Source: Patescibacteria group bacterium
GTDB lineage: Bacteria > Patescibacteriota > Patescibacteriia > UBA10025 > JAHIVO01
DNA: 64,000 nt
NCBI GenBank assembly: GCA_041660605.1
Contig: JBAZWB010000001.1
Span: 265,295 to 329,294 of the forward strand
Direction of reading: 5' to 3'
Part shown: in pieces, positions 1-64,000 of the stretch
Layout of the letters: each line of letters opens with the position of its first letter
Position numbering within the stretch: the first letter of the stretch is position 1
The notes under the pieces: model-generated
The model's input: the letters and a program-made list of their open reading frames with translations, nothing else
Told to the model about the DNA's origin: nothing
The model's database searches: none
Made by a program: the position numbers and the translations under genes

Positions 1-1
1 C

Positions 2-214
2 CAATGCCTTGACAGCCGACAGTATAAAAACGAAGTTACTCAGGATTTTAACGATGGTATTTTTGCCGGTGTTGACGGTACGCCGACCTTTTTTATAAAT
101 GGGCATTTGTTTGAAGGTTCGCCAACCTTGGACAATTTTAAATTAGCCATTGACCGTCTCCTCATCATATATAAGGGAGGGACCCAGGGAGGGAATCAGG
201 GAGGGGGAGATTAA
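2..214 (+). CDS. DsbA-like thioredoxin-fold protein, C-terminal fragment (5' end outside window)
   Basis: Frame-2 ORF runs from the window edge to TAA at 212-214. Translation ...GTPTFFINGHLFEGSPTLDNFKLAIDRLLIIYKGG... parallels the C-terminus of the next DsbA-like protein (GGTPATFVNGRLVSGARPYEQFKAVVD). Confidence 0.55.
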   Translation, partial: QCLDSRQYKNEVTQDFNDGIFAGVDGTPTFFINGHLFEGSPTLDNFKLAIDRLLIIYKGGTQGGNQGGGD

Positions 215-280
215 TATTGACACCCTTTTTGTATCTGTTATTATATACTAAAGCGGGGAACGCTTTTTTTAATAATTAAT

Positions 281-1087
281 ATGTTTAAATTTATGCCAAA
301 TCATGAATCAGACCACGAGAAAAAAGAAGTGGTAGTTTTCAAAACTCCGCCAAAGATGGCCTTTATTATGGGCATTTTAGTGGGAGTTACCTTAGTTTCT
401 TTAACTGCATTCGGAATGACTTATTCTTTATTAAAATCGGATGGCAGTTCCAAGGATACCGCGGATTCTAACACCGCCAAGGTAGCCGGTACAGACACAA
501 ATGCCAACACAAATACGGCAGCCGCGCCGACTCAGACTCCGGCAGAATACGCAGCCTCATTGACCAAGCAGGATGTCAAAATTACCGCTGACGATCATAT
601 TGAAGGGGACAAGAACGCCAAGGTCCAGATAATTGAGTACTCGGATTTTCAATGCCCATATTGCGGCCAGGTAACTCCGACCATTACTCAGTTACAACAG
701 GAATACGGAAACAAAATAGCCGTGGTTTTTCGTAATTTTCCGCTGACTAGCCTCCATGCCAATGCCCAAAAAGCCGCTGAAGCGTCAGAGTGCGCCGCTG
801 AACAGGATAAGTTTTGGGAGATGCACGATAAAATGTTTGCCAATCAAACGGCTTTGACAGTTGATAATTTGAAAACTTATGCCAAGGATCTTGGTTTGAA
901 TACGACAAAGTTCAACAGTTGTCTTGATGATGGGAAATACGCCTCCGCTGTTCAGAAATCAATCACTGACGGGACTGCGTTAGGTGTCGGCGGCACGCCC
1001 GCGACTTTCGTGAATGGCCGTTTGGTTTCCGGTGCCAGACCGTATGAACAGTTTAAAGCGGTGGTAGACCTGGCTTTGAAAGATTAA
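281..1087 (+). CDS. DsbA-family thiol:disulfide oxidoreductase, membrane-anchored
   Basis: 268-aa ORF with an N-terminal TM helix, a CPYC active-site motif (FQCPYCGQ) and a thioredoxin-fold C-terminus (GTPATFVNG). Confidence 0.85.
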   Translation: MFKFMPNHESDHEKKEVVVFKTPPKMAFIMGILVGVTLVSLTAFGMTYSLLKSDGSSKDTADSNTAKVAGTDTNANTNTAAAPTQTPAEYAASLTKQDVKITADDHIEGDKNAKVQIIEYSDFQCPYCGQVTPTITQLQQEYGNKIAVVFRNFPLTSLHANAQKAAEASECAAEQDKFWEMHDKMFANQTALTVDNLKTYAKDLGLNTTKFNSCLDDGKYASAVQKSITDGTALGVGGTPATFVNGRLVSGARPYEQFKAVVDLALKD

Positions 1088-1109
1088 TTTAAGTCTAATC
1101 TTAGCACGG

Positions 1110-1910
1110 ATGAATTTTTTTCAAACAATTCATCCTCAACCAGTCGCTTTTAGTCTTTTAGGCAGGGATTTTTACTGGTACGGGCTGATAATATCATTTT
1201 CGATTCTTATAGGTTTTTTAATCGTTTTACAAATAGCTAAAAAAAAGCAGATTGCTGTTATGCATATCTATAATCTGCTTTTTTTGTTTATAGTCTGCGG
1301 CTTGATTGGCGGCCGGATAGCTTATATTCTGACAGAGTGGCAGGTGTTTAGCGGAAATTGGTCCGATGCTTTTAAAGTATGGGACGGGGGCATATCTCTA
1401 TATGGCGTGATAATCGCAAACCTGGCAGCGCTGGCCGTTTATTCCAAAATAAAAAAAATATCTGGCTGGGTAATTTCTGATTTAATAGTATTGGTTATGC
1501 CTCTGATGCAGGCAATCGGCCGGTGGGGGAATTATTTTAATCAGGAGCTGTTTGGCAAACCGACTAGTCTGCCCTGGAGCATTTTCATTGAAACAGCTAG
1601 GCGGCCGTTTGCTTACTTAGAAGATCAGTATTTCCATCCGTTATTTTTGTATGAATCACTGCTGATGCTGGGTGTTTTCATCGTCTTTTTAGTTCTTTGG
1701 CGTTCAGGTAAATTAAAAACAGGGGATTTGACCCTGCTGTATTTTTTTCTGTATTCGCTGGTGAGATTTTTTTTAGACTTCCTAAGGATTGAGCCGCCCA
1801 TGCTTGGCTGGCTTAGTATAGCCCAATGGATAAGCGTTTTATTTATTGCGGCGGCGGGTTTACTGTGGTATTTTCGGGGCAGGCTAGCCGGGGTAAAGAG
1901 CCAGGATTAA
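1110..1910 (+). CDS. lgt: prolipoprotein diacylglyceryl transferase
   Basis: 266-aa polytopic membrane protein carrying the Lgt signature GRWGNYFNQELFG and a typical N-terminus, placed next to the DsbA genes. Confidence 0.85.
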   Translation: MNFFQTIHPQPVAFSLLGRDFYWYGLIISFSILIGFLIVLQIAKKKQIAVMHIYNLLFLFIVCGLIGGRIAYILTEWQVFSGNWSDAFKVWDGGISLYGVIIANLAALAVYSKIKKISGWVISDLIVLVMPLMQAIGRWGNYFNQELFGKPTSLPWSIFIETARRPFAYLEDQYFHPLFLYESLLMLGVFIVFLVLWRSGKLKTGDLTLLYFFLYSLVRFFLDFLRIEPPMLGWLSIAQWISVLFIAAAGLLWYFRGRLAGVKSQD

Positions 1911-2453
1911 AAAAATTCCCAGAAATAACGCCTGAATAACTACACCGATGCCATTTGGCGTTATTGTTTTATTAAATACATAATCAATATAGTCGTGCAT
2001 TCTTTTATGATAAGCGAGGATTTTATCCAATCTGGTCATGGTAAAGACTTGATGAAAGACTGTAATTTTATATAAGTATCTTTCATTTAAATCCTGGGTT
2101 ACGCGTAAGACATCAGGCAGCAATCCGCCGATAATGGCGGCAACCAGGATTTTTAGTGAAGGCAGCGATATTTGATGGTAGAATGTTATGAAAAAAATGG
2201 CAATTAAAGCTATATCGGACAAAAAAATTATTACGGATTTTTTGAAATAGTTGCCGCTCTTAATCCATCGTTCAACCAGTCTGTCGCCATGAGGGATTAG
2301 ATCTAGTAGGTAATGTGAAAATAATGAAATAAAAAAAGCAATCCAGGCGTTTGGTGAATACTGGCTGATAACGACGCTTGCTAAAACGTGGGTGGTAGCA
2401 AACATGCTTAGATAATTAGATAATTTATATTTTAAATCAATATATAATATCAA
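1884..2453 (-). CDS. membrane-bound metal-dependent hydrolase-like protein (YdjM/DUF457-like)
   Basis: 189-aa ORF with several TM segments and His/Asp-rich motifs (HYLLDLIPHGD). The family assignment is from memory of YdjM-like proteins. Confidence 0.45.
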   Translation of the reverse strand: MILYIDLKYKLSNYLSMFATTHVLASVVISQYSPNAWIAFFISLFSHYLLDLIPHGDRLVERWIKSGNYFKKSVIIFLSDIALIAIFFITFYHQISLPSLKILVAAIIGGLLPDVLRVTQDLNERYLYKITVFHQVFTMTRLDKILAYHKRMHDYIDYVFNKTITPNGIGVVIQALFLGIFLILALYPG

Positions 2454-2480
2454 TAATGGGCAGCTCTGTCATTAAGATAG

Positions 2481-2729
2481 CTATAATGTCACCGCGCTAC
2501 CCGCAGAATTTACTCGTGCTTTAACGATATTTATTCCGAAGAATGTTTTTCCGACAACTATGTATTGGTCTAGATTTCCTGATTCTACCTGACGCTCCGT
2601 AATTTGGTATCTAAAGACAAATATTTTTTGGAAAGGATTGTCAAAATATGTTCGTGTTGCCTGTAAAATGACGGGTACCATACTGTCTGGTATTTTATTG
2701 TCATCGGAGATGGTCTTTACTGATGGCAT
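2481..2729 (-). CDS. hypothetical small protein, possibly N-terminally extended with a TM anchor
   Basis: 82-aa ORF. The in-frame upstream stretch encodes a hydrophobic segment (KKIFIIVILLGILIAVFGPLII) but has no canonical start codon, so the true start is uncertain. Confidence 0.3.
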   Translation of the reverse strand: MPSVKTISDDNKIPDSMVPVILQATRTYFDNPFQKIFVFRYQITERQVESGNLDQYIVVGKTFFGINIVKARVNSAGSAVTL

Positions 2730-2844
2730 AATAATAAGAGGCCCGAATACTGCAATGAGGATCCCGAGTAAGATAACTATAATTATGAAGATTTTTTTAG
2801 GGGAACGCGCATCTAGTTTGATAAATGTAGCCCAGGGGAATGCT

Positions 2845-3196
2845 TAATAGCAGGGGTGGGATTTCCGCGTCTCCTTCGCTTTCGCTCGGGCTCCTTGTCC
2901 TGAGCAGCGCCGAATGCTCCTGATGGTCGCATTCGTCGGCGTTCGTCTGCCCCTTCGGCTCCGCTCAGGGTTGCCTCACTTCTGCTCGTTCGAATCCCAC
3001 GAGCTTAAAAATATCGTTATGCTTAATAGCAGGGGTGGGATTTCCGCGTCTCCTTCGCTTTCGCTCGGGCTCCTTGTCCTGAGCAGCGCCGAATGCTCCT
3101 GATGGTCGCATTCGTCGACGTTCGTCTGCGCGCTTCGCGCTTGCCTCACTTCTGCTCGTTCGAATCCCACGAGCTTAAAAGTATCGTTATACTTAA
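2845..3196. repeat. two tandem ~187-bp direct repeats; each is a degenerate copy of the tRNA-Met 3' half with a ~111-nt GC-rich palindromic insertion in the T-loop
   Basis: Each unit begins with aatagcaggggtgggatt, identical to the 3' terminal 18 nt of the adjacent tRNA-Met in minus orientation. Each also contains GTGGGATTCGAA (T-stem 5' half plus T-loop) about 130 nt away. Copies differ at a few positions and carry internal hairpins (cgaatgc...gcattcg, gcgcgcttcgcgc). Confidence 0.8.
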
Positions 3197-3270
3197 TAGC
3201 AGGGGTGGGATTCGAACCCACGACCTCGGGCTTATGAGTCCCACGCTCTAACCAACTGAGCTACCCTGCC
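3197..3270 (-). tRNA. tRNA-Met (anticodon CAT; elongator type or tRNA-Ile2 lysidine type)
   Basis: Minus-strand sequence is GGCAGGGTAGCTCAGTTGGTTAGAGCGTGGGACTCATAAGCCCGAGGTCGTGGGTTCGAATCCCACCCCTGCTA. The D-arm is identical to E. coli elongator tRNA-Met. The anticodon loop CTCATAA has U33 and A37. There is a G1-U72 wobble, one A31-G39 mismatch, and no encoded CCA. Confidence 0.8.
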
Positions 3271-3423
3271 GCGTCAGAATCGCACTCCGCCTTCCGTTTC
3301 CAAAATTTTCTGAAAACTGCAGGCTGCGTGCGCTTCTTCCTTTCCTCGTCCGCCCATGGGCGGACTCGGTTTTTAATTTTTTAAATTGTCTGCCTAAATC
3401 AAACTATCGCAGTCAGCAAGGAT

Positions 3424-3498
3424 TGGTTGCGGGGGCGGGAGTTGCACCCGCGATCTCCGGATTATGAGCCCGGCGAGATTCTACTTCTCTACCCCGCG
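3424..3498 (-). tRNA. initiator tRNA-fMet (anticodon CAT)
   Basis: Minus-strand sequence is CGCGGGGTAGAGAAGTAGAATCTCGCCGGGCTCATAATCCGGAGATCGCGGGTGCAACTCCCGCCCCCGCAACCA. The unpaired C1xA72, the three consecutive G-C pairs in the anticodon stem, the CAU anticodon and the encoded CCA match bacterial initiator tRNA. The ends match E. coli tRNA-fMet (CGCGGGG...CCCCGCAACCA). Confidence 0.85.
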
Positions 3499-3698
3499 TC
3501 GTCAGAATCGCAGTACGCCATCCGCTTACAAAAGATTTTGTAAGCTGCTGGCTCCCTGCGATTCTTCCTCTCCTCGCAGAAAGCTTCGCTTTCTGCTCGG
3601 TTGTAAGAAATAATTCAGGACTTACTTAGGCGGTAATTTATTATGCGTGTTGGGAATTATAAGGTATTTAATGTATTTACGCAAGCTGGCAAGTTGGG

Positions 3699-3773
3699 TG
3701 GTGCCGCCGGTCGGAGTCGAACCGACATGGGAGTAATCCCACACGATTTTGAGTCCCCGCCATTCGGCGGGGC
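3699..3773 (-). pseudogene. tRNA-like element (75 nt, CCA-encoded) with intact T-arm and 3' acceptor strand but no complementary 5' acceptor strand; chimeric with tRNA-Leu(CAA) segments
   Basis: Minus-strand sequence is GCCCCGCCGAATGGCGGGGACTCAAAATCGTGTGGGATTACTCCCATGTCGGTTCGACTCCGACCGGCGGCACCA. The T-arm GTCGG/TTCGACT/CCGAC and CGGCGGC-A-CCA are canonical. The Leu(CAA) anticodon loop GACTCAAAATCG and a degenerate copy of the Leu T-arm are present, but no GCCGCCG 5' strand could be found. Confidence 0.4.
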
Positions 3774-3793
3774 AAGCGTACATGTCAATTTGT

Positions 3794-3880
3794 TGGTGCC
3801 GAAGGTGGGAGTTGAACCCACACGGGCTTGCGCCCATGCGATTTTGAGTCGCACGCGTATGCCAGTTCCGCCACTTCGGC
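3794..3880 (-). tRNA. tRNA-Leu (anticodon CAA), type II with long variable arm
   Basis: Minus-strand sequence is GCCGAAGTGGCGGAACTGGCATACGCGTGCGACTCAAAATCGCATGGGCGCAAGCCCGTGTGGGTTCAACTCCCACCTTCGGCACCA. The 5' end matches E. coli tRNA-Leu (GCCGAAGUGGCG...). Anticodon stem is TGCGA/TCGCA, loop CTCAAAA, variable hairpin GGGCGCAAGCCC, and CCA is encoded. Confidence 0.9.
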
Positions 3881-4020
3881 ATGTTCTATAAAATTAACTG
3901 TAAAATTGATTACCTACGTAATTAAGTAAATCAAAACAGTTTTTAATATATACAATGATTCTAGGTAAAAACGCTGTTTTTGTCAATGATTATTTGCTAT
4001 AATACTATTATATATATTAT

Positions 4021-4794
4021 ATGCCAAAGGTCATTTCCATTGTAAATCAGAAAGGAGGAGTGGGCAAAACTACAACGGCCATAAATTTGGCCGCTTTCTT
4101 GGCGCATCATGGCAAGTTTGTGCTTTTAATTGATCTGGACCCCCAGGGAAACGCTTCTTCCGGCCTTGGCATTGATTATAAAACCATTGAAAAAGGCATA
4201 TACCATCCCTTAATAGCCGGCCACCCATTAAAGGATATCATCACTCCGACCAGCGTAGATGGATTAAGAGTGGCGCCGGCGACGATCGATCTGGCAGGGG
4301 CGCGGGTGGAGCTGGTGGACATGGAAAAAAGGGAGTTCCGCCTGCATGACGCGGTTTTGGAAGTGCGTAATGATTATGATTATATAATCATTGATTGTCC
4401 GCCCTCCCTGTGCCTCTTGACGGTTAACGGGCTGGTAGCCGCTGATGAATTAATGATTCCCGTACAAACCGAATATTTCGCCCTTGAAGGATTGAGCCAG
4501 CTTCTCGACACCATAAAGCTCGTACGGGAAAATTTAAAACCAGAATTGAAAATAATGGGCGCGGTCATGACCATGTATGATGATCGGAATAAATTATCGC
4601 AGGATGTTTTCCATGAATTGTATAAATACTTCCCGGATAATATTTTTCGCACCGTTGTGCCCCGCAATGTCAGGCTGGCGGAAGCCCCCAGCTTCGGCCA
4701 GAGCATCTTGCATTACGACAAGCGATCTCCGGGCGGTAAAGCTTATAAAAGATTAGCGCAGGAAGTCATTGATCTGACTGAAGCGTTGCAATAA
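4021..4794 (+). CDS. parA: chromosome partitioning ATPase ParA/Soj
   Basis: 257-aa ORF with the deviant Walker A motif KGGVGKTTTAINLAAFLA and overall ParA/Soj architecture. It sits upstream of parB. Confidence 0.9.
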   Translation: MPKVISIVNQKGGVGKTTTAINLAAFLAHHGKFVLLIDLDPQGNASSGLGIDYKTIEKGIYHPLIAGHPLKDIITPTSVDGLRVAPATIDLAGARVELVDMEKREFRLHDAVLEVRNDYDYIIIDCPPSLCLLTVNGLVAADELMIPVQTEYFALEGLSQLLDTIKLVRENLKPELKIMGAVMTMYDDRNKLSQDVFHELYKYFPDNIFRTVVPRNVRLAEAPSFGQSILHYDKRSPGGKAYKRLAQEVIDLTEALQ

Positions 4795-4811
4795 ATTTTA
4801 ATTATAAAAAT

Positions 4812-5675
4812 ATGTCAAACAGTACTTTAGGCCGGGGACTGGGATCGCTAATTCCTCACCGCAAAATTGCCGAGGAAATAAACAGCACCATCATGCCGGT
4901 CCTTGATGATCAGATCAGGGAAATCGAAGTCAGATTGCTGAAACCGAACCCGCATCAGCCGCGCGTGGACTTTGACCGGGCCAACCTGGAGGATTTGATT
5001 AATTCCATAAAAGTACACGGGATCATTTCGCCTTTGATTGTCATAAAAGGGCAAGGTGAATATCAGATTATTGCCGGAGAACGACGCTGGCGCGCCGCAA
5101 AAATTCTGGGTTTAAAAAAAGTACCGGTAGTCGCCCGCAGCGCCACGGAGCAGGAGAAGCTGGAGCTAGCGCTGGTGGAAAATGTACAGCGGCAGAATTT
5201 GAATCCCATTGAAAAAGCCTATGGCTATCAGCGCCTGATTGATGAGTTTAATCTGACTCAGGAGGAAGTGGGCAAAAAAGTCGGACAAAGCCGCGCGGCG
5301 GTCAGCAACGCCCTGAGATTGCTGACGCTAGAGCCGGAAATACAGAAAGCCCTGATAGAGGGCATAATTACTGAAGGCCACGCCAAGGTATTATTAGGCA
5401 TTAAAAACGAAATTGAACGCCTGAAGGTTTTCAAAAATATTATCAGCCATAAATTAAGCGTCCGTTCGGCTGAAGATAAGGCGCGCACTGTGACTGTCAG
5501 AAAACATATTCGGCAGTCGTCCAAAGATCCAAATATTACCGCGCTGGAGGAATCTATACGCGAAAAGCTGGGGACTAAAGTGGAAATTCAGAAAAATGGA
5601 GAACAAGGACTGGTTAAAATCCATTTTTATTCGACAGAAGAATTGCGGGAGATTATTAATAAAATTACCGGATAA
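4812..5675 (+). CDS. parB: chromosome partitioning protein ParB/Spo0J
   Basis: 287-aa ORF with ParB box motifs (GLGSLIP, IIAGERRWRAAKILGL) and an HTH region, immediately downstream of parA. Confidence 0.9.
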   Translation: MSNSTLGRGLGSLIPHRKIAEEINSTIMPVLDDQIREIEVRLLKPNPHQPRVDFDRANLEDLINSIKVHGIISPLIVIKGQGEYQIIAGERRWRAAKILGLKKVPVVARSATEQEKLELALVENVQRQNLNPIEKAYGYQRLIDEFNLTQEEVGKKVGQSRAAVSNALRLLTLEPEIQKALIEGIITEGHAKVLLGIKNEIERLKVFKNIISHKLSVRSAEDKARTVTVRKHIRQSSKDPNITALEESIREKLGTKVEIQKNGEQGLVKIHFYSTEELREIINKITG

Positions 5676-5678
5676 CCC

Positions 5679-7901
5679 ATGAATATTATCAATACTTTGA
5701 AAAGTAAATTATTTTTTCATAAGCAGGAAGATAAATGGGATGCCGGTTTGCGCTGGATACTCCTGTTTCTAGTTTTTTTACTGCCGATTTTTTTCTTCAG
5801 CCCTAATACGCATCCCTTAGAATTCGATAAGGTCCTTTTGTTCTGTATAATTATTTTTCTGATTACCGCCGTGAGTTATGGAGTATCCTTATACAAAGGC
5901 ACATATGGGTGGATACGTACGCCGTTTGATTATCTGTTTATAATTTTTTTCGGATTTTACCTTTCATCATTTATTTTTTCCAAAGATCACTACCAGAGTT
6001 TAGTGGGAGTCAGCGGTTACTATAGCACCGGGCTGATGGCCGTTTTGGCTTTAATCTTATTTATTTATCTGCTGTTCCGCCTGATAAAGAAAAAGCAGCA
6101 TATTTTTTTATTTTTATACGCTTTTATCGCTTCGGCTATTCTGGTCGTTATTTACAACCTTTTCAAGGTTTTTGGAGTTGATATTCTACCCTGGGCTGTC
6201 ACTAAAACTCCGGGCTTTGGCCTGGCTTCTAGCTCAGCGGTATCACTGGCGATTTATGCTGGTCTGATTATGCTGGTCTGTTCTGGTTTAATGCTGATAT
6301 TAAAAAAGTTCTGGCAAAAGTCATTGTTTGGGATTATCGGGCTGCTCTCGTTATTTTTACTGTTTTTAATCAACAAGCAGATCTCTTTATTTGCCGTGGC
6401 ACTGGGATTTTTCTGCCTGTTAATACTGGCGGCTTTTAATTCCAGAAAAATTTCACCATGGTGGGTCATTACCCCGACCATTCTACTGACGCTCCTAATC
6501 GTTTTTATCTTTATTGATGTTTCGTCAATTTTTTCTTTGCAGGTTAATGACAGTATTTTTCTCGACCAAAAAACCTCCGCTAATATTGCCTGGCAGACAG
6601 TCAGTCATGAAATTTTATGGGGGGTTGGCCCGCAAAATTATAATTACGCTTTCAATGCCTATCGGCCGGTTTCCTTCAACAATTCCGATTTGTGGAATCT
6701 GAAATTCATAAAAGGAGCGGATGAGTGGTGGGGGATTTTAACAACTTTCGGTTTGGGCGGTTTCCTGGCGCTACTGGCAATTTGCTTAAAATATCTGTTA
6801 AGCGGTATAAAATCTGTTAGTAAATTAAGCCACTCCCTTGAGGACTGGAGTTTGGGGATAGTTTTATTATGCGGATGGCTGGTAACTTTTATCGCCAGCT
6901 GGCTTTTGCCTTTTGATTTTATTCTCTGGCTGGCCTGGGCGTTATTCCTGGGGCTAGGTATGCGCTATTTGATTCTCCAAGACAATACGGCGCAGATAAT
7001 TAAAATCAACAAAACCAGAATTTCGAATCTGCTTTTTCATATTGGGTTTGTGGTAATATCCACCGGAGCAATCCTGGTGGCATTTTTTGGCGTTAAAATA
7101 TGGCTGGCTGATTATCATTATGTCCTGGCTTTGCGAGGCATTGACGCAAAAAATGACATGACTAAAATTCAGCAGCATCTGGATAAGGCGATCAAAAATA
7201 ATCCGTATGAAGTGCAATATTACATAACGCAGGCGCAGGGGGACGTTACTCAGGCCCAGTTGGAGTCCGTTAAGGATACCCCCAAAACAGACGTTGTGCA
7301 AAAATATACACAACAGGCCATTGATTCGCTGAAAAAAGCCAAGGAAGTGAGACCGAGATTGGCTACCTTGTATGAGCAGGAAGCGAATTTATACGACAGC
7401 ATGCGCAATCTCATTTCCAATGCGGATGAGCTGTCTATCGGTGCCTACGTAAAATTATCCGAGCTGGAGCCTAATAATCCCTTGGTATTTTTAAACCTTG
7501 GGCGCTCCCGCATGCTCTGGGGGCAGGTCTTGCAGAGATCAGACGATACGGCCGTTAAAAATGAAGGTATGGGGTTATTGCAGCAATCCTTGGTGGATTT
7601 TTCCAAAGCAAAGGCTTTAAAAGATAATTTTATCATTGCCGATCTGAATATCGGGCTGGCGCAGGAAGCGGTGGGTAATGCGGATGAAGCCTTGAAAATA
7701 TACGAAAATATAATTGTCCAGGCGCCTGACTACCCGGATGCCTACTGGTATGCCGTCTTAATTTATGAAAATAAAGAGGATAAAGATGAGGCCGTGTCTT
7801 TACTGCAGAAACTGGTAAAAATTGCGCCAAGCAACCCGGCATTCAAGCAGAAATTGCAGGATTTAACGTCCGCTGAACAGCAGTCAGACACTGCAAATTA
7901 A
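5679..7901 (+). CDS. polytopic membrane protein with O-antigen ligase (Wzy_C)-like domain and C-terminal TPR repeats
   Basis: 740-aa ORF with more than 10 TM helices. A Wzy_C-like periplasmic loop (KFIKGADEWWGILTTFGLGGF) is followed by about 270 aa of TPR-like helical repeats. Confidence 0.7.
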   Translation: MNIINTLKSKLFFHKQEDKWDAGLRWILLFLVFLLPIFFFSPNTHPLEFDKVLLFCIIIFLITAVSYGVSLYKGTYGWIRTPFDYLFIIFFGFYLSSFIFSKDHYQSLVGVSGYYSTGLMAVLALILFIYLLFRLIKKKQHIFLFLYAFIASAILVVIYNLFKVFGVDILPWAVTKTPGFGLASSSAVSLAIYAGLIMLVCSGLMLILKKFWQKSLFGIIGLLSLFLLFLINKQISLFAVALGFFCLLILAAFNSRKISPWWVITPTILLTLLIVFIFIDVSSIFSLQVNDSIFLDQKTSANIAWQTVSHEILWGVGPQNYNYAFNAYRPVSFNNSDLWNLKFIKGADEWWGILTTFGLGGFLALLAICLKYLLSGIKSVSKLSHSLEDWSLGIVLLCGWLVTFIASWLLPFDFILWLAWALFLGLGMRYLILQDNTAQIIKINKTRISNLLFHIGFVVISTGAILVAFFGVKIWLADYHYVLALRGIDAKNDMTKIQQHLDKAIKNNPYEVQYYITQAQGDVTQAQLESVKDTPKTDVVQKYTQQAIDSLKKAKEVRPRLATLYEQEANLYDSMRNLISNADELSIGAYVKLSELEPNNPLVFLNLGRSRMLWGQVLQRSDDTAVKNEGMGLLQQSLVDFSKAKALKDNFIIADLNIGLAQEAVGNADEALKIYENIIVQAPDYPDAYWYAVLIYENKEDKDEAVSLLQKLVKIAPSNPAFKQKLQDLTSAEQQSDTAN

Positions 7902-7923
7902 TTATTCTAAAGTACCATGAGCC

Positions 7924-7952
7924 TTGACATTTATTAGCAGATCGATTAATAT
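7924..7952 (+). promoter_or_regulatory. sigma70-like promoter TTGACA-N17-TAATAT
   Basis: -35 TTGACA at 7924-7929, a 17-nt spacer and -10 TAATAT at 7947-7952. It lies about 160 nt upstream of the secreted-protein gene. Confidence 0.45.
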
Positions 7953-8161
7953 ATTTCATTAAGTTTAATTCGTTCATTGACTATAAATTCGATACTAAAA
8001 ATAGAAACTCAATATTCTACTGCCTTAATTGGGCACCGCTTCTCACGCCGGCAGAAAGGAGGGAATTTTTAAAGACAGGAAAACCGGCCTGTCTGGGTGG
8101 TAGGTAGAATATGAGTGAGTTAACACAGGTACCCATGAACTCATGTCCATCGGAGGAAACG

Positions 8162-8797
8162 ATGACAAGAAAGCTTTGTGCTTTAATTCTTGCCGTTACG
8201 CTCCTGTTCATGGTATCCGTCGTTTGGGCAAATCCAATTCCGCCGGCGATATCTGCTGAGAGTTGGGATGGTTGGTCTAACAAAGATGTTTCACCGCCGT
8301 CAAGCGTTTTGCCTGTTTCGTCGAATGCCATGCAAGAGTTGAGTCCTATGGTGTTGACAGCGCTGCAATACGTAGCGCCGATGAACGCCGATCGACTCGT
8401 CGTCAACACAGCTAATCCGGCAGTGATTGACAATTACCTGGCGTCTTGTGCAGTTTCGTCGAATAAACTGACAGCCGCCTACCTGACCGCATCCAGCCCG
8501 CCAATATCCAATACTGAAAGTTTGGCGCGTTGCGATGATTACCTGAACATTTCACCCCAAAACCGACAACAACTTAACAGCAGTATCGAATTGGCTGAGC
8601 GTACGACGACGGCGAGCGCCAATGAACCGCGGGAGTGCGTGGCCTATCCGGCCCATATTGTCGGTTTCGAGCAGAAGAGTATTGAGCACGGGCCGCAATT
8701 TCCTGTGCTCAGTGTGTGGATCGAAGACGGACCGGTAATCCCCGTCTTTGCGAAACTCGCACCGTTCGCAGGAACTACCGGACTGATTCTAGTCTAG
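8162..8797 (+). CDS. secreted hypothetical protein (signal peptide, 4 Cys), GC-richer than its surroundings
   Basis: The track ORF is 8111..8797. The likely true start is ATG 8162, preceded by GGAGGA at 8152-8157, giving MTRKLCALILAVTLLFMVSVVWA as a signal peptide. The opposite-strand ORF 8017..8433 is judged spurious. Confidence 0.5.
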   Translation: MTRKLCALILAVTLLFMVSVVWANPIPPAISAESWDGWSNKDVSPPSSVLPVSSNAMQELSPMVLTALQYVAPMNADRLVVNTANPAVIDNYLASCAVSSNKLTAAYLTASSPPISNTESLARCDDYLNISPQNRQQLNSSIELAERTTTASANEPRECVAYPAHIVGFEQKSIEHGPQFPVLSVWIEDGPVIPVFAKLAPFAGTTGLILV

Positions 8798-8836
8798 ACC
8801 GAGCGGCTTAGCTAGTAAGAAGTCTGAAATACAAAC

Positions 8837-8872
8837 CCGGTGCTGTCAGCTTGACGGCACCGGCCTTTTTTT
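8837..8872 (+). terminator. rho-independent terminator
   Basis: Stem ccggtgc (8837-8843) pairs with gcaccgg (8857-8863); T7 run at 8866-8872. Confidence 0.6.
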
Positions 8873-8890
8873 ATCCGGAATAGATAATTT

Positions 8891-11317
8891 TTACTCACCG
8901 TAATATTCCAGCATGCGCTCACGCCCCAGGTGCAGTTCCTGCAGCAGCGGCTGCTCGTCATCCGCATCATAAGTGTAATAGCTCTGGAGAATTTCAGTCT
9001 GGGCGGCGACCAGCTGCTTCAGATTTTCCATTTGGTTTGCACGTGCGTAGGCTTCCAGATCTGTAAATTCAAGGATGGGATTGTTATCCGTATGCAAGGC
9101 CATGCCGCTGCCAAGCTGGCGCACGTCGTCTTCTCCGAGCAGCAGCATGCCAGCCACCTCGTATGCGTTATCCAGGTATATTTCCGTGAGATCCGTCTGG
9201 ACGGCGGACATCCTTTCATTGATTTTATTAAGATCAATATTAATTTTTTCCGGCGAGCCAATAAATACGAGAAAGCCCGTCGGCTCAATATTATAGTACC
9301 AGACCGTGGTATGCGGATAGACCGACTGGAAGGTTGCCATGAGTATGCGCAAATCCGTAAAAGACAAGCCGCCCAAGGGCACCCAGGCCGCGGCCAGACC
9401 ATCCGGCTCCAGCGCGTTTTTCATTATTTGGAAATATTCACGCGTGTACAGGTAGGGATTGCTTTTGTATTTAAGATTTGTAACATCGGTAACAATAGTG
9501 TCGAATTTCAGTGTTGAATTATGCAGGTAGTTGCGGGCGTCATCGATGATAATATGAAGATTTGAGTCATCTCGCGCGCCGTGATTCAACTCCTGAAACT
9601 TCTGCCCCGCATTGATTACTTCTTTTTCTATTTCCAGGGCATAGACGGGTATTTTATATTGGAGCATGCTGTAGCTCGTCCCGCCGCTGCCATAGCCGAC
9701 CGTGGCTGCGCGAGACGGGTGGTCAAGCAGGAGGAGCGGCAGGTGCGCCAGTATTTTTGAATCAATAATGCCCGTCGCATACGTCCCGGCGACAATCTGG
9801 CTGTCCACGCTGAGCATTTTGTAGGGGTCAGTGGCTGATTTCAGGCTCTGGACGGTAACGGTAGCCGAGAGCCCTTCGGCATAAAAAATTTCTTCAAACG
9901 AGGCCGGCAGCCGGTGGAAAACCTGTCCACCGTTCGCGCTGATGAAATAGGCGATAACTATTCCGCCGATCAGCGCGGGAATAAGCTTGCGTTTGCTGGT
10001 TGTCGTTTTAAAAATGGCAATGACGGCCACGCTAAAGCAAAGCCCGATTAGAATCAGCGCGGAGTTTTTTATACCAAGAAAGGGGATCAGGAAAAATCCG
10101 GTGGCCAGGCTGCCGGCAACAGTGCCAAAAGCGTTGACCAGGTAAACCGTGCCGGTTTTTTTCCCGATGGTTTCAGCCGAGCCCATATATATTCTGCAGC
10201 CCAGTGGGAACAAGGTGCCGACAAAAGCCGCCAGGATGAAAGCCAGCCCAAAACCGACCCAAGATTCGGTCAGCAGGGTGGTGTAGCTGAGAAATTGTTC
10301 GGAAAAATAATTATTTAAAGAACCGAAGAAAAAAAGAATTATTGAGGCAGCCAGGCCGGTCAAGATCGCATAGACGGAGAAGTAATTAAGCGGCTGTTGC
10401 AGGCGATCGACTCGTCTGGCCACATACCAGCTGCCAAGCGCTAAGCCAGCCAGAAACCCGCCAAGGATGAGAGTAGACGACAGAGTCGTACCGGAACCGA
10501 AATTAGTCAGTATTCGTACCCAGAGTATTTCGAAGCCAAGCGCAATAAAGCCAGTAATAAACAGAATCGGCAGCATAAAGCGCCGGGGGCGGTCTTTTTC
10601 AACTGGCACACCGGCTGTTTGCCCGGGAATTATTGAGGCCGCTCTTTTTTTAAAAAATTGCACCACCAGGAAAATCAGTACGTTCAAAGCCGCGGCGCAA
10701 CAGAAAGCTCCCAGCGTGCCAAGCCGTTGTACCAGCAGCAGTCCAGTGGCGAGCGCGCCGGCAAAAGCACCCAGAGTATTAATGAAGTAGATGCCGCTAA
10801 ATGTGGAGCCGATGGTAATATTATTGCGTATCAGATATTTACTCAGAAGCGGTATTGTTCCGCCGATGCACATAGTCGGAACAAGCAAAATGATTACCGT
10901 TAACAGGCAGCGTACGATTGAGAGAATATAAATGTTTGCTGAATTGTATAAATAATGGTGTATTGATGAAAATAATGGCGTGTAGGTGATTATAACGAAT
11001 GCCGTCATGGAAGTAATGGCTATGGCCAGCTCCAGATAACCGTAGGTGCGAAGAATGTTTATTGATCGTTCCGCCCGCCTGCCAAAAAAATAGCTGCCGA
11101 GGCCGAGGCCGAGGAGAAATACGGAAATTACAGTGGCTATAGCCAGGCTACTCACGCCAAATACCAGATTAAATACGCGTATCCAGATAAGTTCATACAT
11201 CAAAGCCGCCAGACCGGAAAAAAATATGGCAGAATAAATAATATTTTTATTTATAAACCAGCTCCGTTGGTCTGGAGAGTTTTCAGAGGTTGTTGTTTTT
11301 CCCAACTGATCTGGCAT
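8891..11317 (-). CDS. fused polytopic membrane (MFS-like) / spermidine-synthase-like aminopropyltransferase protein
   Basis: 808-aa ORF. The N-terminal ~430 aa has about 12 TM helices. The C-terminal part has a spermidine-synthase / SAM-dependent fold (VGYGSGGTSY...IIIDDARNYL...TDVTN...PDGLAAAW). Confidence 0.7.
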   Translation of the reverse strand: MPDQLGKTTTSENSPDQRSWFINKNIIYSAIFFSGLAALMYELIWIRVFNLVFGVSSLAIATVISVFLLGLGLGSYFFGRRAERSINILRTYGYLELAIAITSMTAFVIITYTPLFSSIHHYLYNSANIYILSIVRCLLTVIILLVPTMCIGGTIPLLSKYLIRNNITIGSTFSGIYFINTLGAFAGALATGLLLVQRLGTLGAFCCAAALNVLIFLVVQFFKKRAASIIPGQTAGVPVEKDRPRRFMLPILFITGFIALGFEILWVRILTNFGSGTTLSSTLILGGFLAGLALGSWYVARRVDRLQQPLNYFSVYAILTGLAASIILFFFGSLNNYFSEQFLSYTTLLTESWVGFGLAFILAAFVGTLFPLGCRIYMGSAETIGKKTGTVYLVNAFGTVAGSLATGFFLIPFLGIKNSALILIGLCFSVAVIAIFKTTTSKRKLIPALIGGIVIAYFISANGGQVFHRLPASFEEIFYAEGLSATVTVQSLKSATDPYKMLSVDSQIVAGTYATGIIDSKILAHLPLLLLDHPSRAATVGYGSGGTSYSMLQYKIPVYALEIEKEVINAGQKFQELNHGARDDSNLHIIIDDARNYLHNSTLKFDTIVTDVTNLKYKSNPYLYTREYFQIMKNALEPDGLAAAWVPLGGLSFTDLRILMATFQSVYPHTTVWYYNIEPTGFLVFIGSPEKINIDLNKINERMSAVQTDLTEIYLDNAYEVAGMLLLGEDDVRQLGSGMALHTDNNPILEFTDLEAYARANQMENLKQLVAAQTEILQSYYTYDADDEQPLLQELHLGRERMLEYYGE

Positions 11318-11328
11318 TGAAGTTTTTA

Positions 11329-13596
11329 CTACTCAGTATCTTTGGTGAATTTACATTCTTTATTTGAGCAGCGCACTTTGCTTCCGGCAGCAAAAGTCAG
11401 TAAAGATCCGCAGTCGGGGCACTTTTCGCCGTTTGGTTTGGACCAGAGCGCGAACTTGCAGTCGGGATATTTGTTGCAAGCGAAGAATGTCCGGCCGCGT
11501 TTGGAGCGCTTGGCGACAATATCGCCTTTGCCGCATTGCGGGCAGGCCACGCCGGTCTTTTTTTCAATATTTTTTATATTTTTGCATTCCGGATAGCCGG
11601 AGCAGGCAAGGAACGGACCGAAACGCCCGTGCTTCATGACCATCGGTTTGCCGCATTTCTCGCATTTGGCGTCAGCTCCCTGGGGTTCGGTATTTTTTAC
11701 AATTTCGCCATTCTGGTCTATTGGCTTGGTGTTCTTGCATTCCGGATAGCCGGAGCAGGCCAAAAATTTACCAAAGCGGCCCATTTTAATGACCATCGGC
11801 TTGCCGCATTTTTCGCAGACCTTGTCGGTGGCTTGTTCAGTTAATTCCTTCTTGTCAACTTCGTCATGTTTTTTCATAAGATTTTCCTTAAAGGGTTCAT
11901 AAAATTCTTTAATCACCGGCACCCAGGCCATTTTCCCGTCAGCGATCTGATCCAGGTCGTCCTCCATGTGGGCGGTAAATTTATAATCCACTATTTTTGG
12001 GAAATGCTTGACCAGCACGTCATTGACCAGCAGGCCTATTTCCGTAGGCTTGAGACGCTTGTCCTCTTTTTCCACATAGTTCCTGTCCACCAGCGTGGCG
12101 ATAGTGGGGGCGTAGGTGGAAGGACGGCCAATGCCGTGCTCTTCCAACGCCTTGACCAGTCCGGCTTCTGAGTAGCGCGCCGGAGGCTCGGTAAAATGCT
12201 GAATAGGCTCGACTTTCACCGCCTCCAGGCCCTCTTCTTTTGCTAATGGAGGCAGGATGATATCTTTGGTGTTATTATAGACTTTCATATAACCGTCGAA
12301 TTTGACAGTTGAACCGCTGGCCCGGAAAGTATATTTATTGTTTTTATCATTTATATAAATCCCGACCGCATCAATAATGGCTTCCGGCATTTGGGAGGCC
12401 AGAGTACGCTGCCAGATCATGGTATATAATTTTAGCTGCCGGGCATCCAGATAATCTTTCAGGTCTTCCGGCCGGCGCCTTATATCCGTTGGCCGGATGG
12501 CCTCGTGGGCTTCCTGAGCAAGTTTCGATTTGGCCTTGAATCTCCGCGGTTCGGCCAGTGAATACTTATCCCCAAATTGCTCTCGTAAAAAAGTCTGAGC
12601 TTCAGCCAGGAATTTTTCTGCCAGATTCAGGGAATCGGTACGCATGTAAGAGATTAAGCCTTCAGGACCCTTGCTGCCCAGCTCAACGCCCTCATATAGT
12701 TGTTGGGCAATAAACATCGTTTGCCTGGCGGAATAGCCGAGTTTCCTGTTCGCCTCCTGCTGCAGGGCGGAGGTGGTCAAAGGCGCAGGCGGGTTTTTTT
12801 TAGTTTGGCGGCTCTGGATGTCGGTTACTTTGAATTCAGTGCCTTTCAATTCATCAAGAATTTTTTTTGCCTGCCCCTCATTTTGAATGGCCATCTTATC
12901 CAGGTTTTTGTCATCTATTTTTGACAGCTTGGCCGGGAATTCTTCGTTTGAACCGGTTTTTTTCTTGAATTGGCCCTCGACAGACCAGTATTCCTGCTTA
13001 TTGAATTTTAAAATTTCCCTTTCCCTTTCAGCCGTCAATCTCAGAGCTACAGACTGCACCCGTCCGGCCGACAGGCCTTTAGCTACCTTTTTCCACAGGA
13101 AAGGGGAGAGTTCATAGCCGACCAGACGGTCGAGAATGCGGCGCGCCTGCTGGGCATCCACCATATGGAGGTCAATGTCGCGGGGATTTTTTAACGCTTC
13201 TTTTATCGCCTCTTCGGTTATTTCATGGAAAACAATGCGCTCGGATTTTTTCTCCAGCTCTGCCGGATCTATTTTCTCCTTGGATTTTCCCGCGGACATT
13301 TTGAAGGTTTCCAGCAGGTGCCAGGCAATCGCCTCGCCTTCGCGGTCTTCGTCAGTTGCGAAGTAAATGGTCGGTGAGCTTAAAGCCAGTTTTTTCAGCT
13401 TGGCTACCGTTTTTTCGTTGGCCTTGGGGATGATATATTGAGGAGCGAAGTCGTGCTCAATATCTATGCCCATTTTTGACTTGGGCAGATCGCGCAGATG
13501 GCCATAAGAAGCCTGAATATTAAAATCTTTCCCGAGAAAACGGGAAATGGTTTTTGCCTTGGTCGGCGACTCAACGATGATTAGCTTTTTTGCCAT
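11329..13596 (-). CDS. topA: DNA topoisomerase I
   Basis: 755-aa ORF with a Toprim start (MAKKLIIVESPTKAKTISRFLG), a topoisomerase IA core and C-terminal C4 zinc ribbons (CEKCGKPMV...CSGYPEC, four repeats). Confidence 0.9.
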   Translation of the reverse strand: MAKKLIIVESPTKAKTISRFLGKDFNIQASYGHLRDLPKSKMGIDIEHDFAPQYIIPKANEKTVAKLKKLALSSPTIYFATDEDREGEAIAWHLLETFKMSAGKSKEKIDPAELEKKSERIVFHEITEEAIKEALKNPRDIDLHMVDAQQARRILDRLVGYELSPFLWKKVAKGLSAGRVQSVALRLTAEREREILKFNKQEYWSVEGQFKKKTGSNEEFPAKLSKIDDKNLDKMAIQNEGQAKKILDELKGTEFKVTDIQSRQTKKNPPAPLTTSALQQEANRKLGYSARQTMFIAQQLYEGVELGSKGPEGLISYMRTDSLNLAEKFLAEAQTFLREQFGDKYSLAEPRRFKAKSKLAQEAHEAIRPTDIRRRPEDLKDYLDARQLKLYTMIWQRTLASQMPEAIIDAVGIYINDKNNKYTFRASGSTVKFDGYMKVYNNTKDIILPPLAKEEGLEAVKVEPIQHFTEPPARYSEAGLVKALEEHGIGRPSTYAPTIATLVDRNYVEKEDKRLKPTEIGLLVNDVLVKHFPKIVDYKFTAHMEDDLDQIADGKMAWVPVIKEFYEPFKENLMKKHDEVDKKELTEQATDKVCEKCGKPMVIKMGRFGKFLACSGYPECKNTKPIDQNGEIVKNTEPQGADAKCEKCGKPMVMKHGRFGPFLACSGYPECKNIKNIEKKTGVACPQCGKGDIVAKRSKRGRTFFACNKYPDCKFALWSKPNGEKCPDCGSLLTFAAGSKVRCSNKECKFTKDTE

Positions 13597-13611
13597 AATA
13601 ATTCAATAACC

Positions 13612-14700
13612 TTAACTGGCGAGCGTGTAATACGCGCCGCCCTGGTGCCGTATCATACCCTTCATTTCCATCATGGTGATGGCGGAATTTGCAATACTGG
13701 TTTTTAGTTTACTCCTCTTTATTAATTCGTCAATATGCAGGGGTTCGTGCGATAAAAATTGCAGTAAAATTTTTTCTTCTTCCGTAGAGCCGATAACTTT
13801 TTTATTCTCTTCATATAATTGCGCCAGCCTGAGGTCGAAGACATCCAGGATATCGCGTGCCGAAGTGACCACATGAGCGCCCATTTTTATGAGATTGTTG
13901 GGCCCGCTGGCGGTTTGGCTGGAAATATTACCGGGCACGGCGAATATTTCCCTGTTTTGATCCAGGGCAAAGCGAGCGGTGATTAATGAGCCGGAATCCT
14001 CGCCCCCCTCGATTACCAGCACGCCCTTGGCCAGTCCGGAGATAATGCGGTTTCTGGCGGGAAAATGCTGTTTTAACGGCTCCGTACCGGGTGGGTATTC
14101 AGATATCAAGGCCCCGTCATTTTTCACGATTTCTTCGCCTAAACTGCGGTTGGTGACAGGATAAATGCGGTCCAGGCCGCAACCCAGCACTGCCACGGTT
14201 TTCTGGCCGGCATCAAGGGCAGCCTGATGGGCCAGGGCGTCTATACCCAGTGCCAGTCCGGAGATTATAATCAATCCAGCCCGGCTGATCTCACCGGTTA
14301 TTTCTGGAGCAATCTGCCGGCCATAAGCAGTGGTTTTTCTGGTGCCGACGACCGCCAGGGACAGATTAAAATTTTCCGGCAGTTTACCTTTTACATATAA
14401 AAGGGCAGGTGCGGAATGGATTTCTTTCAGCAGAGCGGGATATTCCTGATGATGTATAGTAATAACGCGTATGCCTTTCTTTGTCAAATCCTCCCATTCA
14501 GCCTCAGGATTTATTTTACATCTTTCGGTTAATATTTTTTCCACGTCTTTCTGGCCGAGGCCCGCGGCTTTTAATTCAGCGCCAGAGGCCTGCCAAGCTG
14601 CTTCCATAGACGGAAAATGCGCATAAAGAAGTTTGAATTTTTGCGGGCCGAGGCTGTAGATCCTGGAAAAGGCGACCCAGAATTTGGTGTCGTTTGGCAT
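13612..14700 (-). CDS. dprA: DNA processing protein DprA (natural transformation)
   Basis: 362-aa ORF with the DprA Rossmann-like core (LAVVGTRKTTAYGRQIAPEITGEISRAGLIIISGLALGIDALAHQAAL...GCGLDRIYP). Confidence 0.9.
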   Translation of the reverse strand: MPNDTKFWVAFSRIYSLGPQKFKLLYAHFPSMEAAWQASGAELKAAGLGQKDVEKILTERCKINPEAEWEDLTKKGIRVITIHHQEYPALLKEIHSAPALLYVKGKLPENFNLSLAVVGTRKTTAYGRQIAPEITGEISRAGLIIISGLALGIDALAHQAALDAGQKTVAVLGCGLDRIYPVTNRSLGEEIVKNDGALISEYPPGTEPLKQHFPARNRIISGLAKGVLVIEGGEDSGSLITARFALDQNREIFAVPGNISSQTASGPNNLIKMGAHVVTSARDILDVFDLRLAQLYEENKKVIGSTEEEKILLQFLSHEPLHIDELIKRSKLKTSIANSAITMMEMKGMIRHQGGAYYTLAS

Positions 14701-14987
14701 AATTTATCAAGTAAGTAAGATGGTAGTTAAAATATTATTTTGAAGTAAGTATTAAGTTTGAAGTTTAAGGAAGAATGTTTGGATATAGGTTAAAAGTTAA
14801 AAGTTTCAATATTTTTAAATATTCAGCTTACCTTTGACTTTTCACTTTCTTCCATACTTATATCCTTAAACCTTAAACTTTGAACATTTTTCATTATTGT
14901 ATTAATAAACAAAAAGACCTTTTTGGGGAAGGTCTGACGTTAGTTTAGCAGAGGGGCTGTTTAATAGCAAGAATAGAATAACAGAAG
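14701..14987. repeat. AT-rich intergenic region with a long imperfect inverted repeat
   Basis: gaagtttaaggaagaatgtttggatatagg (14752-14781) faces cttatatccttaaaccttaaactt (14860-14883), with exact 10-bp cores aagtttaagg / ccttaaactt. There are repeated aagtaagt motifs. Confidence 0.4.
14908..14936 (-). terminator. rho-independent terminator downstream of mfd
   Basis: Plus-strand stem agacctt (14915-14921) pairs with aaggtct (14929-14935). On the minus strand the hairpin is followed by a T-rich run (the plus-strand A run at 14908-14914). Confidence 0.5.
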
Positions 14988-17900
14988 TTATTTATTTTCG
15001 AATATTCTCAGAACTTTTTTAATCTCTTCCACCCAATGGTCGCCCAGTTTTTCCAGGTCAATCTTCAGCGAGTCGTCGGTGAACTGCCAGTTTTGGTCTT
15101 TGCGCAGGAGGATGGCCAGCTTCTCCGGCTTCAGCGGAAAGAGGAATTTGAAAATGACTTTTTTCACGCGATGGCCGAACTGGTCGGAAGTAATAGTGGT
15201 ATCAATATGCGAGATATCCGTTTTTTGCGTTAAAATCTTTATTTCCAGTATGGCGAAAAGATTCATCAGCTCCTGTGGGATGTATTTTTGCTCTTCGCGG
15301 GTGCGGGAGCGAATTATTTTATCTTTCAGCTCAGTCAATTCATCTAGCTTGACTATGCCGGCCATTTTTTGGTACAGAATCAAACGTTCTTCCTCCGGTA
15401 GGAATTCCTGGGGGATATAGGCGTCCAGCGGCAAGTCAATAATCACGTCCCTGATAGGCTCCTGGATTTTGCCAAATTTTAACTCTTCAATAGCCTGAGC
15501 CAGCAGGCGGGTGTAAAGCGAGAGCCCGATGGCGGAAACTTTTCCATGCTGTTCCTTGCCCAGGATGTTGCCGGCACCGCGTATTTCCAGGTCCCTCAGC
15601 GCCAGTTGGAAGCCACTACCGAGTTTTTTCGCTTCCATCAGCGCTTGCAGCCTTTTTTGGGCATTGCCTTTCAGCTTTTTACGGTGGTAAAGGAAGTATG
15701 AATAAGCCTGCCTTTCGCCGCGTCCGATGCGTCCGCGCAGCTGATAGAGCTGGGCCAGACCGAAATTCGTGGCGTTATCCACTACCAGCGTATTGACGTT
15801 TGGTAGGTCCAGGCCGTTTTCAATGATGGTGGAGCAGACCAGGAGATTGGTTTTTTGGTTATCGAAGTCCTGCATCGCCTTGGCCAGTTCTTTTTCCGGC
15901 AGCCGGCCGTGCGCGATCCCGATTTTTGCCTGAGGCAGGAGTTTTTTCAGTTTGGCGGCGGCAAAGGCGATAGTTTCCACTTTATTATGCAGGTAATAGG
16001 CCTGGCCCCCTCTTTTAAATTCTCTGCTTAATACTTCAGAGATTGTTTCTTCTGAATACGGATCTATGTGAGTTTCTATGGGCAGACGGCCTTCGGGCGG
16101 AGTTTCTATGATGCTGACATCCCTGACGCCTGATAAGGCAATGTTCAAAGTGCGCGGTATAGGGGTGGCTGTCAGCGTCAACACGTGGGCCTGGGTGCGC
16201 AGAGATTTCAGGCGCTCCTTGGCTTTCACGCCGAAGCGCTGTTCCTCATCTATGATTATTAATCCCAGATTTTTAGTTTTTACGTCCGGAGATAAGAGGC
16301 GGTGGGTGCCGATGACAATGTCCACCAGTCCGGCCTTCATTTTTTCAATAGTATCCTTTTGCTGCTTATCGGTTTCAAAACGCGAGAGAATGCCGATTTT
16401 AACGGGAAATTTTTTCAGCCGTTCGCTGAAGGTGTCAAAATGCTGCTGGGTCAGGATAGTGGTGGGGGACAGCAGGGCGACCTGCGTATTGTTCATCGCC
16501 GCTTTCAGGGCGGCCCTGACGGCGACTTCTGTTTTGCCGAATCCGACGTCTCCGCAAATCAGGCGGTCCATGGGCGTTTCTTTCTCCAGGTCGTTTTTTA
16601 CTTCATTAATGGCCTTGGCCTGGTCCGGCGTTTCTTTGTAGATGAAACTTTTTGCCAGCTCCAGGTCCTCGGGCGTTTCATGGCCAAAAGCGCTTATTTT
16701 TGTCATTTCCCTTTTGGCGTAGATTTTTAGGAGTTCGTGCGCCAGAACTTTGGCTTCCTGTTTCACCTTCCTGGTCAGCTGGTACCACTGGGTGCCGGAC
16801 AGGCGGTGCAGTTTCGGGTGGGCGATGCCGATATATTTTGACAACTTATCGGCGGTTTCCACTGGCACTGACAGTTTGTCGCCCTCGGCATATTGGATAG
16901 AAAAATATTCCTTGGCTATGCCTTCGATCATATCCCGGCGCATGCCGGTAAAGCGGCCGATGCCGTGGTCCAGGTGCACCACATAATCGCCGGGTTTCAT
17001 GCCCATGATGAAGGCCTGATCGATTTTATTCCTGGGCGATTCGTGCCGGAGGTTTTCTTCGCCAAAAATTTCTTTGTCAGTGATGAAAGCCAGGCCCAGC
17101 TTATTATTGATAAATCCATCAAGTTCCCGGCTGAATGGCTGGAATTCAACAGGCAGGCTGGCTATTTTATTCTGCTTGAGCAATTCCTTGATATCCTTGG
17201 TTTTGTCCGTGGCGATGGAGATTTGAAAATTATTGTCATGCCATTTTTTGATATCTTTGGCCAGCGAAGAGTAGTTTTGATGATAGAGCGGCGCGCTTTC
17301 AAAAAATAGATTATAGCTGGTGCGGGAGAAATTCAGAACAATAATTTTTTTAAATCCGGATATACTTTCTTCCAGCTCTAGCCACAGAGGATTGATGTTT
17401 TTTATTTCCTCCACGTCCTGGTACATGATTATCGGATCGCCGGCGGCCTCAAAATATTTAGCCAGAGTCGTGCGGCTGAGCATCTTGAAGAAGGACTTGG
17501 CCACTATTTCCGTCCTTTCTAATTTATTTTCCAGTCTTTTATTGATCGGATTGAAATACGATATATTTATTATTTTATTGTCTTCAAATTCCAGCCGCAC
17601 GGGTTTCTCGGTATTTACGGGGTATATGTCGACAATGCCCCCGCGGCGCGAAAAATATCCGGTCTGGCTGGCCTGGCCGGTAAACTCATAGCCGAAGCTG
17701 ATGAGCTTCTTTGAAATTAGAGCCGGCGACCACAGCTCTTTTTTATCAATTTCCAGTTTATAGCTCTCCCCGTTATTCAATGAGGGCAGTTTATTCTGCA
17801 GATTGGCGATATCGACCAGAACAATCTGCGGTTTGCTGTCCTTAAGGCGGATAGCCCTGATCGGATTGACTTCCTCCAGCAGCCAGACGGGTTTGGCTAT

Positions 17901-18134
17901 CTTAAAAATAGTGTGCCAATAGATAAGCAGGCGCTGAGCCAGCAGGATATTTTCTTTTTTCAAAAGCCAAAAAAATACCTTGTTTTGCAAATAAGGATTT
18001 GCGGCTAAATAAAATGTTTGGCACGCGAGATTGGGGAGACCGGAAAGAGGCAGGTTTTTTTTGGCTTCCAGAGCTTTTATTGAATCGGCTAAAAACCTCT
18101 GATGGGCTTCCCTGACAGCAGTTTTTTCAGTCAC
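14988..18134 (-). CDS. mfd: transcription-repair coupling factor
   Basis: 1048-aa ORF with a UvrB-homology N-terminus, a superfamily-2 helicase core (GDVGFGKTEVAVRAALKA; DEEQRFGV), a TRG motif and a C-terminal domain. Confidence 0.9.
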   Translation of the reverse strand: MTEKTAVREAHQRFLADSIKALEAKKNLPLSGLPNLACQTFYLAANPYLQNKVFFWLLKKENILLAQRLLIYWHTIFKIAKPVWLLEEVNPIRAIRLKDSKPQIVLVDIANLQNKLPSLNNGESYKLEIDKKELWSPALISKKLISFGYEFTGQASQTGYFSRRGGIVDIYPVNTEKPVRLEFEDNKIINISYFNPINKRLENKLERTEIVAKSFFKMLSRTTLAKYFEAAGDPIIMYQDVEEIKNINPLWLELEESISGFKKIIVLNFSRTSYNLFFESAPLYHQNYSSLAKDIKKWHDNNFQISIATDKTKDIKELLKQNKIASLPVEFQPFSRELDGFINNKLGLAFITDKEIFGEENLRHESPRNKIDQAFIMGMKPGDYVVHLDHGIGRFTGMRRDMIEGIAKEYFSIQYAEGDKLSVPVETADKLSKYIGIAHPKLHRLSGTQWYQLTRKVKQEAKVLAHELLKIYAKREMTKISAFGHETPEDLELAKSFIYKETPDQAKAINEVKNDLEKETPMDRLICGDVGFGKTEVAVRAALKAAMNNTQVALLSPTTILTQQHFDTFSERLKKFPVKIGILSRFETDKQQKDTIEKMKAGLVDIVIGTHRLLSPDVKTKNLGLIIIDEEQRFGVKAKERLKSLRTQAHVLTLTATPIPRTLNIALSGVRDVSIIETPPEGRLPIETHIDPYSEETISEVLSREFKRGGQAYYLHNKVETIAFAAAKLKKLLPQAKIGIAHGRLPEKELAKAMQDFDNQKTNLLVCSTIIENGLDLPNVNTLVVDNATNFGLAQLYQLRGRIGRGERQAYSYFLYHRKKLKGNAQKRLQALMEAKKLGSGFQLALRDLEIRGAGNILGKEQHGKVSAIGLSLYTRLLAQAIEELKFGKIQEPIRDVIIDLPLDAYIPQEFLPEEERLILYQKMAGIVKLDELTELKDKIIRSRTREEQKYIPQELMNLFAILEIKILTQKTDISHIDTTITSDQFGHRVKKVIFKFLFPLKPEKLAILLRKDQNWQFTDDSLKIDLEKLGDHWVEEIKKVLRIFENK

Positions 18135-18212
18135 TTTTTGTTTATTGTTAAAGTAAAAATGCGTAAATTAGCCAAATTCCCTTTATTTAGGCATATAGGG
18201 ACTTGACACAGC

Positions 18213-18241
18213 TAATCTATTCTGCTAGTATGTAGTATTGC
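18213..18241 (+). promoter_or_regulatory. sigma70-like promoter TTGACA-N17-TAGTAT
   Basis: -35 TTGACA at 18213-18218, a 17-nt spacer and -10 TAGTAT at 18236-18241. It predicts a ~220-nt leader ahead of the small ORF at 18467. Confidence 0.5.
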
Positions 18242-18288
18242 AATTGTTTCTTAAAAAATCAAGTGGAAAACTAAATTCTATATTTACA

Positions 18289-18470
18289 GCATCCAACTTT
18301 CTGCCTACCAAGCGGCGAAAGCAAGGCAACCCCTCCTAAGCCGTGCGAGTAGTCACAAGTTAAGGTTTTTCAGTTTTTACTGTTTAATCTTGCGCTTGGA
18401 GGCAGGAAGTTGGATGTTTTTAGTAAGGAATATTTACAAACACTAAACCAGAGCCAAGGAGGGACTATGG
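18289..18470 (+). promoter_or_regulatory. structured 5' leader with two anti-SD-like complements (candidate translational riboswitch or thermosensor)
   Basis: catccaactttctgcctacc (18290-18309) is complementary at 17 of 19 positions to ggaggcaggaagttggatg (18393-18412). ccctcct (18331-18337) is complementary to the true RBS aggaggg (18457-18463). Confidence 0.35.
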
Positions 18471-18742
18471 CTAAAGTTAGGGAGCTTTACCAGGCAGTGG
18501 ACAAGGTATATCGCGGAAAACCTGAAAATGGAGCAGGTCCTGATGTTGCCCGGCGGATATTTAACGCTGTGGCAGTGCCAGCAAATATCCAGTTGGCAGT
18601 GAAGAATGTCTGCGCAGAAGCAAATTCATTCACCATTGATACAGCCTACGCGCTGTATAATTTCATTAAGATTATGTCCAACAACAAGATGGACACGAAT
18701 CCGGTACTGGACATAGTAATTCCGGACTCACTTCTGAAGTAA
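18467..18742 (+). CDS. hypothetical small protein (91 aa)
   Basis: The track ORF 18410..18742 begins at TTG. ATG 18467 is preceded by GGAGGG, 5 nt upstream, so it is the more likely start. No recognizable family. Confidence 0.5.
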   Translation: MAKVRELYQAVDKVYRGKPENGAGPDVARRIFNAVAVPANIQLAVKNVCAEANSFTIDTAYALYNFIKIMSNNKMDTNPVLDIVIPDSLLK

Positions 18743-18753
18743 ATCAGACACAT

Positions 18754-18996
18754 TTGAAATTCCAAAACACATCTACCCAGTTCAAGGAGGAGCAGTTGAT
18801 AGAAATTACAGGCGAAGTTGATCTGAGTACGACTGAGGGATTGCCAAACCTTTTTAGTAAGTTGACAAACCTAAAGGAAGAACCTGAGGCCGCGATTGCG
18901 CTCCAGGAAATATCAAGGATTCCCTTGCCATCAATGGTGGCCGATCAGATTAAGCTGATTCTTCAGCGTCATGACATCCAGTTCATTCATGCCTAG
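18754..18996 (+). CDS. hypothetical small protein (about 66-80 aa)
   Basis: ORF begins at TTG 18754. An alternative TTG near 18796 is preceded by AAGGAGGA. It forms a tandem pair with the previous ORF. Confidence 0.35.
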   Translation: MKFQNTSTQFKEEQLIEITGEVDLSTTEGLPNLFSKLTNLKEEPEAAIALQEISRIPLPSMVADQIKLILQRHDIQFIHA

Positions 18997-19049
18997 CCGT
19001 TTGGCGGCTAACAACACAAAAGGGCCTCACTTGCGCGAGCGAGAGGGGC

Positions 19050-20099
19050 CTAATTTTTTTGTTTCATTGCCAGCCCGGCGGCCACGGCCATTTGCGCGCC
19101 AAGTTCCGTCAATTCTTCTTTCAGCTCTGTGGGGTAGGAAATTTTTTTCCAGGGATCAGCCACCTCAGTTTCTATTTTCAGCGTTTCACTGATATAAGCG
19201 GTGAAATTTTTTAATTTGTTGGCTCCGCCCAGTATGATGATTTTTTTCACCGTATCCTGATAATCATGATGATAGCTGGTTATAATCCTCCTTATTTCCC
19301 TGATGACCATATTGTCTATGACGAAGGCCATGGCTTTAGCCACCGGATGGAGGAATTGCGCGCCGGTCGGTAGTCCAATGTCGTCGCGGAATTGCTTGGC
19401 GCGCTCTTCGCTGACATTCAGGGCATTGGCGATATTCAGGGCGATGGTCTCGCCTCCAACATCAATGTTTCTGGTTATGACCGGGATTGTTTTGGAAAAA
19501 AGGGCCATATTAGTATTGGTCGCGCCGATGTCCATCAATAGAATTGGCTCGTCATCGGTGATCAGCGAACGGCGCATGGCCGTAATTTCTGTTTCGGCGC
19601 CGATCAGGGTTAAATCGCACATTTTGAATATCTGCAAATAATTCTCTACCACGTCTTTTGGGGCAGCAGTCAGAATGATATTCAGCTTGTCGGCGGGCTC
19701 GGAGGCATTACGCGCAGGGATTATTTGCCAGCTCAGAGTCACCCTGTCTATCGGCAGCGGCACCATTTTTTTAGCTTCCCAGCGTATGGCTGAGGTTATT
19801 TCCTTGTCCGGCATTTTTGGCAGGGTGATGACGGCATTAAAAACGTTGAGTGCGGAAATCGCCACTACCGATCTGGTAGCGGTGGCTCTGGCTTTTAGCG
19901 TGAGTTCCTTCAGGAGGCCGGCTATCTTTTGCTGGTTTTGGGCCGTATCAAATCGTGTTATTGCCTGGTCCCTTTCAGCGATACCATAGGTCACCAGGCG
20001 GAAACTCTGTTTGTATCTTTCTAGCTCAACGATTTTAATGGCGGACGAGCCAAGATCGACTCCCAGGATTTTTGATTTTTTTTCACCGAAGATTGGCAT
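19050..20099 (-). CDS. pilM: type IV pilus assembly protein PilM (actin-like ATPase fold)
   Basis: 349-aa ORF with N-terminal ILGVDLGSSAIKIVEL and an actin/ASKHA fold, similar to PilM/FtsA-like proteins, placed next to pilT. Confidence 0.8.
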   Translation of the reverse strand: MPIFGEKKSKILGVDLGSSAIKIVELERYKQSFRLVTYGIAERDQAITRFDTAQNQQKIAGLLKELTLKARATATRSVVAISALNVFNAVITLPKMPDKEITSAIRWEAKKMVPLPIDRVTLSWQIIPARNASEPADKLNIILTAAPKDVVENYLQIFKMCDLTLIGAETEITAMRRSLITDDEPILLMDIGATNTNMALFSKTIPVITRNIDVGGETIALNIANALNVSEERAKQFRDDIGLPTGAQFLHPVAKAMAFVIDNMVIREIRRIITSYHHDYQDTVKKIIILGGANKLKNFTAYISETLKIETEVADPWKKISYPTELKEELTELGAQMAVAAGLAMKQKN

Positions 20100-20120
20100 G
20101 AGTTTAAATAAAAATATAAT

Positions 20121-21197
20121 TTACGCCCTGAGCATATAGCTCAGCTGCTGCGGATCGATCGCATATTCCAGAGCATCGTCAATCTGGACCTGGTTTGATT
20201 TCACCAATTCCGCCAGTGACCAGTCCAGAGAAACCATCCCTTCTTCACGCGAGGTTTGGATAATGTTATTTAGCTGATAAAGGGACCCTTCTTTTATCAA
20301 TGACCGGATGGGCGGAGTTGATGTCATTATTTCTGCCACCGCCACCTGGCCGCCGCCGGTGCGGGGTACGAGTTTCTGGCAGATGATGCCTTCCAGATTG
20401 GTTGAAAGCTGGTCCTTGATTTGCTGCTGTTCGTTTGAGGGAAAGCTGTCAATGATGGTTTTCAAAGTTTTGACCACCGTATCGGCTTCGATATCGGCAA
20501 TAACCAGCCGTCCGGAAGAGGAAATTTTTAAAACCTGCTCGATCACTTTTGACGAGGGGAGGTCGGAAACATAGACAATGTTAACGTCCTCCTGGGTAAG
20601 GTTGCTCAGAGCCTGTTCAAATGAAACCGCGTCGCGCCCTACTTCCCTTTGTTCAATAAAGCTTTTTTGGCCGGTGAAGATATGCTCAATCGGCTTTTCT
20701 ATCGATAAGATATAGGTGGAGGCATTTTTATTGATGTAGTCGATAATAGAAGATGAAGTGGTTGATTTTCCGGAACCAAACGCGCCGCTCACCAGCAGCA
20801 GGCCTTTATTTAGGCTGGCCAGTTTTATCAGCGGCTGGAGGGGCAACCCCAATTGATTCAGGGGGACTATCTGGTTGCTGATCAGCCGGAGATAGGCAGC
20901 CAGCGCGCCTTTTTGGAAAAATAAATTAATTCTAAATCTTTCCTGCTTGCCAAATTGATAGGTCAGCACTATTTCTCTGTTTTCCTGCAGGGTGTTTTTC
21001 TGGTCATTATCAAGCAGGGAGTCGATGAAGGTCTCCATAAAATCCTTGCTGATAATATTTTCGTTTTCCAGGGGGATCAGCTTGTTATCTATGCGGATGA
21101 TCGGCGGGCTGCCGACAGAGAGATGCAGGTCAGAGGCTTTTTGCCCGGCCACGGTATTGAGTATATTGTCTATCGCTAATTTATTTTGGGTATCCAT
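20121..21197 (-). CDS. pilT: type IV pilus retraction ATPase PilT-like
   Basis: 358-aa ORF with Walker A GAFGSGKSTT and an AxxA secretion-ATPase core. The length is typical of PilT. Confidence 0.8.
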   Translation of the reverse strand: MDTQNKLAIDNILNTVAGQKASDLHLSVGSPPIIRIDNKLIPLENENIISKDFMETFIDSLLDNDQKNTLQENREIVLTYQFGKQERFRINLFFQKGALAAYLRLISNQIVPLNQLGLPLQPLIKLASLNKGLLLVSGAFGSGKSTTSSSIIDYINKNASTYILSIEKPIEHIFTGQKSFIEQREVGRDAVSFEQALSNLTQEDVNIVYVSDLPSSKVIEQVLKISSSGRLVIADIEADTVVKTLKTIIDSFPSNEQQQIKDQLSTNLEGIICQKLVPRTGGGQVAVAEIMTSTPPIRSLIKEGSLYQLNNIIQTSREEGMVSLDWSLAELVKSNQVQIDDALEYAIDPQQLSYMLRA

Positions 21198-21242
21198 TAA
21201 AATAATTAATAATTGATAATGTATAATTTATATAAAGTTTCT

Positions 21243-21812
21243 TCAAGAACAGTTTTTTTGGTTGAATTCTTGTGCGGCTATGGCTGGACTTTTTTCCAGG
21301 CAGACGACCAATGCGTCAACCGCGCGCTTAATCAAATCCGGCAGTTTTGCCTTTTCCGATTTAGTGAATTGGGAAATAACGTATTCGTCAGTCGGCCGCT
21401 GGTGGCGATCCTCCCCAGCGATGCCTACGCGGAGGTGCCAGAATTCATCGGTGTTCAGATACTCTATGGTTGAAATGGCGCCTTTATGTCCGGCAGAACC
21501 GCGGGCGAACTGAATTTTTATCTGGCCAAAGGGCAAATCCACGTCATCGCGTACCAGATAGATATTCTTAGGCAATATTTTATAATAATCCACAGCTTTT
21601 CTTATCGGTTCTCCCGAAAGGTTCATGAATTTACCCGGCTTGAATAAAACCACTTCCTGTGTTTTTGCCAGCTGACCAGCGATTTTTTTATTTTCAGTAA
21701 AGGCCGCTTCCGGAAATTTTTTTATCAGTTCGTCGAGCACCAAGAATCCGATGTTATGTCTGGTGTTTTCGTATTGTTTTCCGGGATTGCCCAGGCCGGC
21801 GATGAACTTCAT
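21243..21812 (-). CDS. pth: peptidyl-tRNA hydrolase
   Basis: 189-aa ORF starting MKFIAGLGNPGKQYENTRHNIGF, the canonical Pth N-terminus. Confidence 0.9.
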   Translation of the reverse strand: MKFIAGLGNPGKQYENTRHNIGFLVLDELIKKFPEAAFTENKKIAGQLAKTQEVVLFKPGKFMNLSGEPIRKAVDYYKILPKNIYLVRDDVDLPFGQIKIQFARGSAGHKGAISTIEYLNTDEFWHLRVGIAGEDRHQRPTDEYVISQFTKSEKAKLPDLIKRAVDALVVCLEKSPAIAAQEFNQKNCS

Positions 21813-23137
21813 AGTTTATTGGATTCATTGATTGATATTAATACCGGCGTGCCCGTAAAGCCGAATTTTATCCGCAATTTTTTTTCCAGCAGATTCACAT
21901 AAGCCTGGTGCATGAGATCCGGCCGGTTCACATATAGGGAAAAAGCCGGAGGGTTTGTGCCTGTTTGCTTCAGGCCTTTCACGGTGACTGGCTTTTTGCC
22001 CTTGCTGGGTTTGCTTTTTTTCGGCTTAATTTCATTCAACAGAATCTCCAGGTCTTTTTCAGGTACAATTTTATTCCTTTCCTGGTGGATGCTGATCGCC
22101 AATCTCAGGAGTTTTGCCATCCTCTGCTTCTCCAGGGCGGAAATGAAAATGATCGGTGCCCACCATAAATTCCGGAATAAATGCTGGTAATATTCGACGT
22201 ACTTCTGCATGGTCAGTGGGTCTTTATCAGGCACTAAGTCCCACTTATTGGCCACTAATATTATACCATTATGGTTCTCCTGGGAAAAATTGGCAATAGC
22301 CTGGTCCTGGTTGGAAATTTTTTGCGTCACATCAACGACAAAAAATGAAATTTCCGATTTTTTTATTGTTTGCAGGGTTTTTTGGGCGCTGAATTTTTCC
22401 AGGCGGTTGGAGATGCGGCTCCTTTTCCGCAAGCCGGCAGTGTCAATCAGCGTGATGTTCTTGCCCTGAAAATTGATCTCGATATTCTGCGGCTCCCGGG
22501 TAGTATGGGGCAGGGGCGTGACGATGACCCGATCTTCGCCGAGAATGGCGTTTAATAATGATGACTTGCCGACGTTTGTTTTGCCGATGATAGAAATTTT
22601 TATATCCGCCGGCGGCGTAATAGTATTTTTAGTCGGCAGCAGGCTGTTAATCTTATCCAGCAAGTCTCCGGTGCCGATGCCGTTGAGGGCGGATATTATT
22701 TCCACATTCTTCACTCCCAGCCTGTACATGTCCGGGGAAATGTTTCTCCTGATTTTATCTCCGTCAATTTTATTGATAACCAGAATGATTTTCTTTTTAA
22801 GCTTCTTCAAATGCTTAATGATTTTTTTGTCTTCAGCGATTGTTTCCGCCCGCCCGTCGATAATCAGCAAAATCAGGTCGGCAAAGGCAATGGCTTCGTA
22901 AGCTTTCGCCTGGACGTATTTTTCTATTTCACCCAAACGGCCGGCGTCAAGGCCACCGGTGTCGATGACAAAGAATTGTTTTTGCCGCCAGAAAATCTTG
23001 GCCACGCTAAAATCCCGGGTAGTGCCGGGTATGTCAGAGACCAGGGATTTACCGGAGGCGGAAAAGGTATTAAAAAGCGTGGATTTGCCGGCATTGGTTC
23101 GCCCGACCAGGACCACGCGCGGGAGCTCTTTGTACAT
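21809..23137 (-). CDS. der: ribosome-associated GTPase Der/EngA
   Basis: 442-aa ORF with two tandem GTPase domains (GRTNAGKSTLFN and IGKTNVGKSSLLN) and a KH-like C-terminus. It overlaps pth by 4 nt. Confidence 0.9.
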   Translation of the reverse strand: MYKELPRVVLVGRTNAGKSTLFNTFSASGKSLVSDIPGTTRDFSVAKIFWRQKQFFVIDTGGLDAGRLGEIEKYVQAKAYEAIAFADLILLIIDGRAETIAEDKKIIKHLKKLKKKIILVINKIDGDKIRRNISPDMYRLGVKNVEIISALNGIGTGDLLDKINSLLPTKNTITPPADIKISIIGKTNVGKSSLLNAILGEDRVIVTPLPHTTREPQNIEINFQGKNITLIDTAGLRKRSRISNRLEKFSAQKTLQTIKKSEISFFVVDVTQKISNQDQAIANFSQENHNGIILVANKWDLVPDKDPLTMQKYVEYYQHLFRNLWWAPIIFISALEKQRMAKLLRLAISIHQERNKIVPEKDLEILLNEIKPKKSKPSKGKKPVTVKGLKQTGTNPPAFSLYVNRPDLMHQAYVNLLEKKLRIKFGFTGTPVLISINESNKL

Positions 23138-23149
23138 AGGTAATTTTTT

Positions 23150-24634
23150 TTAATGTCGACTAAGTTGACCGTTGGTGACTTGGTCAGTACCTATGATGAT
23201 AAGGATGTCGATGTCTTCGCCATTCGCCTGTGCGTTACCGTTGGCCGCATTCAGAGAGTCATAGGTCAGGTCGCTGTTAGTCATGAAGCCCGGCAAGGAG
23301 CTGGAAATCTTGGCATTGAGGGTTTTTTTCAAACCCAGGAGTGTATTAGTTTTTGTCCCACCGGAGAGATCATAAATCGTGGTGGTTTCCTGCTGAGTCG
23401 CCAAAGAAGAATTACCGATTTTAACTATATTATAATCCAATCCTTTGAGTTTATCGCCGGTTTTTGTGGCCAAGCCGGCTTCTTTGGTGCCATTCTGTAT
23501 TTCAATCCTGGCATTTTCTTTTTGTATCAGATTAACGTCAAATATATTCTTTGCCAGACTCTGAATTTCCGCATAGTCGCCACTTTTTGGCGTGAGTATA
23601 TAGGCGCCATCCTGGGTAGTGGAGGAGATTAATAGTCCTTCAGCCCCGGTTTCCAGATTTTTGGAAATTATTTTATTAGAATCTGTGTTTTGCACAATCT
23701 TGCCCAGTTTTACTATTTCCCAGATTTCCATGTTAATAGTGTTGTGGTCCCCGATGTCATTCAATATTGAGACGATTTTGTTGGGATTCAGAAAAGTATT
23801 CAATGAGAAAAATTTGTTTTTAATGGCCAGCAACACTTTTTGCTGCCTGGCCGAACGCGCGAAATCAGAGCCTTCGCCGTTATTCCCGTGCCGGGAACGC
23901 ACAAACTGCAAAGCTCTTTCGCCATTCATATGCTCCGTGCCTTTTTTAAATGATATAAATTGGTAGCCGTAATTGTAGTCAGGGTATTCAGTGTCAGAGA
24001 AGCTATTGTCGATAGTGACATCGACTCCCTCCAGATCATCCACGATTTTTTTAAATCCTACAAAATCTACCCGGGCATAGTAGGGGATTTCCAGCCCAGT
24101 GACTTTTTCTACGATATCGCGCAGCATGGCTTCTCCGCCACCCGCGTAGTCGGATTCGTTGCCAAAGGCCAGGGCGTTATTTATTTTTCTCCAGCCATAT
24201 CCGGGAATTTCCACATATAAGTCCCGGGGGATGGAAAGCGTGGCTACTTCTCCGGTTGATGGCTTGATGCTAGCCAGGATAATAGTGTCAGCCAGATATG
24301 AGCCCGGGTGTCCCGGTCCACCGTTGCCGATCAGCAATATATTGATACGATCATCCGTATTGCCTTTGAATTGCGTATCAGGATTAGAGACCAGGTGTTT
24401 GATTTGGTCAAATAAACTGACTTTTTCTCCGGATTCGGCGTTTGTACTATTGACAGCCAGCACTACTTTGGTCAGAAAACCCAGTCCGATCAGGATGATG
24501 ACAACGAATAGTATCAAAACCGGCCGCCAAAGAACCGGCGCTTTTTTCTTCGCCGGCAGGCTGCGATAGACATCGCCTGGTTTTGGTGCGGCTGGATTCT
24601 GATTTTTTTCTGTTTGGTTGATTATTTCGGGCAT
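23150..24634 (-). CDS. LytR-CpsA-Psr (LCP) family cell-envelope phosphotransferase with extra C-terminal domain
   Basis: 494-aa ORF with an N-terminal TM helix and an LCP core (NILLIGNGGPGH...ADTIILASIKP...SIPRDLYVEIPGYG...INNA). It has about 200 aa of C-terminal extension. Confidence 0.8.
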   Translation of the reverse strand: MPEIINQTEKNQNPAAPKPGDVYRSLPAKKKAPVLWRPVLILFVVIILIGLGFLTKVVLAVNSTNAESGEKVSLFDQIKHLVSNPDTQFKGNTDDRINILLIGNGGPGHPGSYLADTIILASIKPSTGEVATLSIPRDLYVEIPGYGWRKINNALAFGNESDYAGGGEAMLRDIVEKVTGLEIPYYARVDFVGFKKIVDDLEGVDVTIDNSFSDTEYPDYNYGYQFISFKKGTEHMNGERALQFVRSRHGNNGEGSDFARSARQQKVLLAIKNKFFSLNTFLNPNKIVSILNDIGDHNTINMEIWEIVKLGKIVQNTDSNKIISKNLETGAEGLLISSTTQDGAYILTPKSGDYAEIQSLAKNIFDVNLIQKENARIEIQNGTKEAGLATKTGDKLKGLDYNIVKIGNSSLATQQETTTIYDLSGGTKTNTLLGLKKTLNAKISSSLPGFMTNSDLTYDSLNAANGNAQANGEDIDILIIIGTDQVTNGQLSRH

Positions 24635-24741
24635 AAGATGGTTATATTATAATAAAAAAAACTCAAAGGGTCAAAGAGCTCGAAAACCCAGGGAACGCTG
24701 GTCTGGCATTGATTTACAGCGGAGTTAATTTATGATACGAT

Positions 24742-25458
24742 TTGTGCATTATGCGCTCTATAATTATACTTCCTACATATAATGAAAAGGAAAATATTAA
24801 GGCGATAGTCCGTGAAATATTTTCTCTGAACATTCCTGATTTGGGAATAATTATTGTTGACGATAATTCTCCGGACGGTACAGGTAGGATTGCTGATGAA
24901 CTGGCAGCCGGCGATCGGCGCATTCGGGTTCTGCACCGGCAGCAGAAGGAGGGATTAGGCCGTGCTTACGTAGCCGGCTTTAAAAAAGCTCTGGAAGATC
25001 CGGAGGCGGAAAATATTTTTGAAATGGACGCGGATTTTTCCCACCAGCCTAAATATTTGCCGGATTTTTTGGGAGCCATTAACTCTGCGGATATTGTTTT
25101 GGGTTCGCGATACATCAAAGGCGGGGGAGTGCAAAATTGGAATTTTTTCCGGCGCTTCATCAGTACTTCGGCCAATTTTGTCATCAGATTTATTTTAGGA
25201 GTCAAAATCAGAGATCTGACCGGCGGTTTTAAATGTTTCAGCCGGCGAGCCCTGCTCAGCCTTGATTTTGATAAGGTTGAATCCAGCGGATATAATTTTC
25301 AGATTGAAGTTAATTATAAGGCTTATAAAGAAGGATTGAAGATAAAAGAGATTCCCATAATTTTTGTGGAGCGCCAAGCAGGAAATTCTAAGTTCAGTAC
25401 AGCCATAATGCTGGAAAGTTTTTGGAAGGTTTTACAGCTAAAATTCAGAAAAATCTAG
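24742..25458 (+). CDS. GT2 family glycosyltransferase, polyprenol-phosphate mannose/glucose synthase (Dpm1-like)
   Basis: 238-aa ORF with motifs IILPTYNEKENI and IIVDDNSPDGT, plus the rest of the Dpm1-like fold. Confidence 0.8.
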   Translation: MCIMRSIIILPTYNEKENIKAIVREIFSLNIPDLGIIIVDDNSPDGTGRIADELAAGDRRIRVLHRQQKEGLGRAYVAGFKKALEDPEAENIFEMDADFSHQPKYLPDFLGAINSADIVLGSRYIKGGGVQNWNFFRRFISTSANFVIRFILGVKIRDLTGGFKCFSRRALLSLDFDKVESSGYNFQIEVNYKAYKEGLKIKEIPIIFVERQAGNSKFSTAIMLESFWKVLQLKFRKI

Positions 25459-25677
25459 GTCGGAATACTATAATATTATTGCTGGTATATTTGATTTGAT
25501 TTTTTCTGATTTTGTGCTATAATGTGGCTAATTCGCTTATTTTTTTTACTTTTTTTGCAAATTTTGCACTTACTAAATTTAAGCAGTCTGAGATGATTCA
25601 GGATGATAATTAATTTATTGACTATCTAGTTGTCAGAATTTGGGAAGCGCGATTTTAGCCCGCCGATTCATATTCGT

Positions 25678-25751
25678 GGGTGATTAGCTCAGCTGGTTAG
25701 AGCGCTATCCTCACACGATAGAGGTCTCAGGTTCAAATCCTGAATCACCCA
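25678..25751 (+). tRNA. tRNA-Val (anticodon CAC)
   Basis: Sequence is GGGTGATTAGCTCAGCTGGTTAGAGCGCTATCCTCACACGATAGAGGTCTCAGGTTCAAATCCTGAATCACCCA. The cloverleaf is canonical, with anticodon loop CTCACAC and no encoded CCA. Confidence 0.85.
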
Positions 25752-25847
25752 TTTATAAAAAATAGACTTTGGGGTTCGTAGCTCCCCATACCATACTCAC
25801 TTTGTTCGTAGGTACGGGGCAAGCAGTTGACTAGAGCGCCACATTGA

Positions 25848-25956
25848 TCCCTCACCTTCCTCTGCGCGTGTAGCTCAGTTGGTTAGAGCGTCACATTGAC
25901 ATTGTGAAGGTCCCAGGTTCAACTCCTGGCACGCGCATGTAGAGGAAGGTGAGGGA
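25848..25956 (+). repeat. perfect 16-bp inverted repeat bracketing tRNA-Val(GAC)
   Basis: tccctcaccttcctct (25848-25863) directly abuts the tRNA 5' end. Its exact reverse complement agaggaaggtgaggga lies at 25941-25956, 3 nt after the tRNA 3' end. This is a processing-stem-like arrangement. Confidence 0.85.
25864..25937 (+). tRNA. tRNA-Val (anticodon GAC)
   Basis: Sequence is GCGCGTGTAGCTCAGTTGGTTAGAGCGTCACATTGACATTGTGAAGGTCCCAGGTTCAACTCCTGGCACGCGCA. The cloverleaf is canonical, with anticodon loop TTGACAT. Confidence 0.9.
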
Positions 25957-26020
25957 TAAAGGTCAGAGGTTCAACTCCTCTCGGACCCACCAAGGAGCGT
26001 TGCAGATTGATAAAATTTAA

Positions 26021-26158
26021 AGCGGCTCAGTTTCCGCCAAAGGCGGATCAGCCTCTGGCTGAGGTTAGAGCGTCACATTGACACCTGCCCGCAATGCCTT
26101 GCAGCAATGCGTGGCAGGCGGGTTGTGAAGGTCCCAGGTTCAACTCCTGGCACGCGCA
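26021..26158 (+). pseudogene. disrupted tRNA-Val(GAC) copy with 30-nt D-loop insertion and 39-nt insertion between anticodon-loop positions 37/38; no proper 5' acceptor strand
   Basis: The copy matches the intact gene from GCTCAGTT through CACGCGCA, plus 35 nt of identical 3' flank. It carries the insertion tccgccaaaggcggatcagcctctggctga (26033-26062) in the D-loop. It also carries cctgcccgcaatgccttgcagcaatgcgtggcaggcggg (26084-26122) after TTGACA of the anticodon loop. The 5' end reads AAAGCG instead of GCGCGTGTA. Confidence 0.6.
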
Positions 26159-26350
26159 TGTAGAGGAAGGTGAGGGATAAAGGTCAGAGGTTCCTCCGCC
26201 ACAATAAATTAAATAAATTAAAGTAGGGCGGGGTCCCCGCCCACCTGCCTTGCGGCAGCGAGGCTGGCGCGGCGCCTTTGGCGGAAACTCCTCTCGGACC
26301 CACCAGCAATTTAAAAGTTTTTATTATAATTAATCGATTTTTAAAATAAA

Positions 26351-26977
26351 ATGAAAATAACCTACGATTCGGAGGGAAAAGAAAAGCAAATACCAAAAAA
26401 ACAGGAAGAGATACCGTCCTTTGCGCAGTCACCTAAAGGTTTTATTTTTGAGCTTTTAAAGATTGTCCTTATCGCCCTGGCGATTATACTGCCAATACGT
26501 TATTTTTTATTTCAGCCTTTTTATGTCCGTGGCGCCTCGATGGAACCGAATTTTCAGGATAACCAGTACTTGATAATTGATGAGATCACTTATCGCTTCT
26601 CCGAGCCGAATCGCGGCGACGTGGTGGTGATAAAACCCATTATTAATGAATCAGATTTTCTGATAAAAAGAATAATCGGACTGCCAAATGAAACTGTAGA
26701 AATCAACGGCGGTAAAGTTACGATATTTAATGATAAAAATCCGCAAGGCCTGGTGCTGAAAGAAGATTATTTATCCAGCGGGCTATATACTAACGGCTCG
26801 GAAAAAATAAAATTGGGAGCAGATGAATATTTTGTGATGGGGGATAATCGGCCGGTCAGTCTGGATTCTCGGAGTTTCGGCTCACTGGACAAGAAAAATA
26901 TCGTCGGCCGGGCCTGGCTTCGCGTCTGGCCATTCAGTGAATTCCAGCATTTTGCCGCGCCTCAATACAATTTTTAA
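26351..26977 (+). CDS. lepB: signal peptidase I
   Basis: 208-aa ORF with an N-terminal TM helix and the catalytic motifs GASMEPNF, GDNRPVSLDSR and KRIIGLPNE. Confidence 0.9.
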   Translation: MKITYDSEGKEKQIPKKQEEIPSFAQSPKGFIFELLKIVLIALAIILPIRYFLFQPFYVRGASMEPNFQDNQYLIIDEITYRFSEPNRGDVVVIKPIINESDFLIKRIIGLPNETVEINGGKVTIFNDKNPQGLVLKEDYLSSGLYTNGSEKIKLGADEYFVMGDNRPVSLDSRSFGSLDKKNIVGRAWLRVWPFSEFQHFAAPQYNF

Positions 26978-26992
26978 GCATTTAATAAATAT

Positions 26993-28435
26993 ATGCCCAA
27001 GAAGCCAAATGAAAAAGTAAATTATAAAAGCAAAGAAATGTATCAATTGCTGAGGGGGATGAAGGATATCATGCCCGAAGACCAGAATTATTGGAATTTT
27101 ATCCGCGCCCGGGTAAATTCATTTGCCCAAGCTTACAGTTTCCAGCGCATTGATTTGCCCATCCTGGAGCAGACTTCGTTATTCATCAGATCGGTTGGCG
27201 AAGATACCGATATTGTCGAAAAAGAAATGTACACTTTTCGCGATAAAAGCGATGAATCCGTGACTTTGCGTCCGGAAGGCACCGCCGGTGTTGCGAGGGC
27301 ATATATTGAACACGGTATGCTGAACAGGCCTCAGCCGGTAAAAATGTATTACCTCGGCCCTTTTTTCCGCTATGATCGGCCGCAAGCCGGCCGTTACCGC
27401 CAGTTTTATCAGTACGGTTTTGAAGTCCTTGGCGACAATCATCCTGTTATTGACGCCCAGCTGATGATGATGGCTTACTTTTTTTATTCCCAGATGAATA
27501 TACCGGTTACTTTGCAGGTCAACAGCGTCGGTGGTCCGCAATGCCGCACCCGCTACAAAAAAGCCCTGGCGGATTATTATAAGACTAGAAAAAATTCACT
27601 GTGCGAGGATTGCAAAAAAAGACTGCTGAAAAATCCTCTGAGGCTTCTGGATTGCAAAAACCCGGACTGCCAGTTATTGGCGGCTGACGCTCCGCAGCTG
27701 GTAGATTATCTCAGTGAGGAATATCATGATCATTTTGTTAAAGTGCTGGAGCATCTGGACGCTTTGGAAATATCTTATGTCTTGAATACGCGATTGGTGC
27801 GCGGCCTTGATTATTACACAGGTACGGTTTTTGAAGTTTGGCCTACCGAGGGTAATCGTATAATTCCAGGCGAGGGTGTCCCTGGTGAGGGTCCCCAGGA
27901 AGGAGCCGTTCAGAGTGAGGTCAAGCCCTCGGCTCAGAGCGCTTTGGGCGGTGGAGGCCGTTATGACCTCCTGGTAAAAACGCTCGGTGGCCCGCCAACG
28001 CCGGCTATCGGTTTTGCTGCGGGGATCGAGAGATTAGTTCTGGAAATGAAATCCAGGGGTTTCAAACTGCCGGCCGAATTGCGCCCGGATATTTTTGTGG
28101 CGCAACTGGGCGACTCGGCGCGCAAAAAAGCGCTTAAGCTTTTCGAGGAGCTGAGGCAGGCAAACTACAATGTCACTGAAAGTTTTTCTAAGGACGGCCT
28201 GAAGCAGCAGATGGAAGTGGCTAACCGCCGCCAGGCAAAATTCGCGCTGATTCTCGGGCAGAAGGAAATAATGGACAGCACGATCCTGATCAGGGATATG
28301 GAGAGCGGATTGCAGGAAACCGTTGATTTCAGCAAAGTCGTCCCGGAAATAAAAAAGCGTTTGGAAAAATACAGCGTAGTCAAAGTTATAAATAATAACC
28401 GCGGCGCTAATACGTTGGTTCCCATCAATGAATGA
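26993..28435 (+). CDS. hisS: histidine--tRNA ligase
   Basis: 480-aa class II aminoacyl-tRNA synthetase with HisRS motifs (GMKDIMPED, LRPEGTAGVARAY, GGGRYD) and a C-terminal anticodon-binding domain. It has a Gly/Pro-rich insertion. Confidence 0.9.
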   Translation: MPKKPNEKVNYKSKEMYQLLRGMKDIMPEDQNYWNFIRARVNSFAQAYSFQRIDLPILEQTSLFIRSVGEDTDIVEKEMYTFRDKSDESVTLRPEGTAGVARAYIEHGMLNRPQPVKMYYLGPFFRYDRPQAGRYRQFYQYGFEVLGDNHPVIDAQLMMMAYFFYSQMNIPVTLQVNSVGGPQCRTRYKKALADYYKTRKNSLCEDCKKRLLKNPLRLLDCKNPDCQLLAADAPQLVDYLSEEYHDHFVKVLEHLDALEISYVLNTRLVRGLDYYTGTVFEVWPTEGNRIIPGEGVPGEGPQEGAVQSEVKPSAQSALGGGGRYDLLVKTLGGPPTPAIGFAAGIERLVLEMKSRGFKLPAELRPDIFVAQLGDSARKKALKLFEELRQANYNVTESFSKDGLKQQMEVANRRQAKFALILGQKEIMDSTILIRDMESGLQETVDFSKVVPEIKKRLEKYSVVKVINNNRGANTLVPINE

Positions 28436-28769
28436 TTGTATTTTTTGCAAAATCATAAATAAAGAAATTCCCGCGACAGTCATCAATGAAACTGATGATT
28501 TTATCGTGATCAAGGATATTCAGCCAAAAGCTCCGATTCATCTGCTGATAATTACAAAAAAACACATCCAATCGCTCTCTCATTTGGAGGCAGGAGACCA
28601 GGCTTTAATGGGGAAAATGGTTGAGCAGGCAAAACAGCTGGCTGAGAAAAGCGGGCTGTTGCAGAGGGGATTCAAGCTGGTAGTGAATTGCGGCCCTGAG
28701 GGCGGACAATTAGTGCCTCATCTGCATTTTCATTTTTTAGGCGGGGAAAAGCTGGATCATTTGGCCTAA
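28428..28769 (+). CDS. HIT family (histidine triad) nucleotide hydrolase
   Basis: 113-aa ORF with the motif HLHFHFLGG and an N-terminal MNDCIFCKI. It overlaps the hisS stop by 8 nt. Confidence 0.85.
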   Translation: MNDCIFCKIINKEIPATVINETDDFIVIKDIQPKAPIHLLIITKKHIQSLSHLEAGDQALMGKMVEQAKQLAEKSGLLQRGFKLVVNCGPEGGQLVPHLHFHFLGGEKLDHLA

Positions 28770-28822
28770 TATTGGCTGAATTTGCTTACTAAGAAGTAAT
28801 TATCCATTTTTTTCTGTTTTAA

Positions 28823-28852
28823 TTGACACTTGCGGTAAATATGTGTTATATT
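28823..28852 (+). promoter_or_regulatory. sigma70-like promoter TTGACA-N17-TTATAT (TG-extended)
   Basis: TTGACA at 28823-28828, a 17-nt spacer, and tgtTATATT at about 28843-28852. It lies upstream of rpsU. Confidence 0.45.
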
Positions 28853-28903
28853 AAATTAAGAATTTAATAATTTATTCACCAAAATCAAGGAGGTGAAATT
28901 TAA

Positions 28904-29194
28904 GTGGTCGAAGTAAGAAGGAAAGAAGGAGAATCAGCAGAAAATTTAATCAGGCGCTTTACCAAGAGAGTGCAGTCAAGCGGAGTCCTATTGAGAGCCA
29001 AAAAGGGAAGATTTTATACATCCAAAAAAACAAAGCGCGAGGTGCGCGAAGTGGCAGCCAGGCGCAAATTAATCAGGGATAAGAAAGAGTACCTGAGAAA
29101 AATCGGAAAACTTGAAGAATTTATTGATCCGCGCAAGCCAAACAAGCGCGGTACTATAAAAAAACTATTGCAAGCGAAAATAAGAATGAACTAA
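28904..29194 (+). CDS. rpsU: 30S ribosomal protein S21 (C-terminally extended)
   Basis: GTG start 8 nt after AAGGAGGTGA. The S21-like core is VEVRRKEGESAENLIRRFTKRVQSSGVLLRAKKGRFYTSKKTKREVREVAARRK, followed by a Lys/Arg-rich tail. Confidence 0.75.
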   Translation: MVEVRRKEGESAENLIRRFTKRVQSSGVLLRAKKGRFYTSKKTKREVREVAARRKLIRDKKEYLRKIGKLEEFIDPRKPNKRGTIKKLLQAKIRMN

Positions 29195-29216
29195 TAAATT
29201 CGCCGGACTAAACTTC

Positions 29217-29672
29217 ATGAGCGTTACTGAAGACATTGAAAAGAATATTAAAAAAGCCATGGTGGCTCATGACGAGCTGACTCTGTCTGTTTTACGGATG
29301 GCGAAAACCGCCATACATAATAAGGCGATCGCTCTGAAGAAAAAAGAATTGACTGAGGAAGAAGTGAAGAAAATTCTTTTGACTGAGGCGAAAAAGCATC
29401 ACGATTCCATCGCCGCCTTTGAGCAGGGCGGCCGGCAGGAACTGGCAGACAAGGAAAAAAAGGAGCTCAAAGTATTGGAGGAATATCTACCGCAGCAGCT
29501 GGATGAAGAGGAGACCAAAAAAATTGTTCAGCAGGTAATCGAAGGTTTGGATGACGCGCAGAAGAATTTCGGCACGGCCATGAAAATGTGCATGGCGGAG
29601 CTGAAAGGCCAGGCGGACGGCCAACTGGTATCGCGACTCGTTAAAAACGCGTTAGCGCCATCCGCCGAATAA
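29217..29672 (+). CDS. GatB/YqeY domain-containing protein
   Basis: 151-aa helical protein with motifs typical of the YqeY family (TLSVLRMAKTAIHNKAI, HDSIAAFEQGGRQELADKEKKE). Confidence 0.8.
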   Translation: MSVTEDIEKNIKKAMVAHDELTLSVLRMAKTAIHNKAIALKKKELTEEEVKKILLTEAKKHHDSIAAFEQGGRQELADKEKKELKVLEEYLPQQLDEEETKKIVQQVIEGLDDAQKNFGTAMKMCMAELKGQADGQLVSRLVKNALAPSAE

Positions 29673-29718
29673 GCAAGGATAGTTTTACTTATCATATTGC
29701 TTTTCAATATCTCATTCC

Positions 29719-32700
29719 ATGGGAGGCAGAAATAAAAATAAATTCATTACGGGGGCGGTTGTAGGATTAATTTTCAGCTTAGCGCTGATAGCTATGGCTG
29801 TTTTTGTCCTGCCAAATGCCGTCTCCGCCCAGGCGACTATTAACAGCGAGCTAGGGACGACTTTTGGTTTGGGCACGGCGGGCCTGGAATCGACAGTAAT
29901 AAAGATCGTCCAGTGGGCGCTCGGCTTCCTCGGGCTGATAGCGGTGATCATGATCATCTACGGCGGCGTGGTTTGGATGACCGCGGCCGGCAACACTGAT
30001 AAGGTAGCTAAGGCCAAGAAAATAATCATCCGCGCGGTGATCGGGCTGGTGATTGTTCTCTTAGCCTGGGCGATCGTCATGTTTATCGTTGACAGGATAA
30101 ATAAAGCCACCGGTGGCGGCGGAGATTTTTGCGATCCTCATTATTTTGGACCAAATTGGCCGGCTGACGCGGAGGTACGCTCGGACGGCTGTGCCTATTG
30201 CAATGAAAGCGGTACCGGCTGGATAGTTATCCCTGGCTGCGTCACTTTGCCGGATACCGACACTTTCCGCGTCAAATGGGTGGATCCGACTGACGGCGAA
30301 CATGACGTGCCTTTGTGCAGCATCGTGCAGGCCAAGTTGAACGGTAAAGTTGTGCCCGCTTCCATCGCTGGTAATGTTGGGCTGTATGTTAACGGTGCCA
30401 CGGCTAAAGGTGGCGATGCGTGTCTTGCCAACAATGAATGCATGTCTGGCGTTTGCGATATTGGCGGCACTAACCAGTGCGTGGGCGATGAAGTCGCCGG
30501 CAACTGGCAGGTTTCACCTGACCAGACAATCATAGAATTTTTACCGGCTACCGATTATCTGGAGAATCAGTGGTACCGGGCGGAATTGAGGAGAAATACC
30601 CCAGGGAATCCGGTTATTATCCAGGAAGACGCCGCTGATCCGCGTGATTTCGTAACTAAAATATGGATGTTTACTACCGGCATTACGACTTTGGATGTGC
30701 CTCCGACCGTGACTACAATATATCCAGCTGATGGTGAAGATAAAATTTGTTTGAACACCGCCATCCAGTCAATATTTTCCAGTAAAATGCGGGCCGCTTC
30801 AATGAACGCCAGTACTATAAAATTGGCTGAGGCCGGGACAGGAGATTACGGAATTAACATTAACGATCATACAAGTAATTCTTTTTCCGGCCGTCCGGCC
30901 AAACTTTTAAACGCCGGTAAAGAGTATAATGTTACTTTAACTGCCGGAGACCCCGGGAATAATGATCCGAATAACGGTGTTATGGACGTTTGTCTGAATC
31001 ATCTTGATGGCGATGCGGATACTGTTGAAGAAGGCACGGCCGGTGGCGATAATTTCCTTGAAACGGTACCGCCAAGCTCCAATCCCACCTTTACGGATGC
31101 GCCCTGGAATTTCTTAGCTGATACTGACACTACCAATGATAAATGCATACCGGAAATAACCGACATTGTGCCGGCTAATGGCAAATATGATAGCACCGCG
31201 GTAGATATACAGGGCGTGAATTTTGGTATTATTGGTTTCACCTATTTTAATAAAGGAGTAATTAATGCAGGGAATTGTTTTGACGGGGGGGGATGGCCTA
31301 GATTAGAATGCGTCAACAGCTGGTCGGGCAATAATATAAACATTCACGTGCCTGGCGGTCCGATCAACGGCGGCCAGAAAGCAGTGCCGTATAACGGCGC
31401 GGCCGATGGGCCGGTATCCGTGGAAGTGGCTGGCAAAACCAGCAACAATTGGACTTTTGACGTAGCCAGCCCGCAAATATTAAAAGCCATCGGCTTTAAA
31501 AACAATCGCCACGGCGGTACTGACCAGTATGTTACCCTGATCAGCCGTTCTGATACTGACGGTGGTTTCGGTGATAATACAGGTACGGTGGTTTTCCGGA
31601 GTTTTCAGCCTCCCTACAATGTGGTTACTGCGCCTTTCCCTCCTGATCCGCCTTGTGACGCCTCCTGGGCTAATGACCAGGTGATTATTAAAGTACCTGA
31701 TCTGACAGCCACGCTAGGCGTTCCCGCTTGCCCGGTGGCCGGACCCGCTGACTGGGTAAGTTGCCTGAATACTCCTTCCATGGTGGGTATTCAGCTTATC
31801 AGGAACGGAGGTGATCGTAGCAATATAGTTAATTTTGTCTATACTAATGAAGAAGCCGGTCCGGGTTTGTGCGCCATTCAGCCGCAGCAATGCGGTACGG
31901 GCGGTGAGACCGTAACTGCGGTGGGCCAGAAATTTCTTGCTCAGACTCCTGCGAGCCGAGTGCATTTTTCCGCCATCCAAGCAGTAATAAATAGCTGGAC
32001 ATTGAACCTGGTGACCGGAGACAGCGCGCAGGTTACTGTGCCAAGCCTTGATAACGCTGAAGATTATCTGGTGACGGTTTCAAATTCCGTTGGCACAAGT
32101 AACCCCTTGCTCTTTGACGTACCGTGCGGCCTGATACCAAAAGTGGTGGAAGATTCCTCCTGCGAAAATTATTGCCAGCTTGATCCTACCCTTAAGGGCT
32201 GTACTGAAGACATAGACTGCGGCGTTTCCGGTCCCTGCGTCACCGGCATTTCCTCGCCAAATCCGTATAAAGGCAATACTGACGTCTGCGTCAATGTTAA
32301 CGCCGCGGCGTCTTTTAATACTCTGATGGACGACGCCATGCTGACTGACGGCAATCTGGTCTATCTGCAGAAATGCAATGATGATAATTGCTCGGATGTG
32401 GATCCGGCCAAGGTGGCAGGCGCTTTGTCGGTATTTATCATTGACCCCACTCACGAAGGCGTTGAGTTCAATCCGGCTGTTAACCTTGATCCCTCAACAA
32501 CATACCAGATGACTATCCAGAAAGAAGTGCAGAGCGAGGCTGGCGCGCACATGAATAATGATTACAAGTGGCATTTCAAAACTAAAGACAGCATTGAACC
32601 CTGCCCGGTGGAGAAAGTGGTAGTTGCTCCGAACAGCGCGATTTTATATAATCTTGGAGACACTCAGAATTATTCCAGCTTAGCCCAAGGTCCGAACTGC

Positions 32701-35700
32701 ACCATCTTAGATCCCAACGACTATACCTGGGCCTGGACTTCGGAGGATTTTGGAATTGCCAGTGTTCCGGTGCCCAGCAGCATAACGCGAAATGAAATCG
32801 CCACCGCTACCGGCCTAGGCACTACTTATATAAAGGCCAGCATTCCCGCGGAAAGCAAGAGCGGCCGGGGCAGGCTGAAAGTTGATCCGGAATCCTGCGC
32901 TTTTAATCCTGATCCTGGTTACTGTGCTAACCCCGGTGGCGGTGTAACCTGTCCAGGCAGCTGGTGCGATTTACTGGCTGACAAATGCATGCCGGTGATT
33001 ACTGAGCGATCCATACCGCCGGATATACCGCCGAAGGAAATCACTCCACCCCAGGGACCAGCGGGCACTACGGTTTCTATTGAAGGCTGCTGGTTTGGCA
33101 GTAAAACCGGTCAGGTGATTATTGACCAGGCAGCAACTTTTGAATGCAGTAATTCCTGGTCAAGTAATTTGATCGTGGCGACTACTGATCCCTTAATTCC
33201 TACTGGTAATAAGCCGGTGGAAGTATTGACAGCTTACGGCCGATGCAACGGCGGCGACAGAGACGGCCGGTTATGCACGGTGGTAGGAGAATGTCCCGGA
33301 GCCGCGTCATGCGATAAATTTTCCAATATGATTGACAGCGGTCAAAGCGGAGCGCTTAGTAAAAATTTTAATGTTACTGACAGATGTTCCGGATATTGCG
33401 ATCCTAACATCAGCCCGGCGGAATTTGCCAATGCTCCTTGCGTTGATGATAGTAATTGCGATAATGTCCCCCTCAGCTGCAAGAAAGTGCTTCCGACCGG
33501 CGGCATACCGGGTATTTGCCCGCCTTTACAGCCGTCTGCGGGACCGGAGCTGACGCATGTATATATTGAAGGCTTTAATCTTTTGCCTGATAACGCGCAG
33601 ACTGTAGATGATTTGGTTTATTATCCACGAGGTAAGTCAGACACTCGTGATGATATAATTTTTTCATATTTGGAAAAATGGACCGGTACGGCTATCGATA
33701 GAAGCCGTGTGCCGGTTGGCGCGGAATCCGGCGCGGTTAACGTGCTGGTGGACAACTGCCCCTCAAATTCTCTGCCTTATGCCGTGACCTGCACTAACAA
33801 CATCCAGTGCGGTACGGGCTGCTGCGCTGATCCCGGCACGGGCCAGAAGATGTGCCTGCCTTTTGATCCATATTGTCTGTCTGGTACCATGCAGCCATGC
33901 CAGATAGAAGAAAATACCGACACTCCGGAATCTCCCGAAAATCCCAACTGCACTTCCGGCCAGATCTGGAATCCGGGTAATTATATGTGTATCAGTACCA
34001 CAGGCGATACTTCTCATGAATTTCCGGCACCGCCAGAAGATGCCACGCATCTATTCGGTACCGACTGCCGCGTGTGCTGCGACGCCAATCCGCCGCAGGT
34101 GTCAGCTTCAGGCTTGACCTGCCGCGCGGACAAAGGCGACTGCAGCGGCACCGAGCGCGGATTGTATTGCGGCTGTGACCCTGCAATTCCCGGCCAATGC
34201 GGAGCGGGCTTCGGCTGCAGCGCCAAAGACACCTGCTGCTATCCGGAACCCGTCATTGATCATGTCATACCTGATCCGTTAGCGGGCAATCTGCTCTGCA
34301 CCAACGTGGTTATCCGGTATTACTTCAATGAAGTCATGGATACGGAGACCATGAATACCGCCAATATTATAGTAACTGATGGCACAGATCCAATCGCCGG
34401 AAAAATAGATATCCATAAAAATAAAAAGGGTTTTGGTTTTGTCGCGGATAAACCGTACACACCCGGCCAGCAGGTGCATATCGAGGTAACGACCAATGTC
34501 AAGAATAAATACGGCGTGGGCATGGCGGGTTCTGATTCCAGGATTTGGACTATTGATCCGGCCGCGTCCCTCTGCGCCATTAACCAGATTGATTTTACGA
34601 TCATTACCACCGGCGCGCCGCCGACTTATGATCCGCCGGACGTGTTTCGCTGCGCCACGGATAATTGCAGCGGAGACATGGATCCCGCGCCGGGTACGGG
34701 CAACGAGCATGGCATCACGGCCTATGCCTATGATAAAAGAGGCCTGGAAGTGGCAGCTACCTATCAGTGGCAAGAAGAAGATGACGCGAATGTTATTGCC
34801 ATTGACCAATTGGCCGTAGGCACTGATAACGCTATCACCGCGCAACCCAATAATGGCAAAGCTAACATAGTAGTGACGGCTACCGAGCAGTACGTTGGCG
34901 ATTCGAAACTAACCGATAAGGCCAGAGTCAGCGTGATGCTGTGCGAAAAACCCTGGCCCAATCCGTATGCGCCGGAAATGGATCAGTTTCCTTTTGAGGA
35001 TTCTGACCGCAATCCGCCGGCTACCTGGAAACCGGACACCATTTTCCATACAAATAATTTTATTGCTAATTACAGCATCTGGTATTGCCGCGATTCCGGC
35101 AATCCGCCTTTATTAGAGCGCACTGATCAGGTAACAGTCCGTGACGGCTCGCCGACGGATCCGGACATAGTCAAGGAATACTTTTTCCTCAGGCCTGGCA
35201 CCAGTACGGACGGCATCGGCATTATTGTCGCCGACAATCCTGATAATAAATCTCCGGAGCAATGGTATCGGGATAAATTCGGCGCGGCCGCACCAGCGCC
35301 CCAGAGTCTGACAGTGGACGGCTATCCGGCGGTCAGAGCCGGCCGTACCGTTTATGTCGGCGTGCCGAACCTGGTAGGCGGAGCATTCCATCAATATATA
35401 TATTTATTATCTCATGACCAGGAGGCTTCAGATGAAACGCTGGATATCTACAACCGCCTGCTGGCCAATTGGGAGTTTAATGTTAATGTTGATCCGGCAC
35501 AAAAGGCAGCTTTGCAGCGCGATTTGCAGAGAATCAATAGCTTGGAGGAAATTTACGGCAAAATGCTGGCTTATAAGAATAAAAATGGCTTTTTCCCCAA
35601 ACTTGAAGGCGGTTCGTATATCCAGCATTTGTCCAATTCCAAATGGCCTTCCTGGCAGGAGACGCTGGGGTCCAGCATTAACAGTCTGGGCTTTATACCG

Positions 35701-38700
35701 CATCAGGCGCCGTTCCTGGAAAAACTACGCGGTTTATTTGTTAAAAACGCGGTCGCCCAATCCGGCCTGGCCGTTGATCCGTTGAATAAATTTGATTTGC
35801 CCGACCCCTCGCTGCCCCCGCAGTGCCTGGAGGACAACGGATTTAACCAGGATACCTGCTGGAATGAAACAAAACATTTGTATGAATGTCCGGCCAATTC
35901 AAATATTTACCAATATATGGTGGATGCCAATGGCGACAATGCCGCGCTCTATGCCCGGATGGAATACAGCGGTGCCGATAGTTTTGCAAATTATTTTGGG
36001 GGCGATCCTTGTACCGGCATAACCGGCGCCACCTGCAACTGCTTTAATTATGTATTGGGCGTAACCGGCAATCTGGCTGATCACGAAGGTCCGGAAATCC
36101 AGGGGGTGGACGCCTTGGGGGCCGGTGTGAACTGGATCAGCAGCACCCGGCCACTGGGCGTGTTAGTCGTTGACAAGCCAGACCTTAATCCCAGCGGCGT
36201 CAACCGGGTGGAATTTTTCGTTGACGGCATTAGGAAATTCACGGACAGCGACGGCACTGGTCCGGGCTGGTCCTGGGATTTCGTTTCCACGCAGTATGCC
36301 GACGGCGACCATAAGATTTCTGTGACTGCCTACGATAATGTTGGTAACTGGACCACGAAAAATTATGACATTAAAATCGACAATTCCAGCGGAGCGGATA
36401 CTACCGATCCCTTCATCGCCATCGCCCGGCCGGGAAACGGCGCTTCGGTCAGCGGCAAAGTCATCATTGAAGCGCAGGCCAGCGATAACCAGGTGCTGGC
36501 GCAGGTGCAGATTTCAGTTGAGGGCGCTTCGGCTAACTGGGTCTGTCCTGGCGGCGGTTCAAGCATGACCTGTACGACAGCCATCCCGAATCACTGGAAC
36601 ACCGCAGCACTTGACGCTGATGGCAAATATATCTATCCCAATGGCGAATATACCATCAACGCCACGGCCACAGACGCAGCCGGCAACAGCCGCACTGCCA
36701 GCATAAAAGTGAAAGTAGCCAACAGCGATTATACCGCACCATCCGTTGTTTTGACCGCGATATATAACGGCGGTCCGGATCATTGGAATAATGGAGATGT
36801 CATACCTGGCGCTATTGCGTACGCCCAGGGTCCGGGCGAGGTGTGGGTCTGGGTGATACCTACTGACGACCAGGGGGCTGACCAGTTCTACAAGCCCGGT
36901 CGCGTGAAATTCTACGTTGATGGCATCTATCGCGCTGACGGGTCAAATGATAATGGCGACCAGGTGTGGGAATGGGCGCCATGGAACACCCTGGAATACT
37001 CCAACGGACTGCATGAACTGACCGTCTATGTTTATGACGACGCGGGCAATATGGCCAGCGATACCTGGTATATTACGCTGAATAACGCTCAGTCAGACAT
37101 GGAACCGCCGGTAGTTAATTTTAGAAATGCCAAATCCAATCCAACAGGGAGAACGCTTTTAAATGGCCAGCCAGCTACGCAAATCATATATATTGATGCC
37201 AGCGCTTCAGATAATATCGGCGTTACAAAAGTTTATTTTTATCGCGATTATATATTGCGATCCGAGGTCATTGTTCCGGATCCAATGACAGGCTACTCCT
37301 GGATGGTTGATACTAATGCAATTTCGCCGGGTTGGCATACTTTTCAGGTGGACGCGGAAGACGCGGCGGGAAACCGCAGCGACGCCATTGAGATACGCCT
37401 GAATATCGGCGGCGGCGGCGCTCCAATTTGCGGCGACGGCATCATTACCAACTTTACTGTTCCGCCGGAACAGTGCGAGCTGATCGGCTACACCCCGCCG
37501 CCTGATAATCAGCCTATTTACAGCATGAACGGCGAGACCTGTAAAACATTGGGCTATGGCTGCGGCACCCTGGGATGCAATCCGCCCCTCTCCGCTAATG
37601 AGTGCCAGTTTGATGTTAGCCAATGCAAAAACTCCGTTTGCGGTGACGGTAAGATCGAGTGCGGCGAAACCTGTGAAAGTGTATCGGACTGCCCGGCCGC
37701 GCCTAATGCTTGTTCTACTATTAATTGCAATAGTTGCGACTGCTCTTACGATCAGAATTGCACCAACGCGCCGGGGTGCGAGCCTGGTACCCTTACCTGG
37801 TGCGCCAACTGCAACCACTGCAACAATAAGATCAAGGATTGCGATGAAACAACCACGGATTGTGGCGGCGCCATGTGCCCGACCTGCGGATGCACGCCAG
37901 GAAACCAGCGATGTACAGTAACCTCACAGACGCAGGTCTGCAATAACCTCGGCGTCTGGGTAAATGAAGCGCAAACCCTGCCTACCTGTACTGCCCCGCC
38001 TAGTTATCCTTTCTGGCAGGGCGATTGTAATTTGGGCTCAACATCAGGTTGCTATTCTGGCACTGTTTGTAAAACCTCGGGAGCTACCGATGCTCACTGC
38101 GAAAGTAATCAGGCCATACAATGTACTGCAGCCTGCCAGACTGGTTGGTCACTGGCTTATAACCAGTGTTGCGTCACCCAGCGATGTAATACCGGCCCAC
38201 CTCTACACACGGAGAAATTTGTAAGCGGTTCCTGGGTTGATGAACCCCAGGGTACACCAATTTGCAGTATGGCCAATGGGGCCAATTGGGATGGAAATTG
38301 TGTTATGGGTAATAGCTGCTACAACACTACAATCGGTTGTATGATGACTGGCGGCGGAACAGATGCTAAGTGCGTGAATACAAGCGTCAACCCATTCCAA
38401 TGCGTGGCCGCTTGCCAGAGTTCATTTCTAGCCGCGTATAACCAATGCTGCGCCGTATGCGTTGACGGCACAAAGCAGGATTGCGGCGCTACGAATACTG
38501 ATGTTGGCGAATGCAATATCGGCGAGCAGACCTGCGTCAGCGGCGCCTGGGGACCCTGTACCGGCGAAATTCCTTCGTCGCCGGAAATTTGCACTGGCGG
38601 CAAGGATGAGGACTGCGACGGCGCTATTGATGCTGCGGATACGGATTGCGCCATGCAGTGCAATCAAGCCTGCAACCCGCCCAGTATAAATTGCGCCAGC

Positions 38701-39771
38701 CCCTTGATCTGCAGCAGCGGTTTATGCCGCAACAGCGCCTGCCCTCTCCAAACTGATTGTATTTGCCCTACTATTCTATATACTATTACGCTGACCTGGA
38801 GCGGGACCACGGATCTTGACCTCAATTTATTGAGAAGCGATCTCAAGCGCTGGTACTGGGGGCACCCTGACATTGATGAAGGCATAGATTGGAATAATAT
38901 TAACTCTAATACGGAGGTTATAGAAATAACTGCAGAACAAAGCAGTTATCCTAACGATTTTCAAATACTCATACAGAATAGCGCCGTACCAACAGCGATG
39001 ATCCCCAGCGGTACGAGGGTGGATATTATGGATAATATACGCAGTTTGACTTATACTTATAATTCTCCGGATATGTGCCGCAGCAACAGCAGTCCTATCT
39101 GGCAGGTCGGTGAATTTAATTTCAGTGGTGGCGTTACACCAAATGTCAGCAATGCCTATATGCCCGCGCCTTTCCCGGCCACTTATCCCAGCGTGCCATA
39201 TCAGCAAGCTTCAGGCTCTTGCTGCGCTAATATAACCCAATGTCAGTCAGGGCTCTGCTGTAATGGTGGCTCGCCAGGTGTCTGCGGCGCCTGCTCCTCT
39301 TGTTTTGCTAACAATGGTTCCTGCGAAGTGGCACCGGGTTATTCCTGTGATGAGGTGAAGGACTATAGTGATCCGGATAATAAAGACTGCAAACAGAATT
39401 TTATAGATTGCAAAACTTGGTGTAGCGATAATTATTGCGACAGCATGGGAAATTGCACTGGATTTCTGGTCAGGATGACATATCCGGTTGCGACATATCA
39501 ATATGAACCGGGGAAATGCTATGATCCGTGGAGAAGCGGTGACCCTCAGGATCAATGTTATATTAGTATGGCTTGTGGCGGATATGCTTTTTATGGGCCG
39601 AATAATGAAGCGACGCAATGTTGCCACCCAGCCTCGACTAATCCACCTGGAACTCCGCTTGGTTATGGATGTTATTGCGGACGCGATGTACCGGTTGGCC
39701 CGCCTGTGGATCCAAATCCAGAATGTTTAATCGCCAGTTGCAATGGTCCGAACCTATATGTTTGCGAATAA
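29719..39771 (+). CDS. giant (3350 aa) Cys-rich cell-surface protein; N-terminal VirB2/TrbC pilin-like membrane domain, central Ig/beta-rich region, C-terminal Cys-rich repeats
   Basis: The single uninterrupted ORF is GC-richer than its neighbours. The N-terminus has a signal-anchor plus two hydrophobic helices split by a short basic loop (IYGGVVWMTAAGNTDKVAKAKKIIIRAVIGLVIVL). The C-terminal ~700 aa hold CGDG cysteine-rich repeats, CDGxDxDCDG-type motifs and a ~91-aa Cys-rich unit repeated about 2.5 times (DNA ~37900-38480). Antisense ORFs inside the gene are spurious. Confidence 0.9.
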   Translation: MGGRNKNKFITGAVVGLIFSLALIAMAVFVLPNAVSAQATINSELGTTFGLGTAGLESTVIKIVQWALGFLGLIAVIMIIYGGVVWMTAAGNTDKVAKAKKIIIRAVIGLVIVLLAWAIVMFIVDRINKATGGGGDFCDPHYFGPNWPADAEVRSDGCAYCNESGTGWIVIPGCVTLPDTDTFRVKWVDPTDGEHDVPLCSIVQAKLNGKVVPASIAGNVGLYVNGATAKGGDACLANNECMSGVCDIGGTNQCVGDEVAGNWQVSPDQTIIEFLPATDYLENQWYRAELRRNTPGNPVIIQEDAADPRDFVTKIWMFTTGITTLDVPPTVTTIYPADGEDKICLNTAIQSIFSSKMRAASMNASTIKLAEAGTGDYGININDHTSNSFSGRPAKLLNAGKEYNVTLTAGDPGNNDPNNGVMDVCLNHLDGDADTVEEGTAGGDNFLETVPPSSNPTFTDAPWNFLADTDTTNDKCIPEITDIVPANGKYDSTAVDIQGVNFGIIGFTYFNKGVINAGNCFDGGGWPRLECVNSWSGNNINIHVPGGPINGGQKAVPYNGAADGPVSVEVAGKTSNNWTFDVASPQILKAIGFKNNRHGGTDQYVTLISRSDTDGGFGDNTGTVVFRSFQPPYNVVTAPFPPDPPCDASWANDQVIIKVPDLTATLGVPACPVAGPADWVSCLNTPSMVGIQLIRNGGDRSNIVNFVYTNEEAGPGLCAIQPQQCGTGGETVTAVGQKFLAQTPASRVHFSAIQAVINSWTLNLVTGDSAQVTVPSLDNAEDYLVTVSNSVGTSNPLLFDVPCGLIPKVVEDSSCENYCQLDPTLKGCTEDIDCGVSGPCVTGISSPNPYKGNTDVCVNVNAAASFNTLMDDAMLTDGNLVYLQKCNDDNCSDVDPAKVAGALSVFIIDPTHEGVEFNPAVNLDPSTTYQMTIQKEVQSEAGAHMNNDYKWHFKTKDSIEPCPVEKVVVAPNSAILYNLGDTQNYSSLAQGPNCTILDPNDYTWAWTSEDFGIASVPVPSSITRNEIATATGLGTTYIKASIPAESKSGRGRLKVDPESCAFNPDPGYCANPGGGVTCPGSWCDLLADKCMPVITERSIPPDIPPKEITPPQGPAGTTVSIEGCWFGSKTGQVIIDQAATFECSNSWSSNLIVATTDPLIPTGNKPVEVLTAYGRCNGGDRDGRLCTVVGECPGAASCDKFSNMIDSGQSGALSKNFNVTDRCSGYCDPNISPAEFANAPCVDDSNCDNVPLSCKKVLPTGGIPGICPPLQPSAGPELTHVYIEGFNLLPDNAQTVDDLVYYPRGKSDTRDDIIFSYLEKWTGTAIDRSRVPVGAESGAVNVLVDNCPSNSLPYAVTCTNNIQCGTGCCADPGTGQKMCLPFDPYCLSGTMQPCQIEENTDTPESPENPNCTSGQIWNPGNYMCISTTGDTSHEFPAPPEDATHLFGTDCRVCCDANPPQVSASGLTCRADKGDCSGTERGLYCGCDPAIPGQCGAGFGCSAKDTCCYPEPVIDHVIPDPLAGNLLCTNVVIRYYFNEVMDTETMNTANIIVTDGTDPIAGKIDIHKNKKGFGFVADKPYTPGQQVHIEVTTNVKNKYGVGMAGSDSRIWTIDPAASLCAINQIDFTIITTGAPPTYDPPDVFRCATDNCSGDMDPAPGTGNEHGITAYAYDKRGLEVAATYQWQEEDDANVIAIDQLAVGTDNAITAQPNNGKANIVVTATEQYVGDSKLTDKARVSVMLCEKPWPNPYAPEMDQFPFEDSDRNPPATWKPDTIFHTNNFIANYSIWYCRDSGNPPLLERTDQVTVRDGSPTDPDIVKEYFFLRPGTSTDGIGIIVADNPDNKSPEQWYRDKFGAAAPAPQSLTVDGYPAVRAGRTVYVGVPNLVGGAFHQYIYLLSHDQEASDETLDIYNRLLANWEFNVNVDPAQKAALQRDLQRINSLEEIYGKMLAYKNKNGFFPKLEGGSYIQHLSNSKWPSWQETLGSSINSLGFIPHQAPFLEKLRGLFVKNAVAQSGLAVDPLNKFDLPDPSLPPQCLEDNGFNQDTCWNETKHLYECPANSNIYQYMVDANGDNAALYARMEYSGADSFANYFGGDPCTGITGATCNCFNYVLGVTGNLADHEGPEIQGVDALGAGVNWISSTRPLGVLVVDKPDLNPSGVNRVEFFVDGIRKFTDSDGTGPGWSWDFVSTQYADGDHKISVTAYDNVGNWTTKNYDIKIDNSSGADTTDPFIAIARPGNGASVSGKVIIEAQASDNQVLAQVQISVEGASANWVCPGGGSSMTCTTAIPNHWNTAALDADGKYIYPNGEYTINATATDAAGNSRTASIKVKVANSDYTAPSVVLTAIYNGGPDHWNNGDVIPGAIAYAQGPGEVWVWVIPTDDQGADQFYKPGRVKFYVDGIYRADGSNDNGDQVWEWAPWNTLEYSNGLHELTVYVYDDAGNMASDTWYITLNNAQSDMEPPVVNFRNAKSNPTGRTLLNGQPATQIIYIDASASDNIGVTKVYFYRDYILRSEVIVPDPMTGYSWMVDTNAISPGWHTFQVDAEDAAGNRSDAIEIRLNIGGGGAPICGDGIITNFTVPPEQCELIGYTPPPDNQPIYSMNGETCKTLGYGCGTLGCNPPLSANECQFDVSQCKNSVCGDGKIECGETCESVSDCPAAPNACSTINCNSCDCSYDQNCTNAPGCEPGTLTWCANCNHCNNKIKDCDETTTDCGGAMCPTCGCTPGNQRCTVTSQTQVCNNLGVWVNEAQTLPTCTAPPSYPFWQGDCNLGSTSGCYSGTVCKTSGATDAHCESNQAIQCTAACQTGWSLAYNQCCVTQRCNTGPPLHTEKFVSGSWVDEPQGTPICSMANGANWDGNCVMGNSCYNTTIGCMMTGGGTDAKCVNTSVNPFQCVAACQSSFLAAYNQCCAVCVDGTKQDCGATNTDVGECNIGEQTCVSGAWGPCTGEIPSSPEICTGGKDEDCDGAIDAADTDCAMQCNQACNPPSINCASPLICSSGLCRNSACPLQTDCICPTILYTITLTWSGTTDLDLNLLRSDLKRWYWGHPDIDEGIDWNNINSNTEVIEITAEQSSYPNDFQILIQNSAVPTAMIPSGTRVDIMDNIRSLTYTYNSPDMCRSNSSPIWQVGEFNFSGGVTPNVSNAYMPAPFPATYPSVPYQQASGSCCANITQCQSGLCCNGGSPGVCGACSSCFANNGSCEVAPGYSCDEVKDYSDPDNKDCKQNFIDCKTWCSDNYCDSMGNCTGFLVRMTYPVATYQYEPGKCYDPWRSGDPQDQCYISMACGGYAFYGPNNEATQCCHPASTNPPGTPLGYGCYCGRDVPVGPPVDPNPECLIASCNGPNLYVCE

Positions 39772-39800
39772 TTATCAAATTTGGCCTTAGACTTTTTTCT

Positions 39801-40343
39801 ATGACACAACAAAACATTCCATCAGAGCAGAATGAACAAAAGCAGAAGCCTATTTATCTATGGTTTTTAATGGGTTTGCTTGTCTTGGCCTTGCTTGGCG
39901 GCGGCGGTTATTTGTACTATAAATATGCCAATAAGCCAAATGATAACGCTAATAAAGCTAATGTGAATGGGGCGGTAGTTGCGGAAAAGCACCTTTTAAC
40001 CGCCGAGGACAAGGAGCAATACGGCATCCAGGCCAATCTCAACGGTGAAATTACATATACTAATGTTAACGGAACTCTGATACCCAGTATTGTCATAGAT
40101 CCAAACTCACGTCCGCTTGATACTGATGGCGACCGGCTATCTGATGAAGAGGAAGCCACCCAAAAAACAGATCCCAATAATCCCGATACCGATGGCGACC
40201 TGATATATGACGGCGATGAGGTGTTGGTCTGGAAAACTGATCCCGCTAAGGCCGATACTGACGAGGACGGTTTTGATGACGGTGCGGAGGTCAAAGGAGG
40301 CTACAATCCTCTGGGTACCGGCCTGTTGAATACCGCCCAGTAG
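39801..40343 (+). CDS. membrane-anchored protein with thrombospondin-type-3-like Ca-binding repeats (paralog 1 of 3)
   Basis: The track ORF 39669..40343 starts inside the giant gene. The likely start is the M of MTQQNIPSEQ...KPIYLWFLMGLLVLALLGGGGYLYY (single TM). Repeats follow (DTDGDRLSDEEE, DPNNPDTDGDLIYDGDE, DPAKADTDEDGFDDGAE) and the protein ends GGYNPLGTGLL. Confidence 0.7.
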   Translation: MTQQNIPSEQNEQKQKPIYLWFLMGLLVLALLGGGGYLYYKYANKPNDNANKANVNGAVVAEKHLLTAEDKEQYGIQANLNGEITYTNVNGTLIPSIVIDPNSRPLDTDGDRLSDEEEATQKTDPNNPDTDGDLIYDGDEVLVWKTDPAKADTDEDGFDDGAEVKGGYNPLGTGLLNTAQ

Positions 40344-40425
40344 CATTTTTGATCCTCTAGAATGTAGTATAATATTAAAGGCGGGTAGTGCCGCTTTAAA
40401 TTTTAAACGGGAAAAATAGCATAAA

Positions 40426-41019
40426 ATGCCAAATAATAAACCGATAGAAGATATTTTTGAGGAAGTGGATAAAAGCAAAACACCAAAAAACGGTAAAATA
40501 AAGAACGGAGCAAGAAAACCGAAGCTGGCCCCGCTCGCGCCCCAGTCATTGCCGCCCCTTCAGCCAGAATCCAGGAATACGAAATTGCCGGTGAAAATTA
40601 TTATTTTGGTAATAATCATAATAGTGCTGGCAGGCGGCGGGTATTTTGTTTATAATTATCTGGCTAATCGCGCTGAGGATGATCCGGTAAATGCCGCTAA
40701 CAACAGCGCCGTTCAGCCGGCGACTAACCAGCCGGTGAATTCAGCAGTGCCGGCGATTAATGCCAATACTGCTCAGGATACGGATGGCGACGGGTTGACG
40801 GATGCCGAAGAGAAAGACCTGGGCACCGATCCAAAAAATAAAGACACGGATAATGACGGCCTCTTTGACAGGGAAGAGGTCAAGGTTTATAAAACCGATC
40901 CTGATAATCCGGACACCGACGGTGACGGCATTAAGGACGGCCAGGAAGTTAAGAATGGGTACAATCCGAATGGCCCGGGGAAGTTATTGGATCTGAATTC
41001 AGCTAAAAATAATATTTAA
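40426..41019 (+). CDS. membrane-anchored protein with thrombospondin-type-3-like Ca-binding repeats (paralog 2 of 3)
   Basis: 197-aa ORF with the TM anchor IIILVIIIIVLAGGGYFVYNY. Repeats DTDGDGLTDAEEKDLGTDPKNKDTDNDGLFDREE...DPDNPDTDGDGIKDGQE follow, ending GYNPNGPGKL. Confidence 0.75.
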   Translation: MPNNKPIEDIFEEVDKSKTPKNGKIKNGARKPKLAPLAPQSLPPLQPESRNTKLPVKIIILVIIIIVLAGGGYFVYNYLANRAEDDPVNAANNSAVQPATNQPVNSAVPAINANTAQDTDGDGLTDAEEKDLGTDPKNKDTDNDGLFDREEVKVYKTDPDNPDTDGDGIKDGQEVKNGYNPNGPGKLLDLNSAKNNI

Positions 41020-41032
41020 AAATTTCAATAAT

Positions 41033-42193
41033 ATGGCAGTGCAGGAAAAAAATAATGAAGCGCGTCCGGCAGAACCGGTAAAGCAAGTACGCATCCATAC
41101 CATGCCCAGCAAGTTTTATCTGGACGAAAACAAGTCGGGCAGCGGTAAGAATATTTTTTTAGTGGTTTTTCTCATAATTTTGGCTGTTCTGGTGCTTGGC
41201 GGCGGAGGGTATTTCGCCTATACTAGCTTTTATCAGAATAAAAATCAGAACTCAAATGCCAATTCATTGGCCAATGAAAATGAAGAGGGTGACTTGAATG
41301 ACACCAATAGTTCAGCGAATGCCAATGGCAATAAAAATGCCAATACAAACGGCTCTAATACAAATAATGCCAATAGAACTAATGTAAATGCGGTAGATAT
41401 TAATTCGCTGAATATTTTCAATAATTTGAACCAAAATACCAATACCGGCAATTTTAACATCAATACGGTGGTTAGCAGCGCTGACGCGGATTTAGACGGC
41501 CTGTCGGACGTAGAAGAGCCGATTTACAGTACCAAGATCTCTTCAGCCGATTCTGACGGTGATGGGTTTAGTGACGGCCAGGAAGTCATAAACGGCTATA
41601 ATCCCAACGGTACTGGCAAGCTGGAGCTGAATGCCGGCGTTCTGCGCTATACCGATACAGACGAGAAGTATTCGTTGCTATATCCGAAAACCTGGGTTGT
41701 CAGCGATGACAACCAGACGTCCAGCGGCAAGATTTTTAGCGCTAACGGGCAATTCGTAACCATCAGCGTGGAGCTGAATGCCGCGAAATTATCAGCCCGC
41801 GACTGGTACCTGACCAAGTCGCCAGGAATTGATTCCTCCCGCATTCAGTCAGTCACTAACTGGGACGCGACTTTGGCTGGCGTCAAAAGCATTGACGGGC
41901 TGACCGTTTATTACACGAAGAACGACCAGACATTCATTATCAGCTACAATATAAATATTCTTACTCAGGCTGATTATCTGACCACCTTCGCAATGATGTA
42001 TAAAAGTTTTACGCTGGTGACGGCTAATTTTGTAAATAGTAACGCCAATTCAAATTCTAATACCAGTACGAATTTTAATTTTAATACGAATATTAATACC
42101 AATACAAACAGGAATACAAACTCAAATTTAAATTCTAACGCCAATACAAATAGAAATACAAATTCAAACTCAAATTCAACAAATCACCTATAA
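41033..42193 (+). CDS. membrane-anchored protein with thrombospondin-type-3-like Ca-binding repeats plus extra C-terminal domain and Asn-rich tails (paralog 3 of 3)
   Basis: 386-aa ORF with the TM anchor FLVVFLIILAVLVLGGGGYFAY. It has Asn-rich low-complexity segments, the repeats DADLDGLSDVEE...DSDGDGFSDGQEVINGYNPNGTGKL, and a ~150-aa C-terminal domain. Confidence 0.75.
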   Translation: MAVQEKNNEARPAEPVKQVRIHTMPSKFYLDENKSGSGKNIFLVVFLIILAVLVLGGGGYFAYTSFYQNKNQNSNANSLANENEEGDLNDTNSSANANGNKNANTNGSNTNNANRTNVNAVDINSLNIFNNLNQNTNTGNFNINTVVSSADADLDGLSDVEEPIYSTKISSADSDGDGFSDGQEVINGYNPNGTGKLELNAGVLRYTDTDEKYSLLYPKTWVVSDDNQTSSGKIFSANGQFVTISVELNAAKLSARDWYLTKSPGIDSSRIQSVTNWDATLAGVKSIDGLTVYYTKNDQTFIISYNINILTQADYLTTFAMMYKSFTLVTANFVNSNANSNSNTSTNFNFNTNINTNTNRNTNSNLNSNANTNRNTNSNSNSTNHL

Positions 42194-42633
42194 TGAAGAT
42201 CTGGATCAACAAAGAGACGGGAATCAGAGCAGAGACCGGCTTTTTCAAAAAATTATTCAGGTTGATCGGCCGGCAGTTTCCCCGTTATTCAGGAGCGGAA
42301 ATTTCCGTCGCCCTGGTTAGCGCCAGGACAATAAAAAAATTAAATAAAAAGTACAGGCATAAAAATAAAGTAACGGATGTTCTCTCCTTTGCCGAAAGGG
42401 AATCAAAATACAAAATTGCACCCAGACAATATTTAGGCGAGATAGTGATTTCTATGCCGCAGGCGAGAGAGCAGGCGAGAGAGCATAAACATGCCTTACG
42501 TCGTGAACTGGTGATTTTACTTGTCCACAGTTTTTTACATCTGGTGGGGTTCGATCATGCCACGGACAAGCAGGAAAAAATTATGGACAAGGAGGCCCGG
42601 AAAGTAATGTTGATATACGAAAAAAATTTATAA
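42193..42633 (+). CDS. ybeY: rRNA maturation endoribonuclease YbeY
   Basis: 146-aa ORF with the zinc-binding motif HSFLHLVGFDH. Confidence 0.9.
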   Translation: MKIWINKETGIRAETGFFKKLFRLIGRQFPRYSGAEISVALVSARTIKKLNKKYRHKNKVTDVLSFAERESKYKIAPRQYLGEIVISMPQAREQAREHKHALRRELVILLVHSFLHLVGFDHATDKQEKIMDKEARKVMLIYEKNL

Positions 42634-42644
42634 ATTACTAATAT

Positions 42645-43019
42645 ATGCCAATTTTGGATTTACGGATGTTGGGGAAAAGCTTTCGTTACGCAGCCAGGGG
42701 GTTTTGGTATGTGTTTAAAAACGAACAAAATATCCGGCTTCATATTTTTGCCAGCGCTTTGGTGATAATTTTAATGGTATATTTCGGCGTTTCCCTCTGG
42801 CAAGCCATCATACTCTTCCTGGTCATGGCCTGGGTCGTAGTACTGGAACTGATCAATACAATTTTTGAGAAAATGGTGGATATTTTGCAACCGCGGATAC
42901 ATTTTTACGCTCAGGTGATCAAGGATGTCATGGCCGCCACCGTGCTGGTATCATCAATCGGGGCCGTAATCATTGGGATTTTGATTTTTGGACCTTATAT
43001 TTGGACGGCCAAGCCCTAA
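42645..43019 (+). CDS. dgkA: diacylglycerol kinase / undecaprenol kinase (DgkA family)
   Basis: 124-aa ORF with three TM helices. Motifs NEQNIRLH and ELINTAIE-like (LELINTIFEKMVD) are typical of prokaryotic DAGK. Confidence 0.85.
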   Translation: MPILDLRMLGKSFRYAARGFWYVFKNEQNIRLHIFASALVIILMVYFGVSLWQAIILFLVMAWVVVLELINTIFEKMVDILQPRIHFYAQVIKDVMAATVLVSSIGAVIIGILIFGPYIWTAKP

Positions 43020-43122
43020 GCCGGATTTTATTAAAAAACAAATAATTTGTTCAGTTCCAGGGGTGCATTGCATAGAATGAAAATATCTTTTATAATATAC
43101 GTATATCATTATTTCCTAAAAT

Positions 43123-44376
43123 ATGTCGAAAGAGCAAATAATAACCGGTTTGGACATCGGCTCAACTACGGTCAGGGTAGTGGTGGGGCAGGTTAATCCG
43201 CAGGATAAAAAAATTCACATACTGGGCGCCTCTGAAAACAACGCCGAAGGCATCAATAAAGGTTCGATTACCAGCATTGAAGACGCCGTTTCTTCCATTT
43301 CCGGAGCTTTGGAGAAAGTTGAGCGTATGACCGGCCTGCCGGTAGAGCACGTTTTCGTGGGCATCAACGGCAGCCATATCACTTCCCAGGATTCACATGG
43401 CGTAATTGCCGTTTCGAAATCAGACGGAGAGATAAAGGAGGACGACATTGAGAGGGTGATGGAAGCGGCACAAGCGGTGGCTACTCCCCCTAACTACGAA
43501 ATTTTGCATGTCATCCCGCGGAGCTTCACGGTGGATAACCAAAAAGGGATAAAAGACCCTATCGGTATGACCGGCATCAGGCTCGAGGTGGATGCTCAGA
43601 TTATCCAGGGCCTCTCCTCGCAAATAAAAAATCTGACCAAATCCATATACCGGACCGGCATTGACATTGACGATCTGGTCCTGGGCGTACTCGCTGCCTC
43701 TGAATCAGTGCTGACCAAGAAACAGAAAGACCTGGGCGTAGCTCTCCTGAATATCGGCGGCTCGACTACCAGCATGCTGGTTTTCGAAGAGGGAGACGTA
43801 CTGCATACCGCCATTCTGCCGATCGGCTCCAGTCACATTACCAACGATATCGCCATCGGTTTGCGTACTTCTATCGATTTAGCCGAAAAGATCAAGATCG
43901 AATACGGCTCCGCTCTGCCAGAGGAAATAAATAAGCGCGATGAGATAAATTTAGCCGAGATTGATTCCCGCGAAGAAGGAGTGGTGTCACAGAAGCACAT
44001 TGCTGAGATAGTCGAAGCGCGCTGCGAGGAAATTTTCAAAATGGCAGAAAAAGAACTTCAAAAAATAGACCGTTCCGGTTTATTGCCGGCGGGAGTGATA
44101 CTCACCGGCGGCGGTGTCAAGCTGCCAGGACTGATCGAAGTCGCCAAGAGAGAATTCAAATTGCCCGCATCGCTGGGCTATCCGTTGGACCTGGGTTCGA
44201 CTGCGGTGGACAAGGCAAATGATTTAAGTTTTACTACTGCCATCGGCTTGCTGTACTGGGGCGCGGGATTCGTCAATAAGGGGGGATCTCGAGGGGGGAT
44301 TACAATGCCGAAATTCACCTCTGTCGGTGAGGCAACAAATAAAATGAAAAAGTGGTTCAAGTCTTTAATACCTTAA
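43123..44376 (+). CDS. ftsA: cell division protein FtsA
   Basis: 417-aa actin-fold protein (GLDIGSTTVRVVVGQV...) located immediately upstream of ftsZ. Confidence 0.9.
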   Translation: MSKEQIITGLDIGSTTVRVVVGQVNPQDKKIHILGASENNAEGINKGSITSIEDAVSSISGALEKVERMTGLPVEHVFVGINGSHITSQDSHGVIAVSKSDGEIKEDDIERVMEAAQAVATPPNYEILHVIPRSFTVDNQKGIKDPIGMTGIRLEVDAQIIQGLSSQIKNLTKSIYRTGIDIDDLVLGVLAASESVLTKKQKDLGVALLNIGGSTTSMLVFEEGDVLHTAILPIGSSHITNDIAIGLRTSIDLAEKIKIEYGSALPEEINKRDEINLAEIDSREEGVVSQKHIAEIVEARCEEIFKMAEKELQKIDRSGLLPAGVILTGGGVKLPGLIEVAKREFKLPASLGYPLDLGSTAVDKANDLSFTTAIGLLYWGAGFVNKGGSRGGITMPKFTSVGEATNKMKKWFKSLIP

Positions 44377-44398
44377 ATTTATTTAGTATAATATATTT

Positions 44399-45601
44399 AT
44401 GCGGTATAAAAATAACAGGCAAAACGAGGAAATCAAACCAGAAATCGAAACATTTGCGAAAATCAAGGTTATTGGCGTTGGCGGATCCGGCGGTTCAGCC
44501 ATAGATCGCATGATCAGCGATAAGATCAGAGGCGTGGAGTTTGTGGCGATTAACTCTGATGCGCAGGCTCTTCATCATTCAAATGCTCCGCATAAACTGC
44601 ATATCGGCCGGACTACTACCAGGGGCCTGGGCGCCGGTATGGATCCTGAATTAGGTCGCAAAGCAGTGGAGGAAAATCAGGACGAAATACATGAAATGCT
44701 GAAGGGGTCTGATATGGTGTTTATTACTTGCGGTCTGGGCGGCGGTACGGGTACGGGCGCTTCGCCGATGATTGCCGATATTGCCCGGGATGTCGGGGCC
44801 TTAACAGTGGCGGTAGTGACTAAGCCCTTTGCTTTTGAAGGCGCACAGCGCAAGCAAATAGCGGAAAACGGGCTGGGAGAATTGACTGACAAAGTTGATA
44901 CGATTATTACTATACCAAATGACAGGATTTTGCAGATAATCGATAAGAAAACCTCCCTGCTTGATGCTTTTGGCACTGTGGATGAAGTTTTACGGCAGGG
45001 CGTGCAGGGCATTTCAGATTTAATCACCGTGCCGGGCTTGATTAACGTGGACTTTGCTGATGTTAAATCCATCATGGAAAACGCCGGTTCGGCCTTGATG
45101 GGCATTGGCCAGGGTTCCGGTGAAAACAGGGCGGTGGACGCGGCCAAGGCGGCAATTGACAGCCCTTTGCTGGAATTGTCCATTGAAGGAGCAAAAGGCA
45201 TCTTATTCACCATTACCGGCGGTCCGAATCTGGGTATGTATGAGGTAAATGAAGCGGCCAGGATCATTACCGCTTCGGCCGACCCCAATGCGCGGGTTAT
45301 TTTTGGCTCAGTAATTGATGAAGCCATGAAAGATATGGTAAAAATCACGGTTATTGCCACGGGATTCGGCGGCAAGCAGACAACCATTAAAAAAATCAAG
45401 CCTCTGGAGTTCGGCAATAGGGAAGAGCGGCCTCAGCGCATGGATTTCAGCGCGACGCGGGTAAATCGTCCGGCTTCACAGCCAGCACCGATGAGTCCAC
45501 CAAGAAATAATCCCATTCGGCCCTCGGAAAAAGAACCTCCAAAAACAAAGGAAGAAGAAGACTTGGAAATACCCGCATTTATCCGCAAGAAAATGATGTA
45601 A
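44399..45601 (+). CDS. ftsZ: cell division GTPase FtsZ
   Basis: 400-aa ORF with the tubulin signature [25 protein letters not shown], and a Pro-rich C-terminal linker. Confidence 0.95.
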
Positions 45602-45667
45602 TTTTTAATAAATAATAAAAAGAGCGGCAGTTTTCAAAAAAATAATATAAAAACAAAAAAAAGCTGA

Positions 45668-45694
45668 AAAAAGACACGACGATGTCTTTTTTTA
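45668..45694 (+). terminator. rho-independent terminator after ftsZ
   Basis: Stem aaagaca pairs with tgtcttt (45669-45690), followed by a T run to 45693. Confidence 0.6.
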
Positions 45695-45823
45695 TCGGTT
45701 TATTGTCAGAATTATCCACAGGTTTGGCTGATTATTAAAGCCAGAAGCTGGCAGTTTGGCTCCATAATTATTTGAAAAACTATTTTATTTAACTAAGGTT
45801 AGCCAAGATATGACTAACCACAA

Positions 45824-45879
45824 TTGACTAATCCATATATAGTAGTATAATGTCTATTAGAGGTACTATATATAGGATG
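45824..45879 (+). promoter_or_regulatory. nrdR promoter (TTGACT-N16-TATAAT) overlapped by two NrdR boxes
   Basis: -35 TTGACT at 45824-45829 and -10 TATAAT at 45846-45851. NrdR-box-like palindromes are tccATATATAGtagt (centre ~45838) and gtACTATATATAGga (centre ~45870). They are about 32 bp apart centre-to-centre and match the consensus acaCwAtATaTwGtgt. Confidence 0.6.
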
Positions 45880-45889
45880 CCGTAATATT

Positions 45890-46348
45890 ATGAAGTGCCC
45901 AGCTTGTCATCACAATGATACTAAGGTTACGGATTCGCGGATGGTAAATGAAGGTATGGCCATCAGGCGCCGCCGTGAATGCCTAAAATGCGGCTTTCGC
46001 TTTTCTACTTATGAAGAAGTGGAAATTTTGAACCTCACAATTATAAAAAGGGACGGCCGGACGGAACCATACGGCAAGGATAAGCTTGAATCCGGACTGA
46101 AAAAATCGTTTGAGAAAAGGCCGATTACCCACGATGAATTCAAAAAATTGCTTAATAGGATTGAGCGGGATATTCAGCTGGAGGGCAAGAGTGAAATAAA
46201 GAGCCGACGAATCGGAGAAATCGTTATGAAGCACTTGCGGAGGGTTGATGTGGTTGCTTATATACGCTTCGCTTCAGTTTATCGGTCGTTTAAGGACGCC
46301 AAAACTTTCCAGCGTGAACTGAAAAAAATTATTAAAAAATCAAAATAA
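45890..46348 (+). CDS. nrdR: transcriptional repressor NrdR
   Basis: 152-aa ORF with an N-terminal zinc ribbon (CPACHHNDTKVTDSR...CLKCGFRF) and an ATP-cone. Confidence 0.9.
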   Translation: MKCPACHHNDTKVTDSRMVNEGMAIRRRRECLKCGFRFSTYEEVEILNLTIIKRDGRTEPYGKDKLESGLKKSFEKRPITHDEFKKLLNRIERDIQLEGKSEIKSRRIGEIVMKHLRRVDVVAYIRFASVYRSFKDAKTFQRELKKIIKKSK

Positions 46349-46370
46349 TAATTAAGTTGAAATATTCTAT

Positions 46371-48701
46371 ATGCTAAAATCAAAAGAAATCAGAAAAATA
46401 AAAAAGCGCGACGGCCGGGTGGTGCCATTTGACCAGGAGAGAATTACCAATGCCATTTACAAGGCCGCTCAGGCAGTCGGACAGCCGGACCAGGAAACAG
46501 CCAAAAAATTATCAAAGAAAGTCGTAGAGATGCTGAGAAAGAATTTTGACGAGACTAAGCATCCGACTGTTGAGCAGATACAGGATATCGTGGAAGAAAC
46601 GCTGGTTAAGGAAAGAAAAACGAAAATTGCCAAAGCATATATTTTATACCGCAAAGAACACCAAAAATTGCGCGAGACCAAAGGATCCCTGGTGGGCGTG
46701 AATGAACTAGATACAAATTTATCTGTAAATGCGCTGAGAGTTTTAAGCAAGCGTTATTTCAGAAAAGACGTAAACGGCAAGGTACTGGAAACTCCCAGCC
46801 AGTTATTCAGCCGGGTAGCCCAAAATATTGCCAAGGCTGATTTAAAATATGATTCTTTATTATCCCATCCCGTAGACCTGGAAAAAACCGAGGAGGCTTT
46901 TTGCAATTTGCTGGCTAATCTTGACTTTGTCCCCAATTCGCCGACCCTGATGAATGCCGGCAAAGAGCTGCAGCAGCTGGCGGCCTGCTTCGTCATTCCC
47001 GTCGGCGATTCCATGGAGGAAATATTTGATGCGGTCAAATGGACAGCTATGGTCCATAAGACAGGCGGCGGTACGGGCTTTTCTTTCTCTCGTTTGCGCC
47101 CGAAAAATGACCGCGTGATGTCCACCAAAGGCGTGGCTTCCGGGCCGGTATCGTTTATGACTGTTTTTGATGCCGCCACGGAGACTATCAAGCAGGGCGG
47201 CACCAGGCGCGGTGCCAATATGGGCATTTTGCGCGTTGATCATCCGGATGTTCTGGAGTTTATTACCGCCAAGGAAAATAATGATAAATTGAATAATTTT
47301 AACATTTCCGTGGCCGTAACGGAGGATTTCATGCGGGCGGTGGAAAATGGCGAGGATTACGATCTGATCAATCCAAAAGATAAGAAGCCTATTGACCGTC
47401 TGAACGCACGGAAAGTATTTGATTTGATATTGACCCTGGCCTGGAAGAACGGGGATCCCGGAATAGTTTTCATTGACCGGATCAACAAGGACAATCCCAC
47501 TCCGAAGGTTGGCGAGATTGAATCGACCAATCCCTGCGGTGAACAGCCGCTGCTGCCTTTTGAGGCGTGCAATCTGGGCTCTATAAATTTAGCGCACATG
47601 GTCAAGGGGGATTTTTCATTGGGAGAAAAAGCAGAGGTTGACTGGGAAAGATTGCGGAAGACCATCCGCACTTCCATCCATTTCCTTGATAACGTCATTG
47701 ATATGAGCGCTTACCCCCTGCCTCAGATAGAGAAAATGGTGCACAATAACCGCAAAATAGGCTTGGGCGTCATGGGTTGGGCCGACCTTTTAATTATGCT
47801 CTGTATCCCTTATGACTCCGAGGAAGCGGTTGAGCTGGCTGAAAAGCTGATGAAATTCATTGCCGACGAATCCAGAAAGATGTCCCAGGATCTGGCTCTC
47901 GACCGCGGGCAGTTCCCGAATTTTGAAGGCAGTATTTTTGACCAGCCGAACGCCCCGAAAATGAGGAACGCCACCACCAATACCATCGCTCCGACCGGCA
48001 CTATCAGTATCATTGCCGGCTGCTCCTCGGGCATTGAGCCGATCTTCGCCATCTCCTATATCCGGAATGTCATGGATGATAATGAATTAATTGAAGTCAA
48101 TCCATTGTTTGAAACTATCGCCCGGCATGAAGGTTTTTACAGCGAAGAACTGATGAAGAAAATCGCGGAATCAGGCGGTGTCCAGGGACTGGACGAGGTG
48201 CCAGCCAAATGGCAGAGAGTTTTCGTGGTGTCACATGATATCACGCCAGAGTGGCATTTGCGCATGCAGTCCGTATTTCAGAAGCACACCGATAACGCCG
48301 TTTCCAAGACCGTTAATTTTCCGACAGAAGCCACGCCTTCGGACATTGAAAAAGTTTATATGCTTGCTTATCGCCTGGGCTGCAAAGGCGTGACTATTTA
48401 TCGCGACAAATCCAGGGAAACGCAGGTGCTGAATATCGCCAAGGTTAACCATAAGGTCGGGAAAAAGACATTCAGCTACAATTATGATGACATGCAGAGC
48501 AATAAGCAGTCTGTCCCAGATGCAGAAATTGACGAGCACGCAGCCGGCAGCCCTGAGCCAAGAGAGAAGGTAAAAGTAACGGTGGCCCAGTCAAAGAGCC
48601 ATGTGATAGAAGAATGCCCTGACTGCAAAACTAGGATGGAGATAAAAGAGGGCTGTTCTGTCTGCCCGCACTGCGGTTTCTCGGCCTGCAGCCTCGGTTG
48701 A
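46371..48701 (+). CDS. nrdJ: adenosylcobalamin-dependent ribonucleotide reductase (class II)
   Basis: 776-aa ORF with an N-terminal ATP-cone and the class II active-site region TNPCGEQPL...ACNLGSINL. It has a C-terminal zinc-finger tail (CPDCKTRMEIKEGCSVCPHCG). Confidence 0.9.
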   Translation: MLKSKEIRKIKKRDGRVVPFDQERITNAIYKAAQAVGQPDQETAKKLSKKVVEMLRKNFDETKHPTVEQIQDIVEETLVKERKTKIAKAYILYRKEHQKLRETKGSLVGVNELDTNLSVNALRVLSKRYFRKDVNGKVLETPSQLFSRVAQNIAKADLKYDSLLSHPVDLEKTEEAFCNLLANLDFVPNSPTLMNAGKELQQLAACFVIPVGDSMEEIFDAVKWTAMVHKTGGGTGFSFSRLRPKNDRVMSTKGVASGPVSFMTVFDAATETIKQGGTRRGANMGILRVDHPDVLEFITAKENNDKLNNFNISVAVTEDFMRAVENGEDYDLINPKDKKPIDRLNARKVFDLILTLAWKNGDPGIVFIDRINKDNPTPKVGEIESTNPCGEQPLLPFEACNLGSINLAHMVKGDFSLGEKAEVDWERLRKTIRTSIHFLDNVIDMSAYPLPQIEKMVHNNRKIGLGVMGWADLLIMLCIPYDSEEAVELAEKLMKFIADESRKMSQDLALDRGQFPNFEGSIFDQPNAPKMRNATTNTIAPTGTISIIAGCSSGIEPIFAISYIRNVMDDNELIEVNPLFETIARHEGFYSEELMKKIAESGGVQGLDEVPAKWQRVFVVSHDITPEWHLRMQSVFQKHTDNAVSKTVNFPTEATPSDIEKVYMLAYRLGCKGVTIYRDKSRETQVLNIAKVNHKVGKKTFSYNYDDMQSNKQSVPDAEIDEHAAGSPEPREKVKVTVAQSKSHVIEECPDCKTRMEIKEGCSVCPHCGFSACSLG

Positions 48702-48746
48702 TCAGGGAAGCAGCCAGCGGTTTTTTTCTAGACCCACGATAATATT

Positions 48747-49292
48747 ATGAAATATAGAAAAGTTGATAAAGGACTGGTGCATATCTACACTGGCGCAGGC
48801 AAGGGCAAAACCACGGCGGCGCTGGGCCTGGCTTTAAGGGCGATCAGTTACAAAAAAAATGTTTTAATGGTTCAGTTCATCAAAGGGCCCTGGCGCTCGG
48901 GTGAGCTAAACATTATTAGTAAACTAAGGCCATATTTAAAAATTAAAGCGTTAGGACAGGGCTTTATCGGGATACAAGGCGACAGGAAGCCTTTTTCAGC
49001 CCACAAAAAAGCGGCGGAGCAGGCTCTGGAGTACGCGCAAGCGCAGATAAAATCCGGCAGATACGATTTGGTGATATTGGATGAAATAAACGTGGCCTTG
49101 AAAGAAAGGGCCGTTACTCTGGCACAAGTCAGAAAAATCATCCGGACAAAACCAGCTGCCGTTGAACTAGTCCTGACAGGCCGCTATGCTTCCCGGGAAA
49201 TAATCAAGCTGGCTGATTACGTTTCGGAGATAAAAATGATTAAGCACCCTTTTGAAAAGGGAATACTGGCCAGGCCGGCGATAGATTATTAG
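48747..49292 (+). CDS. cobO: cob(I)alamin/cob(I)yrinic acid a,c-diamide adenosyltransferase (CobA/CobO/BtuR family)
   Basis: 181-aa ORF with the P-loop HIYTGAGKGKTTAALGLALRA, diagnostic of BtuR/CobO-type ATP:corrinoid adenosyltransferases. Confidence 0.85.
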   Translation: MKYRKVDKGLVHIYTGAGKGKTTAALGLALRAISYKKNVLMVQFIKGPWRSGELNIISKLRPYLKIKALGQGFIGIQGDRKPFSAHKKAAEQALEYAQAQIKSGRYDLVILDEINVALKERAVTLAQVRKIIRTKPAAVELVLTGRYASREIIKLADYVSEIKMIKHPFEKGILARPAIDY

Positions 49293-49361
49293 CCATCCCA
49301 GACAAGCTTAAACATAATATTTTTTAAATAGAGAGGGATAATATTAATTAAACAAAAGAAT

Positions 49362-49841
49362 ATGAAAAAGACCGTCAATCTTCATTTTATTGCCCTTTCG
49401 GTGGTTGCGTTGGTGGTGGCTATCACAGCTATTTCCGCGGTGGGTTATAACACCGAAGCGGATATTGAACAGCTTGCCAGCCGGCCGATGGTAACGATAG
49501 AACCGGCTCAGGGAGTAGTCGCCGGCTTAGCCACGGAAAATGCGCACCTGGTTATTGACCGGGGCACTGGCAATTCGCTGAGCATGTACGTCCAGGTCAA
49601 CGACGAGACAACCGTATTTCAGGCGTTGCAAGAGGCTGCCAACGATTACGGCCTGGAATTAAAAACTTCAACCAGCGATTATGGCGTATTGGTGCAGGGC
49701 ATCGGAGAGATGATTGGCGGGCAGGACGATAAATACTGGATTTATTATGTAAATGGCGAAATGGCTTTGAATTCCGTAGATAAGCAGATGGTTAATCCCG
49801 GCGATAAAATTGAGTTTCGCTTTGAGGCCAATCCTTTCTAA
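49362..49841 (+). CDS. secreted DUF4430-like protein (putative cobalamin-binding)
   Basis: 159-aa ORF with a signal peptide or anchor. The C-terminal motif is GEMIGGQDDKYWIYYVNGEMALNSVDKQMVNPGDKIEFRF. The family assignment is from memory. Confidence 0.6.
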   Translation: MKKTVNLHFIALSVVALVVAITAISAVGYNTEADIEQLASRPMVTIEPAQGVVAGLATENAHLVIDRGTGNSLSMYVQVNDETTVFQALQEAANDYGLELKTSTSDYGVLVQGIGEMIGGQDDKYWIYYVNGEMALNSVDKQMVNPGDKIEFRFEANPF

Positions 49842-49859
49842 TTTATAGTATTATTAAAA

Positions 49860-50405
49860 ATGAAAAAAAACATAGTTATCCAGTCAGTTATTTTAGTGAT
49901 AATCATTGCCGCCAGTTTTATCATGAGGCTGGTGCCGCATCCCGTAAATTTTATCCCCATCGGGGCTCTGGCGCTTTTTAGCGGATCTTATATCAAGTCC
50001 AAATGGGGCGTAATTTTGCCAGTGGCAGTGATGGTGGCTAGTGATTTAATAATCGGAGTGCATAGTCTGGTTCTGTTCACCTGGGGCAGTTTTTTACTGA
50101 TAGGAATGATCGGCTGGTGGATCAGAAAAAACAGGAATATCTGGCGCGTGGCTGGCGGAACTTTAGCCGGGTCGGTATTATTTTTTCTAGTGACCAATTT
50201 CGCGGTTTGGGGATTCACGCCTTTATACCAAAAATCCGTTGCCGGTCTGGTGAATTGTTTTTATATGGCGCTGCCGTTTTTCCGCAACACCGCCTTGGGT
50301 GATTTATTCTATGTTGGCGTCTTTTTCGGATTATATGAAGCAGTTATGCATTTTGCCGTAAAGAGACAGCCGGATCGTCAAAAAGCTTTTAGCAAAGAGA
50401 TTTAA
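49860..50405 (+). CDS. small polytopic membrane protein, possible ECF-transporter substrate-specific component (CbrT-like)
   Basis: 181-aa ORF with 5-6 TM helices. It sits in the B12 adenosyltransferase/DUF4430 cluster, and the function is inferred from that context only. Confidence 0.4.
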   Translation: MKKNIVIQSVILVIIIAASFIMRLVPHPVNFIPIGALALFSGSYIKSKWGVILPVAVMVASDLIIGVHSLVLFTWGSFLLIGMIGWWIRKNRNIWRVAGGTLAGSVLFFLVTNFAVWGFTPLYQKSVAGLVNCFYMALPFFRNTALGDLFYVGVFFGLYEAVMHFAVKRQPDRQKAFSKEI

Positions 50406-50506
50406 AATATTGTTAAAAAATCAGGAAAGCTTATTCCTGATTTTTCATTTGGCGCAAATCGGGATATTTACTGATTCATTGATTTTATCTATAATAATAT
50501 AAGGCT

Positions 50507-51427
50507 ATGCCTCAATACCAACAATACCAAAGATACAAAATGCAACCGGAAAACAAGGGTTTTCGCCTCGGACGGCTCTTGGTGATTATTGCCATTTTGG
50601 CGGTTTTATATCTGATCGGCCGGGCGATATTCGGCAGCCCGGCGGAGATTGAATCAAACATACCGGACATAACCAATGAAAACGTAAACACCGAAGCGGC
50701 TGCCAATACTAATGACAATGGGAATTCAAATGTGAATACCGCGGTAAATTCTAACTCAAATGCTAATACTAATAGTAACAGCAATATTAATGCCGCCATC
50801 ACCAGTGATTTTAATTTGGAAAATTGCAAAAATAACATAGCCCACGGGAGTACAGCGGAAAAAAGAATCAGCCTGACTTTCAACGTTGGCACGGTTAAAG
50901 AGGGAGAGATCCAGAAAGTGCTGGACGCTCTGAAAAGTACCAGTACGCCGGCTGATTTTTTTGCCAGAGGCGACGTAGCCGAAGCAAATCCTGATTTAAT
51001 AAATAAAATCGCCAGCGCCGGATTTCCGATATACAATCTGAGCTATGACCATCCGAGATTTACCGAATTGACTAGCGAGGAGATGGCCGACGAGTTGGAA
51101 AAAGCGGATGCCGCCATCTCGCAAAGGACAGAAAAAAGCACCAAGCCATTCTTCCGGCCGCCTTATGGCGCGGTTGATGATGACGTCCTGGCTGCCGTTA
51201 AGGAAGACGGCTACTGCCCGGTGACCTGGACAGTGGACGCGCTTGACTGGTCGGCAGATTATACCGCCGCGCAGTCGAAGGAAAGGGTGCTGACGAATAT
51301 CAGCAATGGCTCAATCGTCTTGATGCAGGCCAGTAATTCGGTGACTTCCGAGATAGTACCGGAATTAATTACCAATCTTAAATCTCAGGGTTACGAAATT
51401 GTTGATCTGAATAAACTGCTGGAATAA
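50507..51427 (+). CDS. polysaccharide deacetylase family protein (NodB homology), membrane-anchored
   Basis: 306-aa ORF with an N-terminal TM helix and an Asn-rich linker. The NodB domain motifs are TFNVGT, HPRFTELTSEE, FRPPYG and WTVDALDW. Confidence 0.85.
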   Translation: MPQYQQYQRYKMQPENKGFRLGRLLVIIAILAVLYLIGRAIFGSPAEIESNIPDITNENVNTEAAANTNDNGNSNVNTAVNSNSNANTNSNSNINAAITSDFNLENCKNNIAHGSTAEKRISLTFNVGTVKEGEIQKVLDALKSTSTPADFFARGDVAEANPDLINKIASAGFPIYNLSYDHPRFTELTSEEMADELEKADAAISQRTEKSTKPFFRPPYGAVDDDVLAAVKEDGYCPVTWTVDALDWSADYTAAQSKERVLTNISNGSIVLMQASNSVTSEIVPELITNLKSQGYEIVDLNKLLE

Positions 51428-51647
51428 TGCTGTCGAATGAAATATGATTTAATGGATTCACATACAATAGGGGTTGTTTGTGAATTTTTTCCTTGAAATT
51501 TTGCGTATAATCACAGCAGTAATACTAAAGTAGTTTTGGTTCTTTTGTATTTTGGCCTGAAATTACAGAAAAATCAGCTTCCTGCTTGACAGATTTTAAT
51601 TTCCCAATAATAATTATTAACACAAATTAAATTTAATTATAAATAAT

Positions 51648-52946
51648 ATGGAAGAAGCAACAATCAAAAAATCCTCAAATAAAAAAGAAGAATCCAAAAA
51701 GGTGATAACTCCAGAAATGCTCAAAAGAATGGTGATCAGTACGTTACTAATCAGTTTTTTAGTCGGTGGCGCTTCCGGGGTACTTTTCGGCAGCTGGGCA
51801 ACCATTGATACTTCAGCTTCCTCCTGGATACAAAAAAATATTTTCAAGCAGTCAAGCGCCCAGACGGTCAGCAACTTCACAAGCGGGACCACGGTTAACG
51901 GCGGTACAGTTACAGTTCAGGAAGATTCAGCCACTATTGAGGTGGTAAAAAAGGTAGATCCGGCTGTCGTCAGTATTGTGATTTATCAGGATGCCAGCCA
52001 GAATCCCAATAACATAAACCTCGGACCTTTCGGCGGAATATTTAATATACCTGATCAACTGCAGACGCCCCAGGGGAAACAGGAAGTCGGGGCTGGGACA
52101 GGATTCATTGTTTCAAGTAACGGTATTATTTTGACCAATAAGCATGTTGTGGATACCAAAAGCGCCACCTATACAGTTGTATTAAATGATGGCACTCAAT
52201 ATGAGGCGCAAGTGCTGGCTGCCGATCCTTTCAATGATATTGCTTTGATAAAGATTGACGCAAATAACTTACCTTCAGTGGAAATTGGCAATTCAGATGC
52301 GCTGCAGCTGGGACAAACCGTCGTTGCCATCGGCAATGCCCTGGGTCAGTATAATAATACCGTTACCCGCGGATTAATTTCCGGCCTAGGGAGAACCGTA
52401 ACTGCCGGCGACAATACCGGACAGTCGGAAACACTGCAAAATATTATTCAAACCGATGCGGCCATAAATCTCGGTAATTCCGGCGGCCCGCTGCTGAATT
52501 TAAGCGGCCAGGTGATTGGCATCAACACCGCCATCAGTCAGCAGGGCCAGCTGGTAGGTTTTGCCATCCCCATAAACCAGGCGATTAAAGATATACAAAG
52601 CGTGGAAACGACCGGAAAAATTATCAGCCCTTATTTAGGCGTCAGATATGTACTGATAAATGCGGATATCGCCAAGCAAAATAATTTATCGGTGGATTAC
52701 GGAGCCTTGATTGTAAAGGGCGCTAATCCTTCTGATTTGGCAATTGTCCCCGGCAGTCCCGCTGACAAGGCTGGTCTGACGGAAAATGACATTATCCTTG
52801 AAATCAATGGCCAGAAAATAGATCAAAACCATAGCCTGGTTTCGGAACTGCAAAAGCAGAACCCCGGCGATTCAGTGACCCTGAAAGTGTTGCAAAAAGG
52901 CCAGGAAAAAACAATAAATGTAAAATTGGAACAGGCACCCCAATAA
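51648..52946 (+). CDS. HtrA/DegP family serine protease with PDZ domain
   Basis: 432-aa ORF with the catalytic triad context (TNKHVV, D, GNSGGPL) and a C-terminal PDZ domain. Confidence 0.85.
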   Translation: MEEATIKKSSNKKEESKKVITPEMLKRMVISTLLISFLVGGASGVLFGSWATIDTSASSWIQKNIFKQSSAQTVSNFTSGTTVNGGTVTVQEDSATIEVVKKVDPAVVSIVIYQDASQNPNNINLGPFGGIFNIPDQLQTPQGKQEVGAGTGFIVSSNGIILTNKHVVDTKSATYTVVLNDGTQYEAQVLAADPFNDIALIKIDANNLPSVEIGNSDALQLGQTVVAIGNALGQYNNTVTRGLISGLGRTVTAGDNTGQSETLQNIIQTDAAINLGNSGGPLLNLSGQVIGINTAISQQGQLVGFAIPINQAIKDIQSVETTGKIISPYLGVRYVLINADIAKQNNLSVDYGALIVKGANPSDLAIVPGSPADKAGLTENDIILEINGQKIDQNHSLVSELQKQNPGDSVTLKVLQKGQEKTINVKLEQAPQ

Positions 52947-53004
52947 TTTTCAAGCCAATGTTAGTAAAAAAATTTCCGGGTTTAAACGGAAATTTTTTGT
53001 TCAG

Positions 53005-54345
53005 CTATAAATATTTTTTTATTTCCACTGGCGTTACTTCCAGTCTGGCCTGCTCTACCTCTTTCCGCTTGGCCTTGATAAAATTATCCACAATTTCTTG
53101 TCCCAATGCCTGTTTAATCACTTCATCATTTTGCAGTTCGGTGATTGCTTGTTCAAGGCTAGAAGGCAGGGTATCAATATTTTTATTTTTTAATTCAAGC
53201 GAAGTCAGGTTAAAAACGTTTTCTTCAATTGGTTTGGAAATTGGCAGCTTCTTTTTCATGCCATCAAGTCCGGCCGCCAGCATGACGGTAAAAGCCAGAT
53301 AAGGATTGCAATACGGATCAGGGCAGCGTAATTCTGCTCTGGCAGAGATTTCTTTTCTCTCGGGACTGGCTGACGGAATGCGGATGAGAGCGGAGCGGTT
53401 TATGCGTCCCCAGCAAATGTAACAGGGCGCTTCATATCCGGGCACTAATCGTTTATAAGAATTAACAGTTGAAGCAAGGATAGCACACATGCCTTTGGCA
53501 TGTTTCATTTGTCCGGCGATAAAATGGTAGGCAGTTTTTGAGAGATTATATTTATCCCGGGCATCAAAAAAAGCATTTTTGTTATTATTGAAAAGACTTT
53601 GGTGGACATGCATGCCAGAGCCATTGACACCCTGGATCGGTTTGGGCATGAATGTCGCCATCAGCGGTGTATTGGAGCCGGCGTGAGCTTTAATGGAGTT
53701 TTTCAGGATGGTAATATTCTCGGCGCTTTTCAAAGCCTTGTCATATCTAATACCGATTTCATTTTGGCCCGGAGCGACTTCATGATGATAGACTTCGCCC
53801 TTTATGCCAAAACTGGATAAATCCAAAATAACCTGTTCGCAAATCTCCGTAGCCCGGGATACAGTGGTGTAGTCAAAATATCCTTTGGCATCATGGGGGA
53901 TTAATAACGGCAGTTTGTCTCTTTCAAATAGAAAGAATTCCACTTCCGGCCCGACTTTATATGTAAAGCCCAGTTTTTCGGCCTGGGAGAGAATTTTTTT
54001 CAGGACAAAACGCGGGTCGCCCTGGAAGGGCCGCCCGTTTGGCAGGTAAACGTCGCAGATTAAATGTGCGGCTTTTTTCTCCTTATCAGACCAGGGCAGT
54101 ACGCTGAATGTACCTAAATCCGGCTTCAGCACCATATCGCTTTCAAAAATACGCCCGAAACCTTCGATTGAAGATCCGTCAAACCAGATGCCCGATTGAG
54201 CAATTGATGAAAAGTTTTCAGCGTTTACACTGATACTTTTTAAAGCTCCAGTGACATCCGTGAATTGCAGATAAATAAACTTTATTTTAAATTTTTTTAT
54301 CTCCTTCTCAATGGCAGAGACGCTTTTGTGTTCCAAACCTTTCAT
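53005..54345 (-). CDS. glnA: glutamine synthetase (type I-like)
   Basis: 446-aa ORF with a GS beta-grasp N-domain and a catalytic C-domain (NGSGMHVHQSLF, YICWGRINRSALIRIP). Confidence 0.85.
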   Translation of the reverse strand: MKGLEHKSVSAIEKEIKKFKIKFIYLQFTDVTGALKSISVNAENFSSIAQSGIWFDGSSIEGFGRIFESDMVLKPDLGTFSVLPWSDKEKKAAHLICDVYLPNGRPFQGDPRFVLKKILSQAEKLGFTYKVGPEVEFFLFERDKLPLLIPHDAKGYFDYTTVSRATEICEQVILDLSSFGIKGEVYHHEVAPGQNEIGIRYDKALKSAENITILKNSIKAHAGSNTPLMATFMPKPIQGVNGSGMHVHQSLFNNNKNAFFDARDKYNLSKTAYHFIAGQMKHAKGMCAILASTVNSYKRLVPGYEAPCYICWGRINRSALIRIPSASPERKEISARAELRCPDPYCNPYLAFTVMLAAGLDGMKKKLPISKPIEENVFNLTSLELKNKNIDTLPSSLEQAITELQNDEVIKQALGQEIVDNFIKAKRKEVEQARLEVTPVEIKKYL

Positions 54346-54457
54346 TTTTTTACTTGATATTATATGAAATCAGTATAAGCTGACATTTGCCAGCTGTCAA
54401 ATTTGCCAAGCAACTGTATTATGGAGTATGATATATCAAGAAGTAATTTAATTTTAT

Positions 54458-55556
54458 ATGAGAGAATTAATCGAGAAAATAAAGGCATTACAAGCCAAAA
54501 TTTCCCGCACCTGGGGGTTACTTTGACCTTGATAAAGTCAAAGACGAGATAAAATCATTGGAATTTGAAATGGCGGAACCTGATTTTTGGTCCCAGCCGG
54601 AGCAGGCGAAATTAAAAAGCCAGCACTTTGACGAATTGAAAGAAGAAGTCTTGCGATGGGAAAAAATTTCCAGGGAAGTTGGCGATTTGCTGACCTTCGC
54701 GCAGGAAATACATTCCGTAAAGGACGATTCGCTGAAGGGGGAGCTGGAGATTAAATTTAATGAGATAAATAAGCGCTTTGACAGCCTGGAGTTTTATATT
54801 TTATTATCCGATAAATACGACAAAAATAATGCCATAATGGCTATTCATGCCGGCACCGGGGGAGTTGACGCGCAGGATTGGGCGGCGATGCTGCTGCGCA
54901 TGTATCTGAGGTTCGCCGAACGAAATGGCTGGGTAGTCAAAATTGTCGATAAATCGGTCGGTGCGGAAGCGGGCATCAAAAGCGTAACCTTCCATATTAC
55001 CGGGCGCTACGCTTACGGCTATCTGCAGGGCGAGGCGGGCGTCCATCGGCTGGTGCGCATTTCGCCGTTTGACGCTGAGAAGATGCGCCATACGTCATTT
55101 TCCCTGGTGGAAGTTTTGCCGGAGCTGGAGGATCTGGAACAGGTAAAAATTGACGATAAAGATCTGCGCATCGATACCTATATGTCTTCCGGCAAGGGCG
55201 GTCAGTCTGTTAATACCACTTACTCGGCGGTACGTATAGTGCATACTCCCACCGGGATTACGGTGACCTGCCAGAATGAGCGGTCGCAGCTGCAGAACAG
55301 GGAAACCGCCCTGAAAATTTTGAAAAGCAAGCTGAATAAACTGAATGAAGAGGAAAGGCAGAAAGAAAAGCAGGAATTAAGAGGCGCCTATCAGGAAGCG
55401 GCTTGGGGCAACCAGGTAAGATCGTACGTGCTCCAGCCTTATAAAATGGTTAAAGACCACCGGACCAAGTTCGAAACCGGCGACGTGGACAGGGTGCTGG
55501 ACGGCGATTTGGAAAGTTTCATGGAAAATTATTTGCGTAATAAAGTAAAAAAATAA
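54458..55556 (+). CDS. prfB: peptide chain release factor 2 with programmed +1 frameshift
   Basis: Frame 1 runs ATG 54458 to CTT 54521-54523 (MRELIEKIKALQAKISRTWGLL), then an in-frame TGA. After the +1 shift the frame continues at GAC 54525 through the track ORF to 55556. It contains the SPF and GGQ motifs. The join is 54458..54523,54525..55556. Confidence 0.9.
54512..54527 (+). promoter_or_regulatory. RF2 autoregulatory frameshift site
   Basis: tGGGGGttaCTTTGAC: an internal SD-like GGGGG 3 nt upstream of the slippery CTT and an in-frame UGA followed by C. Confidence 0.85.
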
Positions 55557-55557
55557 T

Positions 55558-57453
55558 ATGTGCGGAATCGTAGGCTATATCGGCACCCAGAGTGCCAAAC
55601 CAATTCTCATGGAAGGACTGAAAAGGCTGGAATATCGCGGCTATGATTCGGCTGGCATCGCGACTATCAGCGACTCCCTGCATCTCCAGAAAACCAAGGG
55701 CAAGATCAGCGTGCTGGAGCAGCTTTTGGAAAAAAATTTCATGCCCGGGTCGGTGGGCATCGCCCATACCCGCTGGGCCACCCATGGCGAACCTTCCAGC
55801 GTTAATGCCCATCCCCACGTGGATTGCCAGGAGACGATCGCAATCGCGCACAACGGCATTATTGAGAATTACCGCACCCTAAAGAAATTGCTGCAAAAAG
55901 AAGGGCATGTTTTCAGATCGGAAACCGATACTGAGGTCATCGCCCATTTGATAGAAAAATATCATAAAAAATTAAATCTGGAACTGGCAGTGCAAAAAGC
56001 CCTGAGCCAGCTGGAAGGCGCCTACGGGATCGTGGTGGTCAGCGGCAATGAGCCGGATAAATTGGTGGCCGCCCGCAAAGGCAGTCCGCTGGTCCTGGGC
56101 ATTAAAGACAAGGACTTTTTCATCGCTTCGGATACCTCGGCAATACTGCCTTTTACGCGCCAGGTAATTTATTTAAAAGACGGAGAAATGGTAACTTTAT
56201 CAAATGGCGATTTCCGGCTGACCACGCTGGATAACAAGGATGTTTTAAAAAATATTGAGCAGGTTGACTGGGACCTGGAAATGATCGAGAAAGGCGGGTT
56301 CCCGCATTTTATGCTGAAAGAAATATTCGAGCAGCCCGAGGCGATCGAAAATACCATGAGCGGGCGCGTAAAAAAAGGCGTGGCCGGCATTCATCTCGGC
56401 TGTATGAGCAACGGCCTGCCAAAGGCTCTGGAAAAAATTGATTCTATAAAAATATTAGCCTGCGGCACTTCCTGGCATACGGGACTGCTGGGAGCGTTTT
56501 TAATGGAAAAAATGCTGCGCCTGCCGGTCACCTGCGAGCAGGCTTCGGAATTCAGGTACCGCCATCCGGTCATCAAACCACAAACGCTGGCGATCGGCAT
56601 CTCGCAATCAGGAGAAACCGCGGATACCAAGGGAGCCATTGAGCTGACCCACGAATTAGGAGCGTATAATCTCGGCATCGTTAATGTGGTTGGCTCTTCC
56701 ATCGCCCGGCTGGTGGACAGCGGCATTTACACGCATGCGGGCCCGGAAATCGGCGTCGCCTCAACCAAAGCCTTCTCCTGCCAGGTGGTGGCGCTTTCCA
56801 TGCTTAATCTCGCGCTGGCGAACATTCTGGACGAACACCAGCCGCTGGAAGATAAAAAGAAGAGAATTCCGAAAAAAGATTATTTAAAAATAGTCAATGA
56901 GCTTTGCGCTTTGCCTGATAAAATCCGCAAGGTTTTAGGCAGCATTTACGATATGAAGAATGATACCGGCGTTATCAAGGATATTGCCAGAGAATTTAAA
57001 GATGAGAATAATTTTCTTTATCTTGGCCGGGGCTATAATTTTCCCATTGCCCTGGAGGGAGCTTTGAAGCTAAAAGAGATTTCCTATATCCACGCTGAGG
57101 GGTATTCGGCCGCGGAAATGAAACACGGGCCGATTGCCTTAATTGACCAGAATATGCCGGTGGTGATTATCGCGCCCCAGGACAGCGAGGATCCGGTCAG
57201 CTATGAAAAGATTGCTTCCAATGCCGAAGAAGTGCGGGCACGCGGCGGACGGATAATCGCCCTGGTCAGCGAAGGTGATCAGGTTATCTCGCAAATGGCT
57301 GAATGGGCCATCTTTATTCCGCACACTCTGGCGCATTTAGTGCCGGTACTGGCGGCGGTACCAATGCAGTTGTTAGCCTACGAAATTGCCGTGCTGCGGG
57401 GGCTGGATCCGGATAAACCGAGGAATCTGGCAAAATCGGTGACCGTTGAATGA
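55558..57453 (+). CDS. glmS: glutamine--fructose-6-phosphate aminotransferase
   Basis: 631-aa ORF with the N-terminal nucleophile start MCGIVGY and two SIS domains. Confidence 0.95.
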   Translation: MCGIVGYIGTQSAKPILMEGLKRLEYRGYDSAGIATISDSLHLQKTKGKISVLEQLLEKNFMPGSVGIAHTRWATHGEPSSVNAHPHVDCQETIAIAHNGIIENYRTLKKLLQKEGHVFRSETDTEVIAHLIEKYHKKLNLELAVQKALSQLEGAYGIVVVSGNEPDKLVAARKGSPLVLGIKDKDFFIASDTSAILPFTRQVIYLKDGEMVTLSNGDFRLTTLDNKDVLKNIEQVDWDLEMIEKGGFPHFMLKEIFEQPEAIENTMSGRVKKGVAGIHLGCMSNGLPKALEKIDSIKILACGTSWHTGLLGAFLMEKMLRLPVTCEQASEFRYRHPVIKPQTLAIGISQSGETADTKGAIELTHELGAYNLGIVNVVGSSIARLVDSGIYTHAGPEIGVASTKAFSCQVVALSMLNLALANILDEHQPLEDKKKRIPKKDYLKIVNELCALPDKIRKVLGSIYDMKNDTGVIKDIAREFKDENNFLYLGRGYNFPIALEGALKLKEISYIHAEGYSAAEMKHGPIALIDQNMPVVIIAPQDSEDPVSYEKIASNAEEVRARGGRIIALVSEGDQVISQMAEWAIFIPHTLAHLVPVLAAVPMQLLAYEIAVLRGLDPDKPRNLAKSVTVE

Positions 57454-57466
57454 TTATTTATTGGCA

Positions 57467-57495
57467 TTGACAAAATCATTGATTTGATATATGAT
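57467..57495 (+). promoter_or_regulatory. sigma70-like promoter TTGACA-N17-TATGAT
   Basis: -35 at 57467-57472 and -10 at 57490-57495. It drives the small ORF at 57580. Confidence 0.5.
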
Positions 57496-57579
57496 ACTAG
57501 GAATTTCATCTTGTAGTCGTTTTTTCGTAAACCTTTAACCAACAGAACCTTAATTCACTCTATCCACGGAGGGTAAGTA

Positions 57580-57786
57580 ATGGCACGATTCACGGCCGGG
57601 CAGGATGTACAATATCCTGCAAGCATAATTGCTGGCGAAGAAAAGCCACAGATGCGCAAAGGGAAAATTGAATTCGTCGGCGGTAACATGCTGAGTATCA
57701 TCGACGTAGAAACCGGCGTAAGCGCGCTTCGCTTTTTCGCCGTAGACGGGACTATCATTGTCCCTGTTATGAAGCCGAAAGAATAA
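57580..57786 (+). CDS. hypothetical small protein (68 aa)
   Basis: ATG is preceded by GGAGGG at a 7-nt spacing. The unit has its own promoter and terminator. No family recognized. Confidence 0.55.
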   Translation: MARFTAGQDVQYPASIIAGEEKPQMRKGKIEFVGGNMLSIIDVETGVSALRFFAVDGTIIVPVMKPKE

Positions 57787-57813
57787 GGGCTCTGAATAGG
57801 AATTTGTACATGA

Positions 57814-57848
57814 GCTGTCACTGGGTTTCCCGGAGACAGCTTTTTTTA
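57814..57848 (+). terminator. rho-independent terminator
   Basis: Stem gctgtc (57814-57819) pairs with gacagc (57835-57840); T7 run at 57841-57847. Confidence 0.65.
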
Positions 57849-57887
57849 TCCTCCTACATGCCTTTATAGTTAATTATGAAGGCTAAT

Positions 57888-57962
57888 TTGACATAATTTT
57901 TATCCGGTGATATGGTTATTCCAGCAAAACCTTCCCTAAATTTTCGGGAAGGGATTTTTTTT
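57888..57962 (+). promoter_or_regulatory. promoter (TTGACA-N17-TATGGT) immediately followed by terminator hairpin: mini transcription unit or attenuator
   Basis: -35 at 57888-57893 and -10 at 57911-57916. Stem ccttccc (57930-57936) pairs with gggaagg (57946-57952), followed by a T8 run. Confidence 0.4.
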
Positions 57963-58052
57963 ATGGGAAGATTAGGTGCTTAGCATATAGCATATGGCTT
58001 ATAGCAAATAGTTTAAGTTAAATGATAGTAAATTATTACTAATAAAACAACT

Positions 58053-58403
58053 ATGTTTAGATTTGAGACATTGGAAATTTGGAAAGAGGCGATAATTTTT
58101 GTGAATAAAATTTATCTCACTACTGAAAAAAACTTTCCGAAACATGAGTTATATGCTCTCACAAGCCAAGTGCGAAGAGCAGCGATATCTGTTTCTGCGA
58201 ATATCGCCGAAGGCTCGGCTAATGACAGTATAAGGGGTTTCAAATTATTTTTGAATTACAGCATCCGTTCTTTAGTGGAAGTAATTTCTGAGCTCTATAT
58301 TGCAAGAGATAGAGAGTATATAAATAATCAAGATTTTAACTCCCTATATTTAAATGCTGAAGTACTAGTTAAGAGGATAACTTGTTTTAAAAAAAGTTTA
58401 TAG
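58053..58403 (+). CDS. four-helix-bundle protein (23S rRNA intervening-sequence protein family)
   Basis: 116-aa ORF with N-terminal FETLEIWKEAIIFVNKIY and SANIAEGS. The family is recalled from memory as the four-helix-bundle proteins found within 23S rRNA intervening sequences. Confidence 0.8.
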   Translation: MFRFETLEIWKEAIIFVNKIYLTTEKNFPKHELYALTSQVRRAAISVSANIAEGSANDSIRGFKLFLNYSIRSLVEVISELYIARDREYINNQDFNSLYLNAEVLVKRITCFKKSL

Positions 58404-58434
58404 CCATATACTATAAGCTATTCGCTGTTGAGTT

Positions 58435-59940
58435 ATGAGAAAACTATCAAAATCAAAAATTTTCCTATACAGCAGCCTGGCTTTTATCTTTGGCGTGGCT
58501 ATTCGGTCGTTAATAAATATTCCTATGTGGCTGGCGCTGACGTTCGGGTCGGCAGGAATAATTATGCTAATTTGGCGGGTAAAAATTTTATGGAGAGTCT
58601 GCGCGATTTGTCTGCTGATGATTTCCTGCGGCATTTTCAGGTACCAGATGTCGATTCCGCATAATAATAATTCAAGCGTTCAGCATTTTAATAACCAAAA
58701 AGCCAGTTTTATTGCATTGATTACAACTGAGCCGGATACCAGGAAGGATCACGTGAAACTGGCCGTTGAAATAAAAAAAGGTTTAGATAATATTCCAGCA
58801 GCAGTGCAGGGTAAAGTGTTAATTAACGCAACATTATATCCGGAACACCATTATGGAGATTTGTTGCAGATTGATTGCCGGCTGCAGGCGCCGGAGCCGA
58901 TAAAAGACGAGGAATCAGGCAGGATTTTTAATTACGACAAATATCTAGCCCGCTATGACATTTATTCCATATGTTATCGGCCGGGCATCAAGCTTCTAGC
59001 TGCTGACCAGGGTAATATTCTTTTAGCCGCCCTTTTGTCAGTTAAAAATAAGTTTGTTCAATCTATCCAGCTATCCCTGCCAGAACCGCAGGCTTCTTTT
59101 CTCGGCGGGCTGGTCCTGGGCGCGAAGAGGGCGATTCCCGACGATTTGATGGAAAGTTTCGCTCGTACAGGCACTACGCATATCGTGGCTTTATCGGGCT
59201 ACAACATTACAATTATTGCTGTTTTAATTTCAAATCTGTGCAAGCACCTGTGGATTTCCAGAAAAAAAGCTTTTTGGGTGTCTGCGGCGGCTATCGCCTT
59301 TTTCGTTTTAATCACCGGCGCGCAGGCCTCAGTCGTCAGGGCGGGGATTATGGGCATGCTGGTTTTACTGGCTACCCAGATGGGGCGCCTGAGCCGGATC
59401 ACCAATGTGTTAATTTTGGCAGCAGTAATAATGTTACTGGTGAATCCGAAGGTCTTGGTTTTTGATGCCGGATTTCAATTGTCTTTTTTGGCGACCGTGG
59501 GGCTTGTTTATGTGTCGCCAATTGTTAAAAGATTTTTTAATTGGCTGCCGGACTTTTTCCAAATCAGGGAAAATTTGGTGGCCACCCTCTCTGCCACTTT
59601 AATGACATTGCCTTTGATAATTTTTCAGTTTGGACGCCTGTCTTTAGTGGCTCCGCTGGTGAATGTTTTAATCCTGCCGGCTATTCCTATTGCTATGGGC
59701 TTTGGTTTTGTCATGGGGTTACTGGCGCTGATCTGGCTGCCGTTGGGGCCGGTGTTCGGCTGGATAGTCTGGTCAATTTTGAGTTATATAATTTTTATAG
59801 TTAATAGTTTTGCCAAGTTAAACTTCGTGGCTTTTGAATTTGGCCAAGTCAGATGGCTCTGGCTGGCGCTAGGCTATGGGTTTTTAACATTAATATTATT
59901 CAAAGCCAGAAAATCAGAAGCCAGTATGATTAAAGTGTAA
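58435..59940 (+). CDS. comEC: ComEC/Rec2 DNA internalization channel (DUF4131 + competence domain; no beta-lactamase domain)
   Basis: 501-aa polytopic membrane protein with the competence-domain motifs (GTTHIVALSGYNITII, GFQLSFLAT). Confidence 0.8.
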   Translation: MRKLSKSKIFLYSSLAFIFGVAIRSLINIPMWLALTFGSAGIIMLIWRVKILWRVCAICLLMISCGIFRYQMSIPHNNNSSVQHFNNQKASFIALITTEPDTRKDHVKLAVEIKKGLDNIPAAVQGKVLINATLYPEHHYGDLLQIDCRLQAPEPIKDEESGRIFNYDKYLARYDIYSICYRPGIKLLAADQGNILLAALLSVKNKFVQSIQLSLPEPQASFLGGLVLGAKRAIPDDLMESFARTGTTHIVALSGYNITIIAVLISNLCKHLWISRKKAFWVSAAAIAFFVLITGAQASVVRAGIMGMLVLLATQMGRLSRITNVLILAAVIMLLVNPKVLVFDAGFQLSFLATVGLVYVSPIVKRFFNWLPDFFQIRENLVATLSATLMTLPLIIFQFGRLSLVAPLVNVLILPAIPIAMGFGFVMGLLALIWLPLGPVFGWIVWSILSYIIFIVNSFAKLNFVAFEFGQVRWLWLALGYGFLTLILFKARKSEASMIKV

Positions 59941-59948
59941 ATAATTTT

Positions 59949-60992
59949 ATGCCAAACAGATTCATTTCAAAAAAAATATTTATATGCTTATTTGGTTTGT
60001 TAACAGTTTGTTGTCTATTGTTTGCGCTGGTCTGGCAAAGCGAACAAAATAAAAATCTAAAGATAATATTTTTTGATATCGGCCAGGGAGACAGCATTTA
60101 CATCCGCACGCCCTCGCAGCAGGACATATTGATAGACGGCGGGTCGGATTCCGGAGTCCTGGCAAAACTGGGGCGGGCCATGCCGTTCTATGACCACACG
60201 ATTGACCTAATGGTATTGACGCACGCCCACGCGGATCACGTGGCCGGATTAGTTGAAGTGCTGAAACGTTATAAGGTGCGGAAGGTTTTATACAGCGGAG
60301 TGGAGGATTCAGCGCCGGAATTTCTGGAATGGGAGCGGTTGATAAATGAAAAAGGCGTTGAAATGACCATTGCCAAGGCTGGCCAGGAATTTATTTTTGA
60401 TCAAGCGGGCATGAAAGTTTTATATCCAACTGAAGATTTAAGGCAGAATAAATTTGACGACTTAAACGAGACTTCAATAGTTACACAGCTGGTTTACCAG
60501 AACACCTCGTTTTTATTCACCGGCGACGCGCCGGTAAAAGTAGAAAAGGGTTTGTTGGAATTCTATCAGCAGCTCGGGTCAGGAGTTTTAAATATCGCTG
60601 AAGCGAGCCCGCCCGCCTTGCTCACGCCTGCATCGACTTCGTCGATACGAAGTCGGGCAGGTCGCAACGCGAAGCGGGCGGGGGCTTCAGCGTACCCTTT
60701 GGAAGGGGCTCCAGCAAACCCGCTAAAGAGTGATGTTCTGAAAGTCGGGCACCATGGGAGTAAATATTCCTCTTCGCTGGAATTTCTCCAAGCTGTTGAC
60801 CCGCAGTACGCGGTGATTCAGGTGGGAAAGGATAATAAATTCGGGCATCCGCATGAGCAGGTCGTTAAAAGATTAAATGGATTGGGCTTTAATGTTTTAA
60901 GAAATGATCTTGAAGGAGACATTACCATGGAGTCCGATGGCGATAATATTCTATTGACAGATAAGAATGATAGTGTTAATATCATCAGATAA
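59949..60992 (+). CDS. MBL-fold metallo-hydrolase (ComEC C-terminal-domain-like) with a ~40-aa in-frame insertion
   Basis: 347-aa ORF with HAHADH and a downstream HHGS. The insertion VLNIAEASPPALLTPASTSSIRSRAGRNAKRAGASAYPLEGAPANPL sits between QQLGSG and KSDVLKVGHHG. Confidence 0.8.
   Translation: MPNRFISKKIFICLFGLLTVCCLLFALVWQSEQNKNLKIIFFDIGQGDSIYIRTPSQQDILIDGGSDSGVLAKLGRAMPFYDHTIDLMVLTHAHADHVAGLVEVLKRYKVRKVLYSGVEDSAPEFLEWERLINEKGVEMTIAKAGQEFIFDQAGMKVLYPTEDLRQNKFDDLNETSIVTQLVYQNTSFLFTGDAPVKVEKGLLEFYQQLGSGVLNIAEASPPALLTPASTSSIRSRAGRNAKRAGASAYPLEGAPANPLKSDVLKVGHHGSKYSSSLEFLQAVDPQYAVIQVGKDNKFGHPHEQVVKRLNGLGFNVLRNDLEGDITMESDGDNILLTDKNDSVNIIR
60596..60715 (+). repeat. GC-rich nested-palindrome insertion inside the MBL hydrolase coding sequence (in frame)
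   Basis: gcccgcccgc pairs with gcgggcgggg as outer arms; cgacttcg-tcgata-cgaagtcg forms the inner hairpin. About 65% GC within a ~45% GC gene. Confidence 0.5.
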
Positions 60993-61038
60993 TTTTGTAC
61001 GTTGATTTATTAACTTTCTCCACAAAGAAGGAGGGGAG

Positions 61039-62106
61039 ATGACAGAACAAAGACAAGCTGATTCCATTGAAACACCAGGAGAACCGGATCCGCCAGAGAC
61101 ACCAATCACCACCGAAGGCAAGTCAGACTGGCTGTCGAACTTTTTTGGCAGCACTGTCAATGAATTGCCTATTGTTTTGAGGGTGATAATGTTCGGTGCC
61201 TGGATATTCATTATGGCAATTATCCTGCCCAAGGCGCCTATCGCGTCGCTAATTATTCTGGGCGTGGTCTGGCTGCTTTTTGGCTTCAGGAAGATTCCCT
61301 GGGGGCACCGCGCTTTGATAACGATATTTGACCGCCGTCTGCCATTTGCTCTGGAAGAGGGGTGGAAGCCGGTTATACCGTTTATCTGCGGATTGATTGA
61401 AGTTGACATCCGTGAAAGGGAAGTCAAGACAATCATTACACATTCGTCTCATGACGGACTGCCAATCATTGCTCAAGTCACGTTCTACTGGTACCCGCCG
61501 CGCCAGGAAGATGAGGAGCCTGGGCTTCTGTCCGGGCGTAGACTGCTGTCTTTTACTCAGTTGGAGAGCAAAGTTATTGAGGAAAAATTGCTTTCCAATG
61601 TCGCCGCTGCTATTGAGAGCGAAACGGTTCTCTATACGCATGACCAGTTGATTGGCATACATATTGTCAATATTCTGGCCGAGGCGAGCGATGGGAAAAC
61701 TGTAACGCAAACTGATAATCCAGCATCAGGCAAGATTGTCGCCGTGCGGTTCGAAATTGCGAAAACAGTCGCGGCATACGTTCAGGGTATTGTTCCCGAG
61801 GTGACACTGAGGCAGGTCGTTATTAATCGGATTGACTTCGATGAAACGACGCAGGCTGCTCTAGCTCTGGCTCTTGGAGCGATCATTGAGAAAACGAAAG
61901 ATCGCATTGACGTAGAAAAAGATATTCTGCGCGCCAAGCTGTATATGACAGAAGTAAATGCGGACAGGCCGGAGGGTCAGAAAATGACGCTCGACCAGGC
62001 TTACCGCGAAATCAGAACACTTGATAACGCGGAGTATGCCTCAAAGCTGGGCTTAGGTCCGCAGATATTGCAGATGATTACCTCTAAGTTTACCACGACA
62101 GGCTAA
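61039..62106 (+). CDS. SPFH/band-7 (stomatin/HflC-like) domain protein, membrane-anchored
   Basis: 355-aa ORF with the strong RBS AAGGAGGGGAG. It has an N-terminal TM helix (VLRVIMFGAWIFIMAIIL) and an SPFH-like core followed by coiled-coil. Confidence 0.7.
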   Translation: MTEQRQADSIETPGEPDPPETPITTEGKSDWLSNFFGSTVNELPIVLRVIMFGAWIFIMAIILPKAPIASLIILGVVWLLFGFRKIPWGHRALITIFDRRLPFALEEGWKPVIPFICGLIEVDIREREVKTIITHSSHDGLPIIAQVTFYWYPPRQEDEEPGLLSGRRLLSFTQLESKVIEEKLLSNVAAAIESETVLYTHDQLIGIHIVNILAEASDGKTVTQTDNPASGKIVAVRFEIAKTVAAYVQGIVPEVTLRQVVINRIDFDETTQAALALALGAIIEKTKDRIDVEKDILRAKLYMTEVNADRPEGQKMTLDQAYREIRTLDNAEYASKLGLGPQILQMITSKFTTTG

Positions 62107-62120
62107 AGAAAGGATTCTGA

Positions 62121-62351
62121 ATGAATAGTGACATGCAATCCCGGCCTCAGCAGGGTATGCAGAGATTCTATACTGGATTGGCCGTAGTTTTCTGGATGAT
62201 ATTCATTGCCGTACTTCTGGCATTCGTGGTCGGCTGGATGCAAATCAGCGTCCGATTCTGGGTGGGGATTATCTGCTCTTTTGCCCTGGCTGTGGTTTTC
62301 ACGATCATACTCGCACGATGCAGAAGCAAGGCCAAGGATAGTACAGTTTAA
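62121..62351 (+). CDS. small two-TM membrane protein (possible SPFH partner)
   Basis: 76-aa ORF with two hydrophobic helices, immediately downstream of the SPFH gene. Confidence 0.45.
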   Translation: MNSDMQSRPQQGMQRFYTGLAVVFWMIFIAVLLAFVVGWMQISVRFWVGIICSFALAVVFTIILARCRSKAKDSTV

Positions 62352-62376
62352 TTGCCATTCTTACTAAAGATTGGCA

Positions 62377-62410
62377 GGGCACCGCTTGAAAAAGTAGGTG
62401 CCTTTTTTTA
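62377..62410 (+). terminator. rho-independent terminator
   Basis: Stem gggcacc (62378-62384) pairs with ggtgcc (62397-62402); T8 run at 62403-62410. Confidence 0.65.
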
Positions 62411-62425
62411 TACACAGGAATGCTC

Positions 62426-62454
62426 TTGACAAACTCTATGATATGTTGTAGTAT
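62426..62454 (+). promoter_or_regulatory. sigma70-like promoter TTGACA-N17-TAGTAT
   Basis: -35 at 62426-62431 and -10 at 62449-62454. A second TTGACA lies near 62515. Confidence 0.45.
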
Positions 62455-62688
62455 GGAGGGTCATGATAAATTACCCACAATGTAATTTATTATGAACTGA
62501 GATCAGTAATGGTCTTTGACAATTTGTAAACAGTTTAAGGCAACCATAAACTAAACTCACCTCTAAATTAGAGGGTGAACAGAAAGGATGGTACAGTATG
62601 TACCACAAAGCTGTGATGCGGTGTTTGAGGACACCCAGAACAAAACCTCAGGAAACAATAACCACTCTTTATAGAGGAGGTGAGTTAG

Positions 62689-63972
62689 ATGGCTAAAGAA
62701 GACAAACATCAAGTGCAGACATCCGACGCGCCCGTAACAGCTGAACACGATCAAAAGGTTAATGTCGAGAAGGTTATGGGTCGGGGAACTGACGTGATGA
62801 TTCGATACTTCCTTGGGAGGTTATCGACATTCGCAAAGAAAAGCGGGGCTATCAATTGGCTCAGACAAAAGGGTTTTGATCCAGGTAAAATGCCGATGGG
62901 CTTCGAAATGTTGAGGGGACTGAGTGCAGCAATGCGTGAGTTTACCGACGACATCAAGAACAAGCAGTGGAAAGCAACAGCCAACACACTTGTTGAAGAG
63001 CTTTCCCAAATCCTCGAATTACTTGCGATGGATGATGGGAAGACTCCGACCACTGGAGCAACCGTTGTTCCAGCTACCGCAGTTGAGCCAAGTAAGAAAT
63101 CAGGCTTCGACAACTACATGTATTTCCTGATGCAGCTGCCGCCGGATTCGCTCAAAGCGTTTCTTGAAGCCATTGACGGATTTGATCGTGAGGCAGTTAC
63201 GCTTCGCGAGAAGATTGGCTTGATGACTCCCAAACAAATGGAGATTATCGTCAAAAAACTCGGTAGTTCGGTTGATCCTAAGTATTGGACAGACCTGGTC
63301 AAAACCGTGCAGCAATCGTATCTGCAGGACCGGATCAAGCAGGACGAGACGGGTGTTGAGCAGTCGATACTCGCTCTTGAGCCGGAAGATCAGAAGAAGG
63401 CCATTAATTTCCTCCAGGCCTGTATGCATGAGTCACGGGCATATTTTGACCATGCGCTTACCAGGCTGAAGAGCTATACGGTCGCTGAGTGGCATCAGTT
63501 TCTCGAGCTGTCAACAGACAATGATCGGGCAACGCTACTCGGTATCAAGCTCGACGGCGATAAGATCAGCAACTCCGTCGCTGAACTGGAGAAGTTTCGT
63601 CTCTGGTTCAGTGGCTGTTGGCACCATCTGGCTGAGGTTTTGGCAACGCTCAAATCAAATGAGATACCCCATGTCCAGGAAGCCATTAGCCTTCTGGATA
63701 AGAAAGATCGGGAGTATCAGGATCGGATCGCGCGAGCCAGTTTTCAGATCATGTGGCTCAAGCGGATCGGCATCCCGATTGCTGTCGTTTTGCTTTTCAT
63801 CTCGACTACTGTCCCGACAATGGGCCGGATTGGGTGGATTGCGACCATCGGTTTCGGCTTGATCGCACTAGTGATCACCATCATCGTGGCGGGAATGCGG
63901 TGGAGCACTAACTACGTTTCACCCGCGCAAGTTCAAGAACAAGATGTTAAGAGGAGTGAAGGTAATGTTTAA
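62689..63972 (+). CDS. hypothetical protein with two C-terminal TM helices
   Basis: 427-aa ORF with the strong RBS AGAGGAGGTGAG 5 nt upstream. It is mostly helical and hydrophilic. The C-terminus reads IGIPIAVVLLFISTTVPTMGRIGWIATIGFGLIALVITIIVAG. No family recognized. Confidence 0.65.
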   Translation: MAKEDKHQVQTSDAPVTAEHDQKVNVEKVMGRGTDVMIRYFLGRLSTFAKKSGAINWLRQKGFDPGKMPMGFEMLRGLSAAMREFTDDIKNKQWKATANTLVEELSQILELLAMDDGKTPTTGATVVPATAVEPSKKSGFDNYMYFLMQLPPDSLKAFLEAIDGFDREAVTLREKIGLMTPKQMEIIVKKLGSSVDPKYWTDLVKTVQQSYLQDRIKQDETGVEQSILALEPEDQKKAINFLQACMHESRAYFDHALTRLKSYTVAEWHQFLELSTDNDRATLLGIKLDGDKISNSVAELEKFRLWFSGCWHHLAEVLATLKSNEIPHVQEAISLLDKKDREYQDRIARASFQIMWLKRIGIPIAVVLLFISTTVPTMGRIGWIATIGFGLIALVITIIVAGMRWSTNYVSPAQVQEQDVKRSEGNV

Positions 63973-64000
63973 GACAATAACTGAGTTGCTCAAGCGGGGC
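63965..64000 (+). CDS. possible start of downstream gene (MFKTITELLKRG..., truncated by window end)
   Basis: ATG 63965 overlaps the preceding stop (ATGTTTAA), suggesting translational coupling. Only 12 codons are visible. Confidence 0.2.
   Translation, partial: MFKTITELLKRG

What the first reader, a model, noticed from the sequence alone, without database searches (positions are those of the whole stretch)
29719..42193. Candidate surface-display module: pilin-anchored giant Cys-rich protein plus Ca-repeat anchor paralogs (system-level hypothesis)
The 12.5-kb co-directional block of giant gene plus three paralogs is flanked by housekeeping genes (rpsU / GatB-YqeY upstream, ybeY/dgkA/ftsAZ downstream). 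It is compositionally GC-richer. It combines a VirB2-like pilin-type anchor, cysteine-rich extracellular repeats and three Ca-binding, dockerin-like membrane proteins. Together these may form an undescribed adhesion or host-interaction apparatus, potentially co-operating with the type IV pilus genes (pilM, pilT) and the competence genes (dprA, comEC) elsewhere in the window.
Basis: inference. Interest (0 to 1): 0.7.

Follow-up and report, generated by a model that had tools for sequence, protein, structure and literature searches.

The report
Conserved giant surface-protein module in Patescibacteria
An ultrasmall (Patescibacteria) bacterium encodes a 3,350-residue cysteine-rich surface protein, held in the membrane by a pilin-type hairpin, next to three small calcium-binding membrane proteins; the same gene set sits at the same chromosomal spot in distant relatives, so it is probably one undescribed cell-surface apparatus rather than a chance neighbourhood.

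Summary
29719-39771 is one 3,350-aa ORF: signal peptide, a T4SS_pilin (VirB2-like) two-helix hairpin, Ig-like domains and 170 cysteines. Three paralogous single-pass membrane proteins with bacterial TSP3 calcium-binding repeats follow, all between rpsU/yqeY and ybeY/dgkA/ftsA/ftsZ.

The co-conservation test passes. In 32 related Patescibacteria loci, yqeY lies upstream in 28. All 15 loci with enough downstream DNA carry at least two TSP3 genes directly after the giant gene, and 14 then have ybeY.

New findings:
- The conserved core of the giant protein ends in a two-part module with no Pfam family: a PsbP/DcrB-like domain plus a type-IV-pilin-like head lacking the hydrophobic helix. About 1,600 protein clusters carry it.
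- The PsbP-like domain is homologous to the C-terminal domain of the third downstream gene.
- Each downstream gene type has its own conserved cytoplasmic peptide (EDIF; IHTMPEKF).

Corrections:
- The higher GC comes from amino-acid composition (GC2), not foreign origin.
- The repeats are TSP3, not dockerin.
- Linkage to pilM/pilT/dprA/comEC is not conserved.
- No virB4 is nearby.

Best reading: a vertically inherited envelope module. The attachment function is inferred, not shown.

The parts
28904..29672 (+). Upstream conserved flank: rpsU (28904-29194) and yqeY (29217-29672). The best promoter-like site of the region (28823-28852) lies just before rpsU.
   Evidence: Pfam S21 and YqeY. The promoter-like site scores 11/12 with a TG extension. 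yqeY lies directly upstream of the giant orthologue in 28 of 32 related loci.
29719..39771 (+). Giant gene: a 3,350-aa, Sec-exported, membrane-tethered, Cys-rich, multi-Ig surface protein.
   Evidence: Orthologues of 1,361-3,465 aa occupy the same position in relatives.
29719..30123 (+). Anchor, aa 1-135: signal peptide (aa 1-37, ...AVSA|QA), then the T4SS_pilin/VirB2-like hairpin. The hairpin is TM1 (aa 58-92), a basic loop (DKVAKAKK) and TM2 (aa 96-130). The segment is collinear with stand-alone 110-160-aa pilins of relatives.
   Evidence: PF18895, E 2e-11 and 1.3e-12 on the segment alone. Hydropathy. 40-55% identity to 27 small pilins. NCBIfam pilin-like conjugal transfer protein matches below its cut-off.
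30697..34938 (+). Stalk, aa about 327-1740: Big_5 x3, TIG x3, further Ig-like domains, and a Cys-rich insert (aa about 1080-1500) that the short orthologues lack.
   Evidence: Segment-wise Pfam scan. BLASTP against orthologues.
35197..35484 (+). PsbP/Mog1/DcrB-like alpha/beta domain, aa about 1827-1922. This is the first half of the conserved, unnamed module.
35485..36063 (+). Type-IV-pilin-like head domain without a hydrophobic alpha1-N, aa about 1923-2115. Motif: RDxxRxxxLxxI...YP.L..GSY...S.WPSWQ..LG...DPxN...C...TCWN...Y.Y...EY...CxCFNY. The short orthologues end here.
36106..37488 (+). Lineage-specific extension, part 1: Big_13, Big_7 and HYR-like Ig domains (aa about 2130-2590).
   Evidence: Shared only with the closest relatives L006, L007, L013 and L014.
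37489..39768 (+). Lineage-specific extension, part 2: the distal Cys-rich region (aa 2591-3350, 86 Cys). It includes a tandem pair of about 95-aa modules (aa 2723-2818 and 2819-2911) and a weak PPC-like match.
   Evidence: Only L013 shows similarity to it.
39801..40343 (+). TSPa: an extra short paralogue of 180 aa, with a short N-terminus lacking the EDIF motif, one transmembrane helix, and three copies of the TSP3 Ca-binding motif.
   Evidence: The same extra copy is present in L013.
40426..41019 (+). TSPb: 197 aa, with a cytoplasmic N-terminus carrying the conserved EDIF peptide (MPNNKPIEDIF), one transmembrane helix, a spacer, three TSP3 repeats and a GYNPNG motif.
   Evidence: The exact EDIF pattern is present in 14 of the 25 short-type TSP3 genes listed for relatives' loci, and two more carry DDMF.
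41033..42193 (+). TSPc: 386 aa, with a cytoplasmic IHTMPSKF peptide, one transmembrane helix, an Asn-rich spacer, two TSP3 repeats, a C-terminal PsbP-like domain (aa about 202-330, DNA 41636-42022) and an Asn-rich tail. Its stop codon overlaps the ybeY start.
   Evidence: The MPxKF motif is present in 13 of 13 TSPc-type orthologues. hhalign links it to the giant protein.
42193..43019 (+). Downstream conserved flank: ybeY (42193-42633) and dgkA (42645-43019), followed by ftsA and ftsZ.
   Evidence: Pfam. ybeY follows the TSP genes in 14 of 15 loci with enough sequence.

Best explanation
The block is a vertically inherited cell-envelope module of one deep Patescibacteria lineage. The relatives are Kerfeld-, Komeili-, Uhr- and Magasanik-bacteria type genomes. 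It is not a mobile island.

**Giant protein.**
- It is exported by Sec, and its signal peptide is cleaved.
- It stays in the cytoplasmic membrane through an N-terminal VirB2/T4SS_pilin-type helical hairpin. Both hairpin ends face outward and the basic loop faces the cytoplasm.
- About 3,200 residues therefore project from the cell. They form a stalk of Ig-like domains, then a conserved PsbP/DcrB-like plus headless type-IV-pilin-like module. In this organism a further Ig stretch and a disulfide-rich distal tip follow.

**Downstream genes.**
- They encode single-pass membrane proteins. Their outer parts are flexible spacers carrying Ca2+-binding TSP3 repeats.
- The last one ends in a PsbP-like domain homologous to the one inside the giant protein.
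- Their cytoplasmic ends carry gene-specific conserved peptides (EDIF and IHTMPEKF).

**Proposed working.** The small proteins form a Ca2+-stabilised, membrane-proximal partner or scaffold for the giant protein. The variable distal end of the giant protein contacts an external target, such as a host cell or a surface. The set is probably transcribed together with rpsU-yqeY and ybeY-dgkA.

**Shown:** gene structure, domain content, topology signals, paralogy, conserved order, and the shared domain.

**Inferred:** physical association, Ca2+ dependence, co-transcription, and the attachment function.
For: **Architecture**
- Pfam domains and hydropathy.
- The anchor is collinear with stand-alone small pilins and 40-55% identical to them.

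**Conserved order**
- Seen in the first four contexts examined.
- Seen again in the scan of GTDB species genomes. The tally covers 32 orthologue loci.
- yqeY lies upstream in 28 of 32.
- At least two TSP3 genes follow directly in 15 of 15 loci with at least 2.5 kb downstream.
- The TSPc C-terminal domain is present in 14 of 15, and ybeY comes next in 14 of 15.
- These relatives are distant: HisS is 51-68% identical and the giant ectodomain 22-44%.

**Not an island**
- GC3 is 0.534, within the range of the neighbouring genes.

**Link between giant protein and TSPc**
- hhalign probability 96.9%, E 1.6e-10.
- PsbP hits in 4 of 14 TSPc orthologues.

**Conserved head module**
- The module family has 1,638 cluster representatives at E <= 1e-3. 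Nearly all the listed ones carry it directly after a signal peptide, so it is extracytoplasmic.

**Operon-like packing**
- Intergenic gaps are 46, 29, 82 and 13 nt, and the TSPc stop overlaps the ybeY start.
- No + strand terminator-like hairpin lies between the genes, and the best promoter-like site lies before rpsU.

**Cytoplasmic peptides**
- Each downstream gene type has its own conserved peptide.

**Disulfide capacity**
- A DsbA-like oxidoreductase is encoded in the window, consistent with extracytoplasmic disulfide formation.
Against: - There is no direct evidence that the four proteins touch each other, that they are co-transcribed, or that the giant protein binds a host.
- The block is embedded among ribosome, RNA-maturation and division genes and is single-copy at a fixed position. 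That fits a core envelope or division-related structural role at least as well as a host-specific adhesin.
- TSP3-repeat membrane proteins also occur elsewhere in these genomes (for example L010, L038 and L082), so the repeat itself is not specific to this module.
- The models rest on an alignment of 24 sequences, and the window's own insert is predicted with low confidence.
Confidence: 0.6

Rival explanations
1. The module is a core envelope or division-associated scaffold rather than an adhesin. The giant protein and the TSP3 proteins would form a Ca2+-cross-linked surface layer or spacer of the cell envelope. The conserved cytoplasmic peptides (EDIF, IHTMPEKF) would tie it to cytoplasmic machinery such as the adjacent FtsA/FtsZ.
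For: - The block holds a fixed, single-copy position between yqeY and ybeY-dgkA-ftsA-ftsZ across deep divergence.
- The TSPc stop overlaps the ybeY start.
- Each downstream gene type has its own conserved cytoplasmic motif.
- The shared PsbP/DcrB/LpqN-like fold is known from envelope-biogenesis proteins. That is taken from the PDB titles of DcrB and LpqN.
Against: - The ectodomain evolves fast: length ranges from 1,361 to 3,465 aa and identity from 22 to 44%.
- It gains lineage-specific Cys-rich tips. This is more typical of exposed interaction surfaces than of a structural layer.
- No known FtsA- or FtsZ-binding motif was identified.
- Gene neighbourhood with ftsAZ could simply be inherited operon context.
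Confidence: 0.2
2. The protein is a true T4SS pilus component. The VirB2-like hairpin would be extracted from the membrane and polymerised, alone or with the small VirB2-like pilins, into a conjugative-type pilus. The giant ectodomain would then be displayed along or at the tip of a filament.
For: - The PF18895 match is above the Pfam cut-off.
- The first 125 residues are a complete small pilin, 40-55% identical to stand-alone pilins of relatives.
- VirB2-like pilins and T4SS genes are widespread, and in one species essential, in Patescibacteria (PMC12102498).
- From general knowledge of F-type pili: the termini of TraA-type pilins face the outside of the filament, so a C-terminal extension is not excluded.
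Against: - No virB4, virB6 or other T4SS gene was found among the window ORFs scanned with Pfam.
- The one small-pilin array examined in detail (L025) lies next to a sugar-nucleotide transferase, a solute-binding protein, DUF2079 and a GT87 glycosyltransferase. It includes a T4SS_pilin fused to a peptidoglycan-binding domain. This suggests the hairpin is a general membrane anchor there.
- A 3,200-residue appendage is hard to fit into a packed pilus as a major subunit.
- A profile of the anchor finds no solved VirB2 or TraA sequence.
Confidence: 0.1
3. The neighbourhood has no functional meaning. The giant gene and the TSP3 genes would be unrelated surface proteins that stay adjacent because the surrounding operon is old and rarely rearranged.
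For: - The whole region from lepB-hisS to ftsZ-htrA-prfA is syntenic in relatives, so conservation of order is not specific to these four genes.
- TSP3 membrane proteins also occur elsewhere.
Against: - The insert is lineage-specific yet keeps its internal order and gene types in 15 of 15 informative loci.
- The giant protein and TSPc share a homologous domain.
- Gaps are very short and one stop/start pair overlaps.
Confidence: 0.1

Closest known systems
Small VirB2-like (T4SS_pilin, PF18895) pilins of Patescibacteria, often in tandem arrays (Quinonero-Coronel et al. 2025, PMC12102498)
   Same: - The same Pfam domain.
- The same layout of signal peptide plus two hydrophobic helices with a basic loop.
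- 40-55% identity between giant-protein residues 1-135 and 27 stand-alone pilins of relatives.
   Different: - Here the pilin unit is only the first 4% of a 3,350-aa protein.
- The gene is not near virB4 and lies in a housekeeping operon.
- The paper reports small pilins and arrays. A term search of its text (fused, fusion, large protein, anchor) found no mention of pilin fusions to large proteins.
Giant Ig-repeat surface adhesins of bacteria (e.g. SiiE, Bap/RTX-type adhesins, the Mobiluncus 7,651-aa adhesin; PMC6272769, PMC10619420)
   Same: Very large secreted proteins built largely of Ig-like domains, with Ca2+-binding elements in the system and a presumed distal binding end.
   Different: - The tether is an N-terminal pilin-type hairpin, not a T1SS retention module or an LPXTG/sortase anchor. 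No LPXTG motif is seen at the C-terminus (read directly).
- No RTX repeats were found.
- The Ig domains are heterogeneous rather than long identical arrays.
- The Ca2+-binding repeats sit on separate small membrane proteins.
Type IV pilins and T2SS pseudopilins (e.g. 4d40, EpsG 4lw9, PilA1 6t8s)
   Different: - There is no prepilin leader and no hydrophobic alpha1-N.
- The domain is internal, or follows a Sec signal peptide plus a PsbP-like domain in the roughly 1,600 related clusters. It therefore cannot enter a type IV filament in the usual way.
PsbP/Mog1/DcrB/LpqN/Eag (DUF1795-like) fold proteins
   Different: - Sequence identity is 4-15%.
- Pfam PsbP is below its cut-off in the window protein.
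- The function of this fold varies widely, so the match names a fold, not a role.
Thrombospondin type 3 repeat proteins of bacteria (TSP3_bac; OmpA-linked TSP3, CglD, MtsD)
   Same: Asp-rich DxDxDGxxDxxE Ca2+-binding repeats, matching PF18884 above its cut-off. NCBIfam gives partial matches to CglD and MtsD repeat regions.
   Different: These are short bitopic proteins with only 2-3 repeats, conserved cytoplasmic peptides and, in TSPc, a PsbP-like domain. They are far below the full-length cut-offs for CglD and MtsD.

Membership tests
T4SS pilin (VirB2/TrbC-like; Pfam T4SS_pilin PF18895) | Match to the family profile above the curated cut-off | tested here: met
   44.2 bits against a cut-off of 26.6, E 2e-11, aa 59-123. 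48.1 bits on the N-terminal segment alone.
T4SS pilin (VirB2/TrbC-like; Pfam T4SS_pilin PF18895) | Signal peptide followed by two hydrophobic helices joined by a short basic loop | tested here: met
   Hydrophobic segments at aa 7-39, 58-92 and 96-130. The loop sequence is AAGNTDKVAKAKK.
T4SS pilin (VirB2/TrbC-like; Pfam T4SS_pilin PF18895) | Small stand-alone subunit of about 100-150 aa | tested here: not met
   The protein is 3,350 aa. Only residues 1-135 correspond to the pilin unit.
T4SS pilin (VirB2/TrbC-like; Pfam T4SS_pilin PF18895) | Encoded with VirB4 and other T4SS machinery | tested here: not met
   No T4SS component was found among the window ORFs scanned with Pfam. The rest of the genome was not available.
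T4SS pilin (VirB2/TrbC-like; Pfam T4SS_pilin PF18895) | Sequence relationship to structurally solved VirB2/TraA/TrbC pilins | tested here: not met
   A profile of 28 anchors searched against PDB sequences gave only two chance-level hits, a GPCR and a Mg transporter, at E >= 0.2.
T4SS pilin (VirB2/TrbC-like; Pfam T4SS_pilin PF18895) | Polymerises into a pilus | not testable with these tools
   Needs imaging or biochemistry.
Bacterial TSP3 repeat proteins (PF18884) | Asp-rich Ca2+-binding repeat matching the profile above its cut-off | tested here: met
   48.0, 72.1 and 25.3 bits against a cut-off of 25 for the three proteins. The motif D.D.D.h.D..E occurs 3, 3 and 2 times.
Dockerin (type I dockerin repeat) | Match to a dockerin profile, or a paired 22-residue EF-hand-like duplicated segment | tested here: not met
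   The Pfam scan at E <= 0.01 lists only TSP3_bac, plus a weak PsbP match, for the three proteins.
Type IV pilin / pseudopilin | Prepilin leader with a hydrophobic alpha1-N helix | tested here: not met
   The domain starts at aa about 1923, inside the protein. No hydrophobic segment lies beyond aa 130.
Type IV pilin / pseudopilin | Alpha-beta head fold: alpha1-C helix packed on an antiparallel sheet | tested here: met
PsbP/Mog1/DcrB-like fold | Fold match, or profile match above the cut-off | tested here: inconclusive
Sortase- or T1SS-dependent giant adhesins | C-terminal LPXTG sorting signal, or RTX repeats with a T1SS signal | tested here: not met
   The C-terminus reads ...CNGPNLYVCE with no LPXTG or hydrophobic tail. 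There is no RTX/HemolysinCabind hit.
Horizontally acquired genomic island | Atypical synonymous composition, mobility genes, and patchy presence at the locus | tested here: not met
   GC3 is 0.534, within the neighbours' range. No integrase or transposase lies next to the block. The same position is occupied in 28-32 relatives.

The most novel reading that the evidence does not exclude
The module may be a previously unrecognised trans-envelope apparatus of ABY1-type Patescibacteria that combines parts of two pilus worlds.
- A VirB2-type hairpin would serve as a lipid-embedded, possibly extractable or co-polymerising, base.
- A headless type-IV-pilin-like domain, paired with an Eag/DcrB-like domain, would capture or mimic pilins or other hydrophobic helices.
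- The partner proteins would couple the surface fibre to cytoplasmic machinery, possibly FtsA/FtsZ encoded next door, through the conserved EDIF and IHTMPEKF peptides.

The roughly 1,600-cluster, Pfam-less 'PsbP-like plus headless pilin' module would then define a new family of Patescibacteria surface effectors.
Probability: 0.12. Interest if true: 0.85.

Novelty: new variant of a known kind. Interest (0 to 1): 0.6.

Why it matters
Patescibacteria are a very large and mostly uncultured group. All cultivated members live attached to other microbes (abstract of PMC11623550), yet outside Saccharibacteria type IV pili little is known about the proteins that form their contact surface.

**What this locus offers**
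- It gives a concrete candidate that is conserved across a lineage: a membrane-tethered giant protein with defined partners.
- Because it sits at a fixed place in the genome, it is easy to find in metagenomes.

**Broader points**
- The Pfam 'T4SS pilin' domain, one of the most abundant domains in freshwater Patescibacteria, is also used as an N-terminal anchor for large proteins. Counting it as evidence for a secretion system can therefore mislead.
- The analysis defines an unnamed extracytoplasmic module with about 1,600 cluster representatives, which deserves a family description and a structure.

Tried and rejected
- **Whole giant protein as a database query.** The search timed out. The first 900 aa worked.
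- **Conserved C-terminal module as a single-sequence word-indexed query.** It found nothing. A profile of locus-derived sequences was needed.
- **Structure prediction with sequences taken from loci.** I used substrings of proteins returned by the searches instead.
- **PDB sequence searches.** Neither the whole protein nor the anchor profile found any relative.
- **Structure-library searches.** Foldseek on the whole-module model gave no significant hit. The AFDB library was not available.
- **My first assumption about the small-pilin arrays.** I assumed the arrays in relatives marked T4SS loci. Pfam on L025 showed envelope and sugar genes and no VirB4, so I dropped the assumption.
- **Island hypothesis.** Rejected on GC3 and synteny.
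- **Dockerin reading.** Rejected.
- **Conserved linkage with pilM, pilT, dprA and comEC.** Rejected.
- **An A4-profile hit to the polysaccharide deacetylase at 50507-51427.** It turned out to reflect only the transmembrane helix plus Asn-rich spacer, with no shared motif.
- **BLAST self-comparison of the giant protein.** It found no repeats. Only a targeted alignment showed the single tandem Cys-rich module pair.
- **Literature searches** for a description of the fusion or the module found none.

Full report
**1. What is in the sequence**

The region holds four co-directional ORFs on the + strand:
- 29719-39771, 3,350 aa;
- 39801-40343, 180 aa. The mechanical ORF starts at 39669, inside the giant gene. 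Its first 44 codons are an out-of-frame reading of the giant gene's 3' end, so 39801 is the likelier start;
- 40426-41019, 197 aa;
- 41033-42193, 386 aa.

Pfam confirms the flanks. Upstream lie lepB, hisS, a HIT protein, rpsU and yqeY. Downstream lie ybeY, dgkA, ftsA, ftsZ and nrdR.

The closest database relatives of these genes come from Patescibacteria MAGs. The nearest found are only 61-68% identical in HisS.

**2. The giant protein**

Hydropathy shows an N-terminal signal peptide and two further hydrophobic helices, aa 58-92 and 96-130. Pfam T4SS_pilin (PF18895) covers aa 59-123 at 44.2 bits against a cut-off of 26.6.

Residues 1-135 align end to end, at 40-55% identity, with 27 stand-alone pilins of about 110-160 aa from related genomes. 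The protein therefore begins as a complete small VirB2-like pilin, and about 3,200 residues are appended to that pilin's C-terminus.

With a cleaved signal peptide and a basic inter-helix loop (DKVAKAKK), the positive-inside rule places the appended part outside the cell. This topology is an inference.

A segment-wise Pfam scan gives the following map:
- Big_5 at aa about 327-410, 844-955 and 1511-1605;
- TIG at aa about 478-580, 720-800 and 1107-1170;
- a region without any Pfam family at aa about 1741-2120;
- Big_13, Big_7 and HYR-like Ig domains at aa about 2130-2590;
- a Pfam-less Cys-rich end at aa 2591-3350, with a weak PPC match.

Cysteine makes up 5.1% of the protein (170 residues) and is concentrated in aa 800-1500 and 2600-3350. 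One tandem pair of about 95-aa Cys-rich modules is clear, aa 2723-2818 and 2819-2911 (z = 15 against shuffles). BLAST finds no other internal repeats. There is no LPXTG motif, RTX repeat or C-terminal hydrophobic tail.

**3. The three downstream proteins**

All three have one transmembrane helix, a low-complexity spacer, and two or three bacterial TSP3 repeats followed by a GYNP motif. They are paralogues at 36-37% identity. No dockerin model matches.

Comparison with orthologues shows two conserved gene types:
- *Short type (TSPb).* Its cytoplasmic N-terminus carries an EDIF peptide. The exact pattern is present in 14 of the 25 short-type genes listed, and two more carry DDMF.
- *Long type (TSPc).* Its N-terminus carries (I/V)H(T/V)MP(E/D)(K/R)F. 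It ends in a globular domain of about 130 aa. This motif is present in 13 of 13 TSPc-type orthologues.

The window's first paralogue (TSPa) is an extra short copy without EDIF. One relative, L013, has the same three-gene arrangement.

Pfam PsbP matches the C-terminal domain weakly in the window protein. It matches in 4 of 14 orthologues, with a best E of 2e-6.

**4.

The first 900 aa found six orthologues, all with the same combination of PF18895, Big_5 and TIG. Four genomic contexts showed the same order: hisS, HIT, rpsU, yqeY, pilin-anchored Ig protein, TSP3 gene, TSPc-type gene, ybeY, dgkA, ftsA, ftsZ, htrA, prfA.

A scan of one genome per GTDB species returned 80 loci. I annotated them with the window's own proteins as references. 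The tally is as follows:
- 32 loci carry an orthologue of the giant gene, 1,361-3,465 aa where complete.
- yqeY lies directly upstream in 28 of 32.
- 15 loci have at least 2.5 kb of sequence downstream. All 15 have at least two TSP3 genes directly after the giant gene.
- In 14 of those 15 the second gene has the TSPc C-terminal domain, and in 14 of 15 ybeY follows.
- Loci with less downstream sequence still show TSP3 genes as far as the sequence reaches.

The records are named Kerfeldbacteria, Komeilibacteria, Uhrbacteria, Magasanikbacteria, Parcubacteria or unclassified Patescibacteria. Several third-party assemblies are labelled 'uncultured Gammaproteobacteria' but have the same gene content.

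Divergence is deep. HisS is 51-68% identical to the window, the anchor 41-64%, and the ectodomain 22-49%.

In Komeilibacteria-type loci a second anchor-bearing gene of 520-770 aa precedes the giant gene.

The block is therefore conserved and vertically inherited. From my own recollection of the Bacillus subtilis map, rpsU-yqeY and ybeY-dgkA also belong to one old gene cluster in Firmicutes. If so, the module looks like a lineage-specific insert into an ancient operon.

**5. Composition**

The giant gene is 51.1% GC against 46.3% for the window. Its GC3 is 0.534, inside the range of neighbouring genes (0.42-0.60). The excess lies at codon position 2 (0.48 against about 0.35). The TSP3 genes are not GC-rich. 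The compositional signal reflects amino-acid content and gives no evidence of foreign origin.

**6. The conserved core and an unnamed module**

BLASTP against orthologues shows that the shared core is aa 1 to about 1080 plus aa about 1500-2116. The short orthologues (about 1,400-1,500 aa) end exactly at the CxCFNY motif, near aa 2112. Residues 1080-1500 and 2117-3350 are additions shared only with the closest relatives.

A profile of the terminal module found 54 proteins at E 1e-62 to 1e-89. In these the module sits directly after a signal peptide. It stands either alone (about 260-300 aa) or ahead of TSP_3, MopE-like, He_PIG, Big_9 or Cys-rich regions. No Pfam family is assigned to the module.

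A full HMMER search of 1.84 billion cluster representatives found 1,638 members at E <= 1e-3 and 1,326 at E <= 1e-30.

AlphaFold2 with a 24-sequence alignment gave pLDDT of about 90 for the first half of the module and 60-88 for the second. The structure comparisons gave these results:
- *Foldseek on the whole model.* Nothing was significant. The best hits were SciW and DcrB at E of about 0.02.

The module is best described as a PsbP/DcrB-like domain followed by a type-IV-pilin-like head that lacks the prepilin leader and the hydrophobic alpha1-N. Support for these fold assignments is moderate.

**7. A link between the giant protein and its neighbour**

Profile-profile comparison aligns giant aa about 1827-1920 with TSPc aa 237-328, at probability 96.9% and E 1.6e-10. 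The shared pattern is N-x-x-x-L-S-x-x-x-W-Y ... D-G-x-x-V-Y ... Y-x-x-S-Y-N. The two genes therefore share a homologous extracytoplasmic domain. This is the only sequence-level tie between members of the block beyond their adjacency.

**8. Relation to pili, secretion and competence**

No T4SS component appears among the window ORFs scanned. The window holds only one T4SS_pilin domain.

About 40 loci from the genome scan carry arrays of small pilins. I examined one, L025, in detail. There the array lies beside a nucleotidyl transferase, a solute-binding protein, DUF2079 and a GT87 glycosyltransferase. It starts with a T4SS_pilin fused to a peptidoglycan-binding domain. The hairpin thus appears to serve as a general membrane anchor in these organisms. 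The literature treats the domain as a T4SS pilin (PMC12102498).

pilM, pilT and comEC are absent from all 32 related loci, and dprA occurs in 2. Yet lytR-der-pth, which adjoin pilT in the window, are conserved upstream in 13-15 loci. The proposed co-operation with the window's type IV pilus and competence genes has no comparative support. The pilin-like head domain is an unexpected structural echo of type IV pilins, but it is not evidence of such co-operation.

**9. Expression signals**

Intergenic gaps are 46, 29, 82 and 13 nt, and the TSPc stop overlaps the ybeY start. The best promoter-like site in 28.3-46 kb lies just upstream of rpsU, and another lies before nrdR. No + strand terminator-like hairpin falls between the genes. 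These are consensus matches only. Co-transcription is plausible but not shown.

**10. Interpretation**

*Best explanation (confidence about 0.6).* The block is a conserved envelope module. A giant surface protein is tethered by a pilin-type hairpin. Two kinds of Ca2+-binding bitopic proteins act as its membrane-proximal partners. The variable distal part of the giant protein serves contact with something outside the cell.

*Rivals.*
- A core envelope or division-linked scaffold (about 0.2).
- A true T4SS-pilus-displayed protein (about 0.1).
- Adjacency without function (about 0.1).

*Prior description.* Searches of the paper library found no description of the fusion, of the gene set, or of the 'PsbP-like plus headless pilin' module.

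*Verdict.* This is a new variant of known kinds of parts: giant Ig-type surface proteins, VirB2-like pilins and TSP3 repeats. The combination is conserved and previously unremarked. Interest is moderate to fairly high for people working on Patescibacteria cell biology. It is limited by the lack of any functional data.

Noticed in passing
window 281-1910 (+): A membrane-anchored DsbA-like thioredoxin (281-1087) lies directly before prolipoprotein diacylglyceryl transferase Lgt (1110-1910). An extracytoplasmic disulfide oxidoreductase fits a genome that exports a protein with 170 cysteines.
   Followed up: partly
window 19050-21197 (-): A pilM-pilT pair sits alone, with no other type IV pilus genes beside it, next to pth-der-lytR. 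In relatives pth-der-lytR are conserved upstream of the giant locus, but pilM and pilT are not there.
   Followed up: partly
L025:7396-14257 and similar loci L028, L033-L037, L043, L046, L049, L057, L061: Arrays of 2-5 small T4SS_pilin genes in related genomes start with a 300-490-aa pilin-anchored protein. In L025 this protein is fused to a peptidoglycan-binding domain. In L025 the array lies between a solute-binding protein and a DUF2079 membrane protein, not next to virB4. The other loci show the same pattern of ORF sizes but were not scanned with Pfam.
   Followed up: partly
L023, L044, L048, L060, L064, L073-L078 (about 1.6-2.3 kb before the giant gene): Komeilibacteria-type relatives have a second gene of 520-770 aa with the same pilin-type anchor, between yqeY and the giant gene.
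   Followed up: no
window 40426-40470 and 41093-41120; orthologues in L001-L032: There are short conserved cytoplasmic peptides of unknown role: EDIF at the N-terminus of the TSPb type and (I/V)H(T/V)MPEKF in the TSPc type. I know of no matching described motif.
   Followed up: partly
window 45890-50405 (+): The run nrdR, ribonucleotide reductase large subunit with ATP-cone, ATP:corrinoid adenosyltransferase, DUF4430, DUF6580 suggests a cobalamin-linked nucleotide-reduction cluster.
   Followed up: no
window 58053-60992 (+): A 23S rRNA intervening-sequence protein gene (58053-58403) precedes comEC. The ComEC competence domain (58435-59940) and its metallo-beta-lactamase domain (59949-60992) are separate ORFs.
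   Followed up: no
window 50507-51427 (+) and 41033-42193 (+): Asn-rich low-complexity spacers directly after the single transmembrane helix occur both in TSPc and in an unrelated polysaccharide deacetylase. They caused a spurious profile hit, and they look like a general design of membrane-anchored exoproteins in this genome.
   Followed up: yes
window 3197-3880 (-) and 25677-25938 (+): Two tRNA clusters: tRNA-Met x2 plus tRNA-Leu(CAA), and tRNA-Val(CAC) plus tRNA-Val(GAC). No other Rfam family reaches its gathering score in the window.
   Followed up: no
window 8111-8797 (+), 62689-63972 (+), 8891-11317 (-): Two ORFs (228 and 427 aa) have no Pfam match. An 808-aa protein has only a spermine/spermidine-synthase-like domain in its C-terminal part.
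   Followed up: no
L008, L012, L013, L015, L017, L020, L026 and others: Several third-party metagenome bins titled 'uncultured Gammaproteobacteria' carry this Patescibacteria-type locus with the same gene order. The record titles are probably wrong.
   Followed up: no
L006:18259-19767 and L007:13576-15078: In the two closest relatives the giant gene (about 2,750 aa) is followed by a separate ORF of about 500 aa with Ig-like similarity to the window's aa 2120-2590, before the TSP3 genes. This is either a split gene or a real extra gene.
   Followed up: no

Follow-up and report, generated by a model that had tools for sequence, protein, structure and literature searches.

A conserved pair of membrane-anchored TSP3 repeat proteins beside a giant surface protein gene in Patescibacteria

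Patescibacteria (CPR) make up a large and mostly uncultivated share of bacterial diversity, and their envelope and host-attachment machinery is poorly understood. Several described systems resemble the three small proteins considered here, called A, B and C. The eukaryotic thrombospondin/COMP type 3 repeats follow the same DxDxDGxxDxxD/E Ca2+-binding logic, while A, B and C give no match to the eukaryotic TSP_3 Pfam model at E<=1, have no disulfide Cys and lack the C-terminal lectin-like domain. The OmpA-like TSP3 lipoproteins (P0073, P0074 and P0095) share the repeat family of A, B and C (62-64% identity within the repeats), and as in C their repeats are flanked by a membrane anchor on one side and a C-terminal binding domain on the other. 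However, these are diderm lipoproteins or outer-membrane proteins ending in the peptidoglycan-binding domain OmpA_C (PF00691), whereas A, B and C are predicted bitopic inner-membrane proteins in which Pfam finds no OmpA_C, and C ends in a PsbP-like domain. The OmpA-type repeats reportedly carry intra-repeat disulfides; the TSP3 repeats of A, B and C, unlike these and the eukaryotic ones, have none, with zero Cys in all three proteins.

Myxococcus xanthus CglD and MtsD, like A, B and C, display DxDxDG repeats on the cell surface. CglD owes its Ca2+-dependent adhesion to TSP3/COMP-like repeats and acts jointly with a larger adhesion machinery (10.1101/2023.10.19.562135). The NCBIfam models for CglD (NF033765) and MtsD (NF047639) match at the level of the repeats (E 1.7e-9 to 9e-8; 36.1, 32.0 and 30.7 bits, all on the repeats), and these scores of 30-36 bits compare with equivalog cut-offs of 400 and 800, far outside either family. 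A, B and C also lack VWA and EGF-like domains, have about a tenth of the size, and are anchored by a TM segment rather than as lipoproteins. The sole solved structure matched by both sequence and fold is region B of Staphylococcus aureus Bap, EF-hand-like motifs 2 and 3 (PDB 7C7R, 7C7U; sequence E 4.9e-5), whose DxDxDG motifs respond to Ca2+ in experiments (PMC7785521). Bap itself is a giant biofilm protein of the LPXTG type, and the match spans two repeats only; no amyloid-forming region was identified in A, B and C.

Two further comparisons concern parts of the proteins. The C-terminal domain of C has the same predicted fold as PsbP, CyanoP and Mog1, yet here the organism is non-photosynthetic and the domain belongs to a protein with TSP3 repeats and a TM anchor. 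In architecture only, the proteins recall FtsN and PilN, in which a short conserved cytoplasmic N-peptide and one TM segment are joined by a long disordered linker to a globular head outside the cytoplasm, and the gene likewise lies near ftsA; there is no sequence homology, and no SPOR or PilN domain.

Layout of the locus and membrane anchors

The window analysed is the whole stretch of 64,000 nucleotides, and all positions refer to it. An open reading frame check placed A, B and C on the + strand, where the sequence-only reading had them, directly after the gene of a giant surface protein. The features are as follows.

29719..39771, + strand: giant surface protein gene, 3350 aa
39801-40343, + strand: A, 180 aa, ATG at 39801
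39852-39920, + strand: A, TM segment (res ~18-40)
40119-40328, + strand: A, three TSP3 repeats (res 107-176), matched by PF18884 in 3 stretches
40426-41019, + strand: B, 197 aa
40447-40458, + strand: B, conserved cytoplasmic EDIF peptide (res 8-11)
40585-40665, + strand: B, TM helix (res 54-80)
40777-40986, + strand: B, three TSP3 repeats (res 118-187), matched by PF18884
41033-42193, + strand: C, 386 aa
41093-41119, + strand: C, cytoplasmic IHTMPSKFY peptide (res 21-29), conserved as IHTMPxKFY
41153-41233, + strand: C, TM helix (res 41-67)
res 68-148 of C, + strand: Asn-rich disordered linker
41483-41620, + strand: C, two TSP3 repeats (res 151-196), matched by PF18884
41621-42028, + strand: C, PsbP/Mog1-like domain (res ~197-332), a fold match
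42029-42190, + strand: C, Asn-rich tail (res 333-386)
42193-42633, + strand: YbeY, conserved context
42645-43019, + strand: diacylglycerol kinase (DgkA), conserved context

Only 29 nt separate the giant gene stop at 39771 from the start of A. A longer A reading frame from 39669 is unlikely, as it overlaps the giant gene and the A ortholog in locus L011 begins like the short form. At the other end, the start of YbeY and the stop of C share one base (TAATG), so ybeY-dgkA are probably co-transcribed with C. Promoter and terminator scans gave counts no higher than in shuffles.

By predicted topology all three are N-in/C-out single-pass membrane proteins, in agreement with the N-terminal cytoplasmic tail and single TM segment first proposed for each. 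A Gly-rich motif common to the three anchors (LLGGGGYLYY in A, VLAGGGYFVY in B and VLGGGGYFAY in C) had been taken for a conserved feature at the end of the TM segment. The motif is present in all three, but the AlphaFold models place it within the helix and not at its end. A GGG or GxG[YFW] motif is found in only 10/70 B-type and 14/75 C-type proteins, and GGGGY is therefore conserved only locally and is no hallmark of either family. Gene conversion was rejected as the source of the common motif: at the DNA level the three copies share only 71-74% identity, so that the motif is maintained without it.

The cytoplasmic tails differ. That of A is short and without a conserved peptide motif, while B-type and C-type proteins each have their own, EDIF and IHTMPxKFY, which within the window are present in B and C only. 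Residues E8, D9, I10 and F11 of B are invariant or nearly so among 40 homologs. EDIF as a mimic of the FtsZ C-terminal peptide was rejected, since that peptide in the FtsZ of this genome, LEIPAFIRK, does not resemble it. Identity with MapZ or FliL was rejected as well, the NCBIfam matches of 12-15 bits lying mostly over the TM segment and far below cut-offs of 131-700. Beyond its TM helix, B consists of a low-complexity linker, the TSP3 repeats and a short C-terminal helix.

TSP3 repeats and the PsbP-like domain of C

The Asp-rich repeats had been compared with thrombospondin type 3, dockerin and EF-hand-like Ca2+ loops. Of these, the first holds in its bacterial form. The curated Pfam model PF18884 (TSP3_bac), which describes 22-residue units of the form DxDxDGxxDxxE...G-T-D-P, matches A with 48 bits (E 1.1e-12), B with 72.1 bits (E 3.1e-20) and C with 25.3 bits (E 1.3e-5), as whole-protein scores against a gathering cut-off of 25 bits. 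All three stand at or above that cut-off, and the repeats are thus not a chance resemblance; the same model also matches 31/50 C-type homologs. Dockerin, EF-hand and eukaryotic TSP_3 identities were rejected, as neither Dockerin_1 nor the canonical EF-hand models gave a Pfam match at E<=1 in A, B or C, and weak precomputed EF-hand matches occur in some homologs only.

The expected two or three DxDxD(G)xxDxxE units per protein were found (3 in A, 3 in B and 2 in C), with a period of 22-23 aa, and the DNA repeat families D3 and D4 together comprise eight units. A shared C-terminal ending, GYNP(L/N)G(T/P)G(L/K)L, is indeed common to the three proteins, but it does not stand apart from the repeats, for GYNPxG corresponds to a diverged G-T-D-P part in the last TSP3 repeat (DTDGDGLTDAEEKDLGTDPKNK against DTDGDGIKDGQEVKNGYNPNGP). 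The AF2 model of B reaches pLDDT 97-98 over residues 120-190, and its repeat module superposes over 43 columns on the DxDxDG tandem of S. aureus Bap, with 49% identity and an rmsd of 1.0 A. From their sequence, the repeats of A, B and C presumably bind Ca2+. In the B model the duplicated Ca2+ loops are followed by short helices, which gives it a superficially dockerin-like look.

C also carries the Asn-rich stretches and the extra domain that had been noted from the sequence, the latter a folded domain of about 135 aa with pLDDT above 93 in the AlphaFold model. In a Foldseek search of the PDB the best match was CyanoP (2lnj, E 1.7e-5). Probabilities of 0.99-1.0 were obtained for CyanoP, PsbP, PsbP-like subunits, BT_1490, Apa and Mog1p, with TMt 0.45-0.56 and 11-17% identity to the PsbP/CyanoP/Mog1 superfamily, and the modelled domain is accordingly placed in this superfamily as an alpha/beta sandwich of PsbP/Mog1-like fold. 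Matches to the sequence profiles are weak: Pfam PsbP (PF01789) scores 17.1 bits on C against a gathering cut-off of 23.5, PsbP_2 (PF18933) scores 29.6 bits against a cut-off of 27 on a distant C-type homolog (L039), and PsbP is matched at E<=0.01 in only 6/50 C-type members. Weak matches in a PDB sequence search (E about 0.07) pointed to MakA/NheA, which was rejected, the PsbP fold being preferred. Searching for homologs of the domain alone by word index returned no match, a limit of that method; an exhaustive HMMER search later found the domain in 695 clusters at 50% identity, and in the 150 clusters listed of the 695 it is C-terminal or nearly so. From the modelled fold, at most a generic role as a binding module can be inferred.

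Conservation of the pair beside the giant gene

The giant protein has a signal peptide and, at res 59-123, a membrane hairpin of the VirB2-like T4SS_pilin type; after these come Ig-like domains (Big_5, Big_7, Big_13, TIG and HYR) and a C-terminal part rich in Cys. T4SS genes that would accompany such an anchor were not found within the window. The locus scan in other genomes used a 15-sequence alignment, a 50-sequence alignment being too diverse, and all loci recovered are from Patescibacteria (Kerfeld-, Falkow-, Uhr- and Magasanikbacteria and relatives). A B-type gene adjoins C in 80/88 loci, with a median gap of 15 nt, and YbeY-DgkA follow C in the same order in 82/88. A large ORF lies directly upstream of the pair in 68/69 informative species-level loci, in the order giant-(extra)-B-C, a count that takes in L064, whose locus is split. 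In independent look-ups this upstream protein carries Pfam T4SS_pilin (VirB2-like) wherever its N-terminus is visible.

The three genes had been described as tandem paralogs. They are tandem, but they fall into two orthogroups plus an extra copy. On their sequence matches, B-type and C-type proteins form two ancient and distinct orthogroups, not recent duplicates; among the top-5 matches, those in the protein's own class number 373/375 for C and 331/350 for B. A is a lineage-restricted extra copy, whose sole close ortholog is in L011 (51-58% identity in the best local alignment, varying with the query direction), and the extra paralogs at the A position in other loci form separate small groups. 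A protein with a zinc ribbon, a TM segment and TSP3 repeats (P0031) was rejected as an ortholog, being unlinked and in an archaeal-like context.

The conserved module thus consists of a large + strand ORF, a B-type gene (EDIF, 3 TSP3 repeats), a C-type gene (IHTMPxKFY, 2 TSP3 repeats, PsbP-like domain) and usually ybeY-dgkA, and the window holds all parts of the pilin-anchored giant, B-type and C-type module. No description of it was found in the literature. The module lies in a syntenic block of about 20 kb: GT2, signal peptidase, HisRS, S21, YqeY, giant, B, C, YbeY, DgkA, FtsA and FtsZ, with FtsA-FtsZ two genes downstream of the pair in nearly all loci; in the window FtsA lies at 43123-44376. 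YbeY and the diacylglycerol kinase are conserved neighbours, with only a putative part in the function of the module.

Rearrangements break this block at several points. The breakpoint lies between YqeY and the giant gene in L007 and L090, where the upstream flank is replaced, and between C and YbeY in L035, L039, L048, L059 and L078. In L035, L039 and L048 the genes after C are MreC/MreD/PBP2-like, as named from N-terminal sequences only. Giant and B are separated only once, and B and C never; in L078 B-C are retained, but the 9.7 kb upstream of them contain no large ORF. The giant-B-C linkage persists through several rearrangements. The homologs are not scattered away from giant genes, and to this extent linkage bears out the proposed dedicated accessory set, but the whole block is syntenic and adjacency, which may be inherited, cannot by itself prove a partnership with the giant protein. 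The retained adjacency suggests a shared cell-surface role of B, C and the giant protein, and a physical partnership may be inferred.

Possible roles at the cell surface

A tentative reading, which we consider quite plausible, is that A, B and C serve in the envelope as tethers or scaffolds that bind Ca2+, and that B, C and the giant protein form a conserved three-part surface module. Each protein would hold a small Ca2+-binding TSP3 head on a disordered Asn/Thr-rich stalk, to which C would add its PsbP/Mog1-like binding domain. Ca2+ would lock the repeats into a rigid acidic knob, and this knob and the domain of C could hold or organise the membrane-proximal part of the giant protein, or else the wall or surface layer that surrounds it. 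The anchors may pack together through their Gly-rich TM faces, and EDIF and IHTMPxKFY may tie the B-C pair to some cytoplasmic partner. Any contact of the B and C heads with the giant protein is speculative, and the domain search recognised no TSP3-binding or cohesin-like domain in the latter.

It is somewhat unlikely, though worth serious weight, that B and C are instead independent Ca2+-binding membrane proteins with a role of their own, for instance in organising wall or cations, which the giant gene adjoins through ancestral block order only. This would fit the conservation of the block over its full length (signal peptidase/HisRS to FtsA/FtsZ), the one-base overlap with YbeY, which points to transcription with ybeY-dgkA and not to a separate adhesin operon, and the B-C pair of L078 that stands without a giant gene. 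The positions of the breakpoints, most of them outside giant-B-C, argue against it. A Ca2+ sensor or switch as in Bap, in which DxDxDG occupancy toggles states such as self-association and so regulates surface behaviour instead of anchoring, has the Bap Ca2+-sensing tandem in its favour, matched by both sequence and fold. We hold it improbable: B has no other ectodomain to switch, no amyloidogenic region was identified, and in C the repeats are combined with a PsbP-like binding domain, which suggests binding. Docking of the Asp repeats into cohesin-like modules of the giant protein is very improbable. The duplicated loops and short helices look like dockerin superficially, but no Dockerin_1 or EF-hand match was obtained at E<=1, Pfam found no cohesin domain in the giant protein at E<=1e-3, and the period and consensus of the repeats belong to TSP3_bac.

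The N-peptide of PilN, INLLP, binds PilM. B and C could similarly be bitopic proteins linked to the cytoskeleton or divisome, FtsN- or PilN-like, with N-peptides that dock FtsA or PilM and heads that sense or arrange the wall where the cell divides. The order of peptide, TM helix, disordered linker and C-terminal globular head is compatible with this, as are the nearby FtsA-FtsZ, the MreC/MreD/PBP2-like genes of three loci, and a PilM at 19050-20099 of the window without an adjacent PilN; no PilN-like INLLP ORF was found in the window. However, the case is drawn from neighbourhood and from a presumed, loose likeness of IHTMP in C to INLLP, while EDIF is unlike the FtsZ peptide and the MapZ and FliL matches are weak, so that we give it a low probability. 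By the same analogy, B and C might, with equally little confidence, be a trans-membrane coupling pair, in which EDIF and IHTMPxKFY dock onto an actin-like ATPase (FtsA or PilM) and Ca2+-loaded heads grip the giant protein. Such a pair would join the surface apparatus for host contact in these ultra-small bacteria to their cytoskeleton or division machinery.

The analysis defines two undescribed, widely conserved and nearly always paired families. Both have a TM anchor, which is combined with three TSP3 repeats in one family and with two such repeats plus a PsbP-like domain in the other. The pair lies downstream of a pilin-anchored giant surface protein and upstream of ybeY-dgkA-ftsA-ftsZ. If Ca2+-dependent tethering of the giant protein is untrue, B and C would still be core envelope proteins of a class-level lineage, currently annotated as hypothetical. 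If it is true, they would offer a small, expressible handle on how this surface is built, the head of B being only about 70 aa and that of C about 180 aa.

Gene layout and repeat identity

Three + strand open reading frames, A, B and C, follow the giant gene, whose stop lies at 39771 and which encodes a 3350-aa surface protein. The stretch belongs to a Patescibacteria MAG and lies on a contig of 960 kb. The sequence-only reading had placed three tandem genes right after the giant gene, and the ORFs agree with this, with spacers of 29 nt (giant-A), 82 nt (A-B) and 13 nt (B-C).

Genes of the giant-A-B-C region (positions within the window, strand, description)
29719-39771, +, giant protein; signal-peptide-like segment and T4SS_pilin domain (PF18895, VirB2-like hairpin) at residues 59-123
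39801-40343, +, A; ORF of 180 aa from the ATG at 39801
40426-41019, +, B; ORF of 197 aa, locus tag WCV50_02190
41033-42193, +, C; ORF of 386 aa, locus tag WCV50_02185

A longer reading of A from 39669 would overlap the giant gene and is unlikely. The TAA stop of C shares one base with the ATG of YbeY (TAATG, 42191-42195; CTATAATG), an end-to-start overlap also found at the homologous locus L001. The overlap points to C being translationally coupled to ybeY-dgkA, and C is probably co-transcribed with ybeY. Within the A-B spacer (40344-40425, +) are a TATAAT box and a small hairpin, GCGG-GTAGTG-CCGC, with TTTAAATTTT after it; these elements could form a weak terminator or an internal promoter splitting A from B-C-ybeY. 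A consensus scan called neither terminator nor promoter in this spacer.

Pairwise alignment bears out the features that had been described as common to the three proteins: a K/R-rich N-terminal tail, a single hydrophobic helix containing L(G/A)GGGY(F/L)xY, Asp repeats and a GYNPxGxGxL ending. All three sequences lack Cys. The K/R-rich tail before a single helix implies an N-in, C-out topology. The DNA shows eight repeat cores (families D3 and D4), of which A and B have three each and C has two. All three proteins pass the bacterial TSP3 model PF18884 (TSP3_bac; Pfam gathering cut-off 25 bits), with scores of 48 (A), 72.1 (B) and 25.3 bits (C). Of the Ca2+-loop types proposed earlier, TSP3 thus stands in its bacterial form, whereas the dockerin and EF-hand models, like the eukaryotic TSP_3 model, gave no Pfam match to A, B or C at E<=1. 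GYNP had been taken for a C-terminal motif of its own; when the repeats are compared unit by unit, GYNPNGxG proves to be the last repeat's form of the G-T-D-P-x-x-x tail closing every unit.

Among solved structures, the sole match to B was the tandem DxDxDG motif of S. aureus Bap (sequence E 4.9e-5), on which the B model superposes with an rmsd of 1.0 A over 43 columns at 49% identity. The Bap motif is Ca2+-responsive by experiment (PMC7785521), and by this homology we infer that A, B and C bind Ca2+.

Predicted structures and orthologous families

In the AlphaFold2 model of B, built from an alignment of 40 homologs, residues 54-80 form a TM helix, a disordered linker comes next, and the TSP3 module (residues ~115-190, pLDDT 97-98) shows a single short helix in each repeat. 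In the model of C, using 50 homologs, the TM helix is formed by residues 41-67, residues 68-148 and 333-386 are Asn-rich and disordered, and residues 150-332 make up one rigid unit with pLDDT above 93. Foldseek assigns the C-terminal ~135 residues of this unit to a PsbP/Mog1-type fold, matching CyanoP (2lnj, E 1.7e-5), PsbP, BT_1490, Apa and Mog1p, all with probabilities of 0.99-1.0; the Asn-rich tails and extra domain noticed earlier in the third protein are thus both recovered. Window C falls under the Pfam PsbP cut-off, and a distant C-type homolog clears that of PsbP_2. The C tail is encoded by an Asn-codon repeat of 18-nt period (NxNxNx; 42033-42194, +), and C-type orthologs have Asn-rich tails alike in length without conserved sequence.

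Homolog look-ups and a scan of species-representative genomes were pooled into ~90 loci. Named records come from Kerfeld-, Falkow-, Buchanan-, Magasanik-, Komeili-, Uhr- and Jacksonbacteria, which we take to belong to GTDB class ABY1. In an all-against-all comparison of 161 TSP3 ORFs from these loci, the top five hits were of the same class in 373/375 cases for C-type and 331/350 for B-type proteins, so that by sequence similarity B and C are two clean orthogroups. B-type proteins are ~200 aa long, or ~300 aa where the TSP3 module is duplicated, and begin with a cytoplasmic peptide xEDIFaExD, in which E8, D9, I10 and F11 vary little or not at all across 40 homologs; the motif is present in 50 of 70 orthologs from the loci. 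C-type proteins (320-800 aa) carry IhTMPxKFy about 12-18 residues N-terminal of the TM helix. Their C-terminal domain occurs in 695 clusters at 50% identity and is C-terminal or near-C-terminal among the 150 listed. Within the window, only B and C have EDIF- and IHTMP-type peptides.

A third copy at the A position is found at 15 of 88 other loci, and these copies form a number of small groups, each specific to a lineage; the A of the window has one close ortholog, at L011 (51-58% identity by best local alignment, varying with query direction). What had been described as "three tandem paralogs" is thus a pair of separate orthogroups, B and C, with A as a lineage-specific extra. GGGGY is no family hallmark: GGG or GxG[YFW] occurs in just 10/70 B-type and 14/75 C-type proteins, a GG pair being common. 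The motif DNA of the window's three copies is only 71-74% identical, which rules out gene conversion as the means by which the shared motif was kept. The distant C-type homologs at L039 (7809-9914) and L048 (5708-8122) have an extra beta-rich insert between TM helix and TSP3 repeats. At their C-terminus a unit of ~45 aa is repeated in tandem (GRPDGTLIKYPDQPGIYLI..KRAFASGEIFEKLGFKWEEVIEIP); it matches no Pfam model.

Linkage to the giant gene and its weight

Neighbourhoods were counted by tblastn and ORF analysis. C is immediately preceded by a B-type gene at 80/88 loci (median gap 15 nt) and followed by YbeY at 82/88, with DgkA, FtsA and FtsZ coming next. The homologs are not scattered, and the proposed linkage to giant genes is upheld: of the 68 loci where the contig extends 3 kb or more upstream, 67 show an upstream ORF that is 1000 aa or longer, or a long one truncated at the contig end, and similarity to the window's giant protein is detectable for 64 of these 67. 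At the remaining locus, L064, the upstream gene is broken into three ORFs. Complete large ORFs have a median of 2036 aa and a maximum of 3099 aa. Wherever looked up, the N-terminus of the large upstream proteins matches Pfam T4SS_pilin. At one manually inspected locus, L078, the 9.7 kb upstream of the B-C pair contain no large ORF.

A conserved ORF of ~94-113 aa lies between giant and TSP3 genes in one sub-lineage (L013, L063, L067, L071, L075, L080), and a separate ~500-aa ORF in another (L001, L008-L010, L012), which at L001 carries a Big_7 domain; the corresponding region of the window may be fused to the giant gene. Several records (L019, L021, L022, L025, other 'binchicken' loci and the protein records P0062/P0122) are labelled 'uncultured Gammaproteobacteria' or 'Candidatus Geothermarchaeota archaeon'. 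They hold the typical Patescibacteria giant-B-C-YbeY-DgkA-FtsA-FtsZ block, and these taxonomic labels look wrong.

The heaviest rival explanation is that B and C are independent envelope proteins held in position by inherited gene order. The entire block is conserved (glycosyltransferase, signal peptidase, HisRS, HIT, S21, YqeY, giant, B, C, YbeY, DgkA, FtsA, FtsZ), so the giant-B-C adjacency could be such an order, and rearranged lineages are the informative cases. In L007 and L090 the upstream flank differs (RelA/SpoT) and giant-B-C-YbeY-DgkA is intact; in L039 and L048 giant-(B)-C is intact and MreC/MreD/PBP2-like genes, named from N-terminal sequences only, replace YbeY; in L059 the genes after B-C are those of RsmI, MetRS and ribosomal proteins. 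The triad thus has breakpoints on either side, with only a single one inside it, at giant/B, and none at B/C, a distribution of few events that favours a functional unit over inherited order. Next in weight comes an FtsN- or PilN-like coupling to FtsA or PilM, then a Bap-like Ca2+ switch. Dockerin-cohesin docking weighs least and is disfavoured, since the model matches failed.

PilM and a T2SSE-type ATPase lie side by side at 19050-21197 (-). No PilN or PilO ORF follows PilM, and no ORF in the window has an INLLP-type N-terminus.

Proposed role and novelty

Given the domains, families and linkage observed here, we take A, B and C to be bitopic envelope proteins, Ca2+-binding by homology. In each, a rigid TSP3 knob would sit on a disordered stalk of 40-90 residues, long enough to cross a wall, and in C the knob would be joined to a PsbP-like binding module. 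After its pilin hairpin the giant protein carries Big_5, Big_7, Big_13, TIG and HYR domains. Pfam searches of ~23 ORFs lying between 5.7 and 46.3 kb revealed no further T4SS gene (VirB4, for example), and the pilin fold therefore seems to serve here as a membrane anchor. The heads would act as tethers or organisers of this VirB2-anchored Ig-repeat protein, or of a layer around it. The proposed arrangement has three known parallels: OmpA-type proteins, where TSP3 repeats adjoin a binding domain, the Ca2+-dependent support of an adhesion complex by CglD, and Ca2+ sensing by Bap. It is speculative that B or C touches the giant protein, that the TM helices pack by their Gly face, or that the conserved EDIF and IHTMP peptides bind a partner in the cytoplasm.

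Full-text literature searches returned no description of the B-type or C-type families or of the module, and the accessible part of a recent survey of Patescibacteria T4SS and VirB2-like pilins mentions neither giant fusions nor TSP3 neighbours. The databases list these proteins as "hypothetical protein", "thrombospondin type 3 repeat-containing protein" or "binary toxin-like calcium binding domain-containing protein". The TSP3 repeat itself is already known. What is new is that it sits in bitopic proteins, that in C-type proteins it is fused to a PsbP-like domain, that the two orthogroups occur as a pair, each with its own cytoplasmic peptide, and that they are almost always linked to a giant protein with a pilin anchor.

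Elsewhere in the window, an 808-aa protein (8891-11317, -) has as its sole Pfam match at E<=1e-5 a spermine/spermidine-synthase domain at residues 520-642.

Follow-up and report, generated by a model that had tools for sequence, protein, structure and literature searches.

A 75-nt palindromic repeat inside a REP-like hairpin in the stand-alone metallo-beta-lactamase gene of a split ComEC in Patescibacteria

The split ComEC locus and the anatomy of the palindrome

The window, by which the whole analysed stretch of 64 kb is meant, carries all three modules of ComEC/Rec2 (OB/DUF4131, competence channel, and metallo-beta-lactamase (MBL) nuclease), distributed over two adjacent open reading frames (Table 1). 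The channel ORF, whose start is placed at 58435 or 58525 depending on the gene caller, matches positions 8-385 of the 663 positions of the TIGR00361 profile, and the MBL ORF matches positions 418-606 and continues into a tail. Neither ORF alone reaches the equivalog cutoff of 190 bits (90.4 and 121.9 bits). In the MBL half, the motifs HxHxDH, TGD, and HHGS are retained, as is the membrane helix that precedes it, and residues 14-194 and 258-332 align with solved ComEC chains. The Pfam and TIGR00361 matches thus bear out the first-pass annotation, in which ComEC was described as a channel gene followed by a separate MBL gene. The split is real but not special to the present genome, as it is the standard arrangement in nearly all CPR bacteria (PMC6744442) and a stand-alone MBL protein of 273-321 aa was found in 119 of 119 non-self homologues among the best 120 listed. 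In five relatives, the two halves are parted by an intervening gene. Annotation of such a split ComEC as a pseudogene would be wrong.

Table 1. Features of the ComEC locus and of the palindrome in the MBL gene (positions in the window)
Feature	Position	Strand	Remarks
ComEC channel subunit gene	58435..59940	+	501 aa; DUF4131/OB domain (PF13567) and Competence domain (PF03772), without MBL domain
Gene for a stand-alone ComEC-type MBL nuclease that has an N-terminal membrane helix of its own	59949..60992	+	347 aa; Lactamase_B (PF00753)
Orphan arm CTCGGGTCA-GGA, the left side of a second REP-like hairpin whose matching right arm is missing	60573..60584	+	Resemblance to P0002
Left arm of the REP-like hairpin, CGCTGAAGC	60596..60604	+	Inverted repeat, 100% complementary; homologous to the P0013, P0021, and P0005 hairpins
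GAG, first three bases of the ancestral GAGG tetraloop	60605..60607	+	Uninterrupted GAGG in P0013, P0021, and P0005
75-nt GC-rich imperfect palindromic repeat, CCCGCCCGC...GCGGGCGGG, 25 codons, within the tetraloop	60608..60682	+	blastn copies, covariance model, fold
G, final base of the ancestral GAGG tetraloop	60683..60683	+	Comparison with orthologue hairpins
Right arm of the REP-like hairpin, GCTTCAGCG	60684..60692	+	Pairs with CGCTGAAGC
Conserved 3' tail TACCC	60693..60697	+	GGGTAC on the opposite strand, a degenerate form of the REP GTAG tag
Small adjoining hairpin CCCTT-TGG-AAGGG	60695..60707	+	Seen in folds

Within the MBL gene, three complementary pairs lie between 60596 and 60692, in agreement with the nested inverted repeats noted at first. 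Besides the arms of the outer hairpin, these are the pair CCCGCCCGCCTTGC/GCGAAGCGGGCGGG inside the 75-nt unit (60608-60621 and 60669-60682) and the innermost pair CGACTTCGT/ACGAAGTCG (60634-60642 and 60647-60655). The GC content computed for 60600-60719 is 0.658, compared with 0.46 for the whole window, so that the reported value of about 65% holds. A palindrome is indeed present where one of 120 nt (60596-60715) had been described, but the hairpin proper covers 97 nt (60596-60692) and the unique insert exactly 75 nt. Similarly, the segment is inserted relative to orthologues, but not as one insertion: it consists of two layers, an older, shared hairpin and the 75-nt element in its loop. The RNA fold of 60580-60730 has a free energy of -80.9 kcal/mol (z = -7.5; not equalled by any of 200 shuffles), and the DNA folds of the 97-nt hairpin and of the 75-nt element alone give z = -6.7 and z = -6.4, respectively; no other 120-nt fold in the window is as stable as that of the 97-nt hairpin. 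The orphan arm upstream is identical in 9 of 9 nt to the left arm of the P0002 hairpin (CTCGGGTC-AAGT-GACCCAAG) and is located at homologous codons. An origin of the palindrome as an MDA or assembly artefact was considered and ruled out: two assemblers gave an identical MBL gene in two independent assemblies, and the arms are not copied from the flanks.

The insert has a length divisible by three and contains no stop in the frame of the gene, which therefore stays open, as had been claimed. The GD...HHG segment of the gene is 76 residues long, whereas 26-28 residues is the commonest length among 120 homologues; among the best 120 listed, 99 of the 119 that could be parsed have a segment of 26-28 residues. 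The metagenome loci that served as background are, among the matches listed, relatives of 30-43% identity and not close orthologues. In the AF2 model (overall pLDDT 84.7), residues 3-33 form a helix and the MBL fold is confident except at residues 220-253, where pLDDT falls below 50; the alignment with solved ComEC structures extends to either side of the loop and skips it. The insert is thus predicted to be disordered on the surface of the fold. The odd 50-residue low-complexity loop of this nuclease would then stem from the insertion of a DNA repeat and should not be taken for a functional domain.

The REP-like hairpin in related genomes

The outer hairpin occurs at the same codons in all eight loop-bearing orthologues examined, although its stem sequences and the encoded peptides differ. 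The stem in the window is 9 bp long and perfectly paired (9/9), with the GAGG loop interrupted; the stems of the orthologues are 8-10 bp long and closed by RRGG loops. Over 11 aligned copies, 92.7% of stem cells are paired, compared with 48% at most in slid controls, and double changes occur in 8 of 10 pairs. The covariation in the same copies is 0.83, compared with 0.31 after shuffling, and none of 500 shuffles was as high. The hairpin is followed by ACCC on its 3' side in 9 of the 11 copies. According to published criteria, REPs have a stem of 5-13 bp, a loop of 2-20 nt, and an unpaired GTAG or degenerate tag, degenerate tags being accepted in published families (PMC3733652). GTAG is present on the opposite strand in four of nine MBL-gene hairpins (P0002, P0003, P0021, and P0028) and in both copies within the L004 RAYT gene described below; elsewhere the tag reads GTAC (window), GTGG (P0006), GTAA (P0005), or GTCG (P0013).

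The type of hairpin is incongruent with the protein tree. Between the sisters P0006 and P0013, protein identity is 75% but only 14 of 24 hairpin nucleotides agree; between P0013 and the window, protein identity is 59% but 18 of 24 agree. The hairpin was lost in P0004 and P0008, close relatives of P0005. P0004 was considered as a pristine empty site and rejected, since a left-arm-like AAGCCAGCAG remains in its loop, which identifies it as a deletion derivative. P0010 has about 30 additional nt in the same loop, among them a 14-nt tandem duplication. Searches of the 64-kb window, of the 7 kb that adjoin it, and of some 20 kb of L213 gave no further copy of the hairpin, and L004 contains three hairpins within 8.9 kb. 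Such hairpins are rare in the sampled DNA, and the repetitive character that belongs to the definition of REPs is therefore unproven.

The related loci also carry homologues of RAYT, the REP-associated tyrosine transposase (Y1/HUH), which adjoin the ComEC/MBL genes in five of nine of them (L003, L004, L087, L090, and L213). With NF047646, for which the cutoff is 80 bits, the RAYT of L004 scores 115.6 bits and that of L003 105.4 bits; the copies in L087 and L090 are truncated by contig ends. The RAYT gene of L004 contains an in-frame double hairpin of 66 nt, one unit of which is identical in 25 of 27 nt to the MBL-loop hairpin of another genome. By sequence resemblance, the hairpin seems to belong to a small family that is also found inside the neighbouring transposase gene. 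In L213, the RAYT contains stop codons and is decayed, and half of the MBL hairpin is deleted. This joint decay and the incongruence between hairpin type and gene tree can be regarded as indirect hints at RAYT mobilisation. No RAYT was found in the window or in 7 kb beyond it (best tblastn match in the window, E = 9), and none of the best 120 RAYT matches listed lies on a contig of 960,449 bp, the length of the source contig.

The inner 75-nt element

A second copy of the 75-nt core was found outside the window, in two groundwater contigs that represent one locus, so that the element is known from two loci in all, the window included. The blastn alignment with L211:1373-1447 shows 92% identity and that with L212:740-814 shows 90.7% (E = 8e-24). 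Both alignments cover exactly bases 1-75 of the element and the flanks are unrelated; the ends deduced from the interrupted tetraloop match the ends of this similarity exactly, although the flanking G and C runs blur them by 1-2 nt. The same ends at unrelated loci (window 60608-60682, L211, and L212) are what is expected of a MITE-like element. Since the similarity ends at the ends of the element, L211 and L212 are not apparently assembly chimeras with a fragment of the MBL gene of the window. The other copy lies in reverse orientation and in a different frame in the tail of another gene, and in L211 it is not obviously in a hairpin loop. The termini of the element are the inverted repeats CCCGCCCGC/GCGGGCGGG. 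No target-site duplication can be seen, as the window reads GAG|...|G and the flanks in L211 are different, and neither a GTAG/CTAC tag nor a transposase was identified for the element.

With the covariance model R1, which was built from three sequences including the window copy, this copy scores 103.8 bits. No further copies were found in the window by blastn-short and inverted-repeat scans, and there were no matches of the core in viral contigs. The six-frame peptide search with the element returned only the self match and P0121, and when the minus-frame peptide was compared by HMMER with 1.84 billion representatives, low-complexity or repeat proteins were the only matches. The 18-mer CCCGCCCGCCTTGCTCAC has at least 119 genome matches; all those listed are in unrelated GC-rich genomes, in ordinary coding sequence without the hairpin, many of them in one conserved gene. 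It is a GC-biased word and a weak probe, and the source genome is absent among the matches listed.

The proposed sharing of motifs with the tRNA-loop insertions elsewhere in the window did not withstand comparison with shuffled sequences (Smith-Waterman local alignments, z <= 2). CTTGCTCAC is found at the MBL site alone, and GCCCGCC occurs 16 times on both strands, scattered over the window. In the R1 scan, an anticodon-loop insert (26084-26122) leads the non-self matches with 20.8 bits (E = 0.056); a 98-kb control of unrelated CPR loci gives up to 18.8 bits, and a link through the covariance model is at best suggestive. The excess of CCGCC...GGCGG pairs (27 compared with 3.6) was obtained with a control that destroyed dinucleotide and codon structure and is not relied on. 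A broader proposal, which we consider improbable, is that the 75-nt unit, perhaps together with the GC-rich hairpins in tRNA-like genes, represents a class with specificity for pre-existing DNA hairpins, into whose apical single-stranded loops it integrates, or else that the RAYT-comEC-MBL arrangement reflects a working link between an HUH nuclease and DNA uptake. The targets of such a class would include the REP tetraloop and the anticodon (position 37/38) and T loops of tRNA, giving rise to recursively nested palindromes. These would survive since the helix is merely lengthened, and RNA genes would need an excision step.

Origin of the palindrome and comparison with known systems

The feature is probably tolerated, nested selfish palindromic DNA, which lies in frame in a functional gene at a site encoding a permissive surface loop. 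The first layer, a REP-like hairpin whose stem of 9-10 bp is closed by an RRGG tetraloop and followed by ACCC (the GTAG-type tag on the other strand), keeps the same codon position in the MBL gene across the whole of the closest Patescibacteria subclade, where RAYT acting on extruded single-stranded hairpins may mobilise, maintain, or replace it. The second layer, the 75-nt GC-rich miniature palindrome, would have entered the single-stranded hairpin tip in the lineage of the window, converting GAGG to GAG|G, which suggests an insertion targeted to the loop. The insert would survive because it is a multiple of three in length, free of stops, and placed on the protein surface between the TGD and HHGS metal-binding motifs. 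The ribosome would read through it, producing a disordered loop of about 34 residues rich in Ala, Ser, Pro, and Arg that leaves the fold intact, and the insert is presumably neutral.

It is also conceivable, but unlikely, that the hairpin is a functional cis element kept by the host, either an mRNA structure governing stability, processing, or translation pausing of an exported nuclease, or a DNA site for a RAYT-like HUH protein, and that the 75 nt extends this structure. Compensatory changes keep the stem across proteins 50-79% identical while the peptide is free to vary, and covariation this strong could signal a host function and not mere selfishness. The hairpin of the window is perfectly paired with no RAYT nearby, and RAYT, comEC, and MBL are syntenic in the five loci named above. 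Against this stand the listed homologues with the 26-28-residue segment, most of which lack the longer loop, so that the hairpin is dispensable, as well as its loss from P0004 and P0008. The swaps of hairpin type, independent of the gene tree, look like turnover of an element, and the 75-nt unit recurs in the unrelated context of L211. In addition, Rfam and terminator scans at the hairpin gave no family match (best Rfam E not below 0.7) and no terminator-like tail, and G-U and A-C departures from pairing occur on both strands, leaving no clear RNA-strand signature.

Growth of the palindrome in situ, by template switching or hairpin-primed synthesis at an older short inverted repeat and with no mobile element involved, is very unlikely. 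Ancestors already had a short hairpin at the site, and the addition in P0010 with its tandem duplication looks like local slippage. However, this explanation does not predict exactly 75 nt, 92% identical, at an unrelated locus with unrelated flanks, and is largely refuted by it; moreover, the arms of the element are imperfect (three internal loops or bulges), where a fresh template switch would be expected to give a perfect complement.

Also very unlikely is an intervening sequence that never appears in the protein owing to RNA excision or ribosome bypass, comparable to the phage T4 gene 60 gap and the mitochondrial byp elements. The very stable GC-rich hairpin within a coding region fits this idea, as do the GC-rich hairpin inserts in tRNA-like genes of the window, including the hairpin-bearing copies at 25753-26312, from which the inserts would need to be removed for function. 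Nevertheless, the sequence gives no hint of removal from the mRNA: the frame is preserved without an in-frame stop, and frame and length are as expected for read-through. The orthologous hairpins and the addition in P0010 are all multiples of three, a constraint that applies only to a translated segment. No Rfam match better than E = 0.7 and no intron, intein, or take-off/landing features were found, an insert of 25-34 codons is too short for an intein, and intragenic REPs elsewhere are taken as translated (PMC3733652). The least probable explanation, a variable protein surface loop shaped by protein-level forces with incidental DNA symmetry, can invoke the range of the TGD-HHGS loop across the family (26 to 76 residues, with other insertions in several unrelated lineages), but is contradicted by the fold z scores of -6.7 to -7.5, the perfect Watson-Crick pairing with synonymous positions included, the stem covariation (0.83 vs. 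0.31), and the DNA-level copy of the element, reversed and in another frame, in the tail of another gene.

If the reading as tolerated selfish DNA is correct, then REP/RAYT-type palindromic DNA extends into Patescibacteria, and in these gene-dense genomes of about 1 Mb the elements appear to persist mainly in coding sequence at permissive loops, the transposase's own gene included. An intragenic hairpin that can be traced across diverged genomes through covariation and type turnover also bears on whether REPs are kept up by selection or by the transposase. No major concept is changed, since both intragenic REPs and the palindromic elements of Rickettsia provide established precedents.

The closest known systems are the GTAG REPs and REPINs with RAYT of E. 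coli, Pseudomonas, and others (PMC3733652; Bertels and Rainey, 2011, PMC3116915), for which cases are on record both of REPs lying in frame within genes and of REPs nested inside small palindromes (Di Nocera et al., 2013, PMC3733652). The likeness includes the 9-10 bp stem, the 4-nt loop, the unpaired end tag (GTAG on the opposite strand in the four MBL-gene hairpins mentioned), an inverted doublet next to or inside the RAYT gene (here in L004), and sub-families with complementary stem changes. The differences concern the host, as Patescibacteria are absent from the survey (PMC3733652), and the copy number, which is very small in the sampled DNA, whereas known REPs number tens to hundreds. They also include one orthologous intragenic site held across genomes, the degenerate tag of the window (GTAC), and the lack of RAYT within 71 kb.

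Rickettsia palindromic elements (RPEs) are palindromic repeats located in frame in protein genes of a small genome and translated as surface segments that leave the host protein intact. RPE-1, RPE-4, and RPE-6 are cited in the REP survey (PMC3733652). The likeness to RPEs is one of behaviour only, an in-frame intragenic palindrome, with no sequence relationship known. RPEs are high-copy within one genome, whereas the 75-nt unit is known from two loci and lies inside another palindrome. The insertion sequences IS1397 and ISKpn1 use the apical loop of REP hairpins as their integration site and are full-length elements with a transposase gene. Here too the apical loop of a REP-like hairpin would have received another element, but the insert is a 75-nt non-coding palindrome without a known mobilising enzyme. 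Finally, full-length ComEC/Rec2 (30bt_A, 9vc6_A, TIGR00361) has the same three modules in one polypeptide, whereas here they are encoded on two, and the loop between residues 194 and 258 exceeds that of the solved ComEC chains (30bt_A, 9vc6_A) by about 50 residues.

The split comEC locus

The first-pass annotation had reported that ComEC is divided between a channel gene and a gene for its metallo-beta-lactamase (MBL) nuclease half. Two genes are indeed present: the channel ORF lacks the MBL domain and covers only positions 8-385 of 663 in the ComEC/Rec2 model TIGR00361, and the MBL ORF, which starts 8 nt past the channel stop (59941-59948 between), covers positions 418-606 and the C-terminal part. 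The MBL protein has an N-terminal membrane helix of its own, and two stretches of its sequence (residues 14-194 and 258-332) align with full-length ComEC chains of solved structure. However, the arrangement is not peculiar, as all 119 non-self proteins among the best 120 of 7,358 scored homologues are stand-alone (273-321 aa). ComEC was described as separate polypeptides in nearly all CPR bacteria (Méheust et al., PMC6744442); the split is ordinary and already known there. In five loci of other genomes (L003, L004, L087, L088, L213), the MBL gene has an opposite-strand fructose-bisphosphatase (FBPase) gene upstream, and in those with the channel gene on the contig (L003, L004, L213) it separates the two halves; it is absent between the window's channel and MBL genes. 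Since gene order on both sides is common to the window and L213 (GCA_964592105.1), its most syntenic genome, the adjacency in the window reflects a missing FBPase gene and not recent fission. An identical MBL protein is present in a 'Patescibacteria group bacterium' MAG (NCBI, ENA, JGI; 960,449-bp contig). An assembly artefact is unlikely because an independent Logan assembly carries an identical MBL gene. Genes of the PF05635 '23S rRNA intervening-sequence protein' family (four-helix bundle) flank comEC in the window and the MBL gene in L088.

Coordinates and sequences of the features (window positions unless prefixed by a locus of another genome; P-handles in this table are homologous MBL proteins)
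Feature	Coordinates	Strand	Description
ComEC channel ORF	58435-59940	+	501 aa; DUF4131 and Competence domain matches
MBL ORF	59949-60992	+	347 aa; Lactamase_B match
PF05635 gene	58053-58403		directly upstream of comEC
PF05635 gene	L088:2686-3138		directly downstream of MBL gene
75-nt element	60608-60682		25 codons
Element copy	L211:1373-1447		92% identity, E = 8e-24
Element copy	L212:740-814		90.7% identity
P0006 hairpin			GGACGGGTC-AAGG-GACCCGTCC
P0003 hairpin			GGACAGGTC-AGGG-GATCTGTCC
P0028 hairpin			GCCTAGGTC-AAGG-GACCCAGGC
P0002 hairpin			CTCGGGTC-AAGT-GACCCAAG
P0013 hairpin			GGCCGAAGC-GAGG-GCTTCGGCC
P0005 hairpin			AGCCGCAGC-GAGG-GTTGCGGCT
P0021 hairpin			GTCAAAGC-GAGG-GCTTTGGT
P0010 hairpin	L003:4633-4666 (extra nt)		GACAGGTC...GACCTGTC; ~30 extra nt in loop
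Hairpin doublet in RAYT gene	L004:915-985		GGGGGTA-GGCGAGGTC-CCTT-GACCTCGCC-GAAGAAC-GGCCTGGGTC-AAGG-GACCCAGGC-TACCTGG
Hairpins in RAYT gene	L003:~640-1000		~330 nt, CTAC-tagged
RAYT and MBL sites	L213:6608-7054 and 10001-10861		
3,350-aa ORF	29719-39771		folding 120-nt windows, e.g., 34036-34155, 36091-36210
tRNA-Val(gac)	25863-25938		between 23-nt inverted repeats 25841-25863 and 25941-25963
Hairpin in Val duplicate	26084-26122		39 nt, anticodon-loop positions 37/38
Insert in Val duplicate	26193-26287		95 nt, outer T loop; contains GTAG-GGCGGGG-T-CCCCGCCC
tRNA-Met	3197-3270	-	partly duplicated downstream; whole region 2990-3275
Insert in Met duplicate	3043-3160	-	~113 nt GC-rich, T loop
Other GC-rich hairpins between the tRNA genes	3348-3365, 3504-3565, 3755-3772		

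Two layers in the MBL-gene palindrome

An in-frame 120-nt nested palindrome had been proposed for 60596-60715. The nesting was borne out by three inverted repeats, together covering 60596-60692, and by folding: the RNA of 60580-60730 reaches -80.9 kcal/mol (z = -7.5), the 97-nt hairpin folded as DNA gives z = -6.7, and the region is the most stable fold of all 120-nt windows across the 64 kb. Its GC content is 0.66 (60600-60719) versus 0.46 for the window. Several of the most GC-rich, strongly folding 120-nt windows of the 64 kb lie in a single 3,350-aa ORF. Most MBL homologues have 26-28 residues between GD and HHG; members of a subclade whose loops are bracketed by Cys have 35-43, and the window's protein has 76. 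The matching gap in solved ComEC is ~14 residues. The AlphaFold2 model shows a normal MBL fold (mean pLDDT 84.7, pTM 0.83) with pLDDT < 50 at residues 220-253, which correspond to the 75-nt element and the right arm of the hairpin, and the HxHxDH, TGD and HHGS motifs are intact.

DNA was compared for all eight loop-bearing close orthologues, picked on loop length, and a hairpin was found at the same codons in 8/8, with ACCC directly 3' in all except P0010 (7/8). Despite differences in the encoded peptides (DGSRDPS, AEARASA, AAARVAA, VKARALV), stem pairing is retained even at synonymous positions. In an 11-sequence alignment, 92.7% of cells are paired (slid controls, <= 48%), double-sided changes occur in 8/10 stem pairs, and the covariation score is 0.83 versus 0.31 in shuffles, 0/500 of which reach 0.83. 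The window's outer stem is a P0013-type hairpin (CGCTGAAGC-GAG[...]G-GCTTCAGCG-TACCC), with the extra sequence between GAG and G of the tetraloop. Judged by this comparison, the palindrome is two-layered: a hairpin shared with orthologues and a 75-nt insert in its loop. The proposed insertion is thus real relative to orthologues, but its unique part is 75 nt and the outer hairpin is shared. The same hairpin tip has expanded in frame a second time, independently, in P0010, whose extra nucleotides include a tandem duplication of 14 nt (CTCGGCCCTGAAGG x2). Hairpin type is incongruent with the protein tree: P0006 and P0013 (75% protein identity) share 14/24 hairpin nt, P0021 and P0003 (71%) 13/24, and P0013 and the window (59%) 18/24, a mismatch that points to replacement or concerted turnover, not slow vertical drift.

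When all six reading frames of the 75-nt unit were used as protein queries, the sole match besides self was a DUF559 protein (P0121), whose C-terminal tail (...PARFALRPARLRIDEVDAG.SKAGG) is a minus-strand frame of the element. The DNA alignments to its loci L211 and L212 (the latter from a Rifle-type groundwater metagenome) span exactly element bases 1-75 between unrelated flanks, and the similarity ends at the boundaries deduced independently from the interrupted tetraloop. On comparative grounds, the insert is a discrete repeated element. Its arms are imperfect, it lacks a GTAG/CTAC tag, and no target duplication is visible. The DUF559 domain of the L211 protein stops at residue 120, and the element copy is contained in a hairpin-rich 3' ORF extension, in opposite orientation and another frame than the window copy. 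At L211:1240-1340, the extension also has a further hairpin (CCCCTCCTA-CGC-TAGGAGGGG) and its CCCCTCCTA motif recurs, a pattern suggestive of several kinds of palindromic unit clustered together.

REP-like hairpins, transposase genes and tRNA-like sequences

On the opposite strand, most hairpin copies read GGGTAG-stem, GTAG being the defining tag of one REP super-family (PMC3733652); the window copy has a degenerate form, GTAC. L004 has a gene that reaches 115.6 bits with the NF047646 model 'REP-associated tyrosine transposase' (RAYT; cutoff 80), and this gene contains an in-frame 66-nt inverted hairpin doublet. Of the two units in the doublet, one matches the hairpin in the MBL loop of another genome (L091) at 25/27 nt. 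RAYT homologues also adjoin ComEC/MBL genes in L003, L087, L090 and L213. The L003 gene (105.4 bits, cutoff 80) carries in-frame hairpins at the same internal position as in L004, so the transposase's coding sequence hosts its presumed substrates. In L213, the RAYT gene upstream of comEC is a pseudogene (in-frame stops, HUH motif missing), and only a left-arm-like remnant survives of the MBL hairpin; gene and hairpin seem to have degenerated in parallel. Among the best 120 of 1,324 RAYT homologues, the annotated taxa are Patescibacteria, Parcubacteria or related candidate taxa, bar four (Stahlbacteria, Dehalococcoidia, Zixibacteria and an unclassified bacterium). No RAYT was found in the window's own 71 kb (the 64-kb window and 7 kb beyond). 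High copy number is a defining trait of REPs; no other hairpin of the MBL-loop kind was found in the window or in about 20 kb of L213, and REP-typical copy number is therefore unproven.

Duplicated tRNA-like sequences are interrupted by GC-rich hairpins at three sites (table), and motif sharing of the MBL insertion with tRNA-loop insertions had also been noted. This similarity proved not significant: local alignments gave z <= 2, and the best non-self match of a 75-nt-element covariance model (26084-26122, both ends matched) scored 20.8 bits (E = 0.056), with unrelated CPR DNA reaching 18.8 bits. Kinship is a lead only. The tRNA-Val(gac) gene looks to lie inside a second, interrupted tRNA-like gene (region 25753-26312), whose 3' end (...AGAGGTTCAACTCCTCTCGGACCCACCA) falls at ~25955-25992 and whose 5' acceptor strand may be the GGGTTCG in a ggggttcg run near 25782-25789. 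The partial duplicate that follows it probably has a D-loop insert too; ARAGORN and Rfam called only two intact Val genes at 25753-26312. The T arm, 3' end and trailer of tRNA-Met are likewise duplicated.

Nested palindromic DNA and known systems

Nested selfish palindromic DNA in the MBL gene is the best-supported reading. It is proposed that a REP-like hairpin was resident in a permissive loop and that a 75-nt miniature palindromic element would later have inserted in its tip; mobilisation would be by RAYT, insertion would be targeted to loops, and the insert would be translated. Both layers may have been kept because the frame is preserved and the position is on the protein surface. The main rival, a host function of the hairpin, is allowed by the strong stem covariation, but the hairpin is absent from most MBL homologues, was lost in P0004 and P0008, and turns over in type. 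In-situ growth of the palindrome is contradicted by the 75-nt copy at an unrelated locus (L211/L212), an ordinary protein loop by stem covariation, and RNA-level removal of the insert by the orthologue hairpin comparison. As for nested selfish DNA, Rickettsia palindromic elements, REPs lying in frame within genes and REPs nested in palindromes have all been described before; new are the phylum of the host, an orthologous intragenic site that stays fixed while hairpin types turn over, REP-like inserts in the RAYT coding sequence, and the 75-nt element family, at two loci so far.
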